A DNA stretch of 50,826 nucleotides from an uncultured bacterium. GTDB lineage: Bacteria > Patescibacteriota > Minisyncoccia > UBA6257 > 2-01-FULL-56-20. Made by a program: the position numbers and the translations under genes. Under the pieces are notes generated by a model, which had not been told where the DNA came from, searched no databases, and saw only the letters and a program-made list of their open reading frames with translations. Below, piece by piece: positions 1 through 50,826 of the stretch. The stretch spans positions 1 to 50,826 of the forward strand of contig CAWJQC010000002.1 in the NCBI GenBank assembly GCA_963844965.1, given 5' to 3'. How positions within the stretch are numbered: position 1 is the first letter of the stretch; each line of letters opens with the position of its first letter.

Positions 1-700
1 TCATCAGCGAGAAGTCGCGCCCCACGGCCTGGTTGAAGTTGAACTGCACGCCGAGCATGCTGATCAGCTCGACTTCGCGGGCCACCACCTTCTTCGGCAG
101 CCGGTATTCCGGCATCGCGTAGCGGAGCATGCCCCCGGGCTCCGCCTTGCATTCGTAGACCGTAACGTCGTGGCCCAGCAGCGCCAGGTAGAACGCGCGG
201 CCAGGCCCGTGGGGCCGGCGCCCACTACTGCCACCTTGCGGTCCCGGCGGCGACATGCCGCCACAATGAACGCGCCGCCAGCGCGTCGAAACGGTCCCAC
301 GGCAGAATGGAGTCGGCGATGGTGCGGTGACCTCGCGCATGTTGACCGCCGAATCCAGCGTGCTGCCGCCGGCAGCGGTTGTCGCAGGGGTGCTGGCAGA
401 CCCGGCCGGTGGATGCCGGCAGCGGGTTGTCGATGATGACCGCCTCGAACGCGTCCGCGATGCGGCCTTCCAAGAGTTCAGGAACCGCGGGATATTCATG
501 TGCAGCGGGCAACTGTTTTCGCAGGGCGAAGCGCCAAGTCGTCGCACACGCCCGCGCGGCAACGTTTGGCGCGATGATGTGGTCTCAGAACTCGTGCCGG
601 AAATGGCGCATCGTGGTCAACACCGGGTTCGGCGCCGTCTGTCCCAGGCCGCACAGCGAGGTGTCGCGGATCATGCGCCCGAGTTCGTCGAGCAGATTCA
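1..700 (-). pseudogene. Remnant of a NuoF-C-terminal / GltD-like (glutamate-synthase-small-subunit-type) FAD/NAD oxidoreductase. Pieces lie in three frames and the gene runs off the window edge.
   Basis: Minus-strand translations: LCGLGQTAPNPVLTTMRHFRHEF (NuoF-type C-terminus, 585-700); NPLPASTGRVCQHPCDNRC (GltD-type Cys motif, frame of ORF 225-512); KVAVVGAGPTGLAA dinucleotide-binding motif (frame of ORF 64-300); MLGVQFNFNQAVGRDFSLM from revcomp of 1-58 in a third frame. GC content is visibly higher than the rest of the window. Confidence 0.45.
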
Positions 701-759
701 ACTGCGCCGCAGTCCGCTTCCAGAATGGCGGCCTGCTTCTTGGCTTCCGCACGCAAAAT

Positions 760-1010
760 GGCCGCCTGCCATCCGCCTCGGCGGCCTTGATGACCGTAGC
801 CTCCAGTTCTTTCTGCTTGCGTTGTACCTCCTGTTCCTGGACGGCAATCTGCTCCTGGGTGCGCACCCTCTCCACACGCACCTCTTCCATGACCACTGCC
901 TGCTTGGCCTTGGCCTGCGACAGCGGACCGGCTTGCGCGGCCGTGGCCTTTTGCGTTTCCACTTCGGCCAGGAACTGGGCCTGCTTTACCTGAAAGTCAC
1001 ACTGCGCCCC
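760..1010 (-). pseudogene. SPFH/flotillin-like EA-rich coiled-coil fragment, fused in frame to the oxidoreductase remnant
   Basis: Minus ORF 585-1283 contains QAQFLAEVETQKATAAQ...EEVRVERVRTQEQIAVQEQEVQRKQKELEATVIKAAEA, typical of a band-7/flotillin C-terminal coil, with no stop before the NuoF-like piece. Confidence 0.2.
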
Positions 1011-1057
1011 AGCAATGTTGGCGTCGGCGTCGAACTTCGCCTTCTCGCCTTTCCTGC

Positions 1058-1124
1058 ACCACCTTTTCGGAAAAAGGTGGGGGTCAACCCCCACCTTTTC
1101 GCGCATCGCCCAAAAGGTGGGGGT
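1058..1124. repeat. Two G-rich hairpin repeats (CACCACCTTTTCGGAAAAAGGTGGGGG; CCCCCACCTTTTCGCGCATCGCCCAAAAGGTGGGGG), followed by a reverse copy of the conserved promoter block (revcomp GGGACGGTGTATAAC at ~1144-1158)
   Basis: Perfect inverted repeats read directly. Same family as at 3793-4259, 4587-4654 and 10377-10418. Confidence 0.6.
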
Positions 1125-1235
1125 TGTGTTCCGGGGCCAATCTTCGGTTATACACCGTCCCCGCAAATTCACGCTATTCGCGGAGCTATAATGTAAACGT
1201 AGCTGCGCAAAGGTCGAAAGCTTAATCATTAAAAC

Positions 1236-1787
1236 ATGGAGAAAAAAACAACAGACCAGCCGGCAGGGCCCCGAGCAGGTCAATTGACGGGGGAGAGGGC
1301 GCCCTACCGCGCGTTTGAGGAACGGAAGATGGAGCTGCAGAGGTCAAAAAATATGTGGCGAAATTTGTTTCTTGTGAACATCGTCCTCCTTCTTTGCGTG
1401 GCGTTTTTCGCGTTTTTGGGGCTGGCCGCGAACATCGGACTTACCGCGGTTCTGTGGCTTGAGCTCGCCCCGGCTCTGCCGCTTGTGTACTCCGCCGTTT
1501 TCATTCACGCCCAGCACAGCAGAGACCGGGAATATCTGGAAGAGTACTCGTTCAAGTCGGTTGTGGCGCGGTCACTGGAGTCGTACCGGATATTACTGAA
1601 GGAAGATATCAATCCGGAACACGCGGAAGAGCAGAAGAAATTCTTGGATTTCGTCATTGGCTCGGTGAATAATCTCTACGCATCCCCGCGCGCGGCGATA
1701 TCAAAGAATCCGGTGAAAGACGAGGAGGACGTGGGGGTGGGCATCGTTGAAAAACTCGGCGACGTCTTCAAGAAATTCATTCCCTAA
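1236..1787 (+). CDS. Hypothetical membrane protein (two predicted TM helices)
   Basis: ORF of 183 aa with hydrophobic stretch LFLVNIVLLLCVAFFAFLGLAANIGLTAVLWL. No recognisable motif. The true start may be an internal Met (1329 or 1356). Confidence 0.45.
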   Translation: MEKKTTDQPAGPRAGQLTGERAPYRAFEERKMELQRSKNMWRNLFLVNIVLLLCVAFFAFLGLAANIGLTAVLWLELAPALPLVYSAVFIHAQHSRDREYLEEYSFKSVVARSLESYRILLKEDINPEHAEEQKKFLDFVIGSVNNLYASPRAAISKNPVKDEEDVGVGIVEKLGDVFKKFIP

Positions 1788-1873
1788 GTCCCGTTTCAAA
1801 TTTCGTGGTATGTTTGCGCGATTTTTTGCGCGATTCTTGCGCGATTATGCGTCGTGCGGTATAATGGCAGTAT

Positions 1874-2933
1874 ATGTTCAATCCGCGCTATAAGCTGACC
1901 AATAAGATCGTGAGCATGCTTACCGCGATCGCCGAAGCGCGGTCGGTCATGAGTCGCGCCAAGCTTCTCCCGAAGCAGGAATTGCGGCTGCGGAGGCAGG
2001 CGTTGGTCAGGATGACCCATGCCTCGACGAAGATCGAGGGCAACGCCTTGAATCTCCGCCAGGTTGAGGCAGTGGCGGAACACAAGAAGATAGACGCGCC
2101 AGCCCGCGATATCTACGAGGTGGAAAATTATCTGAAGGCGCTCCGCTATATCAGCAAGGTCGTCGAAACGAAGCGCCCGGTTACCGAGAAGGTTGTTTTG
2201 CAAATTCATAAGCTGGTTACCGACAAAACGCTTCCGAAGGACCAGGCGGGCCATTATCGTTCCGTTCCCATTTACGTCGCAAGGCGGCGGTTGGGCATGC
2301 CGCAGGAAGTGATGTATACCGGGCCTGGCGCGAAACAAGTCCCGCGGCTCATGAAGAATCTCGTGCAATGGATTCAGGTAAGCGCGAATCGCGATATTCA
2401 TCCAATCGTCGCCGCGGGAATCGTCCATCAGGAAATAGCCGCGATCCATCCATTCGTGGATGGCAATGGCCGCACCGCCCGGGCGCTTGCCACGCTTATT
2501 CTCTACCAGCGAGGGTATGATTTCCGGCGACTCTTTGCGCTGGAGGACTATTACAATCGGGATCGGGCGCAGTATTATAAAGCCATCAACATCGGCAAGA
2601 ATTACGAAGAGCGTCGCGTTGATTTCACGCCGTGGCTTGAGTATTTTGTGAAAGGATTCAAAGAAGAAATTAATGGCGTAAAAGCCCAGGTCGTTTCACT
2701 TTCCAGGCGGAAAATTCATAACGTCGTTGAATCGCAGATTTTTCTCGCCAAAGACCAGCTGAAGAATCATTGATTTTCTTGAACAGGTGGGAAAGATTAC
2801 GGTCTCCGACGCGATGGACATCTTGGAATGCCCAAGGCGAACGGCGCAGCTGCAACTCCAGAAGCTGAAGAAGCTCAACATGATAACACAGGTGGGTAAA
2901 GGGCCGTCGTCGGCTTACGTACTCGCGCGATAG
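1874..2933 (+). CDS. Fic/DOC family protein. Core Fic domain is 1874-2773. The C-terminal winged-HTH is encoded in the +2 frame (about 2765-2933), so there is an apparent frameshift.
   Basis: Fic motif HPFVDGNGRTARAL in the ORF. After the stop at 2771, the shifted frame gives IIDFLEQVGKITVSDAMDILECPRRTAQLQLQKLKKLNMITQVGKGPSSAYVLAR, the typical Fic C-terminal wHTH. Confidence 0.8.
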
Positions 2934-3076
2934 CCACGACGTAGAAACGGCCGTTCCGAGTCGATTATGCCGGGGGAAATTTGGCGGTAAATTTCATTCT
3001 GTGACGGCCAATATTCCGCCTGCGCCGGCTGGCGGAAGGGGACGACCCGGCCTAAAACCGTCAAAAGGCGTTTTTG

Positions 3077-3105
3077 TTGACAAAACAAATCGCCGGGCAT
3101 ATAAT
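3077..3105 (+). promoter_or_regulatory. Consensus sigma70-like promoter TTGACA-N17-TATAAT
   Basis: ttgaca at 3077-3082, 17-nt spacer, tataat at 3100-3105. It points into a region with no + strand ORF (antisense to CDS 3253-3714). Confidence 0.5.
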
Positions 3106-3180
3106 TGAACCGGCAGTACTTATCCACAAGCACATAGAAATTTCATTAAAAGCGTTTTGGTATAATTTAAGTGTTATAAA

Positions 3181-3292
3181 TTGTTGTGGGGCTGGAAATG
3201 CAGAAAGGCTCTACTGCGGGGTATAAGTAGGCTCTTCGGAGCATCGAAAGTACTACGATGAGGGTCGCCGTTCCTCCCAGCTCCACAACAGT
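3181..3292 (+). ncRNA. Candidate structured small RNA / antisense RNA (strand uncertain)
   Basis: 14-bp closing helix TGTTGTGGGGCTGG / CCAGCTCCACAACA (1 mismatch). Internal hairpins GCAG..CTGC, GCTC-TTCG-GAGC (UUCG tetraloop) and CATCG..CGATG. Lies downstream of the perfect promoter at 3077-3105 and an extended -10 TGGTATAAT at 3158-3166. Confidence 0.25.
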
Positions 3293-3714
3293 TCGTAATT
3301 CTTCAGATAACCCCCTGCGGGCGCAAATGCGGTGGCTATGGTAATGCCTCCGTCGTTAGTTGTATCTATTTCGAACGAGACAAAATAATCCGTCCCCCGC
3401 ATTTTCTTTAAGAAACACTTTTCCCCTCGTTTCCCGGACTTGTTTGCGAGAATATGGTCGGGGTATTTTGCTATTGAAAATAAGTTGTCTAATAAAAAGT
3501 CAAACTCTTCTGCCGGTCTTTTATCGTACATATGCTTTAGGGCTCTGGTGTTTATGTAAACCTTTGCGGATACCGGATTAAGTTCACTTATGACTACTTT
3601 TGTGAGATGGCAAATTACAACCGTTACATCCGGGACTATCGCGCCCTTAATCGTTCCTTTTATGTATTTTTCGTAAAGATCGCGAACAACACGATTCGGT
3701 TTTTTGTGACTCAT
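3253..3714 (-). CDS. Hypothetical protein (153 aa), possibly a nuclease-like accessory protein
   Basis: Clean ORF with no confident motif. Weak resemblance to small phage/plasmid-associated RNase-like domains. Not verified. Confidence 0.45.
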   Translation of the reverse strand: MSHKKPNRVVRDLYEKYIKGTIKGAIVPDVTVVICHLTKVVISELNPVSAKVYINTRALKHMYDKRPAEEFDFLLDNLFSIAKYPDHILANKSGKRGEKCFLKKMRGTDYFVSFEIDTTNDGGITIATAFAPAGGYLKNYELLWSWEERRPSS

Positions 3715-3792
3715 GTTAACTATCGTACCCTAATTTGTATCCGTTTTTCAAATAAGCGCGCGGCAAGCGCCCGCGACGGCTTGGAAAAGATT

Positions 3793-3898
3793 GGGGGGTT
3801 GACCCCCACCTTTTCAGGAAAAAGTGGGAGGGTTGACCCCCGCCTTTTCGGAAAAAGTGGGAGGGTTGACCCCCACCTTTTCAGGAAAAAGATGGGGG
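3793..3898. repeat. Tandem array of three G-rich hairpins (unit ~37 bp: TTGACCCCCACCTTTTCAGGAAAAAGTGGGAGGG)
   Basis: Direct reading: three consecutive perfect or near-perfect inverted repeats, each separated by GTTGAC. Confidence 0.7.
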
Positions 3899-3927
3899 TT
3901 GACAAGAAATTGGGACGGGTGTATGAT
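3899..3927 (+). promoter_or_regulatory. Consensus promoter TTGACA-N17-TATGAT with conserved spacer block GGGACGGGTG
   Basis: ttgaca 3899-3904, tatgat 3922-3927. A paralogous block is at 4096-4125. Confidence 0.5.
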
Positions 3928-3993
3928 GCTCCCGTAAAAGTAAAGGCCGTTTGGTACGCAAAAAACAGCGAATAAACTCTAATTTCTCGGAAA

Positions 3994-4055
3994 CATAGCG
4001 AAGTTTTCCACCGGATGTCCAGAAGCATAACGAAGTTTTCCACCGGATGTCCAGA
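3994..4055 (+). repeat. Two tandem 32-bp direct repeats (CATARCGAAGTTTTCCACCGGATGTCCAGA) inside a short non-coding transcript unit
   Basis: Copies at 3994-4023 and 4026-4055 read directly. Located between promoter 3899-3927 and hairpin 4066-4095. Confidence 0.5.
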
Positions 4056-4065
4056 GGGGGGGATT

Positions 4066-4125
4066 GACCCCCACCTTTTTCAGAAAAGATGGGGGTTGAC
4101 ACCAGGACTGGGACGGGTGTATAAC
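4066..4125 (+). promoter_or_regulatory. G-rich hairpin (4066-4095), immediately followed by promoter TTGACA-N18-TATAAC (4096-4125)
   Basis: ccccaccttttt cag aaaagatggggg, then ttgacaccaggactgggacgggtgtataac. Same module as 3793-3927. Confidence 0.5.
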
Positions 4126-4174
4126 TCTAACTATTAAACACAAAAAGCAAAGGCCGGTTAGTGCCATAAATTCA

Positions 4175-4259
4175 CCCCCACCTTTTCGCGCATCGCGCAA
4201 AAGATGGGGGCAAAACAAATTCACCCCCACCTTTTCGCGCATCGCGCAAAAGATGGGGG
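4175..4259. repeat. Two long-stem hairpins (CCCCCACCTTTTCGCGCATCGCGCAAAAGATGGGGG), each preceded by AAATTCA
   Basis: Copies at 4175-4210 and 4224-4259. A third partial copy at 4264-4276 runs into the GIY-YIG start. Confidence 0.65.
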
Positions 4260-4282
4260 TCAGTCCCCACCTTTTAGGTCTT

Positions 4283-4543
4283 ATGTTCTATGTCTATATA
4301 CTGAAGAGCGCGAAAGATAAGAAATTGTATATAGGCTACACGAACAATCTTAAAAGGCGGATGGAAGAACATAAACAAAAGAAAGTTTTTTCAACTGCCT
4401 TGAGGAGCCCGCTTTCTCTTGCATACTACGAATCGTTTCGGTCACAGCAAGACGCTACGGCAAGAGAGAAGCAGTTGAAGCAGTTCAAGAGCGCATACGG
4501 TCAATTAAAAAAGCGCATCGTGAACAGCTTGCGTGAGGCCTAA
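4283..4543 (+). CDS. GIY-YIG nuclease-superfamily small protein (YhbQ/UPF0213-like)
   Basis: MFYVYILKSAKDKKLYIGYTNNLKRRMEEHKQ matches the GIY-YIG core (YVY..S....YIGYT.NL.RR..EH). A paralog is at 18509-18790. Confidence 0.75.
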   Translation: MFYVYILKSAKDKKLYIGYTNNLKRRMEEHKQKKVFSTALRSPLSLAYYESFRSQQDATAREKQLKQFKSAYGQLKKRIVNSLREA

Positions 4544-4586
4544 AAGGTTGGGGTAAACAAATAAATAAAAATTAAAAACAAATTCA

Positions 4587-4654
4587 CCCCCATCTTTTCA
4601 GAAAAAGGTGGGGGTCAATCCCCACCTTTTCGCGTATCGCGCAAAAGATGGGGG
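4587..4654. repeat. Two G-rich hairpins in the 5' leader of the giant surface-protein gene
   Basis: CCCCCATCTTTTCAGAAAAAGGTGGGGG (4587-4614) and CCCCACCTTTTCGCGTATCGCGCAAAAGATGGGGG (4620-4654). Confidence 0.6.
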
Positions 4655-4667
4655 TAAAAACAAAAAC

Positions 4668-7600
4668 ATGAAAAAAATTATTTCGGTCGGTTCGGTTTTA
4701 ATGCTTTCGTTTGGCGTTTTGGTTTCCAGCGCACCAATGGCGTTGGCGGCAGTTGGCACCCCGGTAAGCATTGGGCAAAATTCCAGCATAAGCAATAGTT
4801 CCAGTATTAGCATCACCGTACCTTCTGGCGGAGTGGCTACTGGAAATACAATAATTATTAGTTTTGCGATGGATCCGCAAACCGGCACTGTAACTGCTTC
4901 AGACACCAAGGGCAATACTTATAATAAAGATACTGATGTCTCAAATGGGACAGGGTCTTCTGGTGTTAGGACTATAGTTTTTTCCGCACCCGTAACTACG
5001 GCATTAGTATCGGGTAATACTATAACGGTTAGTTTTCCTACGGCCAAATCCAAAGCGATTAGCGTTTATTATGTTAGTGGTTTAGTTTCAGCATCTCCCA
5101 CAGACCAAACTCACACCGGGACGGCGGATAGTAGCAGCCCAAGCTCTGGTGCCGCAGCAACAACGACACAAGCCAATGAATTGCTGATTGGGGTGATAGG
5201 AAGTGAGTCTTCTTTAGGGAATGGCCACACCATTACAGCGGGTTCTGGCTTCACTGGATTGACAGGTGCCTCTGCCGACACCAGATCTTCTGATACATCG
5301 CAGCAAGTTTTTCCAGAATATCAAACTGTGAGCACGACCGGAGCTTATACCGCAACTGGTTCAGTAGCTGGTGCTTCTCACAATTGGGCAGCCGCTATCG
5401 TGACATATAAAGCCGCTACTACTAAATCAACCCCCACCTTTTCCAATTTAACAGCTAACTCGTCTGTCACTTATGGTGCAAGCAATATAGCTCTTAGTGG
5501 TAGAGTTAGCGCTACCGGCCCTGTTTATCCGGCTAACGGAGAAACAATCACTGTCACAATTAATGGGAACGCGCAGACAACCACAATCAACGATTCAACT
5601 GGCGACTTCTCCATCAATTATAATCCCTCTACTATACCCTATTCAGCTAGTGCCTATACTATAACGTATTCTTATGCTGGCGATCCCTCATTAAATCCTG
5701 CGACCGATACTAGTAGAACTCTCACGGTAAACAAGACTGCACTTAGCATCACCGCCAATAATGACAACAAGACCTATGGTCAGACCAAAACATATGGAGC
5801 TGGATCTACGGCCTTTATAAGTAGCGGCCTACAGAATAGTGAAACAATCGGGTCGGTTACAATTACGGCTAGCGGAGGCACGACTGCTAATTCAAATGTG
5901 GGTAGTTATAACTTAACGCCCAGTACTGCAACTGGTGGAACATTTAATGCTAATAACTACACAATCACTTATAAGGAGGGCACTCTTACTGTTAATCCTT
6001 TGGCCGTAACTCTAACCGGCAGTCGCCCTTACGATGGTACGGCTAATGCGTCCTATTCCATTTTATCTGTATCCAATAAGGTTGAAGGCGACGTCGTTAA
6101 TGTTGTTTCCGGCAACGGAACTTTGGCTGGAGCAAGTGTCGGCTCACAAAACATTACATCAGTTGGAACTTTGGCGCTGGGCGGCGCGAATGCGGGTAAC
6201 TACACATTAACCGGCGCGACAGGTTCCGTTTCTATAACCAAAGCTGGCCAAACAATTACTGTTACAACTCCAGCTCCGGCGTCTGCTGCGTACAACTCGA
6301 CCTTCGGGGTTGCCGCCACCTCTGATTCCGGCCTCGATGTCGCGATCACCACGAGCGGTTCCTGTTCTGGTTCTGGCACCAATTCCGCGACGGTCACGAT
6401 GACCAGCGGCACCGGCACTTGCACTGTTCACTACAACCAGGCGGGCGATGCCAACTATTCTGCGGCGACTGAAGTGACGAGCGATACTGCCGCCGCCTTA
6501 AAGGCACAAACGATAAACGTTACAACTCCAGCTCCGGCGTCTGCTGCGTACAACTCGACCTTCGGGGTTGCCGCCACCTCTGATTCCGGCCTCGATGTCG
6601 CGATCACCACGAGCGGTTCCTGTTCTGGTTCTGGCACACAATTCCGCGACGGTCACGATGACCAGCGGCACCGGCACTTGCACTGTTCACTACAACCAGG
6701 CGGGCGATGCCAACTATTCTGCGGCGACTGAAGTGACGAGCGATACTGCCGCCGCCTTAAAGGCACAAACGATCAACGTTACAACTCCAGCTCCGGCGTC
6801 TGCTGCGTACAACTCGACCTTCGGGGTTGCCGCCACCTCTGATTCCGGCCTCGATGTCGCGATCACCACGAGCGGTTCCTGTTCTGGTTCTGGCACCAAT
6901 TCCGCGACGGTCACGATGACCAGCGGCACCGGCACTTGCACTGTTCACTACAACCAGGCGGGCGATGCCAACTATTCTGCGGCGACTGAAGTGACGAGCG
7001 ATACTGCCGCCGCCTTAAAGGCACAAACGATAAACGTTACAACTCCAGCTCCGGCGTCTGCTGCGTACAACTCGACCTTCGGGGTTGCCGCCACCTCTGA
7101 TTCCGGCCTCGATGTCGCGATCACCACGAGCGGTTCCTGTTCTGGTTCTGGCACCAATTCCGCGACGGTCACGATGACCAGCGGCACCGGCACTTGCACT
7201 GTTCACTACAACCAGGCGGGCGATGCCAACTATTCTGCGGCGACTGAAGTGACGGATACCACAAGCGCAACCAAGGCAGACCCCGGTATGAATACATGGC
7301 CGACAGCCAGTTCGATCACTTACGGCCAGACGCTGGCGGATTCCACCTTAACCGGTGGTAGTGCAACGCCTGCTGGCAGTTTTGCGTTCACTACGCCTTC
7401 CACGGTGCCCGATGCAGGCACTGCTTCGCAAGATGTAACATTCACACCGACCGATACAGCCGACTACAATACAGCCGCTGGCACGGTGAGCGTGACGGTT
7501 AATGCGGCGCCCTCGCTGACCTCCGCCACGATTACGAGCGACGGTTCATCCATCGGTGATCTTACCGGCGCCACTCTTACAACCACTGATTCCGGTTCTT

Positions 7601-9654
7601 GCAACGGCAGCAATAGCGATTCTTCCGCCTGCCATACCTTAAATGTCAGTAGTGTGTTGGTGAGTAATGGTCCTTTGCTGAAAGAGAATGATGGATTTGC
7701 ATTACAAGCCGATGCTACGCAGCAAGCCGCCCTCACGGCATATTTCGCCGCCAAAGGATGGCCAGCCGGTTATGTCACTCAAATTGATTCAGAAATAGCT
7801 GGCAGCGCACCTTTCTTCTACTTTGTTTCCGACGGCAGCGGCAACTACAGCTTGGCTGACGGATTCCAATGGGGATTGGGCAACCACAACCAGCCCTTGG
7901 TCATTGACGACAATTATCCCGCCGGAACGTACACGTATGCCGGCACCGTTGGTGGCAATTCGGTGACCGTGACTTTGACGGTGACGAAAGCGCCAGCGAC
8001 TGTTTCCGTCACCGGCGTTTCTCTTAACGAAAATAGTAGGACTCTTAGGGTTGGCGACACCGACCAGCTTACGGCGACCATTTCTCCATCTGGCGCTACC
8101 AATCAAGGCGTTACTTGGTCGTCAAACAATACAAGCGCGGCGACCGTTGATAGTAGCGGCCTTGTGACCGCAGTTGCGACTAGTTCGGCGACTATCACCG
8201 TGACAACGGATGACGGCGGCAAGACCGATACCGATGCAATCACGGTGGAAGCGCCTCGTTATACGCGCACGCCGAGTGGCTCGTCGCCGATTCCTCAAGG
8301 CACAACCGTAACGATTACAACCGCCGGAGATAGTATGTATGACTTATTAAAGGATTATGTGACTGCATTTAAGTTGGTCTTTAACACGGGAAGCGGCGGC
8401 ACAATCGTTTCTCCTTGCGAAGCAAGTCCGAATGTTATTTGGGAGCTGAAGAATTTATCGCCTGATACCTACACTTTAGGAGCACCGCTTGTTTATAATG
8501 ATGCAGTTGGTAGCGACTACTGCACAACGCCGGATGGATCGGTTTGGCTCAGTAGCGATAGCTTCACCGTTGTAGCTTCGCCCAGTGACGCCACGATCAC
8601 GTCCGCATCCTATACCGTGGATTCCACTCTCAACACAATCATCAACGTTCCTTTCGGAACGGCAAAGGCCACTTTCTTGGCTGCTCTAACGCCGGCAACG
8701 GGAGCAACCTTGGATGATTCTGGTATTACCGACCCAGTGGTATCTGCCAACACCTTAAAAGTTACCGCTCAGGACGGTGTGACGACCAAAACTTATACCG
8801 TTACCGTGAACACCGCACCGAGTGCTGACGCCACGATCACGTCCGCATCCTATACCGTGGATTCCACTCTCAACACAATCATCAATGTTCCTTTCGGAAC
8901 GGCAAAGGCCACTTTCTTGGCTGCTCTAACGCCGGCAACGGGAGCAACCTTGGATGATTCTGGTATTACCGACCCAGTGGTATCTGCCAACACCTTAAAA
9001 GTTACCGCTCAGGACGGTGTGACGACCAAAACTTATACCGTTACCGTGAACACCGCGCCTGCCGCGACGAGCACATTGAACGTATATCTTACGGTTGACA
9101 ATTCGCAGGGCGGCTCGGCGGCACCATCCAACTTCACGGTCAGCGTGATAGCAAGTCCGACATCTACTTTCCCCGGAGACGCTTCGGGCACGGCAGTCAC
9201 GATTGATGCCAACGAATCGTATGGCGTGAATGTTTCCTCGCTCACGGATTACACAATGGGAACAAGCGGCAGCTGCAATGGCACGAACGCTCTTCCGGCG
9301 AGCAGCTCAATAACCTGCGCAATTACGGAAACCTTCTTGCCCCTTATTTCACAACAGGGTTCGTCCAATCCGACCACCGATTCCATCACCGTAACCTGGA
9401 CTACGGACCATCCGGCAACGAGCCGTGTAATCTACGACACCGTGTCGCATCCGGACCCGCTTGCGACCTCGACGGCGAATTATGGCTACGCTAATTCCAC
9501 GGTTGAGGACTCCACGCTTCTTACGAGCCACAGCGTGACTGTCTCCGGTCTTGCGGCTGGCACGACTTACTACTTCCGTGCTGTTTCCCATGGCTCTCCC
9601 GAAACTGTAAGCGATGAATTTACCGGAACGACAACCTCGCCGGCGCCGCTGTGA
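4668..9654 (+). CDS. Giant secreted surface/adhesin-like protein (~1660 aa) with MBG-like, Big_2-like and FN3-like domains and internal tandem repeats. There is an apparent +1 frameshift near 6636-6640.
   Basis: Signal peptide MKKIISVGSVLMLSFGVLVSSAPMALAAVG. YG..KTYG / NNYTITY MBG-like segments. Big_2-like segment VSVTGVSLNENSRTLRVGDTDQLTATISPSGATNQGVTWSSNN. FN3-like C-terminus (TVTWTTDHPATSRVIYD...TTYYFRAVSHG). The ORF track splits it into 4608-6731 and 6568-9654 because repeat copy 2 reads ggcacacaattcc versus ggcaccaattcc in copies 1, 3 and 4. Confidence 0.75.
6245..7255 (+). repeat. About 3.9 near-identical tandem copies of a 258-bp (86-aa) unit inside the surface-protein gene
   Basis: GTTACAACTCCAGCTCCGGCG recurs at 6261, 6519, 6778 and 7036. 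The period is 258 bp, or 259 bp for the copy carrying the extra base. Confidence 0.85.
8581..9060 (+). repeat. Two tandem 240-bp (80-aa) repeats inside the surface-protein gene
   Basis: GACGCCACGATCACGTCCGCATCC at 8588 and 8828. Peptide ATITSASYTVDSTLNTIINVPFGTAKATFLAALTPATG... occurs twice. Confidence 0.8.
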
Positions 9655-10343
9655 CAACTGGCGGCGGTGGCGGCGGCGGAGGCAGTTACTATAATCCCTA
9701 CACCGTTACAATTAACGGCGGCGCCACTCAAACCGCTTCGGCGAACGTAACGCTCGCGCTTACGACAATCGCGGGGATGAACCAGATGTGGATTTCCAAC
9801 GACCCGACTTTCGCGACGGCGGGAAGCGGCTGGATTCCGTTCCAGGCAACCTATCCGTGGACTTTAACCGCGGGAGCGGGCTATAAGACCGTGTACGCGA
9901 GTTTCGGTAACACGACTCTGGCAACGCCCGCGGAAAACGCGGAGGCCAGCATAACGGTTGGCGGCGCAAACGCTTCGGGCGGACAGGTCTTGGGCGCAGC
10001 CACCTTTAGGTTCACGAAGAATTTGTATCCGGGCATGACAGACAGCGACGTGACCCAATTGCAGCTCCGGCTTACGGCTGAAGGCGTGTACTCCGGGCCG
10101 ATAACCGGTTATTACGGCTCGCTTACCACGGCCGGAGTGAAGGCCTATCAGGCGAAATACGGCATTCAGCAGACCGGCACGGTCGGTCCGCTTACGAGAG
10201 CGCAACTGAACGGCTCCGCGGTTGAGGGAGCGTCAACTGTGAATATCGGAGCGCTGCAGGCGCAGATCGCTTCGCTGCAGACCCAGTTGCTTGCTCTGCT
10301 CCAACAGTTGGCGCAGATGCTGCAGTCGCAGGTTGGACACTAA
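9651..10343 (+). CDS. Peptidoglycan-binding (PG_binding_1-like) domain protein with N-terminal Gly run. Possibly the detached C-terminus of the upstream surface protein.
   Basis: LQLRLTAEGVYSGPITGYYGSLTTAGVKAYQAKYGIQQTGTVGPLTRAQL matches the PG-binding-1 repeat. GTG start overlaps the upstream TGA. There is no signal peptide of its own. Confidence 0.55.
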   Translation: MTTGGGGGGGGSYYNPYTVTINGGATQTASANVTLALTTIAGMNQMWISNDPTFATAGSGWIPFQATYPWTLTAGAGYKTVYASFGNTTLATPAENAEASITVGGANASGGQVLGAATFRFTKNLYPGMTDSDVTQLQLRLTAEGVYSGPITGYYGSLTTAGVKAYQAKYGIQQTGTVGPLTRAQLNGSAVEGASTVNIGALQAQIASLQTQLLALLQQLAQMLQSQVGH

Positions 10344-10376
10344 GAGCGAAAGCCGCAATGGCGGTTTGAACTTGGA

Positions 10377-10418
10377 AAAGCCCCCACCTTTTTCCGAAAA
10401 GGTGGGGGCTTGCTTTTT
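10377..10418 (+). terminator. Rho-independent terminator built from the G-rich hairpin family
   Basis: AAAAGCCCCCACCTTTTTCCGAAAAGGTGGGGGCTTGCTTTTT: GC-rich stem followed by a T-run, 34 nt after the stop at 10341-10343. Confidence 0.7.
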
Positions 10419-10441
10419 CCAGATATATATGTTACAATTGA

Positions 10442-11440
10442 ATGGTGAAAAACCTGCTCAAAAAATACTTCATCCCGCACGAAGACAACGATAACCGGCC
10501 GCATATACTGCGCCGGGAAACAATAGTTTTTATCGGGCTTGTGGCGCTGGGGATTGAGGCGCTGTTTCTGCTTAATTATTCGGGAATTCTTCCGACGAGC
10601 AAACTTACGGCGCTTGTGCTGCCGGATGTTTTGGTTGACGAGACAAATACAAATAGAGTTGCCGACGCGCTTTCGCCGCTCAAACCCAATGCCCTCCTTG
10701 AACTTGCCGCGCAGGAAAAAGCCAACGATATGGCAGCGAACGGATATTTCGCGCACACGAGCCCCAGCGGCCTCACGCCGTGGTATTGGTTTCAAAAAGT
10801 CGGTTACAACTTTACTTACGCCGGGGAAAATCTGGCCGTTAATTTCACCGATTCCGAGGACGTGATAAACGCCTGGATGAACTCGCCGAGCCACAGGGAG
10901 AATATTTTGAACGGCAATTTTACCGAAATAGGAATAGCGACTGCGCAGGGCACGTATAACGGCAAATCGGCTGTTTTTGCCGTGCAGTTATTCGGGACTC
11001 CTGCCCCTGTCGTCGCCTACGTTCCACCCAAGCCGGTTGCGCAAGCGGGCGCGCCGGGAGCCGGCAGCGCGGTAAATCCGGCAGCCCCGGTGGTTCTCGG
11101 AGAATCTTCAAGCAGCAACAGATCCGGCGAGAGCACATTCATCGCCGTGAAGGGCGCCGGGGAAGCGGCCGTTTCTCCCAGTGCCAAACCGGCAGCCGCC
11201 GCGCCGGCGGAGATATCCAGTGAGACGGCAAACATATTGGCTTCTCCGCGTAAAACGGTTGATTACGTCTTTTATGCCGCCGTTGTATTTGTTGTTTTGG
11301 CCCTCGCGCTTAACATCTTTATAAAAATCAGGATTCAGCATGGTTATCTGATACTGAACGGTTTGTATCTGCTTGTATTCCTCACGGCGATGCTGGTTTT
11401 TAATCATTATTTGACCGCCCAGCAAATAATTGTTTTATAG
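10442..11440 (+). CDS. CAP/SCP/PR-1-like (YkwD-type) domain protein with N- and C-terminal TM segments
   Basis: GENLA...AWMNSPSHRENIL..NFTEIGIA matches the CAP-domain signature. Hydrophobic N-terminus and C-terminal TM. Confidence 0.65.
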   Translation: MVKNLLKKYFIPHEDNDNRPHILRRETIVFIGLVALGIEALFLLNYSGILPTSKLTALVLPDVLVDETNTNRVADALSPLKPNALLELAAQEKANDMAANGYFAHTSPSGLTPWYWFQKVGYNFTYAGENLAVNFTDSEDVINAWMNSPSHRENILNGNFTEIGIATAQGTYNGKSAVFAVQLFGTPAPVVAYVPPKPVAQAGAPGAGSAVNPAAPVVLGESSSSNRSGESTFIAVKGAGEAAVSPSAKPAAAAPAEISSETANILASPRKTVDYVFYAAVVFVVLALALNIFIKIRIQHGYLILNGLYLLVFLTAMLVFNHYLTAQQIIVL

Positions 11441-11719
11441 GGCGACGGCTTCGCGTTTCCGTGACGCACAGACAGAGATAACAACCGGCAACAAAGCTCT
11501 TGCCGCGACCGTGGACTAAAAGCCGGCTGTTCCGCCGGGGTTTTGAATTGCGCGCAAGTTTTTGCCCGTGCCCGCGTGCTATAATTAAACCAAATGGTCC
11601 CGTTAGAAGCCGCTTCGCTACAGAAACGCTCAAATAAACAATGGTCGTTGCAATGATAAAATTAATAAACAGCACAACGTCTTCGCTTCTATGGCGAAGC
11701 GTTTCCTGCTTCTAACGGG

Positions 11720-12790
11720 ATGGTACAGCAACAACTTGTGGATTACATAAAAGCCCAGCTTGGGGTCGGCGTGGGCGAAGAAGAGCTTGAGAGTTCTCTT
11801 CTTGACGCCGGCTGGAACGGAACCGATATTGACGATTCCATGAAAAGCGCCGCAAGCTCCGGAGGGGCGGCTTCGGATTTTTCGGCGGCGCCGGGCACGG
11901 CCGCGGCCGGAGACCGCATAGTTGTGAGCGACCTCATACCGAGCGCTTCCAAAATGGAAATTGCGGCGGTAAAACCGGAAAAGGAGAAGAGCGCGAATTC
12001 CGAATCCAAAGCGCCCCCCAAATCGCCTCCCGGCCCGAAATCGCCGGAATCGGGAAAACCCGATTCCAAAACGACGGTCGTTATCATTCTTGCCGCGGTC
12101 GCTCTCGGGCTTGCCGGGGCGTCCGTTTATCTTTACACGCGAATGAAGAGCGCGGAGGATAAATCGGCATCGCTCCTGGCCGCGAGTAGCGCGTCCGACT
12201 CCCAGATCACCGCTTTGAATTCCCAGATTACCGATTTGACGAACGCGAAAAACGATCTGACTTCGCAAATTGCTTCGCTGAGCAGCGATGTTCAAAAATT
12301 CACCGACGAACTTTCTTTCTTCGTGGCTTTGCCTACCACTTCCTCCGTCTCCGGGACGGCGCCAGCCGCGATTCCTTTCACCCTGAGCGGAGTTTTGAGC
12401 TGGAACGCGAAAACATCGTACACTCTGACCACCGCCGACGGAGTTAAGATACACGTCAAGAATTCCGGCGACGCCGGCGTGGACGCGGCCCTGAAGCCGC
12501 TCGTTGGCCAATCGGTTGAAATTTCCGGCACGCACGCCCCGGCGTCAAAAGAAGCCGCGGTAACCGCCGTTAACGGCGCGGACGTAAGCGCCCCGCCCGT
12601 GGAGGCGAGCACTTCAACTCCGAGCGGCGCTCCCGCTGCGGGCGGCGCCACTTCTTCCGTGCCAAGCGGCGCTTCCGCTCCGAGCAGCACATCTCCGAGC
12701 AGTACGTCTGTTCCCAGTAGTACTCCCGCAGGCAACGCTACGGCGCAAAACGGCACTTCCACTTCAAGCGGCACTTCCACGCAGCCATAA
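11720..12790 (+). CDS. Hypothetical membrane-anchored protein with Ser/Pro/Ala-rich low-complexity tail
   Basis: ORF of 356 aa with TM helix TTVVIILAAVALGLAGASVYLY. Remainder is low complexity. Confidence 0.45.
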   Translation: MVQQQLVDYIKAQLGVGVGEEELESSLLDAGWNGTDIDDSMKSAASSGGAASDFSAAPGTAAAGDRIVVSDLIPSASKMEIAAVKPEKEKSANSESKAPPKSPPGPKSPESGKPDSKTTVVIILAAVALGLAGASVYLYTRMKSAEDKSASLLAASSASDSQITALNSQITDLTNAKNDLTSQIASLSSDVQKFTDELSFFVALPTTSSVSGTAPAAIPFTLSGVLSWNAKTSYTLTTADGVKIHVKNSGDAGVDAALKPLVGQSVEISGTHAPASKEAAVTAVNGADVSAPPVEASTSTPSGAPAAGGATSSVPSGASAPSSTSPSSTSVPSSTPAGNATAQNGTSTSSGTSTQP

Positions 12791-12894
12791 GCGGTCCTCC
12801 GCCGATGGATTTTTCGTGCCACGGGTCAAGGAATTAAACAAACGCGAACTCCGGTTCGCGTTATTTAATGTCATTCGCGTTGTTACGGATTCTC

Positions 12895-13461
12895 CTAACC
12901 CAGCAGTCCCAAATCCTTGAGCGCCTCTTCGTAAATCGTAAGCGCCCGCTCGGCGATGTCGCGGCTCAGTTTGAAATTGGTTTCGTGCACGAGGCGGTTT
13001 CTTAGCTTATGCGCTTCCCAGACCTCTTGGATATGCGGCAATTCTTCCGAACTTAGTTTTTTGAGTTTGTCGCCGAGCGTTTCTCCCTGGAAACCGGCGA
13101 GGCGCAGCGCCTCGTCCAGGATTTTGTCCGCTTCCAAAAGCGCGAGCTTCAAATTTGCTTCGTCGCCGGCGAAGAAATGCCTTTTTATTCCCTGCCACGC
13201 CTTTGTTGAGCGTTTCTTCGGCATGTCGCTTTTCAAAACCGCGTCTCCTACTCTGTCTATCCTTAAAGCGAGCCAGCCCGTCTTGATTACGAAGTAAACA
13301 ATGCCGGCGATGAAAAGAGCTGAGATCAAAATACTCGCGGCTTTCAGCATGTCCAGGTTTGAAAAATAGAACGCGACCGATTTCTGTTCTATCTGCTGGA
13401 CTTGCGGACTTTTAAGAACCTGACTTACCTGCGCGAGGAACGTTGTCGTTGAGGTCGGCAT
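12895..13461 (-). CDS. TM-anchored protein with C-terminal HEPN-like R-x4-H motif
   Basis: TM helix AASILISALFIAGIVYFVI. C-terminal EVWEAHKLRNRLVHE resembles the HEPN Rx4-6H motif. Confidence 0.45.
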   Translation of the reverse strand: MPTSTTTFLAQVSQVLKSPQVQQIEQKSVAFYFSNLDMLKAASILISALFIAGIVYFVIKTGWLALRIDRVGDAVLKSDMPKKRSTKAWQGIKRHFFAGDEANLKLALLEADKILDEALRLAGFQGETLGDKLKKLSSEELPHIQEVWEAHKLRNRLVHETNFKLSRDIAERALTIYEEALKDLGLLG

Positions 13462-13601
13462 GTGTTTTAATTTCCAATCACTGATATCTAATTTCTAAGT
13501 AATGATAAAATTTTAAATTCCAAATTACAAACGTTTGCGGCTTTTGTCTGGTTTCCGGGATTTCGCGGCTTGGGATTTGTTTAGAAATTAGTAATTAGGA
13601 A

Positions 13602-15093
13602 TTAGAGATTTGGGGCGGTAAGCCGCTCGTAGTATTGCCCCAGTCCCAATATGTCCGCTTCACGCCATTTTTTGCCGATAAGCTGGAAACCGACGGGCAA
13701 TTCGCCGGGTTTGAGTTCGCGTTCTACGGGTATGGAGATCGCCGGCACGCCGGCAAGGTTCACCGGACCGGTGAAGATGTCGGAGAGATACATGGCCAGG
13801 GGGTCGTCTATTTTCTCGCCGATATTGAAGGCCGCGGTCGGGGCGACCGGCGTGAGTATCACGTCAACCTCTTTGAAAATTTCGTCAAAGTCTTTTTTTA
13901 TCAGTGCCCTCACTCTTTGCGCTTTTTCGTAATAGGCGTCGTAATAACCGCTTGAAAGGACGAACGTTCCCAAGATGACGCGCCTTTTCACCTCGGCGCC
14001 GAATCCGAGGCCGCGCTGTTTCATGTAGATGTCGTGCAGGTTCGTCATTCGGGATCTTTTGCTTGCGACGCGCGAGTATCTGATGCCGTCAAAACGCGCG
14101 AGGTTGGCGCTCACTTCCGCCGGCATGCTCAGGTAATAGGCGGGGACGGCATATTTCGTGTGCGGCATGCTCACTTTCCTGAACTTCAAGCCCAAACTTT
14201 TTATTTTTTCTATCGCTTTTTCCATGGCCGCGCTTACGTCGGCCGCGGTTACCTTTATGAAATATTCTTCCGGCAAACCGACCGAGAGTTCCTTTATCTT
14301 CTTGAAGTCCGGGTTCGTAAGTTCGTCGCCGTATTCCACCGGTTTCCGCTCGTCCGCGGGCATGCTCGTCGCATCCAGGTCGTCGTGTCCGCTTATGGCT
14401 TTGAACAATATTGCCGCGTCCTCAACGGTTTTGGTTATCGGCCCGATCTGGTCCATGCTTGAAGCCATGGCGATGAGGCCGGAGCGGGAAACCGAACCGT
14501 AGGTCGGCTTGAGACCGACCGTGCCGCAGAAAGATGACGGTTGTCTGATGGAACCGAACGTGTCCGAGCCGAGCGCTGCCACGGCCATGTGCGCCGCGAC
14601 CGCCGCCGCCGAGCCGCCCGAAGAACCTCCGGGGACGCGCGTCGTGTCATGCGGATTTTTCGTGATCTGGTAGGCCGAGTTTTCCGTTGACGAGCCCATG
14701 GCGAATTCGTCCAGGTTCGTTTTTCCGAGGAAGACGGCGTGTTCGTCTTTTAGTTTTTTTATGACGGTCGCGTCGTAACTCGCTACGTAATTTTCCAGGA
14801 TTTTGGAGGCGGCGGTGGCCGGCAGGTCTTTTATCAAAATATTGTCCTTTATGGCGAGCGGTACGCCGGCCAAGTTCTCCCAGCGGCTCGTCTTTCGCGA
14901 CTATGAGGTCAACCTGTTCCGCGTCTTTTAGCGCCCGTTCTTCGGCCAGGCTTAAATACGCCATTATCGTCCTGTCCGTTTCTTTGATGTGTTTGAAGAA
15001 TGCCTGGACCATTTCCAGCGCTGAAAATTTCTTATCAAGAAGTCCTTCGTGGAAGGACTTAATGGTTAAATTGTGTAATGCGACATGCGACAT
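13602..15093 (-). CDS. gatA: Glu-tRNA(Gln)/Asp-tRNA(Asn) amidotransferase subunit A, with an apparent single-base frameshift near 14873-14880
   Basis: Amidase-signature region GGSSGGSAAAVA...DTFGSIRQP. N-terminal 60 aa (LTIKSFHEGLLDKKFSALE..) are in ORF 14647-15093; the body is in ORF 13602-14873. The junction reads PLGEL / AGVPLAIKDNI. Confidence 0.85.
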
Positions 15094-15170
15094 GGAATCG
15101 TTTAGTTAAATGTGTAATGCGACATGCGACATGTTTGTTAAATTGTGTAATGCGACATGCGACAGGGCGG
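15063..15170. repeat. Three tandem copies of a ~37-bp unit TTAAATTGTGTAATGCGACATGCGACATG
   Basis: Read directly. The first copy overlaps the annotated gatA start codon. Confidence 0.6.
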
Positions 15171-15174
15171 AAAT

Positions 15175-15537
15175 TTATTTTGCCAGCGATTTTATAAATC
15201 CCGCAAGGAGTTTGCCAACGTCGTCGCGCAAGCCGGAAATTTCTTTGTGCTCCATTTCGCTTACGTACTCCAATTGGCGCGATAAATCTATGTAGTATTC
15301 AAGTTCGTTTAAAGAGCCGCGTGCTATATAGTAAAATTGCAGTTTGCCTTTATCTGTTTTTCTGCCATAGCCCTCGACAATGTTTGCCGGTACAGAAATC
15401 ACGCACCTGCGTATCTGCGAAACGAGACCAAAAAGCTCTTCCTTGGGAAATTTTCTGGTAACTTTGTAAATCAATAAAACCAGCTCATTGGCTTTGGTAT
15501 AGACATTTAGATTTTTATAGCCGGCTATGTATGCCAT
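15175..15537 (-). CDS. Four-helix-bundle protein (TIGR02436 / 23S rRNA intervening-sequence protein family)
   Basis: YKKANELVLLIYKVTRKFPKEELFGLVSQIRRCVISVPANIVEGYGR matches this family. Confidence 0.75.
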   Translation of the reverse strand: MAYIAGYKNLNVYTKANELVLLIYKVTRKFPKEELFGLVSQIRRCVISVPANIVEGYGRKTDKGKLQFYYIARGSLNELEYYIDLSRQLEYVSEMEHKEISGLRDDVGKLLAGFIKSLAK

Positions 15538-15562
15538 GTCGCATTAAACATTTCACATTTTA

Positions 15563-15856
15563 CTATTCAAACACGGGCGGTATTTTGAGGTAGCCGTCGT
15601 GTTTTTCGGGAAATTGTTCGGTGCCGGCCCCGCGGTCGGTATTTTCTCTTTCGCCATCCTCGCGGAAGATATTCCTGAAGTCGGTGCCGCCGGAAAGCGC
15701 CGCCACGTCGGATGTGTCAAGTTCCTGTAATTCCTTGAAATGCTCCAGGATGTTTTGCAGGTCTTTAAGAAGTTTTTCTTCCTCGCGCTCCTCAAGCTCA
15801 ATGCGCGCGAGTTGCGCCAGATGTTCCAGTGTTTTTTTGTTGATAGGGGAGGGCAT
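15563..15856 (-). CDS. gatC: Glu-tRNA(Gln) amidotransferase subunit C
   Basis: LEHLAQLARIELEEREEEKLLKDLQNILEHFKELQELDTSDV is typical GatC. Located upstream of gatA on the same strand. Confidence 0.7.
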   Translation of the reverse strand: MPSPINKKTLEHLAQLARIELEEREEEKLLKDLQNILEHFKELQELDTSDVAALSGGTDFRNIFREDGERENTDRGAGTEQFPEKHDGYLKIPPVFE

Positions 15857-15948
15857 ATAAAGTTATTGTACAGGTTAAGTCGCTCAATTTCAATAAAAAA
15901 GACACAAGCCGTAGCTTGCGTCTTTCGGGCCGATATCTTTCATCTTGC

Positions 15949-16542
15949 CTATCTTGCCCGAATACTTGCCCGAACATCGCGTCTTGCCCGACCACCACGA
16001 AGAAATGTTTTTATGAATTCCTCATGTGGTCCGACCATCGGCCGCGGCAAATGATTTACCGGATAAAATTTCCACCCCAGTTTTTCTATAGGACCGATAA
16101 GTATCGCTGCTAAAAATACCGAAAGTGGTCTTCCGATAGGATGCTCGTCCTGACGATTTCCATGCTTCCACGGCCTCCACCACTTGATCCATAATGGCTG
16201 GCTGGGCGATGGAATGTACACTTCGGTGCCGAGTTCGCGCATAGCAATGCGGTTGCATACATCGGCTATGTCCCAGTTGTCTATCCGGTTATAGCCACCG
16301 GGCAAATGATACTGTCCGTTGAGCAACGCCATTTTCCCCGCGCCGTTGTAGGGTGCAAGAAGAATTTCCAGGCCATCATGATCCAATGCTTGTTGTGTAA
16401 TTACAAGTTCCGGCGCCCACATGGAAAATGTTCCGTGGGTGACATCAAACGCCTCATTATTAGGCGCATCGGGGATTAAATAACCACCTTCTTGAATTTC
16501 TTTCAAGAGTTCAATATAGAGCCGTACCCTTTCCGGTGTCAT
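15949..16542 (-). CDS. NUDIX-fold protein with a degenerate Nudix box
   Basis: LLNGQYHLPGGYNRIDNWDIADVCNRIAMRELGTEV only partly matches GX5EX7REUXEEXGU (RE..E retained, other Glu lost). Confidence 0.4.
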   Translation of the reverse strand: MTPERVRLYIELLKEIQEGGYLIPDAPNNEAFDVTHGTFSMWAPELVITQQALDHDGLEILLAPYNGAGKMALLNGQYHLPGGYNRIDNWDIADVCNRIAMRELGTEVYIPSPSQPLWIKWWRPWKHGNRQDEHPIGRPLSVFLAAILIGPIEKLGWKFYPVNHLPRPMVGPHEEFIKTFLRGGRARRDVRASIRAR

Positions 16543-16559
16543 TCTCGTCTCCTCTCTGC

Positions 16560-16919
16560 CTAATTCATCCAGGCATTCGCGGATCTTTTCTGCGCAGAGC
16601 CGAGAGAACCCAGCTCAACCCAGACTCTTTCTTGCTCTTGCTGGACGGCTTCTTCCAGGTTTTTTTCCGGAACAATGAACCTGACCTTTCCTTTGCCTCG
16701 GTTGCTCTCGATCAGGGCTTCAAAAATGTAACCGTTCATCTGCGGTCCGAGCGAAGCAGTTTTGAATTCCGTGGCAACTTCACCTTCCGCATCTTCCATT
16801 TTTAGCGGAAGTCTCTTCAGTTTGCGTGATACCATCTCGACCGCGGTCTGGAAAAGAGATTCGCACATATCCGCCGAAAGGGAAATTCCGGATGTCATCA
16901 AGCAGCAGATCTGAAACAT
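16560..16919 (-). CDS. Hypothetical small protein
   Basis: ORF with start assumed at MFQICC. No motif recognised. Confidence 0.35.
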   Translation of the reverse strand: MFQICCLMTSGISLSADMCESLFQTAVEMVSRKLKRLPLKMEDAEGEVATEFKTASLGPQMNGYIFEALIESNRGKGKVRFIVPEKNLEEAVQQEQERVWVELGSLGSAQKRSANAWMN

Positions 16920-16984
16920 TCCAGCTCCTTTTTTGCGGCAACTTCTCGCCGTCAAGTTGCTGACAAAATATTAGCACCAAGCGC

Positions 16985-18487
16985 TTATATTGTCAAGCGA
17001 TGCACTATTTTTTTGAATTTATCGCCTCTGTCCGCATAATTCTTGAACATATCAAAACTCGCGGCGCCCGGAGAGAATAAAATCACGGTAGGTAGTAGGT
17101 AGTAGGTAGTAGGTAGTTTGAGCGCAAATTTGTAGGCGGTTTTAACCGCCGCGCCCAAATCACGAGCGAATTTTATTTTAACGCCAGAATTTTTGATTGT
17201 TCTATGGATTTTATGTTTATTCTCCCCGAACAGGATAATTAATTTCGTTGAGGAATTTTTCAGCGCGTCTGCAAGCGGTTTGTAATCAAGGCCCTTGTCA
17301 AAACCGCCGGCGATCAAAATTTTCGCCTCATTCGGAAACGCCCTGACGGCCGCGGCGGTTGTGTGCGGGTTCGTGGAAGCCGAATCGTTGTAAAAATTTA
17401 CACAATGCGAATGATGCGAAATTTTATGCGAATGCTGCGAACCACAATATATTTTAATGCGGCGGACGAATTCCAAACGGTGTTCCAGTCCGCGGAAATT
17501 TTTTACCGTCCGGGCGATCGTTTCTGCGGAGACGCCTAAGCTTTGCGCGACGGTCGCGGCCATAACGGCGTTTTTGAAATTGTGTATTCCGGGAATTCTC
17601 AGGTCAACCGGTTTAAATAGTTTGAAACTTGCCGCGTCAACGGCGATCTTTTTGCCGCGGCCGCCTTTGGCGAGCCTCGCTGAGAGTGGGCTTTTTGAGG
17701 CTGCCCAGCTGCTTCGGGAGCCATTTTTTCCGCCGGAGGCGCCACGCCTGCCGGCGGGCAGGGATCCGCCCTTGGCGGAAAAGAAGAAAATTTTATCGGC
17801 GGCCTTCTGGTGGCGCGCGATGTTCGTTTTCGCCTCGTAGTATTCGCGGAGATTAAGATGCGCGTCCTGGTGGTCGGGAAAAATATCCAAGACGACGGCG
17901 ATGTGCGGCGACATTTCAAGATCTTGAAGCTGGAAACTTGATAATTCCAAAATTACAAACGCGGATTCTCGCGGACTTGACACGGACAGGCGCGGAAGAA
18001 TGTCCAGTGCTGATGTGCCGATATTGCCGGCAAGGAAAACTTTTTTGCGCGCGGCCTTGAGTATTTTGTAGAGCAACGTGGCCGTTGTGCCCTTGCCCTT
18101 GGTGCCCGTAATTCCGATTATCGTCGTACCAATTCCCTTCTGCGTTAATCCGCGTATGGTCCGCGGCGATCCGCGAAGTTGTTCGAAGAACAACTTAGTG
18201 GCGCTGGAAAATTTTATGCCGACGCGGCGCGCCTTTCTGAGTTCCGGCAGATTATAGGGGACTCCGGGGGAGCGGAAAACCAAGTCAAACCGGCTGAGAT
18301 TTTTGAGCCAATTTTTTCCGAGCTGCGACCCAACCTCACGAGGAACTTTTGTCTTCGGATTTTGATCAAGAATCCAGATATCTTCATCCGCGTTTATCAG
18401 CGTACTAATCCGCGATAATCCGCGGTTTTGCAAAAAACGCAAAACAGATTTCCCTTCGCGGCCATATCCTAGAATTGCGATGTGCAT
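16985..18487 (-). CDS. murD: UDP-N-acetylmuramoylalanine--D-glutamate ligase carrying several low-complexity insertions
   Basis: MHIAILGYGREGKSV N-terminus, GITGTKGKGTTA P-loop, C-terminal ..FYNDSASTNPHTTAAA. Confidence 0.85.
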   Translation of the reverse strand: MHIAILGYGREGKSVLRFLQNRGLSRISTLINADEDIWILDQNPKTKVPREVGSQLGKNWLKNLSRFDLVFRSPGVPYNLPELRKARRVGIKFSSATKLFFEQLRGSPRTIRGLTQKGIGTTIIGITGTKGKGTTATLLYKILKAARKKVFLAGNIGTSALDILPRLSVSSPRESAFVILELSSFQLQDLEMSPHIAVVLDIFPDHQDAHLNLREYYEAKTNIARHQKAADKIFFFSAKGGSLPAGRRGASGGKNGSRSSWAASKSPLSARLAKGGRGKKIAVDAASFKLFKPVDLRIPGIHNFKNAVMAATVAQSLGVSAETIARTVKNFRGLEHRLEFVRRIKIYCGSQHSHKISHHSHCVNFYNDSASTNPHTTAAAVRAFPNEAKILIAGGFDKGLDYKPLADALKNSSTKLIILFGENKHKIHRTIKNSGVKIKFARDLGAAVKTAYKFALKLPTTYYLLPTVILFSPGAASFDMFKNYADRGDKFKKIVHRLTI

Positions 18488-18508
18488 ACCCAGTAGAGGA
18501 ATTTCGAA

Positions 18509-18790
18509 TTAGTTTCGCCTCAGAAAGTTGCGCAATTGCAACTTGAGAAATCTGCGACCTTGGGTTGTTTTGAGATAATTTTCACGTCGTTTTGCATCAT
18601 CTTCGTTCTTGCATACTTCTGCATAGATAAAATCAAATGGTGCCCTTGGTGCCGTTGCGAAACTTTTTTTGGCATTATGTTCAGCGAATCGGCGCCCGAT
18701 GTTGGTTGTATATCCGATATAGAAATTGCCATCTTTTCTACTGCACAGCACATAAACATAATGCCAGTTCGAAATTCTCCTACTGGGCAT
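18509..18790 (-). CDS. GIY-YIG nuclease-superfamily small protein (paralog of 4283-4543)
   Basis: WHYVYVLCSRKDGNFYIGYTTNIGRRFAEHN. Confidence 0.75.
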   Translation of the reverse strand: MPSRRISNWHYVYVLCSRKDGNFYIGYTTNIGRRFAEHNAKKSFATAPRAPFDFIYAEVCKNEDDAKRRENYLKTTQGRRFLKLQLRNFLRRN

Positions 18791-18855
18791 GTTTTTATCA
18801 TCGCACCAACGGCATTTTTTGACAATTCGCGGCGGAGTTTTATAATTCTTTGGTA

Positions 18856-20436
18856 TTAAAGGCGCGGGAGGGCTGGGGAAGGTTTTCTCCGGGGAGCCCC
18901 ATAAGCTCCTGAAGCGGGTTCAATTCCCGCCCCCGCAAATAAATGTGACCTATCTCCTGTAAACCCCCTGTTTAGCTCGAAGATGGGCGACAAAACAGCG
19001 GTTCCATACTTTCCGGTGGATTTATCAAAAATGATTCCACTCGGGAAGATTAACCTTTGGAATCGCTGTTTTTGTTCAACGTCCATGTCCTGCCACTGGC
19101 GAGCAGGGTCTCGCAGAAATTGAAAAGCGTAATCAAGGGACGCCTCGATGTTCAGTTCGTCGGTTTTGGTTTCGTTGTTCGATATTCTAATGCCTGCAAT
19201 CTGGTTTTCCAGGGATTCCTTAGTACCTAAAAACTCCTCTTTTGTTAGTTCGCCGTTTATCCGCATTTGCATAAGCCGTTCCTTTTTTGATTCCAGCAGC
19301 CGCAGTTCCTTTTCGTAGCCCTCTCCAGCGTTTTTAAGCTCGCCTTGCTGGTTTTGCCAGTTATCTATCACCACGGCCCTAAAAGCCGACAAAAACCCTT
19401 CTGTCGGCGTTACCTTGCGGAGTTTCTTAATAAATTCTTTTTCCAGCTCTTGTGCATCAATGCCCTGGTTTTTATGCTGGCAGCCTTCGTTATGGCACTC
19501 GTAATAGGCGTATTTCTTGTTTCTGCCGGTGTGCCAACTGCCGGTGAGTTTCCTACTACAAGGACACAGAACAAAGCGCCGCAAAGGAAAGTCGGGGTTT
19601 AATCGGAGGCGGGGGATATTCTTGATCCGCGAATAGTGGCTTTTTAGATATTGAATTTGCTCGTATTCCTCCGTGGCAATCATTGGCTGATGCAATCCCC
19701 TATATTCTTTACCCGTCCACGGATCAACCAAAATTCCGGCATAATACTTGTCCTTAAGTATTCTCTCGAAAAGTTGTTTAAACATCGGCTTGCCGGTCCT
19801 TGTTCTAAATCCCCACTGGTTCATTAGCTTGACTACTTCTTGCATCGAGCGGCCACCCTGTAAATAGGTTTTTAAGCCACGCTGGACGAGATCAAACCTT
19901 TCGGGGTCCGGCTCGTCCGGCCTTGTTTTCCTCCTGTCGCTTATTTTTTTGGCATGAATGTATCCGATGGGCGGTTGCCACGGCCAAATCCCCTCCATGA
20001 TTTTCCTTTGTAGACCGCCCTCGCAGCGCTGTTTTCTGATGTCATTCTCGAATTGAGCGTAACCGGCCAAAACCGCCTCGGTCATCTTGCCGATTGGATT
20101 GTCGCCAATTGGTTCGGTCACTGAGTGTAAGATTGTGCCGTATTTTACGAGCTGGGCTTGTAAGCCGTAATGGTCGGTTGTATTCCTTGCGAACCTATCT
20201 ATTTTCCAAACGATAAACGCTCCAATTTCTCCCTTATGTTCTCGGCAGTATTCCAGTGCTTTAATTAGTTCCGTTCTGTTAGCTGCCGTGGCCGATTCGC
20301 CCTTCTCAATAAAAATTTCGGTTATTTTGATACCTTTTTTTCCGGCGTATTCCAAGCAGGCCTGTTTTTGGTTATCCAGGCTTGTGCCGGAAACCTGCTC
20401 TTGACTTGATACGCGGCAATAAATGATTCCTTTCAT
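18856..20436 (-). CDS. Large serine recombinase (resolvase/invertase N-domain + recombinase domain + Zn ribbon)
   Basis: MKGIIYCRVSSQEQ catalytic-Ser region, FARNTTDHYGL, C-terminal CPCSRKL...YYECHNEGCQ zinc ribbon. Confidence 0.85.
   Translation of the reverse strand: MKGIIYCRVSSQEQVSGTSLDNQKQACLEYAGKKGIKITEIFIEKGESATAANRTELIKALEYCREHKGEIGAFIVWKIDRFARNTTDHYGLQAQLVKYGTILHSVTEPIGDNPIGKMTEAVLAGYAQFENDIRKQRCEGGLQRKIMEGIWPWQPPIGYIHAKKISDRRKTRPDEPDPERFDLVQRGLKTYLQGGRSMQEVVKLMNQWGFRTRTGKPMFKQLFERILKDKYYAGILVDPWTGKEYRGLHQPMIATEEYEQIQYLKSHYSRIKNIPRLRLNPDFPLRRFVLCPCSRKLTGSWHTGRNKKYAYYECHNEGCQHKNQGIDAQELEKEFIKKLRKVTPTEGFLSAFRAVVIDNWQNQQGELKNAGEGYEKELRLLESKKERLMQMRINGELTKEEFLGTKESLENQIAGIRISNNETKTDELNIEASLDYAFQFLRDPARQWQDMDVEQKQRFQRLIFPSGIIFDKSTGKYGTAVLSPIFELNRGFTGDRSHLFAGAGIEPASGAYGAPRRKPSPALPRL
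18873..18918 (+). other. tRNA-like 3' fragment (anticodon arm with CAT, 4-nt variable loop, T-arm, acceptor 3' strand). Probable attachment-site core.
   Basis: GGAGC-CCCATAA-GCTCC, TGAA, GCGGG-TTCAATT-CCCGC, CCCCGCA-A. No matching 5' acceptor strand or D-arm upstream. Confidence 0.4.
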
Positions 20437-20605
20437 GGTTTAAAAACTTAAAGGGACGGTCTGTATTGCCCAATCCACTTGCTCCGAAGAGTAGCCGTAT
20501 CGGCAGACCGCCCCTTTAAAAGGCGATACGACAATAAAAAACTCCTCGGATTTCCTTATGAATTGGGCAACGCTTTGATTATAACACATTTGAATATGTA
20601 TGCAA

Positions 20606-21430
20606 TTAGGAATTTTGTAATAAGATTTGTTTTACGATGCCCTGAAAATAGGCACGCTTATTTCTTATTCCTTTGTTTCTTAAATCCTCCCGAACAATAC
20701 CCCAGGCCTCTTCGATGACCCCAATCCCATGTTTCCGTAGAACGGCAAGAATGGGATTAATATGTTTTTCGCCCAGTTCGTTGGCTATATCCCGACATCG
20801 TTGTTCGTTTGAATTACCAGGATTAAAGGCTACTACCGTAGTTAATCGTTCTTCCTTCAAAGGCATTTTGCTACGATTAACGTATTTATAATTTTCTTTA
20901 TCAATATCAGTATCGTTATTAGCACCTCTGACCGGCGCATCAAAGCAATCTAAAGAAAAATGTTTTAAAATCGTCTCTTTTTGCTCTTCCAACGTCTGAC
21001 TGGGTGGGTTCAAGTTCTGCTTATCTTCTGACTGGGTACGCGCCTCCCCTGCGTCCTCACCTCTTACCCCGCCTCGTCCAAAGAAAACATCCAGTGTCTT
21101 TATTGTCCCGTCGGGACGCACCCAATAGTCCAAATGAACCTCAAACGAACCTCTGCGTCCCCTCCGCTCCTCGTAATAGATATACCTCTTACTCTTCAGT
21201 GATAAGACAACCCCATTTAAATAATTTATGCTTGGGCGCTTTGTGCCCTTATACAAATCGTTTCTAATATCTTCAAGGCTTATATCGGCACTTCCGTAAG
21301 GATTCCCGTATTGCCGGATATACATAAAGACCTTCCACTCATCTGGCGTTAATTTGCCCGACCGTAGATCTCGCCCTATTCGGCGCGGTGTTATGTAAAA
21401 ATCTTTTAATCCCTTTTTGTCCATTGCCAT
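20606..21430 (-). CDS. Replication-initiator-like protein (N-terminal wHTH, DnaD-like C-terminal region)
   Basis: LTPDEWKVFMYIRQYGNPYGSADISLEDI (wHTH-like) and INPILAVLRKHGIGVIEEAWGI...RAYFQGIVKQIL (DnaD-domain-like). Assignment by resemblance only. Confidence 0.4.
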   Translation of the reverse strand: MAMDKKGLKDFYITPRRIGRDLRSGKLTPDEWKVFMYIRQYGNPYGSADISLEDIRNDLYKGTKRPSINYLNGVVLSLKSKRYIYYEERRGRRGSFEVHLDYWVRPDGTIKTLDVFFGRGGVRGEDAGEARTQSEDKQNLNPPSQTLEEQKETILKHFSLDCFDAPVRGANNDTDIDKENYKYVNRSKMPLKEERLTTVVAFNPGNSNEQRCRDIANELGEKHINPILAVLRKHGIGVIEEAWGIVREDLRNKGIRNKRAYFQGIVKQILLQNS

Positions 21431-21507
21431 CTGCCGTTCCTGGCATCGGCCTTGGGTGAGCAGATGGCCTACTTACACCCAAAGCCAATGCCAAAAACCA
21501 AGTTATT

Positions 21508-21681
21508 TTAGGTTTGTAATGTTTTATAATTTTTCGCCTCTTTGCATTTGTGCTCCTTGCGATACTTCTCAAAAATGATGTCGGCAAGTTCATAGAGATC
21601 GTCTCTAATACGCCCCACCTCCTCATCGGAAAGGTTGGCTAAATTAAGGTCAATTTTTCTTAATTGTTCTATGGTAAGCAT
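21508..21681 (-). CDS. Small hypothetical protein (57 aa)
   Basis: MLTIEQLRKIDLNLANLSDEEVGRIRDDLYELADIIFEKYRKEHK. No motif recognised. Confidence 0.3.
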   Translation of the reverse strand: MLTIEQLRKIDLNLANLSDEEVGRIRDDLYELADIIFEKYRKEHKCKEAKNYKTLQT

Positions 21682-21996
21682 TGCCCCTTTTGGGGCTGCT
21701 CCCCTTAAACAAAAAGAAAACAACCCCTATTTGGTTGTTTCCCGCTTGCGAGACGGTGGGTACTACTTTGTTGAGCTTTCCAGCCCAAGTTGAGCCTCTC
21801 GGCCCAAAACCCATTGGCTTAATCATTCCGAGCCTCCGCCAGTATTTAGTTATATAGTAATTATACCATACTTTGGATTAAAAAAGCAAGGGCGGTGTAT
21901 ATTTGAAAAATCTTCAAGATAGGGGGTAGAATGTAAGTACAACTCAATATCAGCGGCCTAAACCATTTGACAACGGGTGGCATGGCACAAAAATCC

Positions 21997-22095
21997 TCCT
22001 TCCAGATACCAAACACCACGTTTGGCCTACTTCTGGAAGGAGGTCGCCCCGAAAGGGTGCGGGTGCCGCAAGGCATCGGGTCGGCGTGGTGTTTT
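21997..22095 (+). promoter_or_regulatory. Candidate structured 5' leader / riboswitch-like element ending in a terminator-like hairpin
   Basis: Nested hairpin CTTCCAGA-T-ACCAAAC-ACCAC-GTTTGG-CCTAC-TTCTGGAAG (21997-22038). Long-range pairing AACACCACG (22009-22017) with CGTGGTGTT followed by TTTGTG (22083-22095). Candidate promoter TTGAAA-N18-TAGAAT at ~21905-21935. Confidence 0.3.
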
Positions 22096-22097
22096 GT

Positions 22098-22306
22098 GTT
22101 ATATCGTGAAAACCTTTTTAAAAATAAATAAATCTTTGCTGATTATTCTTAGCTGCCTCGGTGCGGTCTGCTTCCTCGTGGGTTGGTGGCGAGAAGATTC
22201 AGTTTTATCCGGAGTCATTTTTGCCATTATATATTTCTTCGGAATGTCTGTACTCGGTATTCTTACAGGCGGTATATCTCTTAATAAACACATTGTAGAT
22301 GATTAA
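22098..22306 (+). CDS. Small hydrophobic membrane protein (~69 aa, GTG start assumed)
   Basis: VKTFLKINKSLLIILSCLGAVCFLVGWW...VIFAIIYFFGMSVLGILTGGISL: two TM helices. Confidence 0.3.
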
Positions 22307-22338
22307 AAGGTCGAGCCGATCTTAATTAAGATAAAACT

Positions 22339-22515
22339 ATGAAAAAATATTTACTGATAATTGCATTGGCAGTAATTTTGCTTGGTAGTTTTGGGTTTGC
22401 TCAAGCTCGTGGTCGTTACGGCAGTTTCCGAGTTGGGGGTTACACGAGTCACGGCAAGGGCAGCCACTACGTAGGAGGTTATGTAAGGTCGTGCCATTTC
22501 CCATTCTGTTGGTAG
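22339..22515 (+). CDS. Small secreted Gly/Tyr/Cys-containing peptide (58 aa)
   Basis: MKKYLLIIALAVILLGSFGFAQA signal peptide, then RGRYGSFRVGGYTSHGKGSHYVGGYVRSCHFPFCW. Below the ORF-track size cut-off; read directly from sequence. Confidence 0.4.
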   Translation: MKKYLLIIALAVILLGSFGFAQARGRYGSFRVGGYTSHGKGSHYVGGYVRSCHFPFCW

Positions 22516-22519
22516 AATT

Positions 22520-22825
22520 ATGAATTTATTAAAACGAAATTGGAAAAATATAGCGATTTGGACGGTTGTTTTAGCTGTGGTTTTTGGGATTTATTCCTAC
22601 TATCACTGGTATGTTCCTTATTGGGATTTGAAACACGGGTTCGTGATGGTTAGTGGGTTCGATTGTCCGAGCGATCATCCGATTAAGGCTCACTTGGGAA
22701 GCATGATTTACCACCTACCAGGCGACCCTTACTATGCCAGAACCAGCGCATCAAACGGGGAATGTTTCGATACGGCCGACCACGCGGTTATGCAGGGATT
22801 TAGAGCACCATTTAATTATCGATAA
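22520..22825 (+). CDS. TM-anchored small Cys-containing domain protein
   Basis: TM helix IAIWTVVLAVVFGIYSYY, then DCPSDHPIKAHLGSMIYHLPGDPYYARTSASNGECFDT. Confidence 0.45.
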   Translation: MNLLKRNWKNIAIWTVVLAVVFGIYSYYHWYVPYWDLKHGFVMVSGFDCPSDHPIKAHLGSMIYHLPGDPYYARTSASNGECFDTADHAVMQGFRAPFNYR

Positions 22826-22841
22826 TACTTTAATAAATATA

Positions 22842-23819
22842 ATGAAAAGGGGGTTTGTTGCTATCGCCCTCATAATCTTTGGCTTGACGAGCTTTAGTGT
22901 TGCGGGAGCAATCTCCGGCGCTTGTTCTTCACATGGCGGGGTAAATTGTGATGCTGGCCCGGACGCATTTGGCTATGCTCAGTGCAACGATGAATGGACG
23001 AGCTCGGTAAGTTTTTATTCAGTGGACGAGTGTAATTCCAGCCCGACCATTAACTGCGCCCCACCTATCGCCATAGGATGTGTGGAACAGGGCTCGCTTC
23101 AGGCATATCAAAACAGCTATGCTCAATGGCAACAAAGTTGTCAGCAGGCCGCCATGCGAAGCGGCAATTCCCCAAATTGTACTGACCCTGCTTCAGAACA
23201 ACGTATTGCGACTTGTCAGCAAGAAATTCAATCATGGCAAATGCAACAACAAGCATATAATACCTGCGTCCGAAATGCCGAGGACATGCTCCTCAAGGTG
23301 GATTCTCAAAAACAACAGCTTGAATCAGAGCAACAAAATCAAGAGTTACAAAATGTAGCAAATGAAACTAAGTTGGTTCACGACGAAATGGTGAAGGCGC
23401 AGAATGACTTAGCGTGTCTTAAAAAGTACTCCGATTCTCATTCAGACCCATCAAATCCTGGTCAGTGTTTGTGCGACGACGGCTATCAATTCGCCACCAG
23501 CGTTTTCGACCAATCTAAAACAATCTGCATTTTGAGTCACGCTTTTTCTATTTTTTATAATCAAAATCTGAATGAGGTGGCTACCTCAAGTCCGGCCAAG
23601 ATACAAAAAATCAAGAACCCATTTTCGCAAAAACAAAAGTCGAGGCTGGACACAATTTGGGGCGCCACTTCGTCATCTGCAACGACCTCTTTGAACTCCA
23701 CCTCAGCTTCTGCTCTGGCAACAACCTCATCTCGGCCCGAAGTCAATAAATCAGGACAACTTCCGCCTAACGATGTTTGGTGGAAAAAGATTTTGAGATG
23801 GTTCGGATTGATGAGATAA
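22842..23819 (+). CDS. Secreted Cys-rich, Gln-rich coiled-coil protein
   Basis: Signal peptide MKRGFVAIALIIFGLTSFSVAGA. At least 14 Cys in the N-terminal half. QQ-rich heptad region. Confidence 0.5.
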   Translation: MKRGFVAIALIIFGLTSFSVAGAISGACSSHGGVNCDAGPDAFGYAQCNDEWTSSVSFYSVDECNSSPTINCAPPIAIGCVEQGSLQAYQNSYAQWQQSCQQAAMRSGNSPNCTDPASEQRIATCQQEIQSWQMQQQAYNTCVRNAEDMLLKVDSQKQQLESEQQNQELQNVANETKLVHDEMVKAQNDLACLKKYSDSHSDPSNPGQCLCDDGYQFATSVFDQSKTICILSHAFSIFYNQNLNEVATSSPAKIQKIKNPFSQKQKSRLDTIWGATSSSATTSLNSTSASALATTSSRPEVNKSGQLPPNDVWWKKILRWFGLMR

Positions 23820-23828
23820 AGCCGAAAT

Positions 23829-24206
23829 TTACTTTTGATGGTTTTTTTCTCTAATCTTTCTCGCCATCCTTATGGCTTCTAAGAAAGTGAGGGATGGGTC
23901 GCTGTTTATGTTTAATTTCTCCGGCGGTTTAAATCCGGCTCTATCAAGTATGTCCCGCGAAGCATGAAGCCTCACGTTCTCGTTTTTTGCCTCCTGCGAT
24001 AACTTATAAACCATAGACGCGGCATCCTCCGCCTTCTCGTCTAAATACGCCCTAATCGCAGGTTTTCGTAGGTTCTCTGCCCCTATAGAGTGCGCCGTGT
24101 TGCGATTCTTGGGCTTATAGGCGCGACTGGCGGCTTCCGTGGCGTTTCCCGTCCCAAGATACTCATTAGCGAATTTTTGTTGCCTGAGCGTCATGTTATT
24201 TTTCAT
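23829..24206 (-). CDS. Phage terminase small-subunit-like protein (Terminase_2-type N-terminus)
   Basis: MTLRQQKFANEYLGTGNATEAASRAYKPKNRNTAHSIGAENLRKPAIRAYLDEK matches the TerS consensus LT.KQ..F..EYL...NAT.AA..AGYS.K.A...GS.LL..P.V..YI. Confidence 0.65.
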   Translation of the reverse strand: MKNNMTLRQQKFANEYLGTGNATEAASRAYKPKNRNTAHSIGAENLRKPAIRAYLDEKAEDAASMVYKLSQEAKNENVRLHASRDILDRAGFKPPEKLNINSDPSLTFLEAIRMARKIREKNHQK

Positions 24207-24299
24207 ATCACGATAAGACTATCTATGCCGGTGCGCAGGATACGACTGCCTGTTGTAATGCTTTCCACCCCTGCAATTCCCTCACAATTTGTTTCCAAT

Positions 24300-24780
24300 T
24301 GCGTAACACTTCCGCAAATGGCCCCAACTTTCTGTTTTTGAGAACCGGCGTCGTGAATGCTCCGGCGGCATTCGTGCGCCTGCATCTCGGCGGCAAAACT
24401 TTTGCTTTGCAAAAGACCAAGCTTTCGCCGCCTCCGATAGCTTCTCAAAAACAGAAAGTTTCCGCTGTAGGTTTTATTGTGTTTTGCCCTTGGCAAAACA
24501 GCAATTTAATTGAGGCGGGAATTGGACACGAAAGGGGGTCGGGGAAAAGTGCCAGGGTTTCCCCGTCGAGGTGACCGAGCGGAGCGAGCGAGTAGTGAAG
24601 TCTCCCGCCCCCGCAAATGGCTCCAGTTTTCGTTTCGCGAGGGTCGCGTCGTTTTCTGCTGAAAACGCGCTGCATCTCGTCGCCTTCGCTCCTGCGATAC
24701 ACCCTTGCGAAACGAAAACTTCCGCTGTGGTAGTAAGGTGTTTCGCTCGCGCGAAACGGCTTTATTATGGGCAGCCCCGG
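24300..24780. repeat. Non-coding region made of two diverged tandem ~290-bp units. Contains the right-hand att repeat and a copy of the GGGTCGGGGAAA..GTTTCCCC element family.
   Basis: Paired segments GCAAATGGCCCCAACTTTCTGTTTTTGAG (24309) / GCAAATGGCTCCAGTTTTCGTTTCGCGAG (24611), CGCCTGCATCTCGGCGGC / CGCGCTGCATCTCGTCGCC, GAAAGTTTCCGCTGTAGG / GAAAACTTCCGCTGTGGTAG. Confidence 0.4.
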
Positions 24781-24800
24781 TTTTTTGATAGAATAAACAC

Positions 24801-25512
24801 ATGACGAGAGAACAAGTTTTAGAGTTATTGAAACAAAATCTTTCTAACCGGAATCTGGTCAAACATTGTCTCGCGGTGGAGGCCGTGATGAGAGACCTTG
24901 GCCCGCCGTTTTGGGGAGGACGAAGAAAAGTGGGGGATGGCAGGGATATTGCACGACATTGATTACGAAAAAACGAAAGACAACCCAAGCCAGCATTCTT
25001 TGGTCGGAGCCCAGATGCTTGAAGATGCGGGGTTAGACAAGGAAATTTGCCAGGCGATAAGGGCTCATAACGCGACGCACGGAATTCCCTTGAATACGCC
25101 GATGGACAAGGCCTTATTCGTCGCAGATCCCATAACTGGTTTGATAGTGGCCGCCACTTTGGTCTTGCCCTCAAGAAGGATAGCTGATTTGACCGCCGAA
25201 AATGTTCTGAATCGTTTCCATGAGAAATCTTTTGCGAAAGGAGCGAACAGGGAAATAATCAAGCGATGCGAGGAACTTCTGGATATTAAGCTGGAAGAAT
25301 TCGCCGATATCAGCGTCAAGGCGATGCAGCGGTATCGGCGGCGAACTGGGACTTTGATTTCCATTAAAATTCTGATATTGCCGAGCCGAAAGCCGCAGCA
25401 AAGTTTCGGTGGTTTGTTTCGGTTGTATAGCGCTTCTGTTGCAAAAGAAAAGTCCGCCACAAGTGGCGGACAGAGTGGCGGACAGAGAGGCGAATCGCTT
25501 TTCGTTAAGTAA
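24801..25512 (+). CDS. HD-domain phosphohydrolase (HDIG-type) with an apparent 1-nt frameshift near 24893
   Basis: Frame 1: MTREQVLELLKQNLSNRNLVKHCLAVEAVMRDL. Frame 3: ARRFGEDEEKWGMAGILHDIDYEKT...: HD motif split across frames. Confidence 0.65.
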
Positions 25513-25516
25513 AATT

Positions 25517-25753
25517 CTATTGGCTGAAATGGGCTGTCGGAAGCGGAGGTTCGGTTTTCGTTGAATCTTTTACCACTTCCCTTGCTTTCGCCGCTATTCT
25601 CGCAAGGTCATCAGGACTTACGCGAACGAAACCTCTTATAAAACAGTCGCCCGTGTAAAATCCATCTTTTCCTATGCGGCCGAAGTCCGTCTCGGTCCTG
25701 TCTACTACGATGACTTTATATTCGCCCCCTCCGGTGAGTTCGAATCTGACCAT
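25517..25753 (-). CDS. Small hypothetical protein (78 aa)
   Basis: ORF only. No motif. Confidence 0.3.
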   Translation of the reverse strand: MVRFELTGGGEYKVIVVDRTETDFGRIGKDGFYTGDCFIRGFVRVSPDDLARIAAKAREVVKDSTKTEPPLPTAHFSQ

Positions 25754-25904
25754 AAGCGCCTCCTCGGATAAATAAACAACCGTTAGAGATGATACTGCCC
25801 GGAGAACGACTTGTCAAATCTCCGCGCTGATAAAATAGCCGGGGGGTTGTTTACAAACAAAACCACGACTGTTAGAATACGAATTAGTTTTTTACTTCGC
25901 ATTC

Positions 25905-26522
25905 TTGGAAGGAGGCGGTATGCTCACGCCCACGCAATTTTTTGGGGCCGACTTATTCTCACGGCTTTGCAGAAAAAAATGGTCAACACGAAGTCGCCTA
26001 ATGTTTGATCTCGGCGCCGTCTTGCCGGATCTGCCGATGATACTCGCCGGTTTTTATGAACTGCTTAAATACTGTGCCCTGCACCCGCGAGTTTTGAGTT
26101 TTCATTTAATAGGACACCGCGCTTTTTATCTGCTCGTGAAGAATGAGCACCCGCCGCTCTTTAACGCCTTGTCAACTGGAATCGGGTACCATCAGGTCGC
26201 GTGGTTCGTGACGCAAGCTCTTCACACCTATTTTTTCTGGATTATGTTTTATCTGTTCTGCCGAATGCTCTTACCGGAGTTCAAGAACCTGGCGTTGCTC
26301 GTCGCCGGCGCCGTATTTTTCCATGTGACGGTTGACATGTTCACGCATTCCTCGGCCATCTACGCATACTTTTGGCCACTTGTTACTCGCCGCATCCCCG
26401 GGTTTGTTTCGCCGGCCACGCCCTGGTTTTTGAAATTGGAGTTCGCGATTTGTGCGATATGGATATTTACGGAGCTCGTCACGGCGTATCGCCACTTCAA
26501 ACGGAGAAACACCGGAACATAA
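25905..26522 (+). CDS. DUF457-like membrane-bound metal-dependent hydrolase family protein (paralog at 33376-33960)
   Basis: Polytopic membrane ORF with conserved His residues (HLIGH, HVTVDMFTH). Start uncertain (25905, 25920 or 26001). Confidence 0.45.
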   Translation: MEGGGMLTPTQFFGADLFSRLCRKKWSTRSRLMFDLGAVLPDLPMILAGFYELLKYCALHPRVLSFHLIGHRAFYLLVKNEHPPLFNALSTGIGYHQVAWFVTQALHTYFFWIMFYLFCRMLLPEFKNLALLVAGAVFFHVTVDMFTHSSAIYAYFWPLVTRRIPGFVSPATPWFLKLEFAICAIWIFTELVTAYRHFKRRNTGT

Positions 26523-26719
26523 AAAGCGACCCCAAAGCCCTGGGGCCGCTATTTATTTGATTGGAAAAATATTTTAGGCGCTCTATCTCTCTTGGGACCA
26601 TGATTGTGTAAAGCGAGATTTTGTGGTAAAAATTATTTAAGCCGGCGTAGCTCCCCGAGGCAAAACCTTCGGTTTGCAACGGGGCAGGCAGGGCAAGCGT
26701 TTCACCCGCCCAAATTTCT

Positions 26720-26906
26720 GGCTGGATAGCTCAGCGGTAGAGCAGACGTTTTTCACCCGCCCACCTTTTATGCCAGGGTAGCTCAGCGGCAGAGCAGACG
26801 TTTCATAAGCGTCGGGTCGTGGGTTCGACTCCCACCCCTGGCACTAAGCAAAAAGGTGGGCGGGCAAGTAAGCGTCGGGTCGTGGGTTCGACTCCCACTC
26901 CAGCCA
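26720..26906 (+). tRNA. Split/interrupted tRNA gene: exon 1 is 26720-26755, exon 2 is 26871-26906, and a 115-nt intervening sequence contains a whole second tRNA
   Basis: GGCTGGA-TA-GCTC-AGCGGTA-GAGC-A-GACGT-TTTTCA ... A-GCGTC-GGGTC-GTGGG-TTCGACT-CCCAC-TCCAGCC-A. Acceptor and anticodon stems pair perfectly across the interruption. Confidence 0.5.
26772..26843 (+). tRNA. tRNA with anticodon CAT (elongator Met or Ile2-lysidine type; G1-C72 paired, so not initiator-like)
   Basis: GCCAGGG-TA-GCTC-AGCGGCA-GAGC-A-GACGT-TTCATAA-GCGTC-GGGTC-GTGGG-TTCGACT-CCCAC-CCCTGGC-A: canonical cloverleaf, no encoded CCA. Confidence 0.85.
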
Positions 26907-26948
26907 CAATTTGGGATCCGAGTCGAAACCATTTGCTATAATCTTTTT

Positions 26949-27506
26949 ATGATTGGTAGAAAAATGCTCATCCCGCTCGCCCGCGACTTTGCCCTTAAGG
27001 CGCATAAGAAACTTATAACGACAACAGTGGGCGGTCTTAAGCGTCCGAATATTTTACATCTCCAGGAAGTTGCTGACCTCGTATGGGCTTCGGGTGGCAC
27101 CGATGAAGAAATTGCGGCTGCCTGGCTTCATGATACCGTTGAAGATACTCCCACTACGCTCACAATTATTGGAAAAAGGTTTGGCAGCAGAGTATCTCGC
27201 GTTGTAGCTGGCCTCACGGATACTAAAGGATTAAACAATCTGCCGCTTTTCGAACGTAAAAGGTACCAAGCCGCACGCCTTAAAAATGAAAATACGAGCG
27301 TACGCCGCATAAAAATAGCTGACCAAATTTCTAATATTCACTCGTTGGGACTGGATCCTACTAACACCATGACACCTGCCGAATGCAGGGATTATATTGA
27401 AGGGGCAAGGTCGATTGCCTGTATGTGTCGAAGTATTAGCCCCCTTCTAGATAGATTGTTTCTCGAGGTTTATAAAAAGGGAAGAGCACGTTATCGCTCG
27501 GCCTAA
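26949..27506 (+). CDS. Small HD-domain protein of the RelA/SpoT ppGpp-hydrolase (Mesh1-like) type
   Basis: LARDFALKAHKK..., AAAWLHDTVEDTPTTLTIIGKRFGSRVSRVVAGLTD matches the HD region of SpoT-type hydrolases. Start moved to MIGRKM to clear the tRNA. Confidence 0.6.
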   Translation: MIGRKMLIPLARDFALKAHKKLITTTVGGLKRPNILHLQEVADLVWASGGTDEEIAAAWLHDTVEDTPTTLTIIGKRFGSRVSRVVAGLTDTKGLNNLPLFERKRYQAARLKNENTSVRRIKIADQISNIHSLGLDPTNTMTPAECRDYIEGARSIACMCRSISPLLDRLFLEVYKKGRARYRSA

Positions 27507-27542
27507 GCAATAACTCGGTTAGCACCCTTCCGATTTTCATTA

Positions 27543-28163
27543 TTGTTCGAACATCGTCCCATCCTGCTCAACATGGAGAAAGACATAAATTCTCTCCGGC
27601 ACGATATCGTATTCAACGCCACCCTGCGCGGGCAGGCGTTCACGTTCCACAGCACGTGGGGGCTTTTCAGTCCGACGGAAATTGACGAAGGCAGCCGCCT
27701 GCTTCTGGAGAATCTGGAAATCCAGCCGGACGATGTCTGCCTGGATATCGGCTGCGGCTACGGAGCGCTCGGCGTGCCTATCGCCAAATTTTCGCCGCGG
27801 GGAAGAGTTCATATGGTGGACAAGGATTTCATCGCCGTGGAATATGCGAAGAAAAACGCCGCTGCAAACGGCGTCAAAAACTGCGAAATTTATTTGAGCA
27901 ATGGGTTCAGCGCCGTGCCGAAGGAACAGAAGTTTGATTTAATCGTTTCCAATCTTCCGGCGAAAACCGGAAAAGAGTTGTTTTGGATATTACTTGAAGA
28001 TGCGCGGAAGCATTTGGCTTCCGGCGGCAGGATTTATGTCGTGACCATTTCCGGCTTGCGCGAATTTATCAGACGCAATTTTCAGGAATTTTTCGGGAAT
28101 TACGAAAAGGTGAAGCAGGGGAGAAGCTACACGGTGGCGAGGGCCACAAACTTCCTTTCTTGA
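27543..28163 (+). CDS. Class I SAM-dependent methyltransferase (RsmC/small-MTase family)
   Basis: VCLDIGCGYGALGV (motif I), DLIVSNLP (motif IV). Confidence 0.7.
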   Translation: MFEHRPILLNMEKDINSLRHDIVFNATLRGQAFTFHSTWGLFSPTEIDEGSRLLLENLEIQPDDVCLDIGCGYGALGVPIAKFSPRGRVHMVDKDFIAVEYAKKNAAANGVKNCEIYLSNGFSAVPKEQKFDLIVSNLPAKTGKELFWILLEDARKHLASGGRIYVVTISGLREFIRRNFQEFFGNYEKVKQGRSYTVARATNFLS

Positions 28164-28220
28164 GGGACGGGTCACTGCATACTTGCAGTGCCCTTACTCT
28201 CGCCGCCTTCGCGGCTCCGA

Positions 28221-28240
28221 CCTGCCTGCCGGCAGGCAGG
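28221..28240. repeat. 20-bp perfect GC palindrome CCTGCCTGCCGGCAGGCAGG (also at 35473-35492; shorter copy at 50056-50067)
   Basis: Read directly. Here it is flanked by inverted copies of the upstream gene's last 16 bp (AACTTCCTTTCTTGAG 28150-28165 / CTCAAGAAAGGAAGTT 28249-28264). Confidence 0.7.
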
Positions 28241-28315
28241 GAAACTCTCAAGAAAGGAAGTTCTACGCTTGGACATAATTTTGTTTTCTTCGGCGAATTT
28301 TGCTACAATTTAAAA

Positions 28316-29344
28316 ATGGCTGAATTAGCCGACATCAAAAAGAACTGTCTCGCGGAAATTGAAAAAGCGGCGACGACCGACGAGCTGGAAATTATCCGCG
28401 TTAAGTACGTCGGCAGGAACGGCGAGGTAACCGCCGTTTTGCGTTCTTTGAAGGACTTGCCGATTGAAAGGCGGCGGAAAATCGGTCCCGAAGCGCAGGC
28501 CTTGAAACGAGAAATTGAAAAATTGCTTGACGAGAAGGCCGCGGCCCTCGGCCAAAAAGCACCGGCTTACGGCATTGACCTTTCCGCTCCAGGCAGGAAG
28601 GCGGAACGCGGACATCTCCATCCTTTGACCCTCGTGGACCAGGAGATAAGGCGCATATTCTCGGCGATGAATTTTTCCGTCGTGGAGGGGCCGGAAATGG
28701 AAACCGAATATTACAATTTTGACGCCTTGAATATTCCGGCCGACCATCCGGCAAGGGATATGTGGGATACATTTTGGTTGCTGCGCAACCAAAATGCGGC
28801 AAAGCGCAAAGCGCAAAGCGCAAACGATTCGCGCTTAGCGATTTGCGATAGGCTGCTTTTGCGGACGCACACCTCACCGGTGCAGATGAGATATATGGAG
28901 GAACACAGGCCGCCGTTCCAGATAATCGTGCCGGGCCGCTGTTTCCGTTACGAGGCGACAGACGCGTCGCACGAAGTAAATTTTTATCAACTTGAAGGGT
29001 TAATGGTCGGCAAGAACGTCAGTTTGGCCAATTTCAAATTTGTCGTGGAGGAATTTTTCAAAAGATTTTTCGGCCGGAACATTGAATTTTACTATCGGCC
29101 GAATTATTTCCCATTTGTCGAACCGGGGCTGGAAGTGGCAATCAAATTTGGCGGTAAGTGGTTGGAGGTTATGGGCGCCGGCATGGTGCATCCGCGCGTC
29201 TTTGAGTATGCCCATTACAACCCGCGCGACTGGCAGGGATTCGCCTTCGGCATGGGCATTGACCGCTTGGCCATGATCAAATACAAAATTCCCGACATCA
29301 GGATGTTTTACTCCGGAGATTTGAGGCTTGTAAAACAGTTTTGA
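28316..29344 (+). CDS. pheS: Phenylalanine--tRNA ligase alpha subunit
   Basis: ADHPARDMWDTFW, LLRTHTSPVQ, FRYEATDASHEVNFYQLEG, GMGIDRLAM motifs. Confidence 0.9.
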   Translation: MAELADIKKNCLAEIEKAATTDELEIIRVKYVGRNGEVTAVLRSLKDLPIERRRKIGPEAQALKREIEKLLDEKAAALGQKAPAYGIDLSAPGRKAERGHLHPLTLVDQEIRRIFSAMNFSVVEGPEMETEYYNFDALNIPADHPARDMWDTFWLLRNQNAAKRKAQSANDSRLAICDRLLLRTHTSPVQMRYMEEHRPPFQIIVPGRCFRYEATDASHEVNFYQLEGLMVGKNVSLANFKFVVEEFFKRFFGRNIEFYYRPNYFPFVEPGLEVAIKFGGKWLEVMGAGMVHPRVFEYAHYNPRDWQGFAFGMGIDRLAMIKYKIPDIRMFYSGDLRLVKQF

Positions 29345-29385
29345 AGTTGAGAAGTTTTGAAGTTTAGAAGTTAAAAATTATTTAA

Positions 29386-29571
29386 ATGGCGACAGGATTG
29401 TCTAATTTAAAAATATATCAAATGTCAGAAGATTTAGAGTTACGGGTTTTTGAACTGACAAAATTATTTCCGAAAGACGAAAAATATAGAAGTGTTGACC
29501 AGCTTCGTAGGTCGGCATCATCTGTAACAAATAATATCGCCGAGGCCCATCAAACTTCCAAACTACGATGA
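29386..29571 (+). pseudogene. Truncated four-helix-bundle protein gene fragment (61 aa), stop overlapping the pheT start
   Basis: IYQMSEDLELRVFELTKLFPKDEKYRSVDQLRRSASSVTNNIAEAHQ is the N-terminal half of the family seen intact at 15175-15537. Preceded by GAAGTT-type oligo repeats at 29340-29380. Confidence 0.5.
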
Positions 29572-31608
29572 AGTTTTCCTATTCGTTAATCAAAAAACTT
29601 CTGCCGGGGGCGCCGTCAAAAGCGCGGCTGATTGACGGTCTCAGCATGCATTCTTTTGAAACGGAGGACGCCGGAGGCGATATTCTGGAAATTTCTTTGC
29701 CGGCGAACCGCTGGTCGGACGCGGCATCGCACATAGGCATCGCGCGCGAAGTGGCGGCAGTTTTCAGCCTCAAATTCAAAAATCCGGTGAAGCTTATGGT
29801 GAATTATCCGGCCGAGAAGGGTCTTGTTTCCGTGGATGTGAAGGACGCGAAACTTTGTCCGCGCTATTCGGCACGCTATTTTGAACTGCAGAAACTCGGC
29901 GATTCGCCGAAGTGGATGCGCGATACTCTTATCTCCTGCGGTTTGCAGCCGATAAACAGCATCGTGGATATTATGAACTACGTTATGCTGGAAACCGGTC
30001 AGCCGTTACATGCGTTTGACGCGGATAAATTGGTGCCAAGTACCAAGCGTCAAGCGTCAAGGAAGAAGCGGAAATTGACTGCGGGAATTGTCGTCCGAAG
30101 AGCGGCGAAAGAGGAAAAAATGACGACACTTGACGGCCAGCATCTGGTTTTGGACCAAAGTGTGCTTGTTATCGCCTCAAGCCCGGCGGCCGGCGGATTG
30201 CCGCTCGCGGTCGCGGGCATAAAAGGAGGCCAAGGTCCGGCCGTGGGGCCGAAGACCAAAAGAATCGTCGTGGAAGCAGCGAGTTTCAATGCGGCGTCTG
30301 TCTATAGAGCGGCGCGCAAGCTCAACTTGCCGACGGACGCTGCCCAACGTTTCGGCCACGGCTTGAGTCCGGCGCTCGTGGAGATCGGCTTGGACCGCGC
30401 GACCGAACTTTTGCTCAAGAACAAGGCCTGGCTCCTGGATTCCGTGGATGTCTACCCCCGGCCGGTCGGCGATGAGGTCATTGAATTTGACGCGCGGAAG
30501 TATGAATCCGTCATCGGCGGGAAGGTTGACGAAAAAAAGGCGCGGAAATATTTTGAACTTCTGGGGTTTGAGTTGGAAGAGCCGAAATCTAAAACCATCG
30601 GCCAGAAATTATTGGTCAGGATCCCGTCTTGGCGCACCGACATAGAAGAGCCGGAGGACTTGATTGAGGAGATAATCCGCCTTGAGGGATACGGAAAACT
30701 GAAGCCGAGGCCGCCGCTCGTAAGTTTGTTACCCGCGCGTGAAGAAGATACGGTCATATTTAAAGACAAGGTCCGCAGAGTACTTCATGGTTATCGATTG
30801 GATGAGGTTTACAATTCATCCTTCCTCGGCGATGCCGACCTTGCGATGGCGGAATCAGCGGGCTTCGGCGGCGCGCGTTCGGCGCTAATTGAAGTGGAAA
30901 ATCCCATTGCCGACGACAAAAAATATTTGCGGCCCAGTTTGCTACCGCTTCTCGTGAAGAATATCGGAGACAATGCGCGATTTTTCGGCGAGATGGGAAT
31001 TTTTGAAATAGGAAAAATTTTTGAGGAGTCGCCGGGAAAAACGCCGGTGGAAAAATTGTCGCTTGGCGTCGCGCTTGCCGGGAAAAAAGAGCCGAAGCTG
31101 ATTTTGGAGCTCAAGGGACTCGCGGAAGATGTGCTTCGCGGTCTCGGCGTGGACGATTTTTCAATCATTGAACGGGGCGCGGCTTTGCGCGTTGAGGCGG
31201 ACCACAAGGTTTTGGGAATTATGCGTCAGGCAGATTCTCGGAAGGGGATGGATTGCCGCCCTCGGCGAGTTTGATCTGGAAAAAGTTTTGGAATTTACGG
31301 AGGAAGAGAAAGAATTCATAGCACCCAAAAGATTCCCGTCGGTAATGCGCGACATTTCCGTTTTGGCAAGCCGTGACACGCGCATCGGCGAAATTTTGGA
31401 GGAGATAGAGGACGCTTCCCCGAAATTCCTTGAGAATGTTGACTTGATCGACGAATATGTTGACGAACGGTTCGCGGGTAAACAGAGCATTACCTTCCGC
31501 ATCGTGTTTCAGGCCGACGACAGGACGCTTACCGATACAGAAGTGAACGCCGCGATGGAAAAAATTTCCGTGGCTCTCAAGAAAAGATTTGGTGCGGAGA
31601 TAAGGTAG
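29568..31608 (+). CDS. pheT: Phenylalanine--tRNA ligase beta subunit (short form), with an apparent frameshift near 31235
   Basis: MKFSYSLIKKLLPG N-terminus, B3/4 and B5 regions. C-terminal FDX-ACB domain (EFDLEKVLEFTEEE...RIVFQADDRTLTDTEVNAAMEKI) is in the +1 frame (ORF 31129-31608). Confidence 0.85.
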
Positions 31609-31675
31609 GAATAAATTTTGGCTATCATATGCTGGCAGCTTGACCTCGCACGGTTATTCCCTTATACTTCTCTCT

Positions 31676-32062
31676 ATGTTGGCTATCAAATTACAGCGCA
31701 TAGGAAAAAAACATCAGCCGAGTTTTCGGATTGTCGTGGCCGAGAAGCGCTCCAAGCTGGGCGGGCCGCCGGTTGAGGACCTCGGTGCTTATAATCCGCA
31801 GACGAAGGCGGTGACCGTGGACAAGGAAAAAGTGGCGCATTGGCTTAGTGTCGGTGCTCAAGCGACGCCGACGGTTCATAATCTTCTTGTGAAAGCGGGC
31901 GCGGTTCTTGGTCCCAAAATTGCCGTTAAGATCAATAAGCCAAAAGCGGCGGCGGAAACTCCGGCGGCTCCAGTTGCAACGGCGGTAAATATGGAGGAAC
32001 CTGCGAAAGCGGAAGAAGCGGCGAAAACCGAAGCAAAAACCGGACCGGAGGCGGCGGCATAA
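31676..32062 (+). CDS. rpsP: 30S ribosomal protein S16 with Ala/Pro-rich C-terminal extension
   Basis: MLAIKLQRIGKKHQPSFRIVVAEKRSKLGGPPVEDLGAYNP. Confidence 0.85.
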   Translation: MLAIKLQRIGKKHQPSFRIVVAEKRSKLGGPPVEDLGAYNPQTKAVTVDKEKVAHWLSVGAQATPTVHNLLVKAGAVLGPKIAVKINKPKAAAETPAAPVATAVNMEEPAKAEEAAKTEAKTGPEAAA

Positions 32063-32211
32063 GGGGGTCTTGCCCGGTAGTAGTTCTGCGATATTATTAT
32101 TCCCGCGCTTTTGAATAAATCCTCGCAGCTACCCGCAGGAAGATCAGTAAATAAAGCAAATTTCTTGATTTTGTATTAATTTGGGGCTACAATCGCAGAA
32201 TTACTACCGGG

Positions 32212-32240
32212 CTTGACATACGATTTTATTAGGAGTATAA
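32212..32240 (+). promoter_or_regulatory. Consensus promoter TTGACA-N17-TATAAT upstream of the KH-domain gene, inside a 19-bp inverted-repeat-flanked segment
   Basis: ttgacatacgattttattaggagtataat. Inverted repeat CCGGTAGTAGTTCTGCGAT (32074-32092) / ATCGCAGAATTACTACCGG (32190-32208). Confidence 0.5.
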
Positions 32241-32385
32241 TAAGGCATAATTCAAGTTAAGAATCGCGACGCGTGAATATAAGATATCCGCGTTAATCAG
32301 CGCGATAATCTGCGTAAATCAGCGTTTTTGCGAAGCAAAAAAAGAAAGGTCGAAAAGATAGTCAGGAAACACTGCATAAATTATC

Positions 32386-32700
32386 ATGGCTAGCAAAACA
32401 GCCGATCAGGAATTCCTGGAATATCTGGTCAAGTCCTTAGTTGATCACCCGGACGATGTGAAGGTTGATCGCAAGGTTGACGAAATGGGAGTTCTGCTTT
32501 CTCTGAAAGTGAATCCCTTGGATATGGGCCAGGTAGTCGGACGCCAGGGCGCCACGGCGAAATCCATCCGCTCGCTTTTGAGGATCGTGGGCATCAAGAA
32601 TAATGCCCGCGTGAATCTGAAGATTGAAGAGCCGGAGGGCAGCACCCGCGGACCTCGCATAGACCGCGGCGACAGGCCTCCGAGGCGTGAAGAATACTAA
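32386..32700 (+). CDS. KH-domain RNA-binding protein (YlqC/UPF0109 family)
   Basis: GQVVGRQGATAKSIRSLLRIVG, the KH GxxG-type core. Typical neighbour of rpsP. Confidence 0.8.
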   Translation: MASKTADQEFLEYLVKSLVDHPDDVKVDRKVDEMGVLLSLKVNPLDMGQVVGRQGATAKSIRSLLRIVGIKNNARVNLKIEEPEGSTRGPRIDRGDRPPRREEY

Positions 32701-32783
32701 TTCGTATCGCACAAAAACGGTCGCCTAAGGCGACCGTTTTTGGTTGCAAAATTGCCTTCTATCGCTTATAATTTTTACTTGTA

Positions 32784-33374
32784 ATGCTTTCTTACACCGA
32801 CCTAACAAAAGGAGTTTTATTTGTCATGGACGGCGAGCCGTGGGAGGTTTTGGAGTCCCATTTTTTGCGCATGCAGCAGAGAAAAGCGGTTGTGCAGACG
32901 AAAATCCGCAACTTGATTACCGGGAAAATTGTTGACCGCAATTTCCAGCCGTCGGACGGATTTGAGGAGGCGGAAATAGAAAAGAAGTCGGCGATGTTTA
33001 TTTATAAAAAACCTGGCCGCGGCCCTGACGGAGTGGACGAATACTGGTTTAACGAGGAAGGCAATCCCAAAAACCGCTTTATGCTTCCCAGTTCCGTCTT
33101 GGGCGAGCCGGCGCAGTTCCTGAAGCCGAACACGAAAGTTCAGACGGTAGTTTTCGGCGAAAAAGTCATCAAAGCCACTCTGCCGGTCAAAATGGATTTT
33201 GAGGTGACCGAAGCGCCGCCGTCAATCAAGGGCAACACGGCCCAGGGCGGTTCAAAAGTTGTGACACTTGAGGGCGGAGCGAAAATTTCTGCGCCGCTTT
33301 TCGTGAACGAGGGCGACATAGTCCGAATCAACACGGAAACGGGGGATTACGTTGAGCGGGTGGAGAAAAAATAA
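32784..33374 (+). CDS. efp: Elongation factor P
   Basis: MLSYTDLTKGVLFVMDGEPWEVLESHFLRMQQRKAVVQTKIRNLITGKIVDRNF, the three-domain EF-P layout. Confidence 0.85.
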   Translation: MLSYTDLTKGVLFVMDGEPWEVLESHFLRMQQRKAVVQTKIRNLITGKIVDRNFQPSDGFEEAEIEKKSAMFIYKKPGRGPDGVDEYWFNEEGNPKNRFMLPSSVLGEPAQFLKPNTKVQTVVFGEKVIKATLPVKMDFEVTEAPPSIKGNTAQGGSKVVTLEGGAKISAPLFVNEGDIVRINTETGDYVERVEKK

Positions 33375-33375
33375 A

Positions 33376-33960
33376 TTATTGCGCCGTTGCGGGGTTTGGG
33401 TTCGCTTCGCGAGCCCCTTTCTTTTTTCGCCAGAGGATGAGATAGACGATAGCGAGCGCCGAATAATTCAAAATCATAAACCACGGCGTTGCCCAGGAAA
33501 TGCCATGGAATTTCCAGTCGGAGAGCGGCCAAAAAACGGGCGTCGGATAGAATTGATAGGAATGAGAAGGAATATCAATCAAAATATGCAGAAGCCAGCC
33601 GCCCATCTCGTATATCGGGCGGCGCGCGATGAGCCAGACGAGCACGAAAACGGAAATAAAAATAATGGCGCTGTGGCTTATGCTGTAAAGCGAGCTCGCG
33701 AGGCGCATGACCGTGTAAAGTTTTCCGTCGGCTGGCGGCTCAACCTGGTGCGGCCGCGGGATATCGGCGGTCGTGAGATTGCCGGAGATAAAACCCCAGG
33801 CGATCCAGACGAAGGGAATCGCGAAGGCGAAGAGGTCCGGAAATATACCCCAAAACGCAGCCCACCAGACATTCAGTAGTTTACGATTTGCCCTTTGTAA
33901 TTTGCCATTTGCAGCCTTGGCGGCCGCTGCCGTCCAGAGACCGTGTGCGAAAATATCCAT
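33376..33960 (-). CDS. DUF457-like membrane-bound metal-dependent hydrolase family protein
   Basis: MDIFAHGLW..., HILIDIPSH. Polytopic. Confidence 0.45.
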   Translation of the reverse strand: MDIFAHGLWTAAAAKAANGKLQRANRKLLNVWWAAFWGIFPDLFAFAIPFVWIAWGFISGNLTTADIPRPHQVEPPADGKLYTVMRLASSLYSISHSAIIFISVFVLVWLIARRPIYEMGGWLLHILIDIPSHSYQFYPTPVFWPLSDWKFHGISWATPWFMILNYSALAIVYLILWRKKKGAREANPNPATAQ

Positions 33961-34039
33961 TATGTTTAATTGTATTTGATTATAAATTTTTTGACTATGT
34001 ATATTGCCAGAGCTAAACTAGTTTTAAGTTTCAATAGTT

Positions 34040-35308
34040 ATGAATAAAAAGGACGCGGAGAAAGTTTTCGTGGCGGTGTCCCCGCACCAAAAGGGGCATA
34101 GCGTCCTCCGCGCTTCCGCGCGGAGCGAAACTAAAAATGCCCCTTTGGTGACGGGGCGAGCCGGCGACGGTCTGAAAGAACATAAAGAGACTGTTTTTGT
34201 TGCAATGTCTGGAGGAGTTGATTCAAGCGTCGCGGCATTTTTATTGAAGGAACAGGGTTACGACGTCGTCGGCGTTTTTATGCGATGTTACAATCTTGAC
34301 GGCTGCGCCGAGCGGGACGCCGAGGACGCGCGCCGAGTTGCGGCGCGCCTCGGCATTCCTTTTTATGTTTGGGATTTTGAGAAGGAATATAAGAAACTCG
34401 TTGTTGATTACATGATTCGTGGCTACAGGAAGGGGATTACGCCGAATCCGGACGTGATGTGCAACAAGGAAATAAAATTCGGTTTGTTCTTTGAAAAAGC
34501 GCGCTCTATGGGTGCTGATTATGTCGCGACAGGGCACTATGTGCGCCTACGGCGCACATTGGAAAATGTTAATAGCGACACGCGAAATGGAAATCCAAAA
34601 TCCCAAATCCCATGTCGCATGTCGCTTTATGCTGCACGCGATAGCGCGAAGGACCAGAGCTATTTTTTGTGGACTTTGACGCAAGAGCAGTTGAAGCACT
34701 GCTTGTTTCCTATAGGCGATTATCTGAAATCGGAAGTGCGTGAGATCGCGCGCCGCGTTGGTTTGCCGACCGCCGAGAAAAAGGACTCGCAGGGAATTTG
34801 TTTTTTGGGACAAATTGCGCTCGGCGATTTTCTCAAGAAATATATTAAGCCGAAGCGCGGCGTGGTTCTGACTGTTTCCGGCGAAAAGATCGGCGAGCAC
34901 GAAGGCGCATATTATTACACGATAGGGCAGAGACATTTGGGTATTGCAAATCGCAAAGCGCAAAGCGCAAACAGCGAGCCATTTTACGTTGCAGAGAAAA
35001 ACGTGAAAACCAATACCATCACCGTTGCCGAAGGAGCGGAAAACCCGGCATTGTACAGGAAAGAAGTTGAACTGACCAGCCCCAATTTTATTGATTCGGC
35101 GTATCACTCCACCATTCGAGCGAATGGTGGAGTGAGCGTGCTTGCGCGGGTCAGATACCGTCAGCCGCTATTTAATGCATCATTCATAATTCGCAATTCT
35201 TTATTTAAATTAGTATTTGACAAGCCGCAGAAATTCGTAGCGGCGGGGCAATCGGCAGTATTCTACGCGGAAAACGGAGAATTACTCGGTGGAGGAATTA
35301 TTTTGTGA
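34040..35308 (+). CDS. mnmA: tRNA-specific 2-thiouridylase MnmA carrying oligo-repeat insertions
   Basis: VFVAMSGGVDSSVAAFLLKEQGYDVVGVFM PP-loop, KDQSYFLW, QGICFLG. N-terminal 50 aa contain an internal near-duplication (KVFVAVS / TVFVAMS), so the start is uncertain. Confidence 0.85.
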   Translation: MNKKDAEKVFVAVSPHQKGHSVLRASARSETKNAPLVTGRAGDGLKEHKETVFVAMSGGVDSSVAAFLLKEQGYDVVGVFMRCYNLDGCAERDAEDARRVAARLGIPFYVWDFEKEYKKLVVDYMIRGYRKGITPNPDVMCNKEIKFGLFFEKARSMGADYVATGHYVRLRRTLENVNSDTRNGNPKSQIPCRMSLYAARDSAKDQSYFLWTLTQEQLKHCLFPIGDYLKSEVREIARRVGLPTAEKKDSQGICFLGQIALGDFLKKYIKPKRGVVLTVSGEKIGEHEGAYYYTIGQRHLGIANRKAQSANSEPFYVAEKNVKTNTITVAEGAENPALYRKEVELTSPNFIDSAYHSTIRANGGVSVLARVRYRQPLFNASFIIRNSLFKLVFDKPQKFVAAGQSAVFYAENGELLGGGIIL

Positions 35309-35495
35309 TTATAGCTTCCGCCGCTGGGAAGTGGGTCGGGGAAACGGGAGTTTCCCTGCGTAGGAAATTACTCAAAACCGAGAGGTTGTGAGGGAACGAG
35401 CCACGACATAGTGTCGGGGCGAGCGACGCGGCGGGCCAGTCCGCAGTATTTTATTCCGCTAAGGAGGGAGACCTGCCTGCCGGCAGGCAGGTGCT
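35309..35495. repeat. Mini-insertion at the mnmA 3' end. Contains the GGGTCGGGGAAACGGGAGTTTCCC element, ends with the 20-bp palindrome, and is followed by a degenerate direct copy of mnmA's last 23 bp.
   Basis: mnmA ends ...CTCGGTGGAGGAATTATTTTGTGA (35284-35308). After the insert the sequence reads CTCGGCGGCGGGATTATTTTATAA (35496-35519). Confidence 0.5.
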
Positions 35496-35600
35496 CGGCG
35501 GCGGGATTATTTTATAATTTCCCCGTTACTTTGTCGGAAAGATCTTTTCAAAATGCCAAGGTCGGGATATTTTATTTTTATTTGTGTATAATTGTGATAT

Positions 35601-36362
35601 ATGGCCCGCCGCCTGAAGAAACAACTGATATATGCCGCTTCGTTCGCGGTGCTTTTGGCGATCGTGATCGGCGGTTTTTATTGGCGCTACCTGAGGCCCA
35701 CGCCGACCTGTTTTGACGGTATTCAGAATCAGGGTGAACAGGGGATTGACTGCGGCGGACCGTGCACCAAAGTTTGTCTTCCGAGCAATCTGATGCCGCT
35801 CGCGCGCGTTGATAGGATCCTGGTTTTGAGACCGGACGCTTCCCACATAAGTTTGCTTACGCAGGTTAGCAATCCGAATTTTTCCTACGCCGTGAGGAGC
35901 TTCTCTTATAGTTTTGAACTTTTGGATGCCAGCGGCACGGTGACACAGGAATTTACGGGAGATTCATTCATTTATGCCGGAGAGGTCAAGTACATTCTGG
36001 TTCCCAATGTCCCAGCGTCGCCGTTCGTTGATGTTGAATTCAAAACGAGCGGCGAAGATTGGATTTCGGCGCGTGACTTACCGGGTCCGCCGAACTTTAA
36101 CACCGCCGGAGCGCAAACGAATATCTTGCCGGACAAGGTGAGCATTGATGGCACCATTACTAATATGGAAGCCATGCCCTTTTCGCGGGTTACCGTAATC
36201 GCTGTTCTCCGGGGAAAGCTTGGCCAGGTTGCCGGCGCTTCAGAGACCGAGGTTGATAATCTCCAGCCACAGAGCCCCCAGCAATTTTCCATAATCCATC
36301 CGCCGCTTACGGATGTTGACCCGCTGGGAACGAAAATTTACGCCTACGCCTCGTGGTGGTAG
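35601..36362 (+). CDS. Hypothetical TM-anchored extracellular protein
   Basis: N-terminal TM AASFAVLLAIVIGGFYW, Cys pairs CFDG..CGGPCTKVC. Confidence 0.45.
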   Translation: MARRLKKQLIYAASFAVLLAIVIGGFYWRYLRPTPTCFDGIQNQGEQGIDCGGPCTKVCLPSNLMPLARVDRILVLRPDASHISLLTQVSNPNFSYAVRSFSYSFELLDASGTVTQEFTGDSFIYAGEVKYILVPNVPASPFVDVEFKTSGEDWISARDLPGPPNFNTAGAQTNILPDKVSIDGTITNMEAMPFSRVTVIAVLRGKLGQVAGASETEVDNLQPQSPQQFSIIHPPLTDVDPLGTKIYAYASWW

Positions 36363-36877
36363 AATACAGAACTTAGAATACGGGCATCACGAGTTTGCCA
36401 GAAATAAAAAAATAGGGACTCCGCTACAGGCCACGCGGAATCCCCATTCACGCACTCACGCCGCCCAACGGCGAGGGTGATAAGTTCGTACAATCCCCAT
36501 CGGAGGGGGTAGATCAGGCCTGAATGCTGATTAACGAAGTCAAGAACTTCTTTGAGGTTTTCTGGAGATGCCACGATTTTCTCCAGAAAGCCTTTTAGGT
36601 TGTTGATGGAGCTGATGGAGTCGTTGTGGTTATAGACGAGGAAAAGTTGTGCCTCAGAAGCATTGTTGAAAAAGGGTTTTGCCTCAGGAGTACTGTCAAA
36701 AAAAGATTGTGCCTCAGAAGCACCACGCTTCAAACCAGTTCTGAGAATAAAGCCCTTTGTTCTGCCGCTACTGGAACGGCGAAATTCAAGCTCCCAGTCG
36801 CCGCCCTCTTCGGAAACTTTCAGAAGTTGTCGTAGCATCTCAGCACACCTCCCAGGGTGCTGAATGAATGATAGCAT
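36344..36877 (-). CDS. Hypothetical protein with short internal tandem repeat (EAQSFF / EAKPFF / EAQLFL)
   Basis: ORF plus ~30-bp DNA repeats at 36640-36730. Confidence 0.35.
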   Translation of the reverse strand: MLSFIQHPGRCAEMLRQLLKVSEEGGDWELEFRRSSSGRTKGFILRTGLKRGASEAQSFFDSTPEAKPFFNNASEAQLFLVYNHNDSISSINNLKGFLEKIVASPENLKEVLDFVNQHSGLIYPLRWGLYELITLAVGRRECVNGDSAWPVAESLFFYFWQTRDARILSSVFYHHEA

Positions 36878-37043
36878 ATAAATTATTTTATGTCAAGTAT
36901 TGTAGAAAGAGCGCGGAAACCCAACTGGGACAGCACTTGGTAGGCGCAAAAGTGGCGGAATTCCCGATTTTTCTGTATCCTGATTTTAGGTCTACGAACC
37001 ACGTATCACATAGCACACAGCACGAATCACGAGACACACATTT

Positions 37044-38096
37044 ATGCTATCCCTATTTATCCCAACAGGAATTCTCGTCGCCGCAAGCTTGGTTATTCTC
37101 TCAAGCATTTCCGTGCATCTCTTTTGGCTGCAGCTTGTTTGGATTGTCGTCGGCTTGGGCTTTGTCGTTTTGTTTTATTTTGTTGATTGGCGTTTTATCC
37201 TGAATTACCGCTGGCTTATCGGCGGCTTGTACGCGCTTTCGGTAGTTCTTTTAGCTCTCGTTTACTTCGCTGGACCGGTCGTGAGGAGCATCAGGAGCTG
37301 GTTTGTGCTCGGCCCCTTCAATTTCCAGCCGGTTGAACTCGCGAAAATCGCCCTGATACTCTTATTCGCAAGTTACTTCAGCCGTCGTCACCTTGCCGTC
37401 GCGCGCTGGCGGAACGTTTTGACATCATTCGCATTTTTTGCCGTTCCCGCGGCACTTACCGCCATTGAACCGGAGCTTGGGTCGGTCCTGGTTCTTTTCG
37501 GCATCTGGTTCGGGTTTTTGCTTCTTTCCGGCCTGCCGCCGCGCCGCGTGCTTATTGCCTTTCTCGTGTTCGCGGTAATCGGAGTTCTCGCCTGGTCATT
37601 CGTGCTCAAGGATTTTCACCGCGCCCGCGTCATCGGTTTTCTTTACCCGGAAAAAAATTCTTTGGGAGTTAACTACAGCGCGATCCAGTCCAAGATCGCT
37701 ATTGGCTCCGCTGGTTTCTGGGGAAAGGGCTATGGGCAGGGGACACAAACGCAACTCGGATTTTTGACGGAGCCGCAGTCCGATTTTATCCTTGCTTCGT
37801 TCATTGAGGAATGGGGAGGTATCGGGGGGCTTGTCGTGGTTGCGGCGTTTCTTTTCCTGATTTACGGAATATTGAAGGTCGGAATAAGGGCGGTTCGTAA
37901 CTTTGATAAATTTATCTGCTTGGGAACCGCGACCGCGTTCGGCATACAATTTTTTCTTAACGCCGCCTCGGAACTTGGCCTTATACCCGTCATCGGCATA
38001 ACTTTTCCGTTCTTGAGCTACGGCGGTTCCAGTTTGGTCGCAAGCTTTTTTCTTCTCTCGCTCGTAAATGCGATTGGGAAAAAGGTGGCGGTTTAG
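37044..38096 (+). CDS. SEDS-family peptidoglycan glycosyltransferase (FtsW/RodA)
   Basis: 10-TM protein with GSAGFWGKGYGQGTQTQLGFLTEPQSDFILASFIEEWGGIGG and FPFLSYGGSSL motifs. Confidence 0.8.
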   Translation: MLSLFIPTGILVAASLVILSSISVHLFWLQLVWIVVGLGFVVLFYFVDWRFILNYRWLIGGLYALSVVLLALVYFAGPVVRSIRSWFVLGPFNFQPVELAKIALILLFASYFSRRHLAVARWRNVLTSFAFFAVPAALTAIEPELGSVLVLFGIWFGFLLLSGLPPRRVLIAFLVFAVIGVLAWSFVLKDFHRARVIGFLYPEKNSLGVNYSAIQSKIAIGSAGFWGKGYGQGTQTQLGFLTEPQSDFILASFIEEWGGIGGLVVVAAFLFLIYGILKVGIRAVRNFDKFICLGTATAFGIQFFLNAASELGLIPVIGITFPFLSYGGSSLVASFFLLSLVNAIGKKVAV

Positions 38097-38182
38097 CGAC
38101 GTAGGTCTCCATCTCGGACTTCCCGCAACGAAAATCAATTATAACTTATAGAACTTATTTGCTATATTGCTATACTTAACTT

Positions 38183-40096
38183 ATGAATCGAGAAGGTTTC
38201 GCAACGATTATCGCCCTGTTAGTTTTAGCGGGCGTTTTAGTTGCCAGTGGGGTATGGTACTATTTTACCTACAAAGCCTCGGTTACCCCATCAGCGATCC
38301 AATCCAATCAAACTTTCTCGGGAACTGCGTCGACGAGCACGATTAATAGTCTAGCAACTTCCACTTCGGCTATTCCACCAATTTCTGCAACAAATCAAAA
38401 TGGAAATTGGCAGATAAATGATCCGAAGGACGACTTTCAAATAAGTATCCCGTCCATATGGTCGCTTCTATTGAACAACGGAAGCACTACAGGAGCATCG
38501 ACCGCTTCCACCACCGAGAATATGCGGTCATATATCTATTCCCCCCGATATGCAATCGACGCTGGCGGTGCGTGCGGCAGTATTGATAACAGCATGTTCG
38601 AGCAAGAAGGATTAAATCTTTTGGGATTAAGTGCAAGCAGTTCACCAAGCATCCTTGAGAGCCATGGGTATGCGACTACTACGCGTGTGGCCGTCAATCA
38701 ATATGGCGTGAAAATGGTGTACACAACAGGAGGATATGGATGCGGCGGAGCGGGGATCAGCTTATCGGCACAAATCTATCACGCCGGTGCGGTCTATGAA
38801 TTCAGTGTGGGTATGCCGTTGCAAGAAAGCGATATCCCTGCCGCATACAATGTGCCCTGTGAAGACGGACCAGATTGTATAGGGGAATCGGAATATATAA
38901 TTGATCCTGTTGAAAATAAAATCGTCGATGCCCTCATGACAGGAACGGCCGCTCCTTACTATCAGAACGCCTATGCCGATTTTCATGATGCAATGAACAC
39001 GTTGCGATTCTTGACATCCGATCCTGACCCAACCTCATGGATCAACTATCAAAATTCTGAATTCAGTCTCAAATATCCTCCCGATTGGGATCTTGTCGCC
39101 ACATCCGGCGGCGCAATGGTTTTCTCTTCCTCATCACCTTCTTTATCGTTTGCTGTCCTCTCGGTGAGTTCCGGGACCGACGTGACATACATGAACCTGG
39201 CAAATGCGGATGCCAACCCGTTCACGATACTCAGCATCGGAGGCCCCGTTGATGTCAATAATGCAACCTCAGATTTTGAGATGATCTTTGGCAACAAGCC
39301 GTTCGTCGGCAAGCAAGTCGTTTTCAATGGTCCATATAATGACGTTGATATTTTTGATACGATCGTGAATGCAACGTCCGACATGATACTTTCAACGTTC
39401 AAGCTCGGAGACCTATCTAAGTCGGACCCTAATGCAATATCGTTCACGGTACCTCCGGCAACGGTTTCGCTCACGGTGAACGGATCTCATGGGCCGATTA
39501 TACTCGCTACCAGTACTGCACCTCTTGCATTAAGTTGGCAAGGGGAGAACGTGAGTCGGTGCACACTGAATGGAACATATCTGCCCGACAAACTATGGAG
39601 CGGCCAAGTGATTTTCCCACCGACCGGTACCACAACGACCGCACTTATTGGAATTCCAGAGGCGAATTTAAAAACAACATTTGGCACTTTTGTAGGGATC
39701 AACTGTAATGGATGGGGTGCGGCGCAAGCTTCCGATATGATACAGATTATCATCCCTAGTGCAATGACGTCGCCAGAACCTTATGCGGTCGGGCTTGGGT
39801 TGGACCCCTACTATCAAGTGAAAGTTCCAGGAAAGCAATACACAATCTGGTGGACGGGTGGCGCACCAACGGTCGATGTATCGCTTTGGCAGACCACGGA
39901 TCCTACGAGTGAGGGGCATAGCGTGGCCACCATCGCGGAGAATATCCCGAATACGGAATATTATACATGGACGGTACCAACCGCCTACACCGGAACGTGG
40001 TTTGAAATACAGGTCGATTCGGTCGGTGTCGATGCGAACGGGGGGAACTTCGGATTCAGCGGCAGGTTCGATATCGCAACCTCTACATCGCCTTAG
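38183..40096 (+). CDS. Hypothetical secreted protein (637 aa)
   Basis: Signal/TM N-terminus MNREGFATIIALLVLAGVLVASGVWYY. No recognisable catalytic motif. Confidence 0.5.
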   Translation: MNREGFATIIALLVLAGVLVASGVWYYFTYKASVTPSAIQSNQTFSGTASTSTINSLATSTSAIPPISATNQNGNWQINDPKDDFQISIPSIWSLLLNNGSTTGASTASTTENMRSYIYSPRYAIDAGGACGSIDNSMFEQEGLNLLGLSASSSPSILESHGYATTTRVAVNQYGVKMVYTTGGYGCGGAGISLSAQIYHAGAVYEFSVGMPLQESDIPAAYNVPCEDGPDCIGESEYIIDPVENKIVDALMTGTAAPYYQNAYADFHDAMNTLRFLTSDPDPTSWINYQNSEFSLKYPPDWDLVATSGGAMVFSSSSPSLSFAVLSVSSGTDVTYMNLANADANPFTILSIGGPVDVNNATSDFEMIFGNKPFVGKQVVFNGPYNDVDIFDTIVNATSDMILSTFKLGDLSKSDPNAISFTVPPATVSLTVNGSHGPIILATSTAPLALSWQGENVSRCTLNGTYLPDKLWSGQVIFPPTGTTTTALIGIPEANLKTTFGTFVGINCNGWGAAQASDMIQIIIPSAMTSPEPYAVGLGLDPYYQVKVPGKQYTIWWTGGAPTVDVSLWQTTDPTSEGHSVATIAENIPNTEYYTWTVPTAYTGTWFEIQVDSVGVDANGGNFGFSGRFDIATSTSP

Positions 40097-40172
40097 GGGG
40101 TGTTCCTAAATTGGATTGTTGGATAGATTCTAACGTCGTCTGCCACTCTCCGGTTTAGAATATCAAGAGCAA

Positions 40173-41192
40173 ATGTTTAAATTAAAAGAATTCGCGGCAA
40201 TCTTGGGAATCTGGCCGCCGCGAAGAAAAATTATCGTCGGTGGAGCTGTTTTTTTATGCATCGTTCTCGTCGCGGGCTATTTCGTTTTTGAACTTGGACC
40301 CGTGGCTGGAGGAATAGCCGCCACCCAAAACTTTGAAATAAGATCCGGCGACGGTTTCCGCGAAATTGCCGGACGTCTCGCCTCCAATGGATTTGTCCGT
40401 TCCAGGCTCGCTTTTGAATTTCTGGCTCTTTTCACGGGGAACGCCGGAAAATTGAAAGCCGGCATTTACGAATTGAATCAGGGAATGTCTTCATGGGAAG
40501 TGCTGGACGAACTTGTTTCCGGCGCGCATAAGGAGGTTACCGTGATGATTCCGGAAGGCGCGTCCGTTTACGACATAGACAGGGTTTTGAGCAATGCCGG
40601 CGTAATAAGCCCAGGCAGCTTGGTCTCCGCGAATACCGCGAGCGGAATTGAAGGAAAATTGTTCCCCGACACCTATGTTTTTTTCACCGGCTCCGATACG
40701 AAGGATGTTGTCCAAAAATTCCTGGCGAATTTTGAAACGAAGGCGGCGCCGCTTTTCGCAGGCAGCACGAGTGACGAGGAAGCCGACTTAATCCTCGCTT
40801 CTCTTGTGGAAAAAGAGGTTCCGGAGTATAAAGACCGGCAGATTGTTGCTGGCATCATAATGAAACGCCTGAAAGCGAACCTTCCCGTGCAAGTGGACGC
40901 AACCATCTGTTACGCTAAAGCAGTTTCGGTCTATCCGGAGGCATCCTCCTGTTATCCGCTCGCCCCCCTTGACTTCAAAATTGATTCGCCTTATAATACG
41001 TACTTACATACTGGCTTGCCGCCGGGGCCTATCGGAAACCCCGGTTTATCGGCCATAAATGCGGTTTTAAGCCCCAAAAGTTCGCCATACTGGTTCTATT
41101 TGAGCGACCCCGTGACGCACAGAACCGTGTTTGCGAAGACGCTTGACGAACAGGAGCAAAATCGCGTAAAATACTTAGGAGGCAACAATTGA
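40173..41192 (+). CDS. mltG: Endolytic murein transglycosylase MltG (YceG family)
   Basis: N-terminal TM, GIYELNQGMSSWEVLDEL, FPDTYVF, YNTYLHTGLPPGPIGNPG motifs. Confidence 0.8.
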   Translation: MFKLKEFAAILGIWPPRRKIIVGGAVFLCIVLVAGYFVFELGPVAGGIAATQNFEIRSGDGFREIAGRLASNGFVRSRLAFEFLALFTGNAGKLKAGIYELNQGMSSWEVLDELVSGAHKEVTVMIPEGASVYDIDRVLSNAGVISPGSLVSANTASGIEGKLFPDTYVFFTGSDTKDVVQKFLANFETKAAPLFAGSTSDEEADLILASLVEKEVPEYKDRQIVAGIIMKRLKANLPVQVDATICYAKAVSVYPEASSCYPLAPLDFKIDSPYNTYLHTGLPPGPIGNPGLSAINAVLSPKSSPYWFYLSDPVTHRTVFAKTLDEQEQNRVKYLGGNN

Positions 41193-41371
41193 GCGCAAAC
41201 CTCGAAAAGAGGGGGTTTTCTTTTGTCAAAATTTTTCAGGTAAGGATTTTCTCGGGGACGCATGGTTAATAACTCTGCGCGCGAATTTATAGGATGGGCG
41301 TTCGCATGATTTGCATAATCAAATAGAAAACAAGTGAATATCGCCGAAGCCGCGCAAGGGGCCGTTGGTTT

Positions 41372-44300
41372 TTGGCGCGTTTGATTTTTTTGAATTTCGT
41401 CCCGGCAATTTTTGGCATGCCTAAATTTTTACCGGTTAAAAATTTTGCAAAATCAAAAACGCTCCTCGCGCCGTTCAATTTGAACGAGACGCAGCTCAAA
41501 TCATATGAGTGGTTCCTGAAAAAGGGACTGCGCGAGCTTTTGGATGAAATTTCTCCGATATACGACCATACCGGCAAGGAATTGGAATTGAATTTCAAAA
41601 ATTATCATTTTGACGAGCCGAAATACGACGAAGCGACTGCGCGCTATAAAGACGCCACCTATGAAGCGGCGTTGCGCGTTGAATTGGAGTTGATCTACAA
41701 AAGGACCAATCGCAAAGAGAAACAAGAGGTGTACTTCGGCGACTTTCCGGTAATGACCTCGCGCGGCACGTTCATAATAAACGGTGTGGAACGCGTCGTT
41801 GTTTCGCAGCTCATCCGTTCGGCAGGAGTTTATTTCACCTCCGTCCCCTGGCGCGGCAGGCAGCTTTTCGGCGCGAAGATAATTCCCAACCGCGGCGCTT
41901 GGCTTGAATTTGAGACCGATGTTGACGGCGGGATAGGCGTGAAGATTGACCGCCACAGGAAAGTCGCCGTCACCGAACTTCTTCGGATCTTCGGCGCGTC
42001 CAACGATGACATAGGTTCCAGATTTTCCGACATTGACCGCGGACAGGTCAAACACATTGAAGCGACTCTCAAGAAAGACGTGGCGAAAGACGCCGATGAA
42101 TCGTACATGGAGATTTACAGGCGTCTTCGGCCCGGCGATCCAGCCACGCCGGCTACGGCCAAAAGTTTGATAGACGCCATGTTCCAGCGGGCGGACCGTT
42201 ATGATCTTTCCACGGTCGGTCGCTTCAAGGTAAATCAGCGCCTGAATTTTGATAAGAGCAAAGAGAACCGGCTTTTGGACTCGGAGGATATTATTGCGAT
42301 TGTTCGGGAAATTATTTCTTTAAATAACAATCCGCGGGCGCAGGCGGACGACATTGACCACCTCGGGAACCGCCGTCTGAAGGCCGTGGGAGAACTTTTG
42401 CAGGGTCGTTTGCGCATCGGTCTCGCCCGTCTCCGCCGCATTATCCAAGACCGCATTTCCACGGAGGATAAGGAGAAAGTCATGCCGGCGCAGCTCGTGA
42501 ATTTCCGTCCGGTCTCCGCCGTAATTAAAGAATTTTTCGCATCCTCCCAGCTTTCGCAGTTCATGGACCAGGTGAATCCCTTAGCTGAGCTTGAACACAA
42601 GCGAAGGATCTCCGCTTTGGGACCGGGCGGGCTTACGAGAGAGCGCGCGAGCTTTGAGGTCCGCGACGTCCATAGATCGCATTACGGCAGAATTTGTCCG
42701 GTTCAAACGCCTGAAGGCGCGAATATCGGTCTCATAAACTACCTTGCGAGTTTCACGAGAATCAATGATTTCGGATTTCTGGAGACGCCATACATAAAAG
42801 TAGTTGACGGCGGGGTTACAGGCGATGTTGTTTGGCTGGACGGTCTTGAAGAGGAGAAATACAGGATTACCCATGCCGGTACGCCTCGCGACGCCGATGG
42901 CAAACTGCAGGGTTCCGTCGTGGAGGCGAGAATTTACGGCCAGCCTGGAACTTGCACGCCGAGCGAGGTTGATTTGATCGACGTGGCGCCCAATCAGTTT
43001 GTGAGCGTGGCGACATCCCTTATACCGTTTCTCCAACACGATGACGCGAACAGGGCTCTTATGGGTTCTAACATGCAGCGGCAGGCCGTTGTTTCCGTGC
43101 GGCCCGACGTTCCCTATGTCTCTACGGGGGACGAGGAGAAGGTTGCTATTGATTCCGGTTATGTCATCGTGGCAGAGGGTGATGGCAAAATAGCGGAAGT
43201 GGACGCCAATCACATTAAGGTTAAGTATGCGAGAACCACCAAGGATTACGTTTTGGAGAAATTTAAGCGTTCCAATCAATTTACTTGCATTTCGCAGCGG
43301 CCGCTTGTCGGGAAGGACCAGCCCATCAAGAAGGGCGATATTCTCGTGGACGGGCCGTCAATAGAGAACGGGACGCTTGCTTTGGGACAGAATCTTCTCG
43401 TGGCGTTTGTTTCATGGGACGGCGCGAACTTTGAGGACGCCATCGTGGTTTCCGAGCGGATCGTGCGGGACGACCTGTTCACGTCGATACACATAGAAGA
43501 TTTTTATCATGACGTGCGCGACACGAAGCTTGGCCCGGAAATAACGACCCCCGATATTCCCAACGTTTCCGAGGAAAAACTTAAGAACTTGGATGAGGAA
43601 GGGATTGTAAGAATCGGTGCCGAGGTGAAATCCGGCGATATTCTCGTCGGCAAAATTTCTCCCAAAGGCGAAGCCGAACTCACTTCCGAGGAGCGTCTTT
43701 TGCGGGCGATCTTCGGCGAGAAAGCGCGCGACGTGAAAGACACTTCTCTTACATTGCCCCACGGAAAACGCGGCAGGGTCGTGAGTATAAAAGTTTTTGA
43801 CAGAGAGAGGGGAGATAAGCTCGAGCCCGGCATAATAAAAAGGATTCAGGTTGAGGTCGCGCAGCTACGGAAAGTTCAGGCCGGGGACAAATTGGCCGGA
43901 CGTCACGGGAACAAAGGCGTAATTTCGCAGGTGCGCGCGATTGAAGATATGCCGTACTTAGAGGATGGAACTCCGGTGGACATAGTTTTGAATCCTTTGG
44001 GCGTCGCTTCGCGCATGAACCTCGGGCAGATTTTTGAAACACATCTCGGTTGGGCGGCGTCCAAACTTGGCTACCGTGCCGTGACTCCGGGGCTTGACTC
44101 GGCGAGCGAGGGAGATATCAAGGAGGAACTCAAGAAAGCCGGCCTTCCCGAGGACGGCAAAGTGACGCTTTTTGACGGCAGAACCGGCAAGCCATTTGAT
44201 AATAAGGTCATGGTCGGCCAGATTTACATGATGAAGCTCAATCACCTAGTTGAGGACAAGGCGCACATGCGCTCCATCGGTCCCTATTCTTTAATCACGC

Positions 44301-47300
44301 AGCAGCCGTTGGGCGGCAAAGCCCAATTCGGCGGCCAGCGCTTCGGAGAAATGGAAGTTTGGGCTCTTGAAGGATACGGAGCGAGGCACGTGTTGCAGGA
44401 AATGCTGACCATCAAGTCCGACGACGTTTTGGGCAGGGCCGCGGCTTACGAGTCCATAATCCGCGGCGAGACCATAAAGGAACCCAACCTGCCGGCGTCC
44501 TTCGGCGTTTTGGTGAATGAGCTTAAATCCCTCGGTTTCAACATTGAGCCGGTTTTTGACTCCGAATCGGCGCGCCGCGAAAATTTCCGGGCGCTAAAGA
44601 TAAGCGTTGCTTCTCCCGAGGAGATCCTCAAGTGGTCGCATGGCGAGGTTTTGAAGCCGGAGACCATCAATTATCGTACCCAGCGGCCGGAAAAGGACGG
44701 ACTTTTTTCCGAACGCATTTTCGGTCCGACAAAGGATTATGAATGTTATTGCGGCAAATACAGGCGTATCCGCTACAAGGGAGTGATCTGCGACAAGTGC
44801 GGAGTTGAGGTCACGAGAGCCGTCGTGAGGCGGGAACGCATCGGGCACATTTCGCTCGCTACTCCGGTTTCTCACATTTGGTTTTTGAAGAGCGTGCCGT
44901 CGCGCCTGAGTTTGCTTCTGGACGTGGCGACGCCGAAGCTGGAGCGTGTGATTTACTATTCCGCGTATATCGTCACTGAGGTGAACGAAGAACTCAAGAA
45001 GCAGGCACTCACCGAGCTTGAACGCGAGCTCAAGGGCAAATTGAAAGTCGGCGGCAGGGATAAAAGAACTAAAGTTGAGCTTGAAGAGGCGGCCGAAGTT
45101 ACAGGAAGTTATTTGAAGAACCTGCGCGTTGGGCAGGTATTGACCGAGATGGAGTATTTCAATCTTTCGCGGCGTTTCGGCAATGCGTTCAAGGCGGCAA
45201 GCGGCGCCGAATCCGTGAGGAAAATTCTTGAGGGCATGGATCTGAGGAAGGAGATTCAAAAAATAGAAAGGGAACTGGATGGGGCGAAAGATCCAATGTC
45301 GCAGTCAAAGCTCCTCCGCCGCCTTAAGATGTTCCGCTCCATGATCAAGAACAATAGCCGCCCGGAGTGGATGGTGATCACAACGCTTCCCGTGCTGCCT
45401 CCGGATCTGCGGCCGATGGTCGCCTTGGACGGCGGCAGGTACGCGACTTCCGATCTGAACGATCTCTACCGGCGCGTCATCAACAGGAACAACCGCCTGA
45501 AGAAACTTTTGGAAATAAAAGCGCCGGACATCATCGTCAAGAACGAAAAGAGGATGCTTCAGGAAGCCGTTGACGCTCTCATAGACAATTCGGCGCGTTT
45601 CGGCGTGCAGCAATTGTCCGCGCAAAGGCGGCCGCTCCGTTCGCTCGCCGACATGCTCAAGGGCAAGCAGGGCCGGTTCAGGCAGAATCTTTTGGGAAAA
45701 AGAGTTGATTATTCCGGCCGCTCGGTTATCGTCGTCGGTCCGAAGCTCAGGATTGACACCTGCGGCATACCGAAGCGCATGGCGCTGGAACTTTTCAAGC
45801 CGTTCGTGCTTTCGGAGGTCATGAAGAGGGGTCTTGCCCACAATATCAGGAGCGCTTCCAGGTTCATAGAGGAAGGCAGCGACGAGGTTTGGGGAATTTT
45901 GGAAGAAATCATCAAGGACAGGCGGGTGCTTTTGAACCGCGCGCCGACTTTGCACAGGTTGAGCGTCCAGGCGTTCCATCCGATTCTGGTTGAAGGCCTC
46001 GCCATTCAGATACCACCTCTCGTCTGCGTCGCTTTTAACGCTGACTTTGACGGCGATCAAATGGCGGTTCACCTGCCGTTGTCTGAGAACGCCCAGCGGG
46101 AAGCGGAAGAAATCATGGCGGCGGGGCGGAATCTTTTGAAACCCGCGACCGGAGAATTGATTACCACTCCGACGCAGGATGTCGTTTTGGGGATTTATTA
46201 TTTGACGAGAGCCGGGCTGGAGAGCGGTGCGAAAGCAAGTAAGGCCTATGCGTCCTATGAAGAAGCGATTTTGGCGCACGAGAACGACTATTTAGGTTTG
46301 CACGAGCCGATGAAATTCAACGGCATGGAAACGACGTTGGGACGCGTCATATTCAACCGCGCTCTTCAGGGGAAGGTGGATTTCGTGAATGAGACCATGA
46401 ACAAAAAGAAGCTTTCCAAGCTTATAGAAAAAGTGCTTGAGAATCATGGTTTGGATGTCACGCGCGACGTTTTGGACTCGGTGAAACTGCTCGGCTTTGA
46501 CTCGGCGACGCGCTCCGGCATAACTTGGTCAATGTCGGACTTGGTCACGCCGTCTGCCAAACCGGAAGTTATCGCCGAGTCGGAAAAGGAAATAAATTTG
46601 ATCCGCAGCCAGTATGGCGAGGGACTTTTGACGGAAAACGAGCGGCGCGTCCGAACCATCAGTGTTTGGGAAAAAACGAAGGAAAAAATAGCGAAGCTGG
46701 TCACGACCGCGATGTCGCCGGACAATTCCATTTACCAGATAATCGATTCCGGCTCGCGCGGCTCCTGGGCGCAGCCCATCCAGATGCTCGGCATGAAGGG
46801 CCTTGTTGCCAATCCGAAAGGCGAGACCATTGAACTGCCGATAAAATCGTCTTTCAAGGAGGGGTTGTCGGTTCTGGAGTATTTCATTTCAACGACCGGA
46901 GCGCGCAAAGGCACCACCGACACGGCTCTGAAAACGGCGCAAGCCGGCTACCTCACGCGCCGGTTGGTTGACGTTTCCCAGGATCTCATCATACGCGAAG
47001 AGGACTGCCGCGCGAAAGAAGGCATAGAAATTTTCCGTGAAGACGGCAAAGAATTCAACCAATCCTTCGCGAGCCGCTTGTTCTCAAGAACCGTTCTTGA
47101 GGATATCCGCGCAGGCCACAAGATTGTCATCCGCGCGGGAGAGATCATAGACAAACAGACCGCGGAGACCATAGAGAAATCAAAAATCGAATCGGTGAAA
47201 GTAAGGTCGCCAATTACTTGCAGAACCCTTTATGGTGTCTGCGCCACTTGTTATGGATTCGATCTTGGTAATAATAAACCGGTCAAGATCGGCAGCGCCG

Positions 47301-48175
47301 TAGGCGTTTTGGCCGCCCAGTCCATCGGCGAACCGGGGACGCAGCTTACGATGCGCACTTTCCACACCGGCGGTATTGCCGGAGTGGATATTACGCACGG
47401 TTTGCCCCGCGTTGAGGAAATATTTGAGGTGCGGCCTCCGAAGGGTAAGGCGATTTTGGCACCCGTAGACGCCACGGTGGAAAAAATCGAGGAAAGGGGC
47501 TCGATCAAGGTTATCAAGCTGATTCCGAGTGAGTCCAAGTCAAAGCAAAAATCCAAGTCCAAGACACTTGACTTCAGCGTTCACCGCTCCGCCCTCGTTT
47601 ACATTAAGGCCGGTGATAAAATAAGCAAAGGCGAGCAGCTTTCCGAGGGCCACTTGGACCTCCGCGAACTTTTGGCGCTCAAAGGCGTTTCCACCGTTGA
47701 GCGTTACATCATCAACGAGGTTCAGAGGATTTACATGTCCGAAGGCGCGTCAATAAACAACAAGCATATTGAGGTCATAATCCGCCAGATGTTCTCGCGC
47801 GCGAGGATTAGGGATTCCGGAGACGCCGAAGATTTTGTGATGGGAGAAATAGTTGAGAAAGACAAGGTTTTGGAGGAAAATCGTGAACTTAAGAAGCAAG
47901 GTCTGCGTCCGGCCAAAGCCGACGAAATGCTTTTGGGAATTACGCGGGTCGCGATCTCGGCGGAAAGTTTCCTCTCGGCGGCATCCTTCCAGGATACGGC
48001 GCGGGTGCTCGTTAAGGCGGCAATCGAAGGGAAAGTTGATCTCCTGCGTGGCCTTAAAGAGAACGTTATTATCGGCCGCCTGATTCCGACCGGTCCGATA
48101 AGAGACGAAACGCCGCCGGAAGCGAAAATTGAAGAGACATCTCGGGGCGAGGCAGGAGTGGCGGGAGAAGTATAA
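41372..48175 (+). CDS. rpoBC: DNA-directed RNA polymerase beta-beta' fusion (rpoB and rpoC in one 2267-aa ORF)
   Basis: rpoB motifs ([50 protein letters not shown]) continue without a stop through ...[55 protein letters not shown] into rpoC motifs ([35 protein letters not shown]). Confidence 0.85.
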
Positions 48176-48259
48176 TAGGCGTCAGGCGTCATGGGTTAAG
48201 AGTCAAGAGATAAAAGGCACGCTTGACGCACGACGCTTGATGCGTGATACTAAAATACC

Positions 48260-48700
48260 ATGGACAATCCAATAACCGAACCAGCGGACAAAAAAAGCTA
48301 TGAGCTGTCTTTTCTCGTGAAGAACGAGGACGACGCCTTGGAAGTCCGGAAATTGGTCGCGCAGCACGAGGCCGAGATCCGCGGAGAAGGGGCCCTTCGG
48401 AAGCTTAATTTGGCCTATCCGATAAAGCATGTGTCTCAGGCGTATTTTGGATTCATGAATCTCGCGGTCCTACCCGCCGATGCCAAATCCCTTGAACGCG
48501 ACTTAAGTGCGAACACCGCGGTCCTTCGCGCTCTGATAATAAAGTTACCCAAAGAGAGGACGGCGGCCGCGGTGATGGATTTCAAAAAATCGGTGAGGCC
48601 GACGGCGCTGAGGAGGCCGCTGAGAACGGAAGTGCCGCAACAGCCGAAACCGCTGAGCAACGAAGCGCTTGAAAAAAAGATTGAAGAGATATTGCAATAA
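48260..48700 (+). CDS. rpsF: 30S ribosomal protein S6 with C-terminal extension
   Basis: YELSFLVKNEDDALEVRKLVAQHEAEIRGEGALRKLNLAYPIKHVSQAYFGFM. Confidence 0.7.
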   Translation: MDNPITEPADKKSYELSFLVKNEDDALEVRKLVAQHEAEIRGEGALRKLNLAYPIKHVSQAYFGFMNLAVLPADAKSLERDLSANTAVLRALIIKLPKERTAAAVMDFKKSVRPTALRRPLRTEVPQQPKPLSNEALEKKIEEILQ

Positions 48701-48706
48701 AAAGTA

Positions 48707-48778
48707 GTTAGTAGGTAGAATGTAGTAGGTGGTAGACTGGGTCGCCTACTACTTTCTACATACTACTTACTACCTACT
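48707..48778. repeat. Imperfect long palindrome built from GTAGGTA-type heptamers between rpsF and ssb
   Basis: GTAGTTAGTAGGTAGAATGTAGTAGGTGGTAGA ... TCTACATACTACTTACTACCTACTAA. Confidence 0.6.
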
Positions 48779-48781
48779 AAA

Positions 48782-49243
48782 ATGAATCTGAACAAAGTAT
48801 TTATCATCGGCCGGGTCACTGCCGACCCGCAGTTGCGGAACACGGCGGGCGGGCAGGCGGTTACGAGCTTCGGCGTGGCGACAAACAGGGTCTGGACGGA
48901 TAAAGCCGGCGCGAAGCAGGAGAGCGCCGAGTTCCACAATGTTGTTGTCTGGGGAAGGCAGGCGGAAGTGGCAACGCAATATTTGGTGAAGGGCAGCGAA
49001 GTTATGATTGAGGGGCGTCTGCAGACGCGCTCCTGGACGGACAAGAACGGTCAGCTGAGAAAAACAACGGAAATAATAAGCGAGCGTCTCCAGCTTGGCG
49101 CGCGTCCGATGGGTTACGCTAAGGGTGGCGGAGCGAAACAGCCACAGCCGCCGGCGGAGGAAATCGTGACTCCGGCCGAAGAAATTCCGACGGTGAACCT
49201 TGATGAACCAGCGGACGTGAAACCGGAGGACCTGCCGTTCTAG
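48782..49243 (+). CDS. ssb: Single-stranded DNA-binding protein
   Basis: OB-fold VFIIGRVTADPQLRNTAGGQAVTSFGVATN...FHNVVVWGRQAE and C-terminal acidic tail ending DLPF. Confidence 0.85.
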   Translation: MNLNKVFIIGRVTADPQLRNTAGGQAVTSFGVATNRVWTDKAGAKQESAEFHNVVVWGRQAEVATQYLVKGSEVMIEGRLQTRSWTDKNGQLRKTTEIISERLQLGARPMGYAKGGGAKQPQPPAEEIVTPAEEIPTVNLDEPADVKPEDLPF

Positions 49244-49252
49244 TGCTTACGA

Positions 49253-49340
49253 AAGTACGAAAACATACGAAATTACGAAAGGCGGCTAATATTCCCTTTC
49301 GTACATTCGTAAAATTTCGTATTTTCGTAAGATAATTTCG
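49253..49340. repeat. Imperfect long palindrome built from TACGAAA heptamers
   Basis: TACGAAAGTACGAAAACATACGAAATTACGAAA .. GGCGGCTAATATTCC .. TTTCGTACATTCGTAAAATTTCGTATTTTCGTAAGATAATTTCGTA. Confidence 0.6.
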
Positions 49341-49341
49341 T

Positions 49342-49506
49342 ATGGCTAAGAAGATAAAAACAATTCTAAAAATCCAGATAGAAGCCGGCAAAGCGAATCC
49401 CGCGCCGTCGTCGCTTCGCTCCTCCTTAAAACCCAGCGGTTTTAATATTTCCGCCACAGGAAAACTCCCGTTTTCCCGACCCCTTTCCCGCGGCGCGGGA
49501 TTGTAA
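49342..49506 (+). other. Degenerate duplicate of the rplK 5' end (first 22 codons conserved, then divergent). Acts as a 54-codon upstream ORF.
   Basis: [22 protein letters not shown] then SSLRSSLKPSGFNISATGKLPFSRPLSRGAGL*. Contains inverted repeat AATCCCGCGCCG / CGCGGCGCGGGATT. Confidence 0.5.
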
Positions 49507-49518
49507 TATATTTTTACG

Positions 49519-49944
49519 ATGGCAAAAAAAATTAAGACAGTACTTAAAATACAAATAGAGGCCGGTAAAGCGAATCCCGCGCCGCCTATCGGCACGGCTT
49601 TGGGCCCACAGGGAATCAACATTCAGGATTTCTGCAAGAAGTTCAACGACATGACGAAAGACATGGCGGGCGACGTTGTTCCCGCGGAAATCACTATTTT
49701 TGAAGATAGAAGTTTTACGTTTAAATTAAAAACTCCGCCGGCGTCAGCTTTGCTCAAAAAAGCCGCCGGTATTGAAAAGGGCTCCGGCGACCCATTAAAA
49801 AACAAAGTGGGGAAAGTTACGCGCGCCGATATCAGGAAAATTGCCGAGCGAAAGATGCCCGATTTGAACGCTAACGACATAGACGCCGCGATGAGAATTA
49901 TAGAAGGCACGGCGCGCAATATGGGAATTGAAATCATAGATTGA
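49519..49944 (+). CDS. rplK: 50S ribosomal protein L11
   Basis: [43 protein letters not shown]. Confidence 0.9.
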
Positions 49945-50076
49945 TTTCGATTCCCATGTTGGGGTAAGGAGGGGTCGGGAGGAGATGGAAATATACTCCC
50001 ATGTAGGAGATTATTCAGAACCGTGGGGTCCCGGAGGAGCGAGTTGCTGTATAGCCCTGCCGGCAGGCAGGGACTC
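49945..50076. repeat. Mini-insertion at the rplK 3' end, with GGGTCGGGAGGAGATGGAAATATACTCCC element and CCTGCCGGCAGG palindrome. Followed by a degenerate direct copy of rplK's last ~30 bp.
   Basis: rplK ends CGCGCAATATGGGAATTGAAATCATAGATTGA. Sequence at 50077-50110 reads CGCGACGGAACATGGGCATCGAAATCGTAGAGTGA. Confidence 0.5.
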
Positions 50077-50119
50077 GCGACGGAACATGGGCATCGAAAT
50101 CGTAGAGTGATTTAAGTTT

Positions 50120-50419
50120 ATGAGAAGAAGACCATTCATATCTACCTCTGGTTTTGAACGAGAAAATAAGCCCGCTTTAATGGAGGTAGGAAAATTTTAT
50201 GACCTAATTCCTCCAGTAGAGGTAGCGTCTGGAAAATTTCATCACGTACAGTGTGAAATGCCGTTTCCCGACGGAATACATTACCGAGTCCAAGGAATAC
50301 CGGAAGGCGGCAATGAAATTAAAAAATTCGTATTAGAATTTGGCCGTGAGGGAATCAAGGTTACTCTATCGGATAAACAAGATTTTGATTCTAAAGGTGT
50401 TGGGGACAGGACAAACTAA
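50120..50419 (+). CDS. Hypothetical protein (99 aa)
   Basis: ORF only. Confidence 0.3.
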   Translation: MRRRPFISTSGFERENKPALMEVGKFYDLIPPVEVASGKFHHVQCEMPFPDGIHYRVQGIPEGGNEIKKFVLEFGREGIKVTLSDKQDFDSKGVGDRTN

Positions 50420-50472
50420 ATATTAACCGCTCGGCGGGATTTTTCTTTTTGAAAGGTGTTAGAATAATAGTA

Positions 50473-50826
50473 ATGCCCGACGATAAGCAAAACATTCTTT
50501 TCCCCGCGCGGAAGCAAAAACCGCTTTTTATAGTTCTTGAGGGCACGGATGGCAGCGGCAAGACGGAGCAGTTCAAGAAGCTCGCTGCGAAACTTATTGC
50601 CGACGATTACGAGATCGCCACTTTTGATTTTCCGCAGTACGACAAGCCGTCATCTTATTTCGTGAAAGAATATCTGAACGGCAGGTACGGCAGCTGGGAA
50701 GAGACCGGGCCTTACAAGGCATCTCTTTTCTACGCATTGGACCGCTTTGACGTCGGCAGGCAGCTCAAAAGCGTTCTCGCCGAAGGCAGAATCGTCATCT
50801 CCAACAGATATGTCGGCTCCAATTTG
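50473..50826 (+). CDS. tmk: Thymidylate kinase, 3' truncated by window end
   Basis: FIVLEGTDGSGKTEQ P-loop, DRF. Confidence 0.8.
   Translation, partial: MPDDKQNILFPARKQKPLFIVLEGTDGSGKTEQFKKLAAKLIADDYEIATFDFPQYDKPSSYFVKEYLNGRYGSWEETGPYKASLFYALDRFDVGRQLKSVLAEGRIVISNRYVGSNL

Follow-up and report, generated by a model that had tools for sequence, protein, structure and literature searches.

The window analysed here, 50,826 nucleotides of DNA from an uncultured bacterium of the Patescibacteriota, carries a hairpin with a G-rich 3' arm that recurs within a few kilobases and that in two places directly abuts a promoter-like sequence, which raises the question of whether these hairpins stop transcription or belong to something else. 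The initial annotation proposed intrinsic terminators fused to sigma70 promoters in insulated, spreading cassettes, one of which would make a small RNA of ~130 nt. Our analysis instead points to a REP-like, possibly mobile element and not to ordinary transcription stops, and we see an even chance that a REP-like family of palindromic repeats has a local nest at 1056-4654.

The family hairpin reads CCCCCACCTTTT-loop-AAAAG(G/A)TGGGGG (5' and 3' arms CCCCCACCTTTT and AAAAGGTGGGGG), in units of 28-37 bp. That it is repeated in the window was borne out: 11 complete short-loop copies were found, 10 of them between 1056 and 4654, and the arm CCCCACCTTTT (up to one mismatch) had 26 matches in the window vs 1.12 expected from shuffled sequences, where the largest value was 5. 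Counting these 11 copies and one hairpin that bears an ORF, and leaving out the related arms around a tRNA gene, 11 of 12 hairpins lie inside 3.6 kb around a GIY-YIG gene. The complete short-loop hairpins (H1 to H8, H10 to H12) and their relatives are as follows.

1056..1124, no strand assigned: two-hairpin module of H1 (1056-1084, short loop) and H2 (1087-1124, long loop GCGCATCGCCC), linker TCAA
3783..3898, no strand assigned: 33-bp tandem array, an orphan 3' arm (3783-3798) and then H3 (3802-3831), H4 (3836-3864) and H5 (3869-3898), linker TTGA
4067..4095: H6
4174..4259, plus strand: long-loop hairpins H7 (4174-4210) and H8 (4223-4259), in the predicted 5' leader downstream of the promoter-like sequence P2
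4265..4553, plus strand: hairpin with cargo, 5' arm CCCCACCTTTTAGGTCTT (4265-4282) and 3' arm GAGGCCTAAAAGGTTGGGG (4535-4553)
4586..4654, plus strand: two-hairpin module of H10 (4586-4614) and H11 (4618-4654), ahead of the Ig-like surface protein gene 4668-6731
10380..10409, plus strand: H12, a family hairpin whose 13-bp stem is perfect and whose tail is T-rich
26754..26865, plus strand: related arms around tRNA-Met, CACCCGCCCACCTTTT (26754-26769) and AAAAGGTGGGCGGG (26851-26865)

Tandem Repeats Finder reported the 33-bp array at 3783-3903 (3.6 copies, 88% matches), the module at 1063-1124 is a 92% copy of 4594-4655, and in the lowest-energy fold of H10-H11 the outer arms (1 and 4) pair, as do the inner ones (2 and 3). 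Within the arrays, arms are able to pair in alternative registers around the TTGA linker. The orphan 3' arm and the ORF-enclosing hairpin had both been overlooked by the initial annotation. Loops measure 3 to 12 nt, and up to 63 nt. The short-loop family is flanked by TAAAA or TGAAT and its arms begin CCCC(C); TTGAC, found at only 7 of 192 hairpin flanks, was ruled out as a conserved part of the repeat. A CRISPR array was also rejected because there are no spacers: abutting units are separated by 4-nt linkers, and CRISPR-DR57 matched only at E > 1. The inverted repeat that had been reported around a nested tRNA was recovered as the related arms that flank tRNA-Met (26772-26844), and this whole unit interrupts a second, split tRNA gene (26720-26906) within its anticodon loop.

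A GIY-YIG gene enclosed in a family hairpin

The hairpin at 4265-4553 wholly encloses an 86-aa GIY-YIG ORF (4283-4543), whose TAA stop codon falls within the 3' arm. The protein matches Pfam GIY-YIG PF01541 (E = 3.9e-17, profile positions 1-73 of 78), has the UPF0213 proteins 1zg2 and 1ywl as its closest solved structures and consists of a single domain, with no DNA-binding domain. It is the sole ORF enclosed by the repeats, within which no recognised transposase (DDE, Y1 or serine) was found. A second cassette had been described as leading into this gene: P2 does lie upstream of it, but the gene is nested inside a family hairpin and is not a mere downstream gene.

Arms flush with the ORF are seen in the window and in two relatives (L086 and L087, 70-81% protein identity). 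More broadly, a flanking inverted repeat of at least 11 matches, corresponding to the terminal inverted repeats of MITEs and IS elements, was present at 58 of 78 related metagenomic GIY-YIG loci (median over loci 15; shuffled median 7, maximum 10). Across 15 close loci the 22-pair helix was 90% paired, with 6 pairs altered on both sides; pairing fell to 42-67% when the partner was slid by 1-3 columns, and the arms gave a covariation score of 0.232 vs 0.129 +/- 0.017 in shuffles. In the six inner pairs around the ORF, G.U cells exceeded A.C cells (24 vs 6), which favours pairing in the sense RNA, and in the outer stem the two were about equal (8 vs 10). Both ORF-flanking arms were paired in the lowest-energy fold of 4260-4560. 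In the sense RNA, pairing of these arms would hide the nuclease's own ribosome-binding site and would keep the outer hairpin intact around the inserted ORF, so that the insertion would be structurally silent for the host transcript.

Relatives of the GIY-YIG gene show several features expected of a selfish gene. Seven related loci hold two copies each, and at one of them (L112) two copies with identical arms lie within a single ORF6N gene, at ~codon 6 and 24 codons before its end, the latter flanked by an AAATTT direct repeat. Many relatives, among the more distant ones, are found 0-20 nt upstream of tRNA genes, where 10-11 nt of the tRNA 5' end are repeated at the element's left side. The second GIY-YIG paralogue of the window starts at a leaderless-type ATG before murD and has its own 20-bp inverted repeat, and inverted repeats also border distant UPF0213 genes in Planktothrix and Spirosoma on both sides. 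Some orthologues of the downstream surface-protein gene have no GIY-YIG gene beside them, and at one (L180) a short-loop hairpin stands in its place. Neither the 5'-UTR copy of the window nor the short-loop hairpins showed a clear target-site duplication, and we know of no strand-transfer chemistry in GIY-YIG enzymes. In the 17 closest loci the gene is invariably ahead of a signal-peptide gene, which could reflect conserved synteny instead of mobility. Many homologues are on contigs of 1-2 kb. A viral origin was rejected, the hairpin having 0 matches in viral contigs and the protein only distant matches in phages.

Hairpins ahead of start codons

The short-loop hairpin also occurs in other Patescibacteria. 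At least 26 distinct hairpins were found in the 133 kb examined of the Paceibacterota MAG JBAZMG01, a stretch in which no GIY-YIG gene was detectable. There, 13 of 26 hairpins precede the ATG of a long ORF by 5-22 nt vs 9% of random positions (p = 9e-8), and 11 of 12 asymmetric copies have the same orientation relative to the gene. The genes behind them include rpsB, tsf, rpsT, RNase J, trpS and a pilin; since these are functionally unrelated, a regulon was ruled out. Over all Patescibacteria loci the proximity to start codons was modest (17 of 88 vs 11% in the control) and it was strong in JBAZMG01 only. The same hairpin sequence is kept in genomes of 42% and 50% G+C, and the same core with the same mismatch forms repeat families with other flanks in Acidobacteriota and Methylomirabilota MAGs, whose copies have no GIY-YIG gene within 8 kb.

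The arm variants CCCCCTCCTTT/AAAGGAGGGGG match the canonical Shine-Dalgarno and anti-Shine-Dalgarno sequences. In a transcript, the purine-rich 3' arm (AAAGG[A/U]GGGGG) would be Shine-Dalgarno-like and would be masked by the anti-Shine-Dalgarno-like 5' arm. Such a role is weakened here because the genes of the window are mostly leaderless and without Shine-Dalgarno sequences. The last G-run of H11 is separated from the start codon of the surface-protein gene (ATG at 4668) by 13 nt, rather far for a Shine-Dalgarno role. Most short-loop hairpins have a C.A mismatch in the gene-sense RNA, at which the antisense strand would give G.U. We take an RNA thermometer (fourU or ROSE) to be disfavoured, the U-run of the hairpin pairing with the A-run and not with the Shine-Dalgarno core.

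In the reading that we favour, and to which we give about as much belief as doubt, this REP-like, Shine-Dalgarno-mimicking hairpin family is the niche or solo form of a selfish GIY-YIG element that was amplified locally. The hairpin would be the habitat of a minimal 86-aa nuclease gene of the UPF0213 (Slx1-like) type, and probably doubles as its solo form or terminal inverted repeat; the gene, apparently selfish, would tend toward the 5' ends of transcription units. The short-loop hairpins, which may themselves be mobile and on which the nuclease might act, would form stem-loops in 5' UTRs or between cistrons and would not be classical terminators. Local duplication gave rise to the arrays, to the two-hairpin modules and to both hairpin-plus-promoter units.

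A more specific version, which we advance tentatively and think somewhat likelier to fail than to hold, makes the hairpin-enclosed gene (~85 aa) a mobile element that inserts into hairpin loops and at the extreme 5' ends of transcription units while masking its own ribosome-binding site. The element would target hairpins in 5' UTRs, tRNA genes within their first 10 nt, and leaderless genes at the start codon. Insertion would stay structurally silent as the arms re-form the host helix in the transcript, and loss of the ORF, or mobilisation in trans, would leave solo, REP-like hairpins behind to build up in arrays. The split tRNA gene at 26720-26906 would be a further product of such loop targeting.

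Alternatively, nothing might be mobile: the hairpin would be a conserved 5'-UTR element of Patescibacteria that serves the host only, acting on downstream translation or mRNA stability (for instance by masking a ribosome-binding site or as a 5' stabiliser), and the GIY-YIG gene would be a vertically inherited passenger. The fixed position and orientation relative to start codons in JBAZMG01, the likeness of the arms to Shine-Dalgarno and anti-Shine-Dalgarno sequences, the upkeep of the sequence at both G+C contents, the constant place of GIY-YIG ahead of a signal-peptide gene (17 of 17 closest loci) and the lack of a visible target-site duplication at the 5'-UTR-type copies all speak for it. 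We nevertheless consider it unlikely, given that the tandem arrays at 3783-3898 stand upstream of a promoter with no downstream start codon, that the genes involved have unrelated functions, that multi-copy GIY-YIG genes with different arms occur at tRNA 5' ends and in the ORF6N gene, with direct repeats on their flanks, and that orthologous loci without GIY-YIG exist. The mostly leaderless genes of the window and the C.A mismatch of the short-loop hairpins in the sense RNA also count against it.

Promoter-like sequences and the terminator model

The features that bear on the proposed terminator-promoter cassettes, together with a neighbouring minus-strand site, are as follows.

1147..1163, minus strand: reversed, imperfect spacer/-10 block GGGGACGGTGTATAAC, with an indel and no -35 hexamer
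3722..3751, minus strand: promoter-like site TTGAAA-18-TACGAT, followed after 7 nt by the start codon (ATG) of the divergent gene 3253-3714
3862..3975, plus strand: duplication unit A, with H5, P1 and a AAAGGCCG segment (3942-3959)
3899..3927, plus strand: promoter-like P1, TTGACA-17-TATGAT, 11 of 12 consensus matches
3990..4055, no strand assigned: tandem 32-bp repeat, 2.1 copies (Tandem Repeats Finder)
4060..4175, plus strand: duplication unit B, with H6 (4067-4095), P2 and a AAAGGCCG segment (4149-4166)
4096..4125, plus strand: promoter-like P2, TTGACA-18-TATAAC, read from the sequence

Much of what had been described here proved accurate. P1 and P2 were both located as claimed, with sigma70-type hexamers and spacers of 17 and 18 nt; they share the block GGGACGGGTGTAT, which has two exact copies in the window, and the array's TTGAC linker runs on into the -35 hexamer of P1. 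Units A and B align over ~105 nt, with the paralogous AAAGGCCG segments behind both promoters, and the two tandem 32-bp repeats placed at 3994-4055 were found as an array at 3990-4055. P2 is likely to be the promoter of the GIY-YIG gene and of the downstream surface-protein gene, and P1 is a duplicate of it without a conserved product. The layout of the minus-strand site suggests that gene 3253-3714, a weak match to a PBECR3-like nuclease, would be expressed from a leaderless mRNA.

Other parts of the description did not survive. The reversed copy of the block placed at about 1144-1158 carries an indel and has no -35 hexamer, and matches to the promoter block at 3 mismatches are no commoner than chance (11 found vs 9.2 expected). 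A search of 174 related loci (~1 Mb) for the cassettes at other loci gave no convincing match to the spacer block GGGACGGGTGTAT at up to 2 mismatches, so that only local duplication is seen. The idea of a modular spreading unit thus stands as to modularity and duplication, seen in units A and B and in the 92% copy of the two-hairpin module and supported by hairpins that directly abut TTGAC[A/T] in two other Patescibacteria loci (L052 and L067), but the block's absence from the related loci goes against spreading. The small RNA expected from P1 was likewise rejected: the fold of 3930-4060 is no better than that of shuffles (z = -1.05), the 32-bp repeat has no other copy in the window and no match in related loci, there is no noteworthy ORF, and Rfam gave no family for 900-4800 at gathering and permissive thresholds (best E = 0.097, far below the gathering score). 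Each copy of the 32-bp repeat holds a weak minus-strand promoter-like pair, TGGACA-18-TATGYT.

As to termination, the stems fold stably as RNA (-9.4 to -24.7 kcal/mol) and have a high G+C content, as those of intrinsic terminators do. A U-tract (at least 5 U in 8 nt) directly after the stem was found for H12 only (6 of 8), and the other ten short-loop hairpins have 0-4 U on either strand. Stop codons precede H12 and H10-H11; none precedes H3-H8. H12, located 37 nt past the stop codon of gene 9651-10343, has the features of an intrinsic terminator, so that the textbook terminator described at 10377-10418 is upheld at 10380-10409, the only hairpin to qualify. The terminator-cassette model can further invoke the position of this canonical copy directly before the next promoter, the near-consensus sequences of P1 and P2, the hairpins adjoining a -35 hexamer in L052 and L067, and an enrichment of promoter-like sites in the first 12 kb (19 vs 8.7 expected). 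Against it, besides the missing U-tracts at 10 of 11 hairpins and the fate of the promoter block and of the small RNA, P2 is separated from the genes that it should express by H7, H8, the ORF-bearing hairpin, H10 and H11; H3-H5 occupy a divergent intergenic region in which no gene ends; and half of the JBAZMG01 hairpins are placed 5-22 nt before start codons and not behind stops, with copies also within the rpsB-tsf operon. We judge this model to be quite improbable.

Least probable, in our estimate, is a purely DNA-level site without RNA role, at which the palindromes in double-stranded or cruciform DNA would be bound or cut by a protein of the host, such as the nucleoid, topoisomerase or recombination factors that have been proposed for E. 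coli BIMEs, the nuclease being merely co-located: the near-equal G.U and A.C counts of the outer stem, the non-transcribed-looking position of the arrays upstream of P1 and the alternative arm registers around the TTGA linker suit such a site, but the variation in loop length fits poorly with a dimeric protein reading a fixed half-site spacing, orientation and distance are biased relative to start codons, and sense-strand G.U pairs dominate the inner helix around the ORF.

Comparison with known systems

REPs are abundant in bacteria and, to our knowledge, the RAYT tyrosine transposase is the only enzyme tied to them so far. Should the reading of a selfish GIY-YIG element with its solo hairpins be right, a second, unrelated nuclease family would live within its own palindromic repeat, which would point to more than one origin of the REP lifestyle, here in the reduced genomes of Patescibacteria and apparently also at tRNA leaders outside this group. 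The large orphan family UPF0213/YhbQ would likewise gain a role open to testing, namely cutting hairpin or cruciform DNA in a structure-specific manner. Were the hairpins to mask ribosome-binding sites, they would amount to a genome-wide signal for translation or mRNA stability in Patescibacteria, about whose gene expression almost nothing is known to us. Such repeats probably break metagenomic assemblies, and they are open to mis-annotation as terminators or parts of ORFs.

Correia elements (NEMIS) of Neisseria, like other promoter-bearing MITEs and IS ends, are short intergenic inverted repeats that are co-transcribed and can supply -35 or -10 hexamers to genes nearby; Correia elements measure 100-155 bp, duplicate a TA target and come without a gene of their own. 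In our family the hairpin-adjoining TTGAC linker similarly forms the -35 hexamer of P1 and P2, but this flank is in the minority in our family.

UPF0213 proteins are described as the GIY-YIG domain in its minimal, stand-alone form, with a relationship to Slx1, a structure-specific nuclease (PMC1564403), and the protein studied here agrees in family and size with BH0048 (1zg2), EF2693 (1ywl) and E. coli YhbQ. In the papers searched we found no description of a genomic association of this family with hairpins, tRNA 5' ends or repeats, and no paper returned by a literature search connected hairpins, REPs or the 5' ends of tRNAs with small GIY-YIG genes.

The GIY-YIG homing endonucleases, such as the free-standing I-TevI and Seg proteins of T-even phages and those encoded by ORFs that loop out of peripheral helices in group I introns, have in common with our element the domain, an ORF whose place in a terminal loop leaves the fold of the host RNA intact, and multi-copy, patchy occurrence in variable contexts. 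They differ in that our protein has 86 aa, no C-terminal DNA-binding module and no intron; it scored 22 bits against a cutoff of 56 with the NCBIfam group I intron endonuclease model TIGR01453, and no relatives were found in viral contigs.

Insertions in the rRNA genes of CPR bacteria carry GIY-YIG ORFs outside group I and II introns, most of them at the top or base of a stem-loop (PMC11270868). These insertions, with which we group the rRNA intervening sequences (IVS) at stem-loop tips, resemble our element in the host group (CPR/Patescibacteria) and in a GIY-YIG ORF within a non-intron insertion. Here, in contrast, a small repeated hairpin of an mRNA or tRNA leader or start-codon region plays host in place of rRNA, the element brings or uses its own inverted repeat of 12-22 bp, and the short-loop hairpins are themselves repeated.

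The REPs and BIMEs of Proteobacteria, with their RAYTs (REPINs), show several likenesses to our family: imperfect intergenic palindromes of 20-40 bp that occur singly, in oppositely oriented doublets and in clusters, doublets that can fold into a larger structure, and a nuclease-type gene flanked by inverted repeat copies. REPs are considered to be transcribed and to function as hairpins in RNA, and carry at one end a GTAG or CGTC tetranucleotide tag (PMC3733652) that is absent here, where the arms start CCCC. REPs lie mostly downstream of genes, whereas the hairpins described here lie upstream of start codons in JBAZMG01; the gene within the arms is a minimal GIY-YIG and not a Y1 (IS200/IS605-like) transposase, and it sits flush inside one hairpin instead of between two separate REPs.

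A hairpin family and two promoter-like sites

The arm CCCCACCTTTT matches the window 26 times with at most one mismatch, against 1.12 matches expected from dinucleotide-preserving shuffles, and these arms build 11 complete short-loop hairpins. Ten of them, together with a hairpin that bears an ORF, fall within 1056-4654 (7% of the window).

Hairpins and tandem repeats of the window (tandem repeats from Tandem Repeats Finder)
1056-1084, H1, short-loop hairpin
1087-1124, H2, short-loop hairpin
3783-3903, 33-bp tandem array
3802-3831, H3, short-loop hairpin
3836-3864, H4, short-loop hairpin
3869-3898, H5, short-loop hairpin
3990-4055, 32-bp tandem repeat
4067-4095, H6, short-loop hairpin
4174-4210, H7, short-loop hairpin
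4223-4259, H8, short-loop hairpin
4265-4553, ORF-bearing hairpin
4586-4614, H10, short-loop hairpin
4618-4654, H11, short-loop hairpin
10380-10409, H12, short-loop hairpin

The loops are of two types, either 3-5 nt or a longer GCGCATCGCGC with its own mini-stem. A C.A mismatch is conserved in the short-loop hairpins and most copies show it in the sense-strand RNA; in the H10-H11 doublet, it vanishes in the fold that joins arm 1 to arm 4 and arm 2 to arm 3. The 33-bp array opens with an orphan 3' arm (3783-3798) and its units are linked by TTGA, so that GGGGG-TTGA-CCCCC is palindromic too and alternative pairings are possible in the array. Larger segments are also duplicated: the two-hairpin module at 1063-1124 is a 92% copy of 4594-4655, and two hairpin-plus-promoter units of ~105 nt each (unit A, 3862-3975; unit B, 4060-4175) are paralogous.

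The initial annotation took the hairpins for terminators. Among the 11 short-loop copies, only H12 carries a tail rich in U (6 of 8 nt), in the order stop codon, H12, promoter, leaderless gene, and the other ten have just 0-4 U past the stem, whichever strand is read. No gene ends in the divergent intergenic region that contains H3-H5, and H7, H8, the ORF-bearing hairpin, H10 and H11 all stand between the second promoter-like site and the two genes that it would have to express. Because of these positions and the restriction of the U-tail to H12, most copies do not pass the test that defines a terminator.

The two promoter-like sites reported in the same annotation were confirmed exactly, in location and sequence:
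3899-3927, + strand, P1, TTGACA-17-TATGAT
4096-4125, + strand, P2, TTGACA-18-TATAAC

P1 matches the consensus at 11 of 12 positions, and it is plausible from sequence that both sites are promoters. The -35 hexamer is the array linker TTGAC plus one base; TTGAC makes up a minority of the flanks in the hairpin family, and TTGAC[A/T] directly abuts a hairpin in two related loci (L052 and L067) as well. The spacer block common to P1 and P2, GGGACGGGTGTAT, has exactly two copies in the window and was not convincingly matched in any of 174 related loci (~1 Mb). A reversed copy, placed near 1144-1158 by the initial annotation, was found at 1147-1163, but with an indel and without the -35 hexamer. The suggested modular, possibly spreading promoter unit is thus duplicated but, given the absence of the block from the 174 loci, not dispersed, and we conclude that the cassette is a local duplication. 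The small RNA proposed to start at P1 is not supported by these analyses: the fold of the predicted RNA (3934-4100) is no improvement on shuffled sequence (z = -1.05), its region matches no Rfam family, and the 32-bp repeat has no further copy in the window and none in the related loci.

Many -10 boxes in the window lie 5-12 nt 5' of start codons, suggesting that leaderless mRNAs are common in the source organism, which appears to rely largely on them. Examples are the gene starts at 1874, 3714, 10442, 32784, 35601 and 38183; Shine-Dalgarno sequences are almost absent at window gene starts.

The window holds several other features. In the 3077-3300 region (+ strand), a perfect TTGACA-17-TATAAT (3077-3105) and a TGGTATAAT box both stand ahead of a 129-nt stretch. 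This stretch, a candidate unannotated RNA, would form a long, irregular hairpin (-49.5 kcal/mol by folding, z = -4.2), runs into the 3' end of a minus-strand gene (3253-3714) and has no match in Rfam. A full-length LOOT RNA (Rfam RF03000; 74 bits vs a gathering score of 46) lies at 21955-22077 (+ strand). At 1-1050, where G+C is 0.60 vs ~0.50 elsewhere in the window, a frame on the minus strand joins a fragment that by eye resembles flotillin to one from the C-terminus of NuoF (4Fe-4S); gene remnants, foreign DNA and an assembly join at the H1-H2 repeat are all possible origins of this region. At 1874-2933 (+ strand), the Fic-family gene has a stop at 2773 and a winged-helix-like C-terminal segment in another frame (2772-2933); this frameshift reflects a pseudogene or else an error in sequencing. 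Near-perfect coding tandem repeats (6261-7254, 258 bp x 3.8 copies; 8586-9056, 240 bp x 2 copies, 99% identical) are located in large surface-protein genes 3' of the hairpin nest.

A GIY-YIG gene nested in a hairpin

The second cassette does lead into a GIY-YIG gene, as first annotated, but the ORF is not merely downstream: it sits inside a twelfth hairpin, the ORF-bearing one at 4265-4553. It has 86 codons (4283-4543; Pfam GIY-YIG, E = 3.9e-17). The 5' arm CCCCACCTTTTAGGTCTT stops one base short of its ATG, its TAA stop falls inside the 3' arm GAGGCCTAAAAGGTTGGGG, and both arms pair in the lowest-energy fold of 4260-4560. The inner helix covers the AGGA 5' of the start, so the ribosome-binding site would be masked. 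The nearest solved structures to the protein are the UPF0213 proteins 1zg2 and 1ywl, a group described in the literature as the minimal stand-alone Slx1-like GIY-YIG domain (PMC1564403).

At E <= 1e-5, 254 relatives of the protein were found; many have a length of 86 aa and an identity of 70-81%, and several sources label them Patescibacteria proteins. Nesting recurs in two related loci (L086 and L087), the latter with compensatory arm changes (CCCCCTCTTTT/AAAAGAGGGGG). More broadly, a flanking inverted repeat of at least 11 matches was found in 58 of 78 metagenomic GIY-YIG loci (median 15, vs a median of 7 and a maximum of 10 in the shuffled control); its arms nearly always start with CCCC..CAC and end with GTG..GGGG, and the inner parts vary by lineage. 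Across 15 close loci, pairing in the 22-pair helix reaches 90%, 6 pairs have changes on both sides, and the covariation score is 0.232 (shuffles, 0.129 +/- 0.017; slid partners, 0.03-0.10). The six ORF-adjacent pairs contain 24 G.U cells and 6 A.C cells, an asymmetry that favours selection of the helix in the sense RNA.

All 17 closest loci carry, 8-20 nt past the 3' arm, the ATGAAAAA... of a signal-peptide protein (several families); GIY-less orthologues of one such family exist, one with a short-loop hairpin in its leader. The motif (T)AAAGG[T/C]CGA, present in units A and B as AAAGGCCG, lies 40-130 nt 5' of the GIY-YIG gene in 13/17 close loci (expected 0.09). It also occurs 5' of GIY-less orthologues and of other genes, three of them in the window, and in 5' regions it often stands just past a -10-like box or a hairpin. 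It could serve these bacteria as a promoter-proximal or leader signal.

Sites of (T)AAAGG[T/C]CGA(AA)
Window, 3942 and 4149
Window, 1210, 22307 and 32346
Related loci, L095-L111, L177, L180 and L184

The hairpin in other genomes

In a scan of one genome per species, the complete hairpin was found in many Patescibacteria MAGs, including Paceibacterota, Doudna-, Nealson-, Zambryski-, Yonath- and Brennerbacteria and Saccharibacteria. Of the 85 matching loci, at least 18 belong to a single Paceibacterota MAG, JBAZMG01 (G+C 42%, vs 50.6% for the window), with 26 distinct hairpins in 133 kb. Half of these (13/26) lie 5-22 nt 5' of an ATG, vs 9% of random positions (p = 9e-8; ORFs of at least 80 codons), and 11 of 12 asymmetric copies share one orientation, with CCCCACC as 5' arm and GATGGGG as 3' arm in the gene sense. 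The genes behind them are functionally unrelated (rpsB, tsf, rpsT, RNase J, trpS, both 2-oxoacid:ferredoxin oxidoreductase subunits, a pilin and surface proteins). Over all Patescibacteria loci, start-codon proximity is modest (17/88 vs 11%). In JBAZMG01 locus L004, a hairpin (4380-4411) precedes rpsB and a large-loop copy with a 63-nt insert (5147-5231) lies between rpsB and tsf, classically a co-transcribed operon.

Variants on other contigs, such as CCCCCTCCTTT...AAAGGAGGGGG, have a canonical Shine-Dalgarno sequence as 3' arm and a 5' arm resembling the 16S rRNA 3' tail of the E. coli type (CACCUCCUUU). Acidobacteriota and Methylomirabilota MAGs carry separate repeat families on the hairpin core, which keep the C.A mismatch and have their own conserved flanks (GGGG-CACCC); no GIY-YIG gene turned up within 8 kb in these loci (L014, L022, L032, L039, L047, L049, L066, L077, L080). 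Viral contigs gave no hairpin match.

Signs of mobility and a combined model

Seven loci hold two GIY-YIG copies. In one of the related loci (L112, 1890-2925), a single ORF6N-domain gene is interrupted by two GIY-YIG elements with identical arms (ACCCCGCACCTTTTAAGCAT), the first at about codon 6, directly after which the Pfam profile begins, and the second 24 codons from the gene end, flanked by an AAATTT direct repeat. Many distant relatives end 0-20 nt 5' of a tRNA gene (L120, L138, L148, L153, L172, L174 and others); the initial G residues of the tRNA serve as the end of the 3' arm, and a repeat of 10-11 nt from the tRNA 5' end stands to the left of the 5' arm. The window itself has a split tRNA gene (26720-26906), flanked by CCCAAATT/AATTTGGG, with an insertion of ~113 nt in the anticodon loop; the insertion is a complete tRNA-Met (26772-26844) with hairpin-family arms (CACCCGCCCACCTTTT / AAAAGGTGGGCGGG), and the outer halves give a valid cloverleaf at every junction tried.

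A second GIY-YIG paralogue in the window (18509-18790, minus strand, 93 aa; 50% identity over 64 aa) has a leaderless-type ATG just past TTGTCA-17-GATGAT and is enclosed by its own 20-bp inverted repeat (CCCAGTAGGAGAATTTCGAA; element 18489-18802, minus strand). The murD start codon (18487) directly follows its 3' arm, and an ATG stands on both sides of the element. A large serine recombinase gene adjoins it (18856-20436, minus strand; Resolvase, Recombinase and Zn_ribbon_recom domains). UPF0213 genes likewise lie between inverted repeats in Planktothrix and Spirosoma replicons.

Altogether, the reading with the best support, to which we give even chances, is a combined model in which a REP-like hairpin family hosts a selfish minimal GIY-YIG gene and is amplified locally. 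Family hairpins would occupy leaders and intercistronic positions; one of them would have become host to the gene, and the family would have been amplified around it. The hairpin may be an older host signal exploited by the gene, or it may be the gene's own terminal repeat, proliferating as solo copies. Cleavage of loops by the nuclease is a conceivable mechanism. The stronger claim of a new class of mobile element is more doubtful, though still a serious possibility. The searchable literature yielded nothing tying small GIY-YIG genes to repeated hairpins or tRNA 5' ends; the closest published parallel that we found is in CPR rRNA genes, where GIY-YIG ORFs reportedly occur in non-intron insertions at stem-loop tips (PMC11270868).

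What the first reader, a model, noticed from the sequence alone, without database searches (positions are those of the whole stretch)
18841..24620. Compact ~5.8-kb integrated element with serine recombinase, Rep-like protein and TerS only (phage satellite / PICI-like?)
The boundaries are a 16-bp direct repeat TCCCGCCCCCGCAAAT (18905-18920 and 24603-24618), with extended imperfect similarity around it (GGTTTTCTCCGGGG.. / GGGTTTCCCCGTCG..). The left repeat is the 3' end of a tRNA-like fragment (anticodon arm CAT, T-arm, acceptor 3' strand at 18873-18918) that overlaps the recombinase stop. Cargo genes: a large serine recombinase (18856-20436), a wHTH/DnaD-like replication-initiator-like protein (20606-21430), a small protein, a structured leader plus a small membrane protein, a secreted Gly/Tyr/Cys peptide, a TM Cys-domain protein, a secreted Cys/Gln-rich coiled-coil protein, and a terminase small-subunit-like gene (23829-24206). 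No capsid, portal, large-terminase or tail genes are present. Integrase + replication initiator + TerS without structural genes is the defining architecture of phage-inducible chromosomal islands and related satellites (established for Firmicutes and Proteobacteria). A satellite of this kind in a CPR-type genome would be new; this is inference.
Basis: partly seen in the sequence, partly recalled or inferred. Interest (0 to 1): 0.65.

Follow-up and report, generated by a model that had tools for sequence, protein, structure and literature searches.

The report
Small satellite-like mobile element in CPR
A 5.4-kb mobile DNA element sits at the end of an unusual tRNA-like gene in a tiny "candidate phyla" bacterium; it carries an integration enzyme, a lone phage DNA-packaging gene and a structured RNA (LOOT) of unknown function, and belongs to a recurring, undescribed family that may parasitise phages.

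Summary
The insertion is real. Related genomes carry the tRNA-like gene joined directly to the sequence that follows the element here (empty sites L023, L013, L014). The large serine recombinase (LSR) and the terminase small subunit (TerS) pass profile tests. The "Rep-like" protein does not: it is a winged-helix protein from a large unannotated family (455 clusters), with only sub-threshold hints of replication-initiator families.

It is probably part of a native host tandem array. The likelier right junction is the 8-bp CCGCAAAT at 24312-24319, which gives a 5.38-kb element. The "tRNA fragment" is a complete, conserved, non-canonical tRNA-like gene.

The same layout recurs in about 15 loci from Parcubacteria and Saccharibacteria. 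The LSR abuts a tRNA or tmRNA. A wHTH protein lies beside it. A LOOT RNA (Rfam RF03000) heads a divergent cargo operon. In the TerS-bearing subset, an orphan TerS lies at the far end and is never beside a TerL. LOOT was absent from 786 kb of control CPR DNA.

A phage-satellite lifestyle is the best reading, but it is inferred: there is no evidence of packaging or of a helper phage.

The parts
18819..18846 (+). Perfect sigma70-type promoter (TTGACA-16-TATAAT) of the host tRNA-like gene. This is host DNA, not part of the element.
   Evidence: 12 of 12 matches
18864..18936 (+). Host tRNA-like gene with anticodon CAT, C33, and a 5-6 bp D stem with a 4-nt loop. It is the integration target, and its 3' end carries the att core.
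   Evidence: Cloverleaf fold. Rfam tRNA-Sec model scores only 27.4 bits, and ARAGORN is negative. 87-94% identical copies lie next to murD in more than 12 loci. Compensatory changes occur in the anticodon and T stems (A3).
18933..18940 (.). attL core CCGCAAAT. The 16-bp version, TCCCGCCCCCGCAAAT, spans 18925-18940.
   Evidence: read
18856..20436 (-). Large serine recombinase, 526 aa as integrated. Its last ~25 codons are read from host DNA antisense to the tRNA-like gene. It would be 530 aa in the excised circle under the 8-bp core model.
   Evidence: Pfam Resolvase, Recombinase and Zn_ribbon_recom. PHROG_95 integrase 1.4e-78. The N-terminal YCRVSSQEQ motif is visible. Circle ORF computed.
20439..20579 (-). 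Conserved ~140-nt structured element immediately upstream of the LSR start, beginning just after an extended -10-like TGTGTTATAAT. It is a candidate regulatory leader. The 49-aa ORF called here is probably spurious.
   Evidence: 72-75% DNA identity in L099, L093 and L001 although their LSRs are only ~25-30% identical. Consensus fold has 5 compensatory pairs. Own covariance model R2 also finds it in L004, always just 5' of the LSR. No Rfam hit.
20606..21430 (-). 274-aa two-domain DNA-binding protein ('Rep-like'): an N-terminal winged helix (about residues 10-120), a disordered linker, and a C-terminal four-helix domain (about 195-274). Possible replication initiator or organiser, or the element's regulator.
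21436..21498 (-). Strong 63-nt hairpin between the small ORF and the start of the 274-aa gene.
   Evidence: Spurious mir-942 match that exposes the hairpin. 84% conserved in L004/L005.
21508..21681 (-). Small protein of 57 aa counted from Met15 of the listed 71-aa ORF. It resembles the ~60-aa 'F3' proteins that precede the Rep-like gene in other members.
   Evidence: similarity to the F3 proteins is judged by eye
21903..21932 (+). Promoter-like site (TTGAAA-18-TAGAAT) about 20 nt upstream of LOOT.
21942..22110 (+). LOOT RNA (Rfam match 21955-22077) plus a conserved 3' extension. The extension pairs with the apical part of stem 2 and ends in a U-run. The RNA heads the cargo operon, divergent from the Rep/LSR genes.
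   Evidence: RF03000 74.1 bits against a gathering score of 46.4. Extension helix: 94% of cells paired, 11 of 21 pairs compensatory, slid controls 39-53%. RNAalifold predicts the same helix. Model R1 scores 108 bits.
22106..22306 (+). 66-aa protein with two hydrophobic (probable transmembrane) stretches; first cargo gene, GTG start 9 nt after the LOOT U-run.
   Evidence: no family hit
22339..22515 (+). 58-aa Gly/Tyr-rich peptide with a signal-peptide-like N-terminus.
   Evidence: weak homologue in L004
22520..22825 (+). 101-aa protein with a hydrophobic N-terminal (probable membrane-anchor) segment.
   Evidence: PHROG_33759 at E 0.002 only
22842..23819 (+). 325-aa Cys/Gln-rich protein with a signal-peptide-like N-terminus, counted from the internal Met of the 361-aa ORF.
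   Evidence: no Pfam, PHROG or PADLOC family
23829..24206 (-). Orphan terminase small subunit, 125 aa. It is the last gene of the element and points the same way as the LSR. In the excised circle it would lie 16 nt downstream of the LSR stop.
   Evidence: Terminase_2 5.1e-14. PHROG_51 8.6e-18 and PHROG_2538 covering the C-terminal half. Matches in 178 phage records, 16 covering at least 80% of the query. Circle geometry.
24312..24319 (.). Preferred attR core CCGCAAAT. Homology to the empty sites starts exactly here. The reconstructed attP has 8/12 inverted symmetry in the arms flanking this core.
24312..24618 (+). Host-type 'post-tRNA unit' copy A (24312-24495) plus segment X (24496-24602) plus the second 16-bp core (24603-24618). 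Probably native host tandem array rather than element DNA. The alternative right boundary lies here.
   Evidence: L014 has the same array (tRNA-like, unit, X, core, unit) and no element. 77% identity to L013. 19-bp perfect closing stem in the unit.

Best explanation
This is a 5.4-kb integrative mobile element. It measures 5.38 kb between the 8-bp cores and 5.68 kb if the 16-bp repeat is the junction. It is inserted by its own large serine recombinase (LSR) at the 3' end of a conserved, expressed tRNA-like gene next to murD in a Parcubacteria-type CPR genome.

It belongs to a recurrent, undescribed class of 4-8 kb (occasionally ~12 kb) CPR elements with a fixed layout:
- a target tRNA, tmRNA or tRNA-like gene;
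- an LSR gene whose last codons cross the att site;
- often a conserved structured leader upstream of the LSR;
- a ~260-280-aa winged-helix protein with small partner ORFs;
- a divergent promoter region;
- a LOOT RNA heading a cargo operon of secreted, membrane or defence proteins;
- in one subset, including this element, an orphan TerS at the far end, pointing the same way as the LSR.

Most likely mechanism (inferred). The element excises as a circle by LSR-mediated attL x attR recombination. Circularisation places TerS directly downstream of the LSR, 16 nt after its stop. TerS is therefore made mainly by read-through from the Rep/LSR operon once the element is free. The winged-helix protein drives or organises replication. 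TerS then recruits the large terminase and capsids of an infecting CPR phage to package element DNA. That makes this a minimal pac-type phage satellite. LOOT acts as a terminator-bearing leader or small RNA that gates the cargo operon.

Shown: the insertion, the family, the LSR, the orphan TerS and the LOOT association. Inferred: excision, replication, packaging and the regulatory roles.
For: Insertion:
- L023 and L013 join the tRNA-like gene directly to the sequence that follows the element here. L014 shows the whole native array without an element.
- In relatives, murD and pheS are 0.2-1.4 kb apart with 1-2 tRNA-Met genes between them. Here they are 9.7 kb apart.

LSR and TerS: profile hits are above curated cut-offs.

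Family:
- Every one of 10 loci found through the 274-aa protein has an LSR downstream. The LSR 3' end overlaps or abuts tRNA-Asp, tRNA-Asn or tRNA-His.
- L011 has 21-22-bp repeats of the tRNA-Asn 3' end. In L097 the LSR overlaps the tmRNA 3' end.

Orphan TerS:
- All six contexts of TerS homologues (51-75% identity) show TerS, then cargo on the opposite strand, then an HTH protein, then an LSR. None has a TerL.
- IMG/VR phage homologues (47-53% identity; L101, L104, L105) have a TerL immediately downstream.

LOOT:
- It is present in 10 of ~15 elements, always heading the cargo operon.
- It gave 0 hits in 786 kb of murD-anchored CPR loci.
- Two of the three IMG/VR LOOT contigs have an adjacent LSR.

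Circle geometry: the LSR stop would fall 16 nt before the TerS ATG. No sigma70-like promoter was found upstream of TerS on its strand.

Precedent: environmental phage satellites with serine recombinases and TerS homologues have been described (PMC9618062).
Against: - There is no direct evidence of excision, replication or encapsidation. No reads were available, and no circular contig was found.
- No helper phage was identified. The 274-aa family is absent from IMG/VR and from GenBank phages.
- TerS is not universal. Only 2 of the 10 elements found through the Rep-like protein carry one, and the two belong to different TerS families, Terminase_2 and GP3_package.
- The replication role of the 274-aa protein rests on sub-threshold hits and a generic fold. 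No clear iterons were found.
- A 5.4-kb genome would have to be packaged as a concatemer or in very small capsids.
- The in-frame continuation of the LSR across attP for 29 codons is not statistically unusual.
- The right boundary is ambiguous (8-bp against 16-bp core).
Confidence: 0.5

Rival explanations
1. It is an LSR integrative island that is not a phage satellite. The TerS-like protein has been co-opted as the recombination directionality factor (excisionase) or as a DNA-binding regulator of the LSR. Transfer, if any, is by natural transformation, vesicles or generalised transduction. The payload of secreted or defence genes is the selective reason for the element's existence.
For: - TerS homologues of this clade always co-occur with an LSR in small elements.
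- RDFs of large serine integrases are structurally diverse and are often moonlighting phage proteins (PMC11795197).
- The N-terminal half of TerS is an HTH DNA-binding domain, and this is the strongest part of the Pfam match (residues 5-64).
- Most relatives found through the Rep-like protein lack any TerS. The element class therefore does not depend on it.
- Cargo in relatives includes restriction-modification systems, a NACHT NTPase and a Panacea-domain protein.
Against: - The protein is a full-length TerS homologue, including the C-terminal oligomerisation half (PHROG_2538 residues 52-105; 86-87% coverage to phage TerS).
- Two unrelated TerS families (Terminase_2 and GP3_package) occur in the same element class. 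This is easier to explain by selection for packaging than for RDF activity.
- Its placement downstream of the LSR in the circle suggests expression after excision, not before it.
Confidence: 0.27
2. It is an integrative plasmid-like episome. The 274-aa protein is a bona fide initiator, and the element alternates between a chromosomal state and an autonomously replicating circular state. TerS is a leftover or accessory gene.
For: - The two-domain architecture (wHTH plus a helical C-terminal domain) resembles DnaD or phage replication organisers. Weak hits to DnaB_2, HTH_36, Phage_rep_O and Rep3_N support this.
- Short repeats lie in the DNA that encodes the linker (TCTGACTGGGT twice at 20995/21027). 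The lambda origin lies inside gene O in a similar way (established knowledge).
- The 6.1-kb and 5.4-kb contigs L004 and L005 end about 30 bp after the LSR. This fits an assembly break at an att site.
Against: - No curated replication family reaches threshold.
- No partition or copy-control genes were found, and no circular contig.
- The TerS clade is conserved at 51-77% identity across many elements. That argues it is under selection rather than a relic.
- Some members (L092, L258) have an LSR, LOOT and cargo with no Rep-like gene at all.
Confidence: 0.15
3. It is a decayed remnant of a full-size prophage that has lost its structural genes.
For: It carries an integrase next to a tRNA-type site plus a TerS, and three LOOT-bearing relatives are listed as 'viral' contigs in IMG/VR.
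Against: - The same compact gene order, with intact ORFs, recurs in about 15 loci from several CPR classes, at different tRNA or tmRNA sites and with different host flanks.
- No structural-gene fragments lie within the boundaries.
- The boundaries are tight: 5.4 kb between the att cores.
Confidence: 0.05

Closest known systems
Phage-inducible chromosomal islands (PICIs, e.g. SaPIs) with their own TerS
   Same: Site-specific integration. There are no virion structural genes. The integration and DNA-binding/replication genes form one transcription unit, and an orphan TerS homologue sits at the end distal to the integrase. Accessory cargo is present. TerS is homologous to phage TerS, but no TerL is present.
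   Different: The integrase is a serine recombinase, not a tyrosine integrase. The element is 5.4 kb rather than ~10-15 kb. No recognisable Stl-type repressor, primase-helicase or capsid-remodelling genes were found. The host is a CPR bacterium. An RNA (LOOT) is a signature component. Helper dependence is untested.
Environmental minimal satellites: VEIMEs (PMC9618062) and, from my own recollection, PICMIs of marine vibrios
   Same: They are small integrative elements without capsid genes. Some VEIME modules are dominated by serine recombinases, and some carry TerS homologues closest to co-occurring phage TerS (PMC9618062).
   Different: VEIMEs were defined by physical recovery as concatemers from virions, which is not available here. 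Their hosts are marine Proteobacteria, Cyanobacteria and others, not CPR. No LOOT RNA or this 274-aa family is reported for them.
PLE of Vibrio cholerae (established knowledge; also noted in PMC9618062 as the reference satellite with a serine recombinase)
   Same: It is a satellite that integrates with a large serine recombinase and carries its own wHTH-type replication initiator.
   Different: PLE is ~18 kb and has many more genes. It relies on a helper-phage protein as RDF. It has no TerS of this kind and does not target a tRNA.
SCC elements (ccr large serine recombinases) of staphylococci (established knowledge)
   Same: LSR-mediated insertion at the extreme 3' end of a conserved housekeeping gene. 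Short direct repeats (~15 bp) flank the element, and tandem or composite arrays can form at the site (compare the three repeats in L011). The cargo is variable.
   Different: SCC elements are 20-60 kb. They have no TerS and no Rep-like/LOOT module. Their target is rlmH, not a tRNA-type gene.
Satellite phage P4 CI RNA immunity (established knowledge)
   Same: A small structured RNA is made from the leader of an operon of a satellite and controls downstream transcription by termination. This is analogous to LOOT, with its U-run, in front of the cargo operon.
   Different: There is no sequence or structure relationship. The LOOT mechanism is untested.

Membership tests
Large serine recombinase (integrase) | N-terminal resolvase catalytic domain with the nucleophilic Ser, followed by the Recombinase domain and the zinc-ribbon domain | tested here: met
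   PF00239 107 bits, PF07508 27.4 bits and PF13408 26.9 bits, all above their cut-offs. YCRVSSQEQ motif at residues 6-14. PHROG_95 1.4e-78.
Large serine recombinase (integrase) | Catalyses attP x attB integration at short sites with a small central core | not testable with these tools
   Only indirect support. The 8-bp shared core CCGCAAAT is flanked by arms with 8/12 inverted symmetry in the reconstructed attP. Empty sites exist.
Terminase small subunit (Terminase_2) | Sequence membership above the curated threshold and full-length similarity to phage TerS | tested here: met
   PF03592 53.5 bits against a cut-off of 26.1. PHROG_51 and PHROG_2538. 16 phage records cover at least 80% of the query and are annotated TerS.
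Terminase small subunit (Terminase_2) | Encoded next to, and acting with, a large terminase subunit | tested here: not met
   No TerL lies in the element or beside any of the six close homologues. Phage homologues in L101, L104 and L105 do have one. Hence 'orphan TerS'.
Phage satellite / PICI | Integrase and flanking att sites; the element is absent from related genomes | tested here: met
   The integrase is serine-type, unlike the tyrosine integrases classical PICIs use (my recollection, not checked here).
Phage satellite / PICI | No genes for capsid, portal, tail or TerL | tested here: met
   Pfam and PHROG scans of all ORFs.
Phage satellite / PICI | Own replication module (initiator or primase plus origin) | tested here: inconclusive
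   The 274-aa protein is a wHTH fold with only sub-threshold matches to replication families. No convincing iterons were found.
Phage satellite / PICI | Packaging-hijack function (own TerS, a cos site or capsid remodelling) | tested here: met
   Orphan TerS. Its function is inferred, not shown.
Phage satellite / PICI | Induction by, and encapsidation in virions of, a helper phage | not testable with these tools
   No reads, virome data or helper phage were available. The 274-aa family is absent from IMG/VR.
Phage satellite / PICI | Typical PICI size (~10-15 kb) and an Stl/Str-type regulatory switch | tested here: not met
   The element is 5.4 kb. No repressor family was detected.
LOOT RNA (Rfam RF03000) | Covariance-model score above the gathering threshold over the full model | tested here: met
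   74.1 bits against 46.4, model positions 1-121.
DnaD / DnaB_2 / Rep_3 / phage O replication initiators | Profile match above the curated threshold, or a specific structural match | tested here: not met
tRNA (for the integration target) | Canonical cloverleaf recognised by tRNA models | tested here: inconclusive
   ARAGORN is negative. The best Rfam match is tRNA-Sec at 27.4 bits, below its gathering score of 47. However, the cloverleaf folds, covariation occurs in two arms, and the gene has its own promoter.

The most novel reading that the evidence does not exclude
CPR bacteria host a phylum-wide family of minimal (4-8 kb) phage satellites built on a large serine recombinase. LOOT, an orphan RNA motif known only from candidate phyla, would be their signature regulatory RNA, gating a cargo or late operon through a pseudoknot/terminator switch. 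The orphan TerS would be switched on by circularisation, through LSR-to-TerS read-through across attP. This would be the first satellite system in CPR, and it would give the first biological context for LOOT and for a 455-cluster protein family of unknown function.
Probability: 0.3. Interest if true: 0.8.

Novelty: new variant of a known kind. Interest (0 to 1): 0.66.

Why it matters
Little is known about the mobile elements and viruses of CPR/Patescibacteria. I found no paper describing phage satellites, or this element class, in them.

If these elements are satellites, tripartite parasitism (satellite, phage, ultra-small episymbiotic bacterium) would extend to a major branch of bacteria. They would also be among the smallest satellite architectures described.

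Several results stand whatever the lifestyle:
- LOOT RNA gains a genomic context, as a component of LSR mobile elements, and a longer structure with a covarying 3' helix.
- A second conserved structured motif lies upstream of LSR genes.
- A large unannotated protein family is tied to these elements.
- A conserved non-canonical tRNA-like gene is a hot spot for LSR elements.

The many divergent LSRs with identifiable tRNA or tmRNA attachment sites are also potential genome-engineering reagents.

Tried and rejected
- Exact-sequence look-ups of the window's LSR, GIY-YIG and 274-aa proteins found nothing on record.
- An IMG/VR scan with the 274-aa family profile found no relative. tblastn against GenBank phages found none either.
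- PDB sequence searches with 19- and 108-member profiles gave nothing meaningful.
- PADLOC on the window cargo gave no defence family; the only hit was a JetC match at E 0.008.
- PHROGs on cargo of relatives matched endolysin families only through the PG-binding domain. I dropped the 'lysis cassette' idea as unproven.
- PHROGs and Pfam on mid-size ORFs of TerS-less relatives revealed no hidden TerS.
- A free search for inverted symmetry in the reconstructed attP was not significant. Only the a-priori register test favours the 8-bp core.
- The idea that segment X is a decayed copy of the tRNA-like gene is not statistically supported outside the core.
- The 10-bp repeats near the tRNA in L001 and L003 were judged possibly chance. 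The L003 repeat conflicts with cargo shared with L011.
- I considered LOOT as a guide RNA for the recombinase. I dropped this because I saw no complementarity to the att core; the CGCAA is a conserved GNRA loop.
- I could not retrieve the original description of LOOT. The main text of PMC5737381 does not discuss it and no supplements are held. My recollection that the name refers to the lineages OD1, OP11 and TM7 is unverified.

Full report
**1. What is in the sequence**

The 16-mer TCCCGCCCCCGCAAAT occurs exactly twice in the window, at 18925-18940 and 24603-24618.

Between the two copies, all on the minus strand unless stated, lie:
- a 526-aa large serine recombinase (LSR), 18856-20436;
- a 274-aa protein, 20606-21430;
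- a small ORF;
- a plus-strand block of four small or secreted proteins;
- a 125-aa terminase small subunit (TerS), 23829-24206.

Profile searches confirm the LSR (Resolvase 9.6e-31 plus Recombinase and Zn_ribbon_recom; PHROG_95 1.4e-78). They also confirm TerS (Terminase_2 53.5 bits against a cut-off of 26.1; PHROG_51 and PHROG_2538). tblastn finds the TerS in 178 phage records. Sixteen of these cover at least 80% of it, and the listed ones are annotated as terminase small subunit. No capsid, portal, tail or TerL family is hit.

**2. The integration target is a real gene, not a fragment**

Positions 18864-18936 fold into a cloverleaf with anticodon CAT. ARAGORN misses it, and Rfam places it only weakly under tRNA-Sec because of its long D stem.

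Three lines of evidence show it is a functional gene:
- A perfect TTGACA-16-TATAAT promoter precedes it.
- Copies 87-94% identical lie next to murD in more than a dozen related metagenome loci whose MurD proteins are only 45-59% identical.
- The alignment shows compensatory changes in the anticodon and T stems.

The surrounding locus is a hot spot. In relatives, pheS and murD are separated by 0.2-1.4 kb holding one or two tRNA-Met genes. Here they are 9.7 kb apart. Other LSR genes sit at the same place in L040 and L042.

PheS places the genome in the Parcubacteria/Paceibacterota part of the CPR.

**3. The insertion is proven, but the boundary needs revision**

In L023 and L013 the tRNA-like gene is followed directly by sequence homologous to window 24619-24800, or to 24312-24495. 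These are empty sites.

They hold a second, diverged copy of the host's 'post-tRNA unit' and then a segment X that ends in the 16-bp core. L014 has no recombinase and only housekeeping neighbours, yet it carries the same arrangement natively: tRNA-like, unit, X, core, unit. The 16-bp repeat is therefore most simply a feature of a host tandem array.

The better right junction is the 8-bp CCGCAAAT at 24312-24319, identical to 18933-18940. Homology to the empty sites starts exactly there. An attP rebuilt on this core has flanking arms TGCGTAACACTT and AAATGTGACCTA, with 8/12 inverted symmetry in the predefined register. My hand count for the 16-bp model in the same register gives 2/12; one search did not list that register among its top hits. 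A free search for symmetry was not significant.

I put about 70% on the 5.38-kb element and about 30% on the 5.68-kb version.

**4. It is one member of a recurrent family**

The 274-aa protein has no Pfam or PHROG match. It does have 19 close relatives and 455 cluster representatives in an exhaustive profile search.

I examined ten loci. Six came from metagenomes and four from named MAGs: Brennerbacteria, Harrisonbacteria, Saccharibacteria and Nomurabacteria. One further locus came from an unnamed 'uncultured bacterium' MAG. In every one, the gene is followed by a small ORF and an LSR.

The LSR's 3' end overlaps or abuts a tRNA on the opposite strand: Asp, Asn or His. In L008 and L010 it abuts a group I intron.

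The LSRs are far more divergent (24-31% identity) than the 274-aa proteins (32-71%). This points to module exchange and to different target specificities. Host flanks differ between loci. L011 carries three 21-22-bp copies of the tRNA-Asn 3' end, which delimit a 7.8-kb element plus a second island.

Cargo varies: PG-binding proteins, a type III restriction-modification system with a Panacea-domain protein, a 1548-aa NACHT NTPase and a Dam methylase.

**5. The orphan TerS**

TerS homologues at 51-77% identity are numerous. I looked up six of their contexts. All six (51-75% identity) show the same layout:
- TerS at one end;
- cargo on the opposite strand (PG_binding_1, Trypsin_2 or unknown proteins);
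- small ORFs, in L093 including DUF5659, and in four of the six a mid-size protein that is HTH-type where annotated (MerR_1 in L097, HTH_36 in L099);
- an LSR co-directional with TerS at the other end, next to a tRNA or the tmRNA.

No large terminase is nearby in any of them.

In contrast, more distant homologues in IMG/VR phage contigs (47-53% identity; L101, L104, L105) are immediately followed by a TerL.

L003 carries a different TerS family, GP3_package, in the same element class. However, only 2 of the 10 elements found through the Rep-like protein have any TerS.

**6. LOOT and a second RNA motif**

LOOT is present in 10 of ~15 elements. It always heads the cargo operon, divergent from the Rep/LSR genes. 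In the window it is preceded by a TTGAAA-18-TAGAAT promoter.

An alignment of nine copies reveals a 3' extension beyond the Rfam model. It forms a ~20-bp helix with the apical part of stem 2 and ends in a U-run. In this helix 94% of cells are paired, 11 of 21 pairs show compensatory change, and slid controls give 39-53%. RNAalifold finds the same helix independently.

A covariance model that includes the extension gave these results:
- no hit in 786 kb of murD-anchored CPR DNA;
- one more copy in L093;
- three copies in IMG/VR contigs, two of them next to an LSR.

Separately, the 140 nt upstream of the LSR start (20439-20579) form a conserved long helix. My own model finds it in five elements, always just 5' of otherwise divergent LSR genes. 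It has no Rfam match.

**7. The 'Rep-like' protein**

The AF2 model (pLDDT 71) shows an N-terminal winged helix, a disordered linker and a C-terminal four-helix domain.

Across 108 relatives, the only recurrent replication-related Pfam hits are sub-threshold: HTH_36 in 5, DnaB_2 in 3, Phage_rep_O in 3 and Rep3_N in 1. These families all point the same way, but the claim remains unproven.

In L217 a protein joins an HTH_36-type N-terminus to the C-terminal domain of this family. The family is therefore modular.

**8. Mechanism**

Shown: LSR-type site-specific insertion at the 3' end of a tRNA-like gene, and membership of a mobile, modular family.

Inferred: excision to a circle. In the 8-bp model the LSR ORF becomes 530 aa, and its stop lies 16 nt upstream of the TerS start codon. 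No sigma70-like promoter precedes TerS in the integrated state. TerS would therefore be expressed mainly from the Rep/LSR operon after circularisation.

An orphan TerS in an element without structural genes is the defining logic of pac-type satellites (PICIs). Environmental satellites with serine recombinases and TerS homologues are documented (PMC9618062). I therefore favour a minimal phage satellite (about 0.5).

The main rival (about 0.27) is that the TerS-like protein is the LSR's directionality factor or a regulator. This is plausible because LSR RDFs are diverse moonlighting proteins (PMC11795197).

A plasmid-like episome (about 0.15) and a decayed prophage (about 0.05) are less likely.

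**9. Novelty**

Three literature searches found no paper on satellites or this element class in CPR. They also found no functional context for LOOT.

I rate the element a new variant of a known kind: a satellite-like, LSR-based integrative element. The attached observations are of independent interest: LOOT's context and extended structure, the LSR leader motif, the tRNA-like target, and a 455-cluster protein family.

Noticed in passing
window 26701-26906: A complete tRNA-Met(CAT), 26772-26844, lies inside what reads as a second tRNA split at its anticodon loop. The 5' half is 26720-26749 and the 3' half is 26870-26906. The two acceptor stems differ by compensatory changes (GGCTGGA/TCCAGCC against GCCAGGG/CCCTGGC). 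The spacers around the inner tRNA form an inverted repeat, CACCCGCCCACCTTTT / AAAAGGTGGGCGGG. Relatives have two adjacent tRNA-Met genes here instead.
   Followed up: no
window 18864-18936 and homologues in L013, L022, L023, L027, L028, L031, L034, L040, L050, L053, L060, L064, L070: A conserved non-canonical tRNA-like RNA with anticodon CAU. It has C33 instead of U33 and a 5-6-bp D stem with a 4-nt loop. ARAGORN misses it, and it falls below the Rfam tRNA thresholds, yet it is 87-94% conserved and shows covariation. It may be an unusual CAU tRNA of Parcubacteria.
   Followed up: partly
window 24312-24800; L014 9250-9770 (minus strand); L013 9287-9462; L023 9333-9440: A ~150-180-nt 'post-tRNA unit' follows the tRNA-like gene in many relatives. 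It has a long closing stem (19 bp and perfect in copy A; a different sequence but still paired in copy B) and the conserved motifs TGCATCTC, CTCCGATAGC and AAACTTCCGCTG. It is tandemly duplicated here and in L014, separated by a structured segment X that ends with the tRNA-like 3' end. There is no Rfam match. It may be an unknown ncRNA.
   Followed up: partly
window 24801-25512: The HD-domain gene just right of the element is split by a frameshift. The N-terminal ORF is 24801-24962, and the remainder, 24898-25512, is in another frame. This is either a pseudogene or an assembly error.
   Followed up: no
window 20439-20579 (-); L099 14275-14415; L093 13254-13395; L001 11388-11520; L004 4234-4373: A conserved ~140-nt structured motif lies immediately upstream of LSR genes whose proteins are only ~25-30% identical. 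It has no Rfam match and is a candidate new cis-regulatory RNA, or a DNA site, of LSR elements.
   Followed up: partly
alignment A4 columns 76-96 and 150-170 (window 22008-22020 with 22085-22097): LOOT RNAs in these elements have a covarying 3' helix outside the Rfam RF03000 model. It competes with, or forms a pseudoknot with, the inner hairpin of stem 2, and it ends in a U-run.
   Followed up: yes
L011 84-105, 4617-4637, 12410-12431: Three copies of the 21-22-bp 3' end of tRNA-Asn occur in a Nomurabacteria MAG. They delimit a 7.8-kb LSR/Rep-like/LOOT element plus a second 4.5-kb island in tandem.
   Followed up: partly
L097 14972-15290; L010 4679-4975; L008 12994-13186: LSR 3' ends overlap a tmRNA gene in L097. 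In L010 and L008 they abut group I introns (61.7 and 42.3 bits), possibly within intron-containing tRNA genes. The target range of these LSRs therefore includes tmRNA and perhaps interrupted tRNAs.
   Followed up: no
L040 388-1764 and L042 838-2058: Other, unrelated LSR genes (24-27% identity) lie beside the same tRNA-like / tRNA-Met / murD site in two metagenome contigs. The site is a recurrent LSR hot spot.
   Followed up: no
window 20995-21005 and 21027-21037: An exact 11-bp repeat, TCTGACTGGGT, occurs twice, 32 bp apart, inside the DNA that encodes the disordered linker of the 274-aa protein. This is where an internal origin would lie if the arrangement is like lambda gene O. Two copies only, so it could be chance.
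   Followed up: no
L217 (IMGVR_UViG_3300050034_000404) and L258 (IMGVR_UViG_3300028581_003725): IMG/VR lists as viral two contigs that carry LOOT, an LSR and cargo of this element class. L258 has only an LSR, LOOT and cargo within about 2.5 kb, which suggests an even more minimal form.
   Followed up: partly

What the first reader, a model, noticed from the sequence alone, without database searches (positions are those of the whole stretch)
26690..26910. Complete tRNA(CAT) gene nested inside the anticodon loop of a second, split tRNA gene
What the sequence shows: 26720-26755 (GGCTGGA TA GCTC AGCGGTA GAGC A GACGT TTTTCA) is a clean tRNA 5' half. 26871-26906 (A GCGTC GGGTC GTGGG TTCGACT CCCAC TCCAGCC A) is a clean tRNA 3' half. 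The acceptor strands GGCTGGA/TCCAGCC and the anticodon-stem halves GACGT/GCGTC pair perfectly, so the two pieces belong to one tRNA. Between them lie 115 nt (26756-26870). They consist of a 14-bp inverted repeat CCCGCCCACCTTTT / AAAAGGTGGGCGGG (26756-26769, 26851-26864) bracketing a complete canonical 72-nt tRNA with anticodon CAT (26772-26843). The two tRNAs are ~90% identical outside the acceptor stem. With the canonical 37/38 intron position the outer tRNA would have loop TTTTCAA (anticodon TTC); other junctions would give other anticodons. A further copy of the left inverted-repeat arm (TTCACCCGCCCA, 26701-26712) lies just upstream. Established knowledge: the only introns known in bacterial tRNA genes are group I introns of 200 nt or more. 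Nested or split tRNAs are archaeal/nanoarchaeal phenomena that need the BHB endonuclease. Inference, reading (a): RNase P/Z processing of the inner tRNA excises the insert and leaves two halves that can re-anneal through the 14-bp inverted repeat plus the acceptor stem, giving a split or trans-assembled tRNA. Inference, reading (b): a tRNA gene was inactivated by hairpin-mediated insertion of a paralogous tRNA. The inverted repeat belongs to the same G-rich hairpin family used as terminators elsewhere in the window.
Basis: partly seen in the sequence, partly recalled or inferred. Interest (0 to 1): 0.8.

Follow-up and report, generated by a model that had tools for sequence, protein, structure and literature searches.

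The report
tRNA-Met gene nested inside dead tRNA-Met
In this candidate-phyla (Patescibacteria) genome, a working methionine-type tRNA gene flanked by a perfect 14-bp palindrome sits exactly inside the anticodon of the older resident copy of the same gene, splitting it into two halves that are most likely dead remnants, not a functional split tRNA.

Summary
A canonical tRNA(CAT) at 26772-26843 lies between two pieces (26720-26755, 26869-26906) that together make a second tRNA. A 14/14 inverted repeat brackets the inner gene.

The functional interpretation is not supported. The outer gene is not Glu(TTC). It is the resident tRNA-Met(CAT): 69/72 identical to an intact Colwellbacteria tRNA and broken between anticodon bases A35 and T36. 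Eight relatives carry one uninterrupted tRNA-Met, six of them just upstream of pheS as here. In the closest relative (L011) the slot is collinear on both sides and the tRNA has the outer-type acceptor stem.

The bracketing palindrome belongs to a lineage-specific repeat family of terminator-like hairpins (31 arms in the contig against about 2 expected). A third, older 5' remnant upstream ends at the same TTTCA|CCCGCCCA junction, so the locus records serial in-place replacement.

There is no bulge-helix-bulge motif, no group I intron core, and no conservation of the interrupted state.

Best reading (about 0.65): a palindrome-flanked replacement tRNA-Met cassette was inserted into the resident gene and uses its promoter. 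How it was inserted is unresolved. The structure is known from a single metagenome-assembled contig. Interest is moderate.

The parts
26604..26633 (+). Promoter-like element (-35 TTGTGT 26604-09, 17-nt spacer, -10 TAAAAAT 26627-33) placed so that transcription would start at about 26640, the first base of the oldest remnant
   Evidence: Read from the sequence. The consensus scan did not flag it. Similar TAAAAAT/CAAAAT boxes lie 7-9 nt upstream of tRNA +1 in L011, L013 and L015, and upstream of the remnant in L010. Inference.
26641..26704 (+). Layer 1 ('unit 1'): decayed 5' half of an older tRNA-Met (acceptor GCCGGCG, D stem GCTC, about 30-nt insert in the D loop, then GGCAGGGCAAGCGTTTCA), ending after CA of the anticodon
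   Evidence: D4, D5. Alignment to the 5' half of the intact L015 tRNA-Met scores 30.5 against 12.2 +/- 3.7 for shuffles, 0/500. It is homologous to the element upstream of the L010 tRNA (42 against 16.7 +/- 4.6, 0/500). blastn-short hit to the L009 tRNA, E = 0.013.
26705..26719 (+). Leader of the outer tRNA (CCCGCCCAAATTTCT). Homologous to the left arm of the inner cassette. CCCAAATT (26709-16) pairs with 26908-15.
   Evidence: D3 16/18; I3; 8/8 complementarity.
26720..26755 (+). Layer 2: 5' half of the resident ('outer') tRNA-Met(CAT), running from the acceptor GGCTGGA to C34 A35, with two extra T in the loop
   Evidence: Joined to 26869-26906 and without the TT it is 69/72 identical to the intact Colwellbacteria tRNA(CAT), and ARAGORN then calls it Met(cat).
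26756..26769 (+). Left arm of the palindrome bracketing the inner tRNA (CCCGCCCACCTTTT), a variant of the contig-wide repeat arm CCCCCACCTTTT
   Evidence: I2, 14/14; family census.
26772..26843 (+). Layer 3: intact, presumably functional tRNA(CAT) (acceptor GCCAGGG/CCCTGGC, no encoded CCA)
   Evidence: ARAGORN; Rfam RF00005, 66.6 bits, E = 2e-12. The acceptor type matches the intact L009 tRNA at the same locus.
26851..26864 (+). Right arm of the palindrome (AAAAGGTGGGCGGG)
   Evidence: (I2).
26865..26868 (+). CAAG: the last 4 nt of the insert. It would be the tetraloop if the insert were circularised into tRNA + AAAAGGTGGGCGGG-CAAG-CCCGCCCACCTTTT, a terminator-like hairpin.
   Evidence: Sequence. 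Analogy with family hairpins that have TCAA/TTGA/TCAG tetraloops. Inference.
26869..26906 (+). 3' half of the resident (outer) tRNA-Met, running from T36 to the discriminator A; acceptor strand TCCAGCC
   Evidence: (D1, 92% over 39 nt).
26908..26915 (+). AATTTGGG, the right partner of the outer tRNA's leader (a truncated right arm of the older cassette)
   Evidence: (I3).
26920..26931 (+). GAGTCGAAACCA, complementary to the T arm of the outer 3' half (26883-26894) and followed by a T-rich tract. Possible terminator for the tRNA transcript.
   Evidence: I5, 12 nt, 92%. L010 has an analogous complement to its own T arm. Function is inferred.
1056..1123 (.). Array of the same palindromic repeat family
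3785..3898 (.). Array of the same palindromic repeat family
4068..4095 (.). Hairpin of the same palindromic repeat family
4175..4275 (.). Array of the same family. Stand-alone left arms are preceded by AAATTCA. The last arm brackets the GIY-YIG ORF together with 4542-4553.
4542..4654 (.). Array of the same palindromic repeat family
10381..10408 (.). Family hairpin followed by a T-run, in terminator position after the gene ending at 10343

Best explanation
The locus is the conserved tRNA-Met(CAT) slot upstream of the MTase-pheS-pheT genes, and the gene there has been replaced in place.

A 113-nt cassette lies between A35 and T36 of the resident tRNA-Met gene. It has no target-site duplication. 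It consists of a left palindrome arm, AT, a complete tRNA-Met of a different acceptor-stem type, CTAAGCA, a right palindrome arm, and CAAG.

The inner gene is the functional one. It is transcribed from the old promoter upstream of the remnants and released by ordinary 5' and 3' tRNA processing (RNase P and RNase Z or exonucleases, then CCA addition). The two outer halves are recently inactivated pseudogene pieces that now act as leader and trailer. An older 5' remnant further upstream ends at the same junction, which shows the process has happened before at this locus.

- **Shown:** the architecture; the identity of the outer gene as the resident Met gene; the intact state in relatives; the membership of the arms in a repeat family; the nested, not tandem, pairing logic.
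- **Inferred:** that the outer halves have no function; the direction of events; the transcription and processing route.
- **Unresolved:** the insertion mechanism. Three candidates remain. One is transposition-like insertion of a palindrome-flanked cassette 3' of TTCA. Another is site-specific recombination between two palindromes. The third is homing-like copying by homologous recombination, using the tRNA halves as flanking homology.
For: 1. The outer gene is the resident Met gene.
   - Joined at 35/36 it is 69/72 identical to an intact Colwellbacteria tRNA(CAT).
   - The closest relative, L011, has MTase 81% identical, PheS 74% identical and a homologous upstream membrane protein. It has a single intact tRNA-Met with acceptor GGCTGGG in exactly this slot.
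2. All three stacked acceptor types exist as single intact genes at this locus in relatives:
   - GGCTGG(G/A) in L011 and Colwellbacteria;
   - G(T/C)CAGGG in L009;
   - GCCGGCG in L015/L016.
3. Half-fragments are found only in the window.
4. The structure is nested, not tandem.
   - Acceptor and leader/trailer complementarity is strictly concentric.
   - Six of the seven inner/outer differences are compensated acceptor changes (P about 3e-4), while the other 58 nt differ once. That fits an imported allele, not divergence after a duplication.
5. The arms are members of a lineage-specific palindromic family. There are 31 arms against about 1.9 expected, and none in 8 relative loci.
   - Stand-alone left arms elsewhere are also preceded by TTCA.
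   - The same arms bracket another small cargo, a GIY-YIG ORF.
6. The older layer (unit 1) has the same TTTCA|CCCGCCCA junction and is decayed, with no 3' partner detectable at significance.
7. Only the inner gene is recognised by ARAGORN, including in intron mode, and by Rfam.
Against: - The structure is seen in one contig of one metagenome-assembled genome. No second genome with the cassette was found, so mobility is not demonstrated and reads could not be inspected.
- All stems of the outer halves are still intact and their bodies are almost unmutated. That is compatible with very recent inactivation, but also with selection on the halves.
- Leader/trailer complementarity covaries between the two layers, which could mean a selected processing stem and not only a palindromic-element origin.
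- No transposase, HUH enzyme or integrase is adjacent. The only recombinase, a large serine recombinase, lies 6.3 kb upstream.
- The extra TT is unexplained. It could be slippage, or an assembly indel like the pheT frameshift.
- Unit 1 is conserved between the window and L010, so it may have a leader function rather than being pure debris.
Confidence: 0.65

Rival explanations
1. Functional split or intron-containing tRNA. The primary transcript is processed so that the inner tRNA is released. The two outer halves are then either spliced or held together by the 14-bp helix plus the acceptor and anticodon stems, giving a second working tRNA (Glu-UUC or Met-CAU).
For: The halves pair perfectly (acceptor 7/7, anticodon stem 5/5), and a GC-rich complementary pair abuts them, formally like the Nanoarchaeum half-genes. 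With the 37/38 junction ARAGORN reads a canonical tRNA-Glu(ttc). Without the TT, a 35/36 junction gives a canonical Met(cat). All outer stems are intact.
Against: - There is no bulge-helix-bulge: the junction is a 4x5 internal loop between a 7-bp and a 14-bp helix.
- There is no group I core and the insert is only 113-115 nt.
- No splicing endonuclease or RtcB was found among about 45 ORFs scanned.
- The body and synteny say the outer gene is tRNA-Met, duplicated in function by the inner gene.
- A trans-annealed two-piece molecule would have no anticodon loop.
- Relatives have an intact single gene.
- The older layer has decayed.
Confidence: 0.04
2. Two local tandem duplications without any imported DNA. 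A 52-nt unit (leader + 5' half, 26700-26751 / 26752-26803) arose by slippage between the CGTTTCA repeats. A 63-nt unit (3' half + trailer, 26806-26868 / 26869-26931) arose by slippage at TAAGC repeats. The middle copies then co-evolved as the functional gene.
For: Direct repeats with these periods exist (D1, D3, D4). Short direct repeats (CGTTTCA; TAAGC at 26806, 26845 and 26869) sit at the boundaries. This reading explains the GACGTTT|TTCACCC junction without invoking a TT insertion.
Against: - It needs at least 3 compensated base-pair changes in the acceptor, plus compensated changes in the leader/trailer helix of the functional copy. Meanwhile about 100 nt of supposedly neutral outer sequence changed at one position only.
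- It does not explain why the outer leader and the outer trailer remain complementary to each other and not to the inner ones.
- The trailer parts of the 63-nt 'repeat' are barely alignable.
- The inner acceptor type exists as a separate allele in relative L009.
Confidence: 0.1
3. Scars of integrase-mediated integration and loss of larger mobile elements at a tRNA attachment site. Elements crossing over in the anticodon loop left partial tRNA copies, and later deletions collapsed the elements to a few nucleotides. The elements might include the degraded prophage that carries the large serine recombinase upstream.
For: - tRNA genes, and specifically the anticodon loop, are classic integration sites, and integration leaves partial tRNA copies (PMC9897764).
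- A large serine recombinase, a terminase small subunit and an ORF-poor stretch lie 2-8 kb upstream.
- The HD_4 gene just downstream is itself an insertion relative to L011.
- A CA dinucleotide is present at both junctions, and the circularised arms would form a perfect palindrome around CA, as serine-recombinase sites do.
Against: [quoted passage not shown] Here both halves of one gene flank a complete second gene within 113 nt, and no element lies between them.
- The recombinase is outside the repeats, and no matching att-like repeat was found elsewhere in the contig.
- The CA-crossover reading needs two extra 2-nt indels (TT and AG).
- A hybrid tRNA (host 5' half + element 3' half) is expected, but inner and outer are each self-consistent.
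Confidence: 0.08
4. Assembly artefact. The nested arrangement was produced by a metagenome assembler joining two strain variants of the tRNA locus through their shared 13-30-nt identical stretches.
For: The contig is a MAG contig with no other copy in the collections. It carries a frameshift in the essential gene pheT, so small errors may exist. Contigs of relatives often break at tRNA genes (L001, L012).
Against: - The junction sequences (TTCA|CCCGCCCACCTTTTAT and GGGCGGGCAAG|TAAG) belong to neither tRNA, so they cannot arise from a path switch between two tRNA alleles.
- The arms are a bona fide repeat family of this genome.
- An independent older layer with the same junction lies upstream.
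- The contig is collinear with L011 on both sides of the locus.
Confidence: 0.07

Closest known systems
tRNA gene fragments left by integrating mobile elements (att-site partial duplications; PMC9897764 and, from my own knowledge, Williams 2002 on anticodon-loop, T-loop and 3'-end sublocations)
   Same: Partial tRNA copies lie next to an intact tRNA gene. The break is in the anticodon loop. The locus is a hot spot surrounded by inserted genes. The intact copy keeps the function while the fragments decay.
   Different: Here both halves of one gene flank a complete second gene at 16 and 25 nt distance. There is no kilobase element and no integrase between the repeats. The functional gene is not a host/element hybrid. 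The flanks are a 14-bp palindrome from a dispersed repeat family.
Archaeal split and intron-containing tRNA genes (Nanoarchaeum half-genes, bulge-helix-bulge introns; PMC4033280, PMC3218864)
   Same: The 5' and 3' halves are each adjoined by mutually complementary GC-rich sequence. Formally a canonical tRNA results if the right junction is chosen.
   Different: No bulge-helix-bulge. A bacterial genome with no splicing endonuclease seen. The break is at 35/36 and not 37/38. The 'intron' contains a complete redundant tRNA. The interrupted state is not conserved in any relative.
Group I introns in anticodon loops of Patescibacteria tRNA genes, enriched at position 35/36 (PMC13011429)
   Same: Same phylum, same loop, and the same unusual 35/36 position. 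The last base of the insert is G.
   Different: The insert is 113-115 nt against 200 nt or more. There is no match to the group I model even at E <= 10. Base -1 is A, not U. In that paper tRNA-Met introns sit at 33/34. The insert is mostly a tRNA cloverleaf.
REP/REPIN/BIME elements and MITE-like palindromic repeats of bacteria (PMC3184786 for an overview)
   Same: The arms are a multi-copy, intergenic, GC-rich palindromic family. They occur in alternating-orientation clusters, double as terminator-like hairpins, and stand-alone left arms have a conserved 4-nt 5' flank (TTCA).
   Different: No RAYT/Y1 transposase is visible in the 50 kb. Here the arms bracket cargo (a tRNA gene, a GIY-YIG ORF) instead of a short loop. 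Mobility is not shown.
Homing of introns and free-standing homing-endonuclease cassettes
   Same: An insertion sits at one precise site of a conserved gene, flanked by 'exon' homology that would allow copying into uninterrupted alleles. GIY-YIG nuclease genes are present in the contig, one of them bracketed by the same arms.
   Different: The insert is not spliced out. It compensates by carrying a replacement gene. No link between the GIY-YIG proteins and this site was shown.

Membership tests
Canonical bacterial tRNA gene (inner gene) | Cloverleaf with conserved D and T arm features, scoring above the curated threshold | tested here: met
   Rfam RF00005, 66.6 bits against a gathering score of 29, full length 1-71. 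ARAGORN calls Met(cat).
Canonical bacterial tRNA gene (outer gene, in place) | Recognised as a tRNA, with or without an intron, by standard finders | tested here: not met
   Not called by ARAGORN in default or intron mode (-i0,400), and not called by Rfam at E <= 10. It is called only after artificial joining.
Archaeal-type spliced or split tRNA | Bulge-helix-bulge motif (3-nt bulge, 4-bp helix, 3-nt bulge) at the exon-intron junctions | tested here: not met
   The predicted structure has a 7-bp extended anticodon stem, a 4x5-nt internal loop (UUCA / CAAGU), then the 14-bp helix.
Archaeal-type spliced or split tRNA | Splicing endonuclease (EndA) and RNA ligase (RtcB) encoded by the organism | tested here: inconclusive
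   None was found among about 45 ORFs of the contig scanned against Pfam. The rest of the genome is not available.
Archaeal-type spliced or split tRNA | The joined product has a 7-nt loop and an anticodon that fits the tRNA body | tested here: not met
   The homologous junction 35/36 gives a 9-nt loop as assembled. The TTC(Glu) loop needs an arbitrary 37/38 junction and contradicts the Met-type body (69/72 to a tRNA-Met).
Archaeal-type spliced or split tRNA | Interrupted state conserved in related genomes | tested here: not met
   Eight distinct relatives have a single uninterrupted gene.
Group I intron in a tRNA anticodon loop | Group I catalytic core detectable; length about 200 nt or more | tested here: not met
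   No Intron_gpI match at E <= 10 in 26500-27000. The insert is 113-115 nt, of which 72 nt are a tRNA.
Group I intron in a tRNA anticodon loop | U at the last exon position and G at the last intron position (PMC13011429) | tested here: not met
   At the homologous junction the 5' exon ends in A35. The last insert base is G. A U(-1) junction is possible only by shifting 2 nt, which would give a UUU anticodon.
Integrase att-site tRNA fragment | One complete and one partial tRNA copy as direct repeats at the two ends of an integrated element that carries an integrase | tested here: not met
   The direct repeats are 52 and 63 nt apart with no element between them. The only recombinase is 6.3 kb upstream, outside the repeats. 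No further copy of the tRNA or the arms lies near it.
REP/REPIN-like palindromic repeat family (the arms) | Many dispersed intergenic copies of a short palindrome | tested here: met
   31 arm matches against about 1.9 expected, in 7 clusters; sequences.
REP/REPIN-like palindromic repeat family (the arms) | Cognate Y1/HUH transposase (RAYT) in the genome | tested here: inconclusive
   Not found in the contig. The rest of the genome was not available.
Transposable element / MITE | Target-site duplication, or filled against empty sites at more than one locus | tested here: inconclusive
   There is no target-site duplication: TTCA|...CAAG|TAAG. One empty-site comparison exists, the intact orthologous tRNAs. 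No second insertion site of the tRNA cassette was found.

The most novel reading that the evidence does not exclude
A self-compensating 'tRNA replacement cassette'. This would be a palindrome-flanked tRNA-Met gene that inserts, or is copied by homing-like recombination through the flanking tRNA halves, precisely after TTCA in the anticodon loop of the resident tRNA-Met gene. It kills the resident gene, supplies its own copy, and takes over the resident promoter. The stacked layers (unit 1 > outer > inner) would then record successive sweeps of such cassettes through a Patescibacteria lineage, and would explain the mosaic distribution of acceptor-stem types among relatives.
Probability: 0.2. 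Interest if true: 0.8.

Novelty: new variant of a known kind. Interest (0 to 1): 0.5.

Why it matters
If the nested arrangement is real, it shows a way for an essential single-copy tRNA gene to be exchanged without ever being lost. The newcomer lands inside the old gene and inherits its promoter, and the old halves decay as leader and trailer.

That bears on three things:
- how tRNA alleles move horizontally in the very small genomes of Patescibacteria;
- why tRNA halves can appear in bacterial genomes with no archaeal-type splicing involved;
- annotation, because half-genes like these can be misread as split or intron-containing tRNAs.

It also points to a palindromic repeat family that can bracket cargo (a tRNA gene, a GIY-YIG nuclease gene). 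That family would be worth examining as a possible mobile unit. The practical significance is modest unless more examples are found.

Tried and rejected
1. **Group I intron.** No model match, too short, wrong -1 base. The 35/36 coincidence with PMC13011429 is noted but rejected.
2. **Bulge-helix-bulge splicing.** The junction structure does not fit.
3. **tRNA-Glu(TTC) identity of the outer gene.** Rejected on homology (69/72 to tRNA-Met) and synteny. The TTC loop is an artefact of the chosen junction.
4. **Orthologous loci through the downstream HD_4 gene.** Synteny is not conserved. This showed instead that HD_4 is itself an insertion.
5. **Exact look-ups of window proteins.** Not on record.
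6. **Collection scans.** The GTDB and JGI scans with the shared 27-30-nt 3' core returned only one Colwellbacteria species. Four viral scans found nothing. So no second copy of the cassette was found, and the phage-borne idea has no support.
7. **Att-like repeats.** None link the tRNA locus to the serine-recombinase region, only chance-level 11-14-mers.
8. **A decayed 3' partner of the oldest layer just before the MTase start (27535-27572).** Suggestive by eye, not significant (p about 0.05-0.13).
9. **The exact arm CCCGCCCACC as a repeat family.** Not enriched. The family became visible only with the shorter core CCCACCTTT.
10. **Similarity between the junction and a stretch inside the HD_4 coding region (27016-27045).** Judged coincidental, because it lies within the HD_4 coding sequence.
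11. **TIGR arrays (PMC12045711) as an explanation for the repeat arrays.** The variable parts are only 3-12-nt loops and no Nop-domain protein was seen. Not pursued.
Full report
**What is there.** The window is an entire 50,826-bp contig of a Patescibacteria (CPR) metagenome-assembled genome. Its HD-domain and PheS proteins are the only members of their clusters. Their nearest homologues, at most 75% identical, are labelled Minisyncoccia, Paceibacterota, Nomurabacteria and similar.

The sequence at 26640-26931 reads as follows:
- a tRNA-like 5' remnant (26641-26704);
- CCCGCCCAAATTTCT;
- the 5' half of a tRNA (26720-26755, GGCTGGA...GACGTTTTTCA);
- CCCGCCCACCTTTT-AT;
- a complete tRNA (26772-26843);
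- CTAAGCA-AAAAGGTGGGCGGG-CAAG;
- the 3' half of the split tRNA (26869-26906, TAAGCGTC...TCCAGCCA);
- CA-AATTTGGG.

ARAGORN and Rfam call only the inner gene: Met/cat, 66.6 bits. The repeat finder confirms the 14/14 inverted repeat and the half-gene homologies, 92% over 39 nt and 86% over 37 nt. It also finds an extra inverted repeat around the outer gene and a further copy of TTTCACCCGCCCA upstream. The whole stretch folds as a cloverleaf within a cloverleaf, -104.4 kcal/mol, z = -7.5.

**Identity of the outer gene.** Homology says otherwise. Joining the halves where similarity to the inner gene ends (after A35, before T36) and dropping two extra T gives a sequence 69/72 identical to an intact tRNA(CAT) of a Colwellbacteria MAG. 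That MAG was the only GTDB hit to the shared 30-nt core.

ARAGORN calls this reconstruction Met(cat). If the TT is kept, the loop has 9 nt. Only the hand-picked 37/38 junction gives 'Glu(ttc)'. Inner and outer differ at seven positions. Six are compensated acceptor-stem changes, and the remaining 58 nt differ once. Neither is an initiator: there is no 1:72 mismatch and no three consecutive G-C pairs in the anticodon stem (sequence, plus established knowledge). Whether they are elongator Met or Ile2(CAU) cannot be decided with these tools.

**Relatives.** The downstream HD_4 gene is not syntenic in relatives, but PheS is.
- The closest relative, L011, has MTase 81% identical, PheS 74% identical, and a homologous upstream membrane protein (E = 2e-13). 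Its gene order is membrane protein, terminator, promoter, one intact tRNA-Met (acceptor GGCTGGG), then the MTase start codon 2 nt later, pheS, pheT. The outer gene is therefore the resident orthologue, and the contig is collinear with a relative on both sides of the locus.
- Other relatives also have one uninterrupted tRNA-Met upstream of pheS, with other acceptor types. L009 has GTCAGGG, one pair from the inner gene. L010 and L013/14 have GCCAGCG. L015/16 have GCCGGCG.
- A short-word BLAST of all these tRNAs against all 18 fetched loci finds half-fragments only in the window.

**A third layer.** The stretch 26641-26704 starts GCCGGCGTAGCTC and ends GGCAGGGCAAGCGTTTCA. This matches the 5' half of the L015-type tRNA-Met with a roughly 30-nt insert in the D loop (score 30.5 against 12.2 +/- 3.7, 0/500 shuffles). 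It ends after CA of the anticodon and is followed by CCCGCCCA, the same junction as the outer half (D3).

It is also homologous to an element upstream of the intact tRNA in L010 (42 against 16.7 +/- 4.6, 0/500), so this layer is old. A promoter-like -35/-10 pair precedes it. In relatives the corresponding box sits directly before the tRNA (by eye). I could not demonstrate a 3' partner for this layer. A candidate just before the MTase start is not significant.

**The palindrome.** The exact 10-mer of the arm is not repeated, but its core is. CCCCCACCTTTT and its complement occur 31 times (up to 2 mismatches) against about 1.9 expected. The copies lie in clusters at 1.06, 3.8, 4.07, 4.2, 4.6 and 10.4 kb, and are absent from eight relative loci.

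Arms alternate in orientation. One pairing, AAAA-GGTGGGGG-TCAA/TTGA-CCCCCACC-TTTT, is a textbook bidirectional intrinsic terminator. Stand-alone left arms elsewhere are preceded by (AAA)TTCA, as at both tRNA junctions. One right arm is followed by CAAAAC, compared with CAAG here. A GIY-YIG ORF (4283-4543; Pfam E = 4e-17) is bracketed by a pair of arms just as the tRNA is. If the 113-nt insert is circularised, it reads 'tRNA gene followed by a family hairpin with tetraloop CAAG', opened between the loop and the 3' arm.

**Nested or tandem.** The 5' side can also be read as a 52-nt tandem repeat and the 3' side as a 63-nt repeat. Three things argue against that origin.
- Complementarity is strictly concentric. 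Inner 5' pairs with inner 3' (7/7) and outer with outer (7/7, including a unique A7:T66 pair). Leader 1 pairs with trailer 1 (14/14) and leader 0 with trailer 0 (8/8). Cross combinations pair poorly.
- A duplication origin would require many compensated changes in the functional copy while about 100 nt of neutral outer sequence stayed almost unchanged.
- The inner acceptor type exists as a separate allele in L009.

I therefore favour insertion of an imported or allelic cassette.

**What it is not.**
- It is not a group I intron. There is no model hit at E <= 10, the insert is 113-115 nt, and the -1 base is A. Position 35/36 is, curiously, the Patescibacteria-enriched intron site of PMC13011429, where tRNA-Met introns sit at 33/34.
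- It is not a bulge-helix-bulge intron.
- It is not a classical att scar. Those leave one full and one partial copy at the ends of a kilobase element (PMC9897764). Here no element lies between the copies, and no repeat links the locus to the large serine recombinase (18856-20436) or the terminase remnant upstream.
- No Y1/HUH transposase, EndA or RtcB was seen in about 45 ORFs.
- No phage contig carries the repeat or this tRNA type.

**Most likely working.** *Shown:* the resident tRNA-Met gene is split at 35/36 by a palindrome-flanked complete tRNA-Met gene. Relatives have the uninterrupted gene. An older remnant with the same junction precedes it.

*Inferred:* transcription starts at the old promoter and runs through the remnants. 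RNase P and 3' processing release the inner tRNA, and CCA is added because none is encoded. The outer halves are by-products. After processing they could remain paired, but they would lack an anticodon loop.

*Unresolved:* the insertion mechanism. There are three candidates.
- The blunt, duplication-free junctions TTCA|...CAAG| resemble insertion 3' of a tetranucleotide by single-strand (HUH-type) elements.
- A CA dinucleotide at both junctions and the palindromic joint resemble a serine-recombinase crossover, but that needs two extra indels.
- Once one nested copy exists, its tRNA halves give homology for homing-like copying into any intact tRNA-Met gene. That would explain the identical position in both layers without a site-specific enzyme.

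**Caveats.** This is a single MAG contig, and reads could not be checked. The contig has a frameshift in pheT, so the TT in the T-run may be an error. No second instance of the cassette was found in the GTDB or JGI scans. The literature searches found no precedent for a complete tRNA gene nested in the anticodon loop of its own homologue in bacteria. The library is limited, so this is absence of evidence only.

**Verdict.** The functional split-tRNA reading is unlikely (about 0.04). The insertional-replacement reading is favoured (about 0.65). The mechanism is open. The finding is an unusual variant of tRNA-gene disruption and replacement, and of moderate interest. It would be considerably more interesting if further nested cassettes show it to be a self-compensating mobile tRNA unit (about 0.2).

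Noticed in passing
window 1056-1123, 3785-3898, 4068-4095, 4175-4275, 4542-4654, 10381-10408: A lineage-specific palindromic repeat family (arm CCCCCACCTTTT) in alternating-orientation arrays. There are 31 arms against about 2 expected, and none in relatives' loci. The copies double as bidirectional terminator-like hairpins.
   Followed up: partly
window 4283-4543 (+) and 18509-18790 (-): Two small GIY-YIG nuclease genes (Pfam E about 1e-17). The first is precisely bracketed by a pair of the palindromic arms (4264-4275 / 4542-4553), like the inner tRNA.
   Followed up: partly
window ~3895-3960 and ~4092-4165: Two copies of a promoter-like unit (GGGGGTTGACA, 17 nt, TATGAT/TATAAC), each followed by a similar AAAGGCCG...-containing stretch and set between the repeat arrays. 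They could be small RNA genes.
   Followed up: no
window 18856-20436 (-), 23829-24206 (-), 24200-24900: A large serine recombinase, a terminase small subunit and an ORF-poor stretch lie between the Mur ligase gene and the tRNA locus. This looks like a degraded prophage or integrated element. In relative L015 the same interval holds three unrelated genes.
   Followed up: partly
window 21955-22077 (+): LOOT RNA motif (Rfam RF03000, 74.1 bits against a threshold of 46.4) inside the putative element remnant.
   Followed up: no
window 26937-27506: The HD_4 gene (26949-27506) is an insertion between the tRNA and the MTase gene. In L011 the MTase start codon follows the tRNA by 2 nt. A TATAAT box ends 7 nt before the HD_4 start codon, suggesting a leaderless mRNA. 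The closest HD_4 homologue (L001) also follows a tRNA 3' end, from a different tRNA.
   Followed up: partly
window 29372-29571: A truncated 23S-rRNA-intervening-sequence-protein gene is inserted between pheS and pheT; these genes are adjacent in relatives. It is preceded by the 14-nt TAAAAATTATTTAA that also precedes the tRNA locus (26627-26640). A full-length paralogue lies at 15175-15537 (-).
   Followed up: no
window ~31222-31247: pheT is frameshifted: tblastn with L011 PheT moves from frame 3 to frame 1. This is either a real disruption or a small assembly indel. It is a caution for any 1-2-nt feature of this contig.
   Followed up: partly
L010 3783-3871 and 3995-4006; window 26920-26931: L010 has an element upstream of its intact tRNA-Met that is homologous to the window's oldest remnant. 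Downstream it has a 12-nt perfect complement to its own T arm. The window has the analogous complement (11/12) to the T arm of the outer 3' half. The complement covaries with the T-arm sequence, so it may be a conserved terminator or attenuator.
   Followed up: partly
L007 6993-7578 (Colwellbacteria): The tRNA most similar to the outer gene (69/72) lies in a different context (initiator tRNA, tRNA-Met, tRNA-Asp cluster) in a different lineage. The closest genome by proteins (L011) has a much more divergent tRNA body. This hints at horizontal exchange of tRNA-Met alleles.
   Followed up: no
window 41372-48175: A single 2267-aa ORF whose N-terminal part carries all the RNA polymerase beta-subunit domains. 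It appears to be an rpoB-rpoC fusion.
   Followed up: no

Follow-up and report, generated by a model that had tools for sequence, protein, structure and literature searches.

Heptanucleotide tandem arrays in variable loops of pheS and mnmA in a Paceibacteria-type CPR lineage

Why should two unrelated essential genes of one uncultured bacterium carry the same 21-nucleotide sequence in the same reading frame? The oligomer CGCAAAGCGCAAAGCGCAAAC occurs exactly twice in the window analyzed here (the whole stretch of 50,826 nucleotides, GCA_963844965.1 CAWJQC010000002.1:1-50826; G+C content, 50.6%): once at 28805-28825 (+) within pheS (phenylalanyl-tRNA synthetase alpha; 28316..29344, + strand) and once at 34952-34972 (+) within mnmA (tRNA 2-thiouridylase; 34040..35308, + strand). 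Shuffled sequence gave an expectation of 0 occurrences (100 shuffles). Both hosts were assigned from their ORFs and Pfam domains (PF01409/PF02912 in pheS; PF03054, PF20259, and PF20258 in mnmA), and their products matched Thermus thermophilus PheRS-alpha at 1.4e-96 and Streptococcus pneumoniae MnmA (PDB 2HMA) at 8.6e-82, respectively. The likely start of PheS is MAELAD, equal to that of the 342-aa relative P0001. For both proteins, the nearest named relatives fall within the Paceibacteria-type CPR bacteria (Liptonbacteria, Wolfebacteria, Jorgensenbacteria, and Paceibacterota).

The identity between the two genes extends beyond the 21-mer to 27 nucleotides with one mismatch (28799-28825 versus 34946-34972), of the form GCAAA[G/T]CGCAAAGCGCAAAGCGCAAAC. 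Tandem Repeats Finder describes both sites as (GCAAAGC)x3.7, so that the 21-mer is contained in a tandem array of the heptamer GCGCAAA. The pheS copy encodes AKRKAQSAN and the mnmA copy, whose first unit is GCAAATC and whose degenerate units continue to about 34980, encodes ANRKAQSAN; the longer peptide stretches across the two arrays are AAKRKAQSANDSR and IANRKAQSANSEPF. A preliminary description of this DNA had noted the same oligomer in both genes, within a span (28790-28860) that takes in the pheS copy, and had read it in one frame as K/N-R-K-A-Q-S-A-N. Both observations held when the ORFs were read, and the arrays are in equal phase (..(K/N)RKAQSAN..). The further argument, that preservation of the frame in both genes speaks for selection, proved weak. 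Three heptamers make 21 nucleotides, or seven codons, and because 7 and 3 have no common factor, (GCGCAAA)n is read as one cyclic peptide, AQSAKRK, whichever of the three forward frames is used; on the reverse strand the peptide is FALCALR, and a stop codon arises in no frame of either strand. The common frame is therefore a phase coincidence of about 1 in 3.

We consider the most probable explanation, at roughly two chances in three, to be that the sequence common to pheS and mnmA is a short heptanucleotide simple-sequence array, one of many situated in loops within a Paceibacteria-type CPR lineage. The arrays sit inside essential genes without a stop in the reading frame. Comparison with relatives shows that the loops they occupy differ in both length and content, that the units found at a given hot spot change from lineage to lineage, and that arrays are quickly gained, replaced, and lost, decaying thereafter by point mutation. 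On this reading, the two copies in the window are members of a GCAAANN unit family favored in the clade rather than a single mobile element inserted twice. Judged by frame and orientation only, the arrays would be translated as surface loops.

In pheS, the array (copy 1, 28799..28825, +) forms the left part of a hypervariable loop, LRNQNAAKRKAQSANDSRLAICDR, at 28781..28852 (+), an imperfect palindrome located between the conserved DTFWL and LLLRTHTS blocks. The right part (28826..28852, +) is an inverted, degenerate counterpart of the array, GATTCGCGCTTAGCGATTTGCGATAGG, which encodes DSRLAICDR; the predicted fold pairs it with the array. The corresponding loop (DTF[YW]..LLRTHTSP) measures 3-5 aa in most of 80 mostly non-CPR PheS proteins among the matches listed, against 24 aa here and 7-50 aa of unrelated low-complexity content in 120 Paceibacteria-type relatives. 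Thus, the view that these protein families normally have no such segment applies well to PheS. For MnmA it applies only in part, since the GCGCAAA segment (copy 2, 34946..34972, +) adds 2 aa relative to S. pneumoniae 2HMA and 5 to 7 aa relative to the short CPR form RHGLGIGG(G/SK)KPYYV. An AlphaFold2 model of PheS built on a 30-sequence alignment was too poor to place the insert (mean pLDDT of 63, with the loop region below 50), and alignments to solved PheRS, MnmA, and TrmD structures were therefore used; by this measure, the PheS loop exceeds that of T. thermophilus PheRS-alpha by 6 residues.

The history of the mnmA site can be followed in its relatives. About a dozen of 120 have a segment of the same length, (I)ANRKxQ(I/S)AN(S/N)xP, and their DNA carries a homologous array in the same frame at various stages of decay, as at the sites of P0144 (GCA AAA AGA AAA GCG CAA AGC GCA AAT), P0127 (GCA AAT CGT AAA GGG CAA ATT GCA AAT), and P0229 (GAA AAT CGC AAA GCG CAA AGC GCG AGT). 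The closest MnmA relative, P0137 (~72-75% identity, with the gene order efp/ydjM-like/mnmA kept), has GGT GGC GGC AAG at the array site instead. A larger insertion lies elsewhere in mnmA, at 34550-34648 (16 residues more than 2HMA), and includes a variable segment (34591..34625, +) made of AAATCCC x3.1 (NPKSQIP) followed by CATGTCG x2.1 (CRMS); units of this site recur at the same place in P0133, P0126, and P0206. We also observed near-units of the form GCGGCAA(A)G in the canonical mnmA sequence GGC GGC AAG CC and in the 5' flank of the pheS array (GCG GCA AAG CGC). These hint that arrays might be seeded locally, which we mention as a lead.

Heptamer tandems are overrepresented in the window. 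We counted 14 perfect ones with 2 or more copies against 3.75 expected, and 4 with 2.5 or more copies against 0 expected, with little or no excess at other periods except period 6. Nine of the 17 heptamer arrays examined lie inside ORFs, namely, pheS, pheT (two), mnmA (three), a YdjM-like gene, a MurD-like ligase gene, and a 205-aa ORF. These include CAAGCGT x2.6 (KRQAS) in pheT (30044..30061, +), TACCTAC x4.3 (LPTTYYL) in the C-terminal tail of the MurD-like ligase (17088..17117, -), and a degenerate GGCAAAT-type array in the N-terminal loop of the YdjM-like membrane protein (33886..33912, -). In P0137, the gene neighboring mnmA has a different array, (GCGACAA)x3, at this same YdjM-like loop. 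Three ATGCGAC arrays (x2.1-2.4) lie inside a 33-39-nt triple direct repeat at 15078..15164 (+), which falls in none of the longest nonoverlapping ORFs. The ATGCGAC unit belongs to the reverse-complement family of the CATGTCG unit of mnmA. No Rfam family matched the pheS or mnmA site at the gathering threshold.

How widespread such segments are among orthologues was assessed at the protein level by scanning 240 PheS and MnmA relatives for the 11,256 seven-residue peptides that can be encoded by some heptamer repeated three times. A window of this kind was present in 74 of the 240 (~31%), compared with 0-4 (about 1) after shuffling. Period 8 gave 1 hit against 0.4 in shuffled sequences, period 10 gave 0 against 0.1, and for periods 4 and 5 the hits fell below those in shuffled sequences. 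At least 61 heptamer units are represented among the array windows of these relatives, for example, AAAATTC (NSKFKIQ), AAAAATC (KSKIKNQ), AAGAGAC (ETRDKRQ), and AATTTCC (FPISNFQ), and the windows gather at hot spots, three in each protein, those of PheS lying near residues 75, 160, and 267. The underlying DNA bears out the peptide test, with (ACAAGAG)x3.9 in P0014 and AAATCCC followed by AAAATTC arrays in P0133. The closest relatives of the two proteins, P0002 for PheS and P0137 for MnmA, have other content or none at the array sites. As a control, only 2 of the 80 mostly non-CPR PheS among the matches listed had an encodable window, and one of these two was a 61%-identical Paceibacteria relative; this control set consists of metagenome matches to the PheS alignment, mostly distant PheS at 38-47% identity. 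The sense strands of the units are A-rich, and the encoded peptides are therefore hydrophilic (mean Kyte-Doolittle hydropathy, -1.04). Read antisense, 28 of the 61 units would contain stops and the remainder have a mean of +0.32; GCGCAAA itself scores -1.86 in sense (AQSAKRK) and +1.71 in antisense (FALCALR). This bias fits a filter that would keep arrays encoding hydrophilic loop peptides.

The GCGCAAA array also recurs well outside this clade. When one genome per species was scanned, it turned up at no fewer than 120 loci, and the matches listed include Gemmatimonadaceae, Chloroflexaceae, Roseiflexaceae, Omnitrophota, several CPR classes, Phycisphaerae, Bacteroidota, and deltaproteobacteria. 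Arrays are often mosaics with GCGCAGA, GTGCAAA, GGCAAAG, and CTCAAAG, in some cases with an inverted array nearby. Across 928 kb (the listed loci plus the window), we counted 183 period-7 arrays with 3 or more copies, whereas the other periods between 4 and 9 gave 3-20. The period-7 count includes the arrays by which the loci were selected and would fall to an estimated 65 or so without them. Among the matches listed, about half of the arrays in other phyla lie outside long ORFs, and all 11 arrays in long ORFs of CPR and Omnitrophota are oriented in sense. Pfam-confirmed hosts comprise TrmD (in Liptonbacteria and Saccharibacteria), uL3, GyrB (two arrays), an Aminotran_5 enzyme (class-V aminotransferase fold), a class I aminoacyl-tRNA synthetase, GltX, and a TPR protein; in all of these except the TPR protein, (GCGCAAA)n was recorded in frame and in sense (CPR and Omnitrophota). 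A PALP-fold (TrpB-like) enzyme is a further host. The two TrmD arrays occupy one and the same loop, where they add 2 and 7 residues relative to two different solved TrmD structures. The idea that GCGCAAA is a specially favored unit was rejected: in viral contigs, (GCGCAAA)x3 gave 2 hits, and three composition-matched, stop-free control heptamers, at 10, 5, and 8 hits, were at least as common.

Could the shared sequence nevertheless be the trace of a very small palindromic mobile element with a GCGCAAA core, which survives only in frame within loops or is laterally exchanged? We think this unlikely, although several properties of the pheS insert favor it. The 72-nt loop region forms a single predicted hairpin (DNA fold of -24.4 kcal/mol; z, -2.64) whose stability was equaled in 0 of 200 shuffles. 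Both of its arms are found in P0050, whose pheS has an identical 26-nt array at the same codons plus a homologous right arm, and nucleotide identity to P0050 peaks at 0.87-0.97 exactly over the insert, compared with 0.70 over the whole gene. P0050 ranks only 52nd among the PheS relatives (~68% identity) and closer relatives lack the insert, which gives the same insert a patchy occurrence in nonsister lineages; in P0002, the closest PheS relative, the loop is only 0.29-0.38 identical. One stem pair has changed on both sides (G-C here, A-T in P0050). Palindromic loop inserts also occur in P0002, where another palindrome, based on a 10-11-nt repeat of the ACGCGGA type, fills the loop (z, -3.09), and at site 1 of mnmA, where the flanks of the arrays pair as a hairpin (z, -3.16); P0106 and P0014 showed no hairpin when folds were compared with shuffles. 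In one Chloroflexaceae genome, the array is part of a longer repeat with conserved flanks at 6 loci, and import of a preformed unit would avoid frameshifted intermediates. Against an element stands the fact that the pheS and mnmA copies have the array alone in common, the mnmA copy having neither a partner arm nor a hairpin (z, -1.0). No other copy of the right arm turned up in the window, and among 235 fetched loci its only match besides itself was P0050. No terminal repeats or target duplications were seen, the array copies on at least 15 contigs of one Gemmatimonadaceae genome have unrelated flanks, the same loops are filled by 61 or more different units, and control heptamers are equally frequent in viral contigs. 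Under the heptanucleotide-array reading, the inverted partner in pheS would be a product of strand-switch copying. Conservation of array codons relative to P0050 is modest (8 identical codons; p ~0.01, with 57% of same-residue codons identical between the two genes as the baseline), and the peak of loop identity fits transfer, or reinsertion of a defined ~70-nt unit, just as readily as constraint. The preliminary description had proposed a tiny mobile or slippage-generated sequence tolerated in frame; of this, the slippage-prone tandem repeat and the insertion-prone sites are borne out, and the mobile element is not.

A basic peptide of adaptive value (the K/R-rich AKRKAQSA), selected independently in tRNA-, rRNA-, or DNA-binding enzymes with nucleotide identity as a by-product, seems to us improbable. 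It is true that the hosts are mostly nucleic acid enzymes (PheS, MnmA, TrmD, uL3, GyrB, and aminoacyl-tRNA synthetases) and that the residues N-R-K-x-Q-x-A-N persist in MnmA relatives while the DNA repeat decays. However, convergent selection on proteins would not yield 26-27 identical nucleotides, and information-processing genes dominate CPR core genomes anyway. The hosts also include the Aminotran_5 enzyme, the PALP-fold enzyme, and the TPR protein, other units occur in the MurD-like ligase and the membrane protein, and the same loops in relatives encode NSKFKIQ, ETRDKRQ, or FPISNFQ, with nothing of the kind in the closest. An origin in misassembled or contaminating repeats, which the preliminary description had also raised, can be given almost no weight. 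Assemblers can be confused by short repeats, but a 27-nt array is shorter than typical reads, both genes are in frame, other samples, assembled independently (P0050, P0144, and P0229), have the same array at identical codon positions, and species-representative genomes hold 120 or more further occurrences. The same comparison bears on whether the peptide is simply conserved among orthologues, as the preliminary description had allowed. Taken literally, some orthologues do hold it, but the carriers are not the closest relatives in either MnmA or PheS, and the segment is therefore not ordinary conserved protein sequence.

For the heptanucleotide-array reading, we propose that replication slippage or template switching favoring 7-nt units would generate arrays and that selection would retain only those with an overall length divisible by three, no stops, and a tolerable encoded peptide. 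Such selection, we infer, would give rise to the observed orientation bias. The mnmA segment, whose residues persist in relatives, may have been co-opted. Some points sit uneasily with this explanation: the pheS loop is much closer to that of P0050 than the two genes are overall, a GCGCAAA unit twice within 6 kb is unlikely under random choice of units, and a single 7-nt slippage step would shift the frame of an essential single-copy gene. Because of the last of these, arrays in pheS and mnmA would have to change in 21-nt quanta, through compensating indels, or by import of a preformed array. A bolder possibility, which we hold only tentatively, is that the arrays are made not by ordinary one-unit slippage but by a heptamer-specific and perhaps dedicated process, which adds or transfers them in frame-neutral quanta across many phyla and has become a main source of new peptide segments in essential proteins of CPR and Omnitrophota, where intergenic space is scarce. 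Candidate routes would be steps of 21 nt, templated strand-switch copying that could also build the inverted arm, and lateral exchange of loop cassettes.

Among known repeats, the arrays most closely resemble the heptanucleotide long simple-sequence repeats (LSSRs), a group that comprises the LSSRs of Mrazek 2007, the cyanobacterial STRR, TAACTGA repeats (Beggiatoaceae, cyanobacteria, and Bacteroidetes), and GGGNATC repeats. In the summary of Mrazek 2007 provided by PMC4679880, heptanucleotides are the most abundant LSSRs in many bacteria, and slippage tied to the polymerase footprint is put forward for them, as far as that summary and PMC4692102 describe it. Common to those repeats and the arrays described here are head-to-tail 7-nt units, usually in 3-5 copies; many units per genome, often as mosaics; a scattered phylogenetic distribution of any one unit; and an excess specific to period 7 (PMC4679880, PMC4692102). 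At both sites studied here, tandem 7-nt copies exceed chance, and the period-7 excess with many units was found in the window, the loci, and the proteins. The heptamer repeats characterized in these accounts are mainly intergenic (PMC4679880, PMC4692102), units that are multiples of three are the most frequent in coding regions (PMC4679880), and GGGNATC repeats of Xanthomonas and Nostoc are underrepresented there (PMC4692102). In contrast, both copies described here lie in ORFs, as do 9 of 17 window arrays, and they are putatively translated within housekeeping genes that are essential, in loops that recur as hot spots and in ~31% of the orthologues sampled. Where relatives differ in their arrays, the difference is one of decay or replacement. 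We found no report in the literature of heptamer or palindromic in-frame repeats in CPR/Patescibacteria. The class of repeat is already known; what is new is the occurrence of apparently translated arrays inside essential genes, in hot-spot loops and with quick turnover.

By function, the nearest analogue would be the in-frame Rickettsia palindromic elements (RPEs), repeat DNA that likewise sits in the reading frame of various unrelated housekeeping genes, in a genome that is reduced, and contributes a peptide segment compatible with protein function (PMC10969869). Insertion in frame was found here in PheS, MnmA, TrmD, uL3, GyrB, aminoacyl-tRNA synthetases, and the Aminotran_5 enzyme, and the pheS insert is palindromic, as RPEs are. 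RPEs, however, are dispersed elements of ~150 bp whose full-length sequence is conserved and which form about ten families (PMC10969869), whereas the common part here is a 27-nt simple repeat with dozens of units. The arrays do not belong among them, because no dispersed full-length palindrome of ~100-150 bp was found in the window or the fetched loci: the right arm of pheS is unique and the mnmA copy is not palindromic. REP/REPIN sequences and MITEs resemble the arrays in being very small, in their capacity to form hairpins, and in occurring together with heptamer tracts. The same likeness extends to the small dispersed repeats of 21-27 nt that Elhai reportedly described in Nostoc in 2008. 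We saw no conserved ends, target duplication, or multicopy identity beyond the tandem unit at our sites, where a hairpin occurs in pheS only and no duplication was seen at the borders. Finally, phase-variable contingency loci also have units that are not multiples of three within an ORF. Unlike the dispensable genes switched at such loci, the hosts here are essential single-copy translation enzymes in which an off state would be lethal, the tracts are short and in frame, and no sign of switching was seen.

If the frame-neutral, heptamer-specific process exists, it would be a bacterial counterpart of the Rickettsia palindromic elements made from simple repeats. In practical terms, the segments will mislead CPR alignments, phylogenies, and calls of domain boundaries; they can look like contamination and could serve as fast-evolving strain markers. 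They also pose the puzzle of how a 7-nt repeat grows within a gene that is intolerant of frameshifts. With about a third of the sampled PheS and MnmA orthologues carrying such a segment, the arrays would represent a recurrent route by which nontriplet simple repeats create and remodel the loops of essential enzymes in minimal-genome bacteria.

In a single Chloroflexaceae genome, the GCGCAAA array, the heptanucleotide tandem repeat that lies in frame in pheS and mnmA of the window, sits inside a longer dispersed repeat whose flanks are conserved (..GGGGGAGCGGGTCTTTG-array-ACGTGGAGAGCCGTTGCAAGCAATG..). This array-bearing repeat occurs in at least six copies in that genome (loci L045, L049, L061, L083, L101 and L102), so the GCGCAAA array there moves within a larger repeated element. 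In a Yanofskybacteria GyrB (locus L036, 1859-5287, minus strand), an intein (PF14890) and two GCGCAAA arrays occur in one protein; both arrays lie inside a 51-nt direct repeat and are placed after the Toprim domain and before the C-terminal domain.

Besides the heptamers there is a second class of repeat, with a period of 10-11 nt (ATCCGCGATA, ATCAGCGTAA and ACGCGGA-type), found at 18386-18424 and 32286-32325 of the window and at 1408-1500 of the comparison locus L205. From this class is built the palindromic PheS loop insert of the closest PheS relative, P0002, which encodes RTNAERTRTYAEK..LRKSASSQRESA, a peptide family also present in the PheS relatives P0010, P0023, P0038, P0048 and P0107. 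A triple direct repeat at 15060-15170 (about 30 nt each, TTAAATTGTGTAATGCGACATGCGACATG, copies spaced 33-39 nt) falls outside all of the longest non-overlapping ORFs. Each of its three copies contains ATGCGAC x2.1-2.4, a unit that belongs, as reverse complement, to the same family as the CATGTCG repeated in mnmA. One possibility is that the triple repeat serves as an operator or regulatory array.

Gene pheT (29568-31608) is divided into two reading frames by an apparent 1-nt frameshift at 31129-31274, where frame 0 terminates at ..GIMRQADSRKGMDCRPRRV* and the next frame runs on through ..GRGWIAALGEFDLEKV.. into the C-terminal FDX-ACB domain. By comparison, the pheT orthologue adjacent to the pheS of P0002 is a single, uninterrupted 704-aa protein (..GTMRQVQLEKGWTAALGEFDL..). 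The break in the window could be a sequencing error, a genuinely split gene or a recoding site.

Upstream of tRNA-Met (CAT; 26772-26844), a 52-nt tandem duplication (26700-26803; x2.0, 84% match) takes in the 5' part of the tRNA and therefore leaves a partial duplicated tRNA copy upstream of the gene. The forward strand also carries a full-length match to LOOT RNA (Rfam RF03000) at 21955-22077, scoring 74.1 bits versus a gathering score of 46.4.

The stretch at 3783-4250 is rich in repeats. One has a unit of 33 nt (x3.6) that includes a G6/C5 hairpin (GGAAAAAGTGGGGGGTTGACCCCCACCTTTTCA), another has a unit of 32 nt (x2.1), and the palindrome-like TTTTCGCGCATCGCGCAAAAGAT occurs twice, at a spacing of 49 nt. 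Two longer, almost perfect tandem repeats, each 99% identical, lie at 6261-7254 (258 nt x3.8) and 8586-9056 (240 nt x2.0); the former spans the start of a 1028-aa ORF (6568-9654) and the latter lies wholly within it. This ORF probably encodes a repeat-domain surface protein whose modules have recently expanded.
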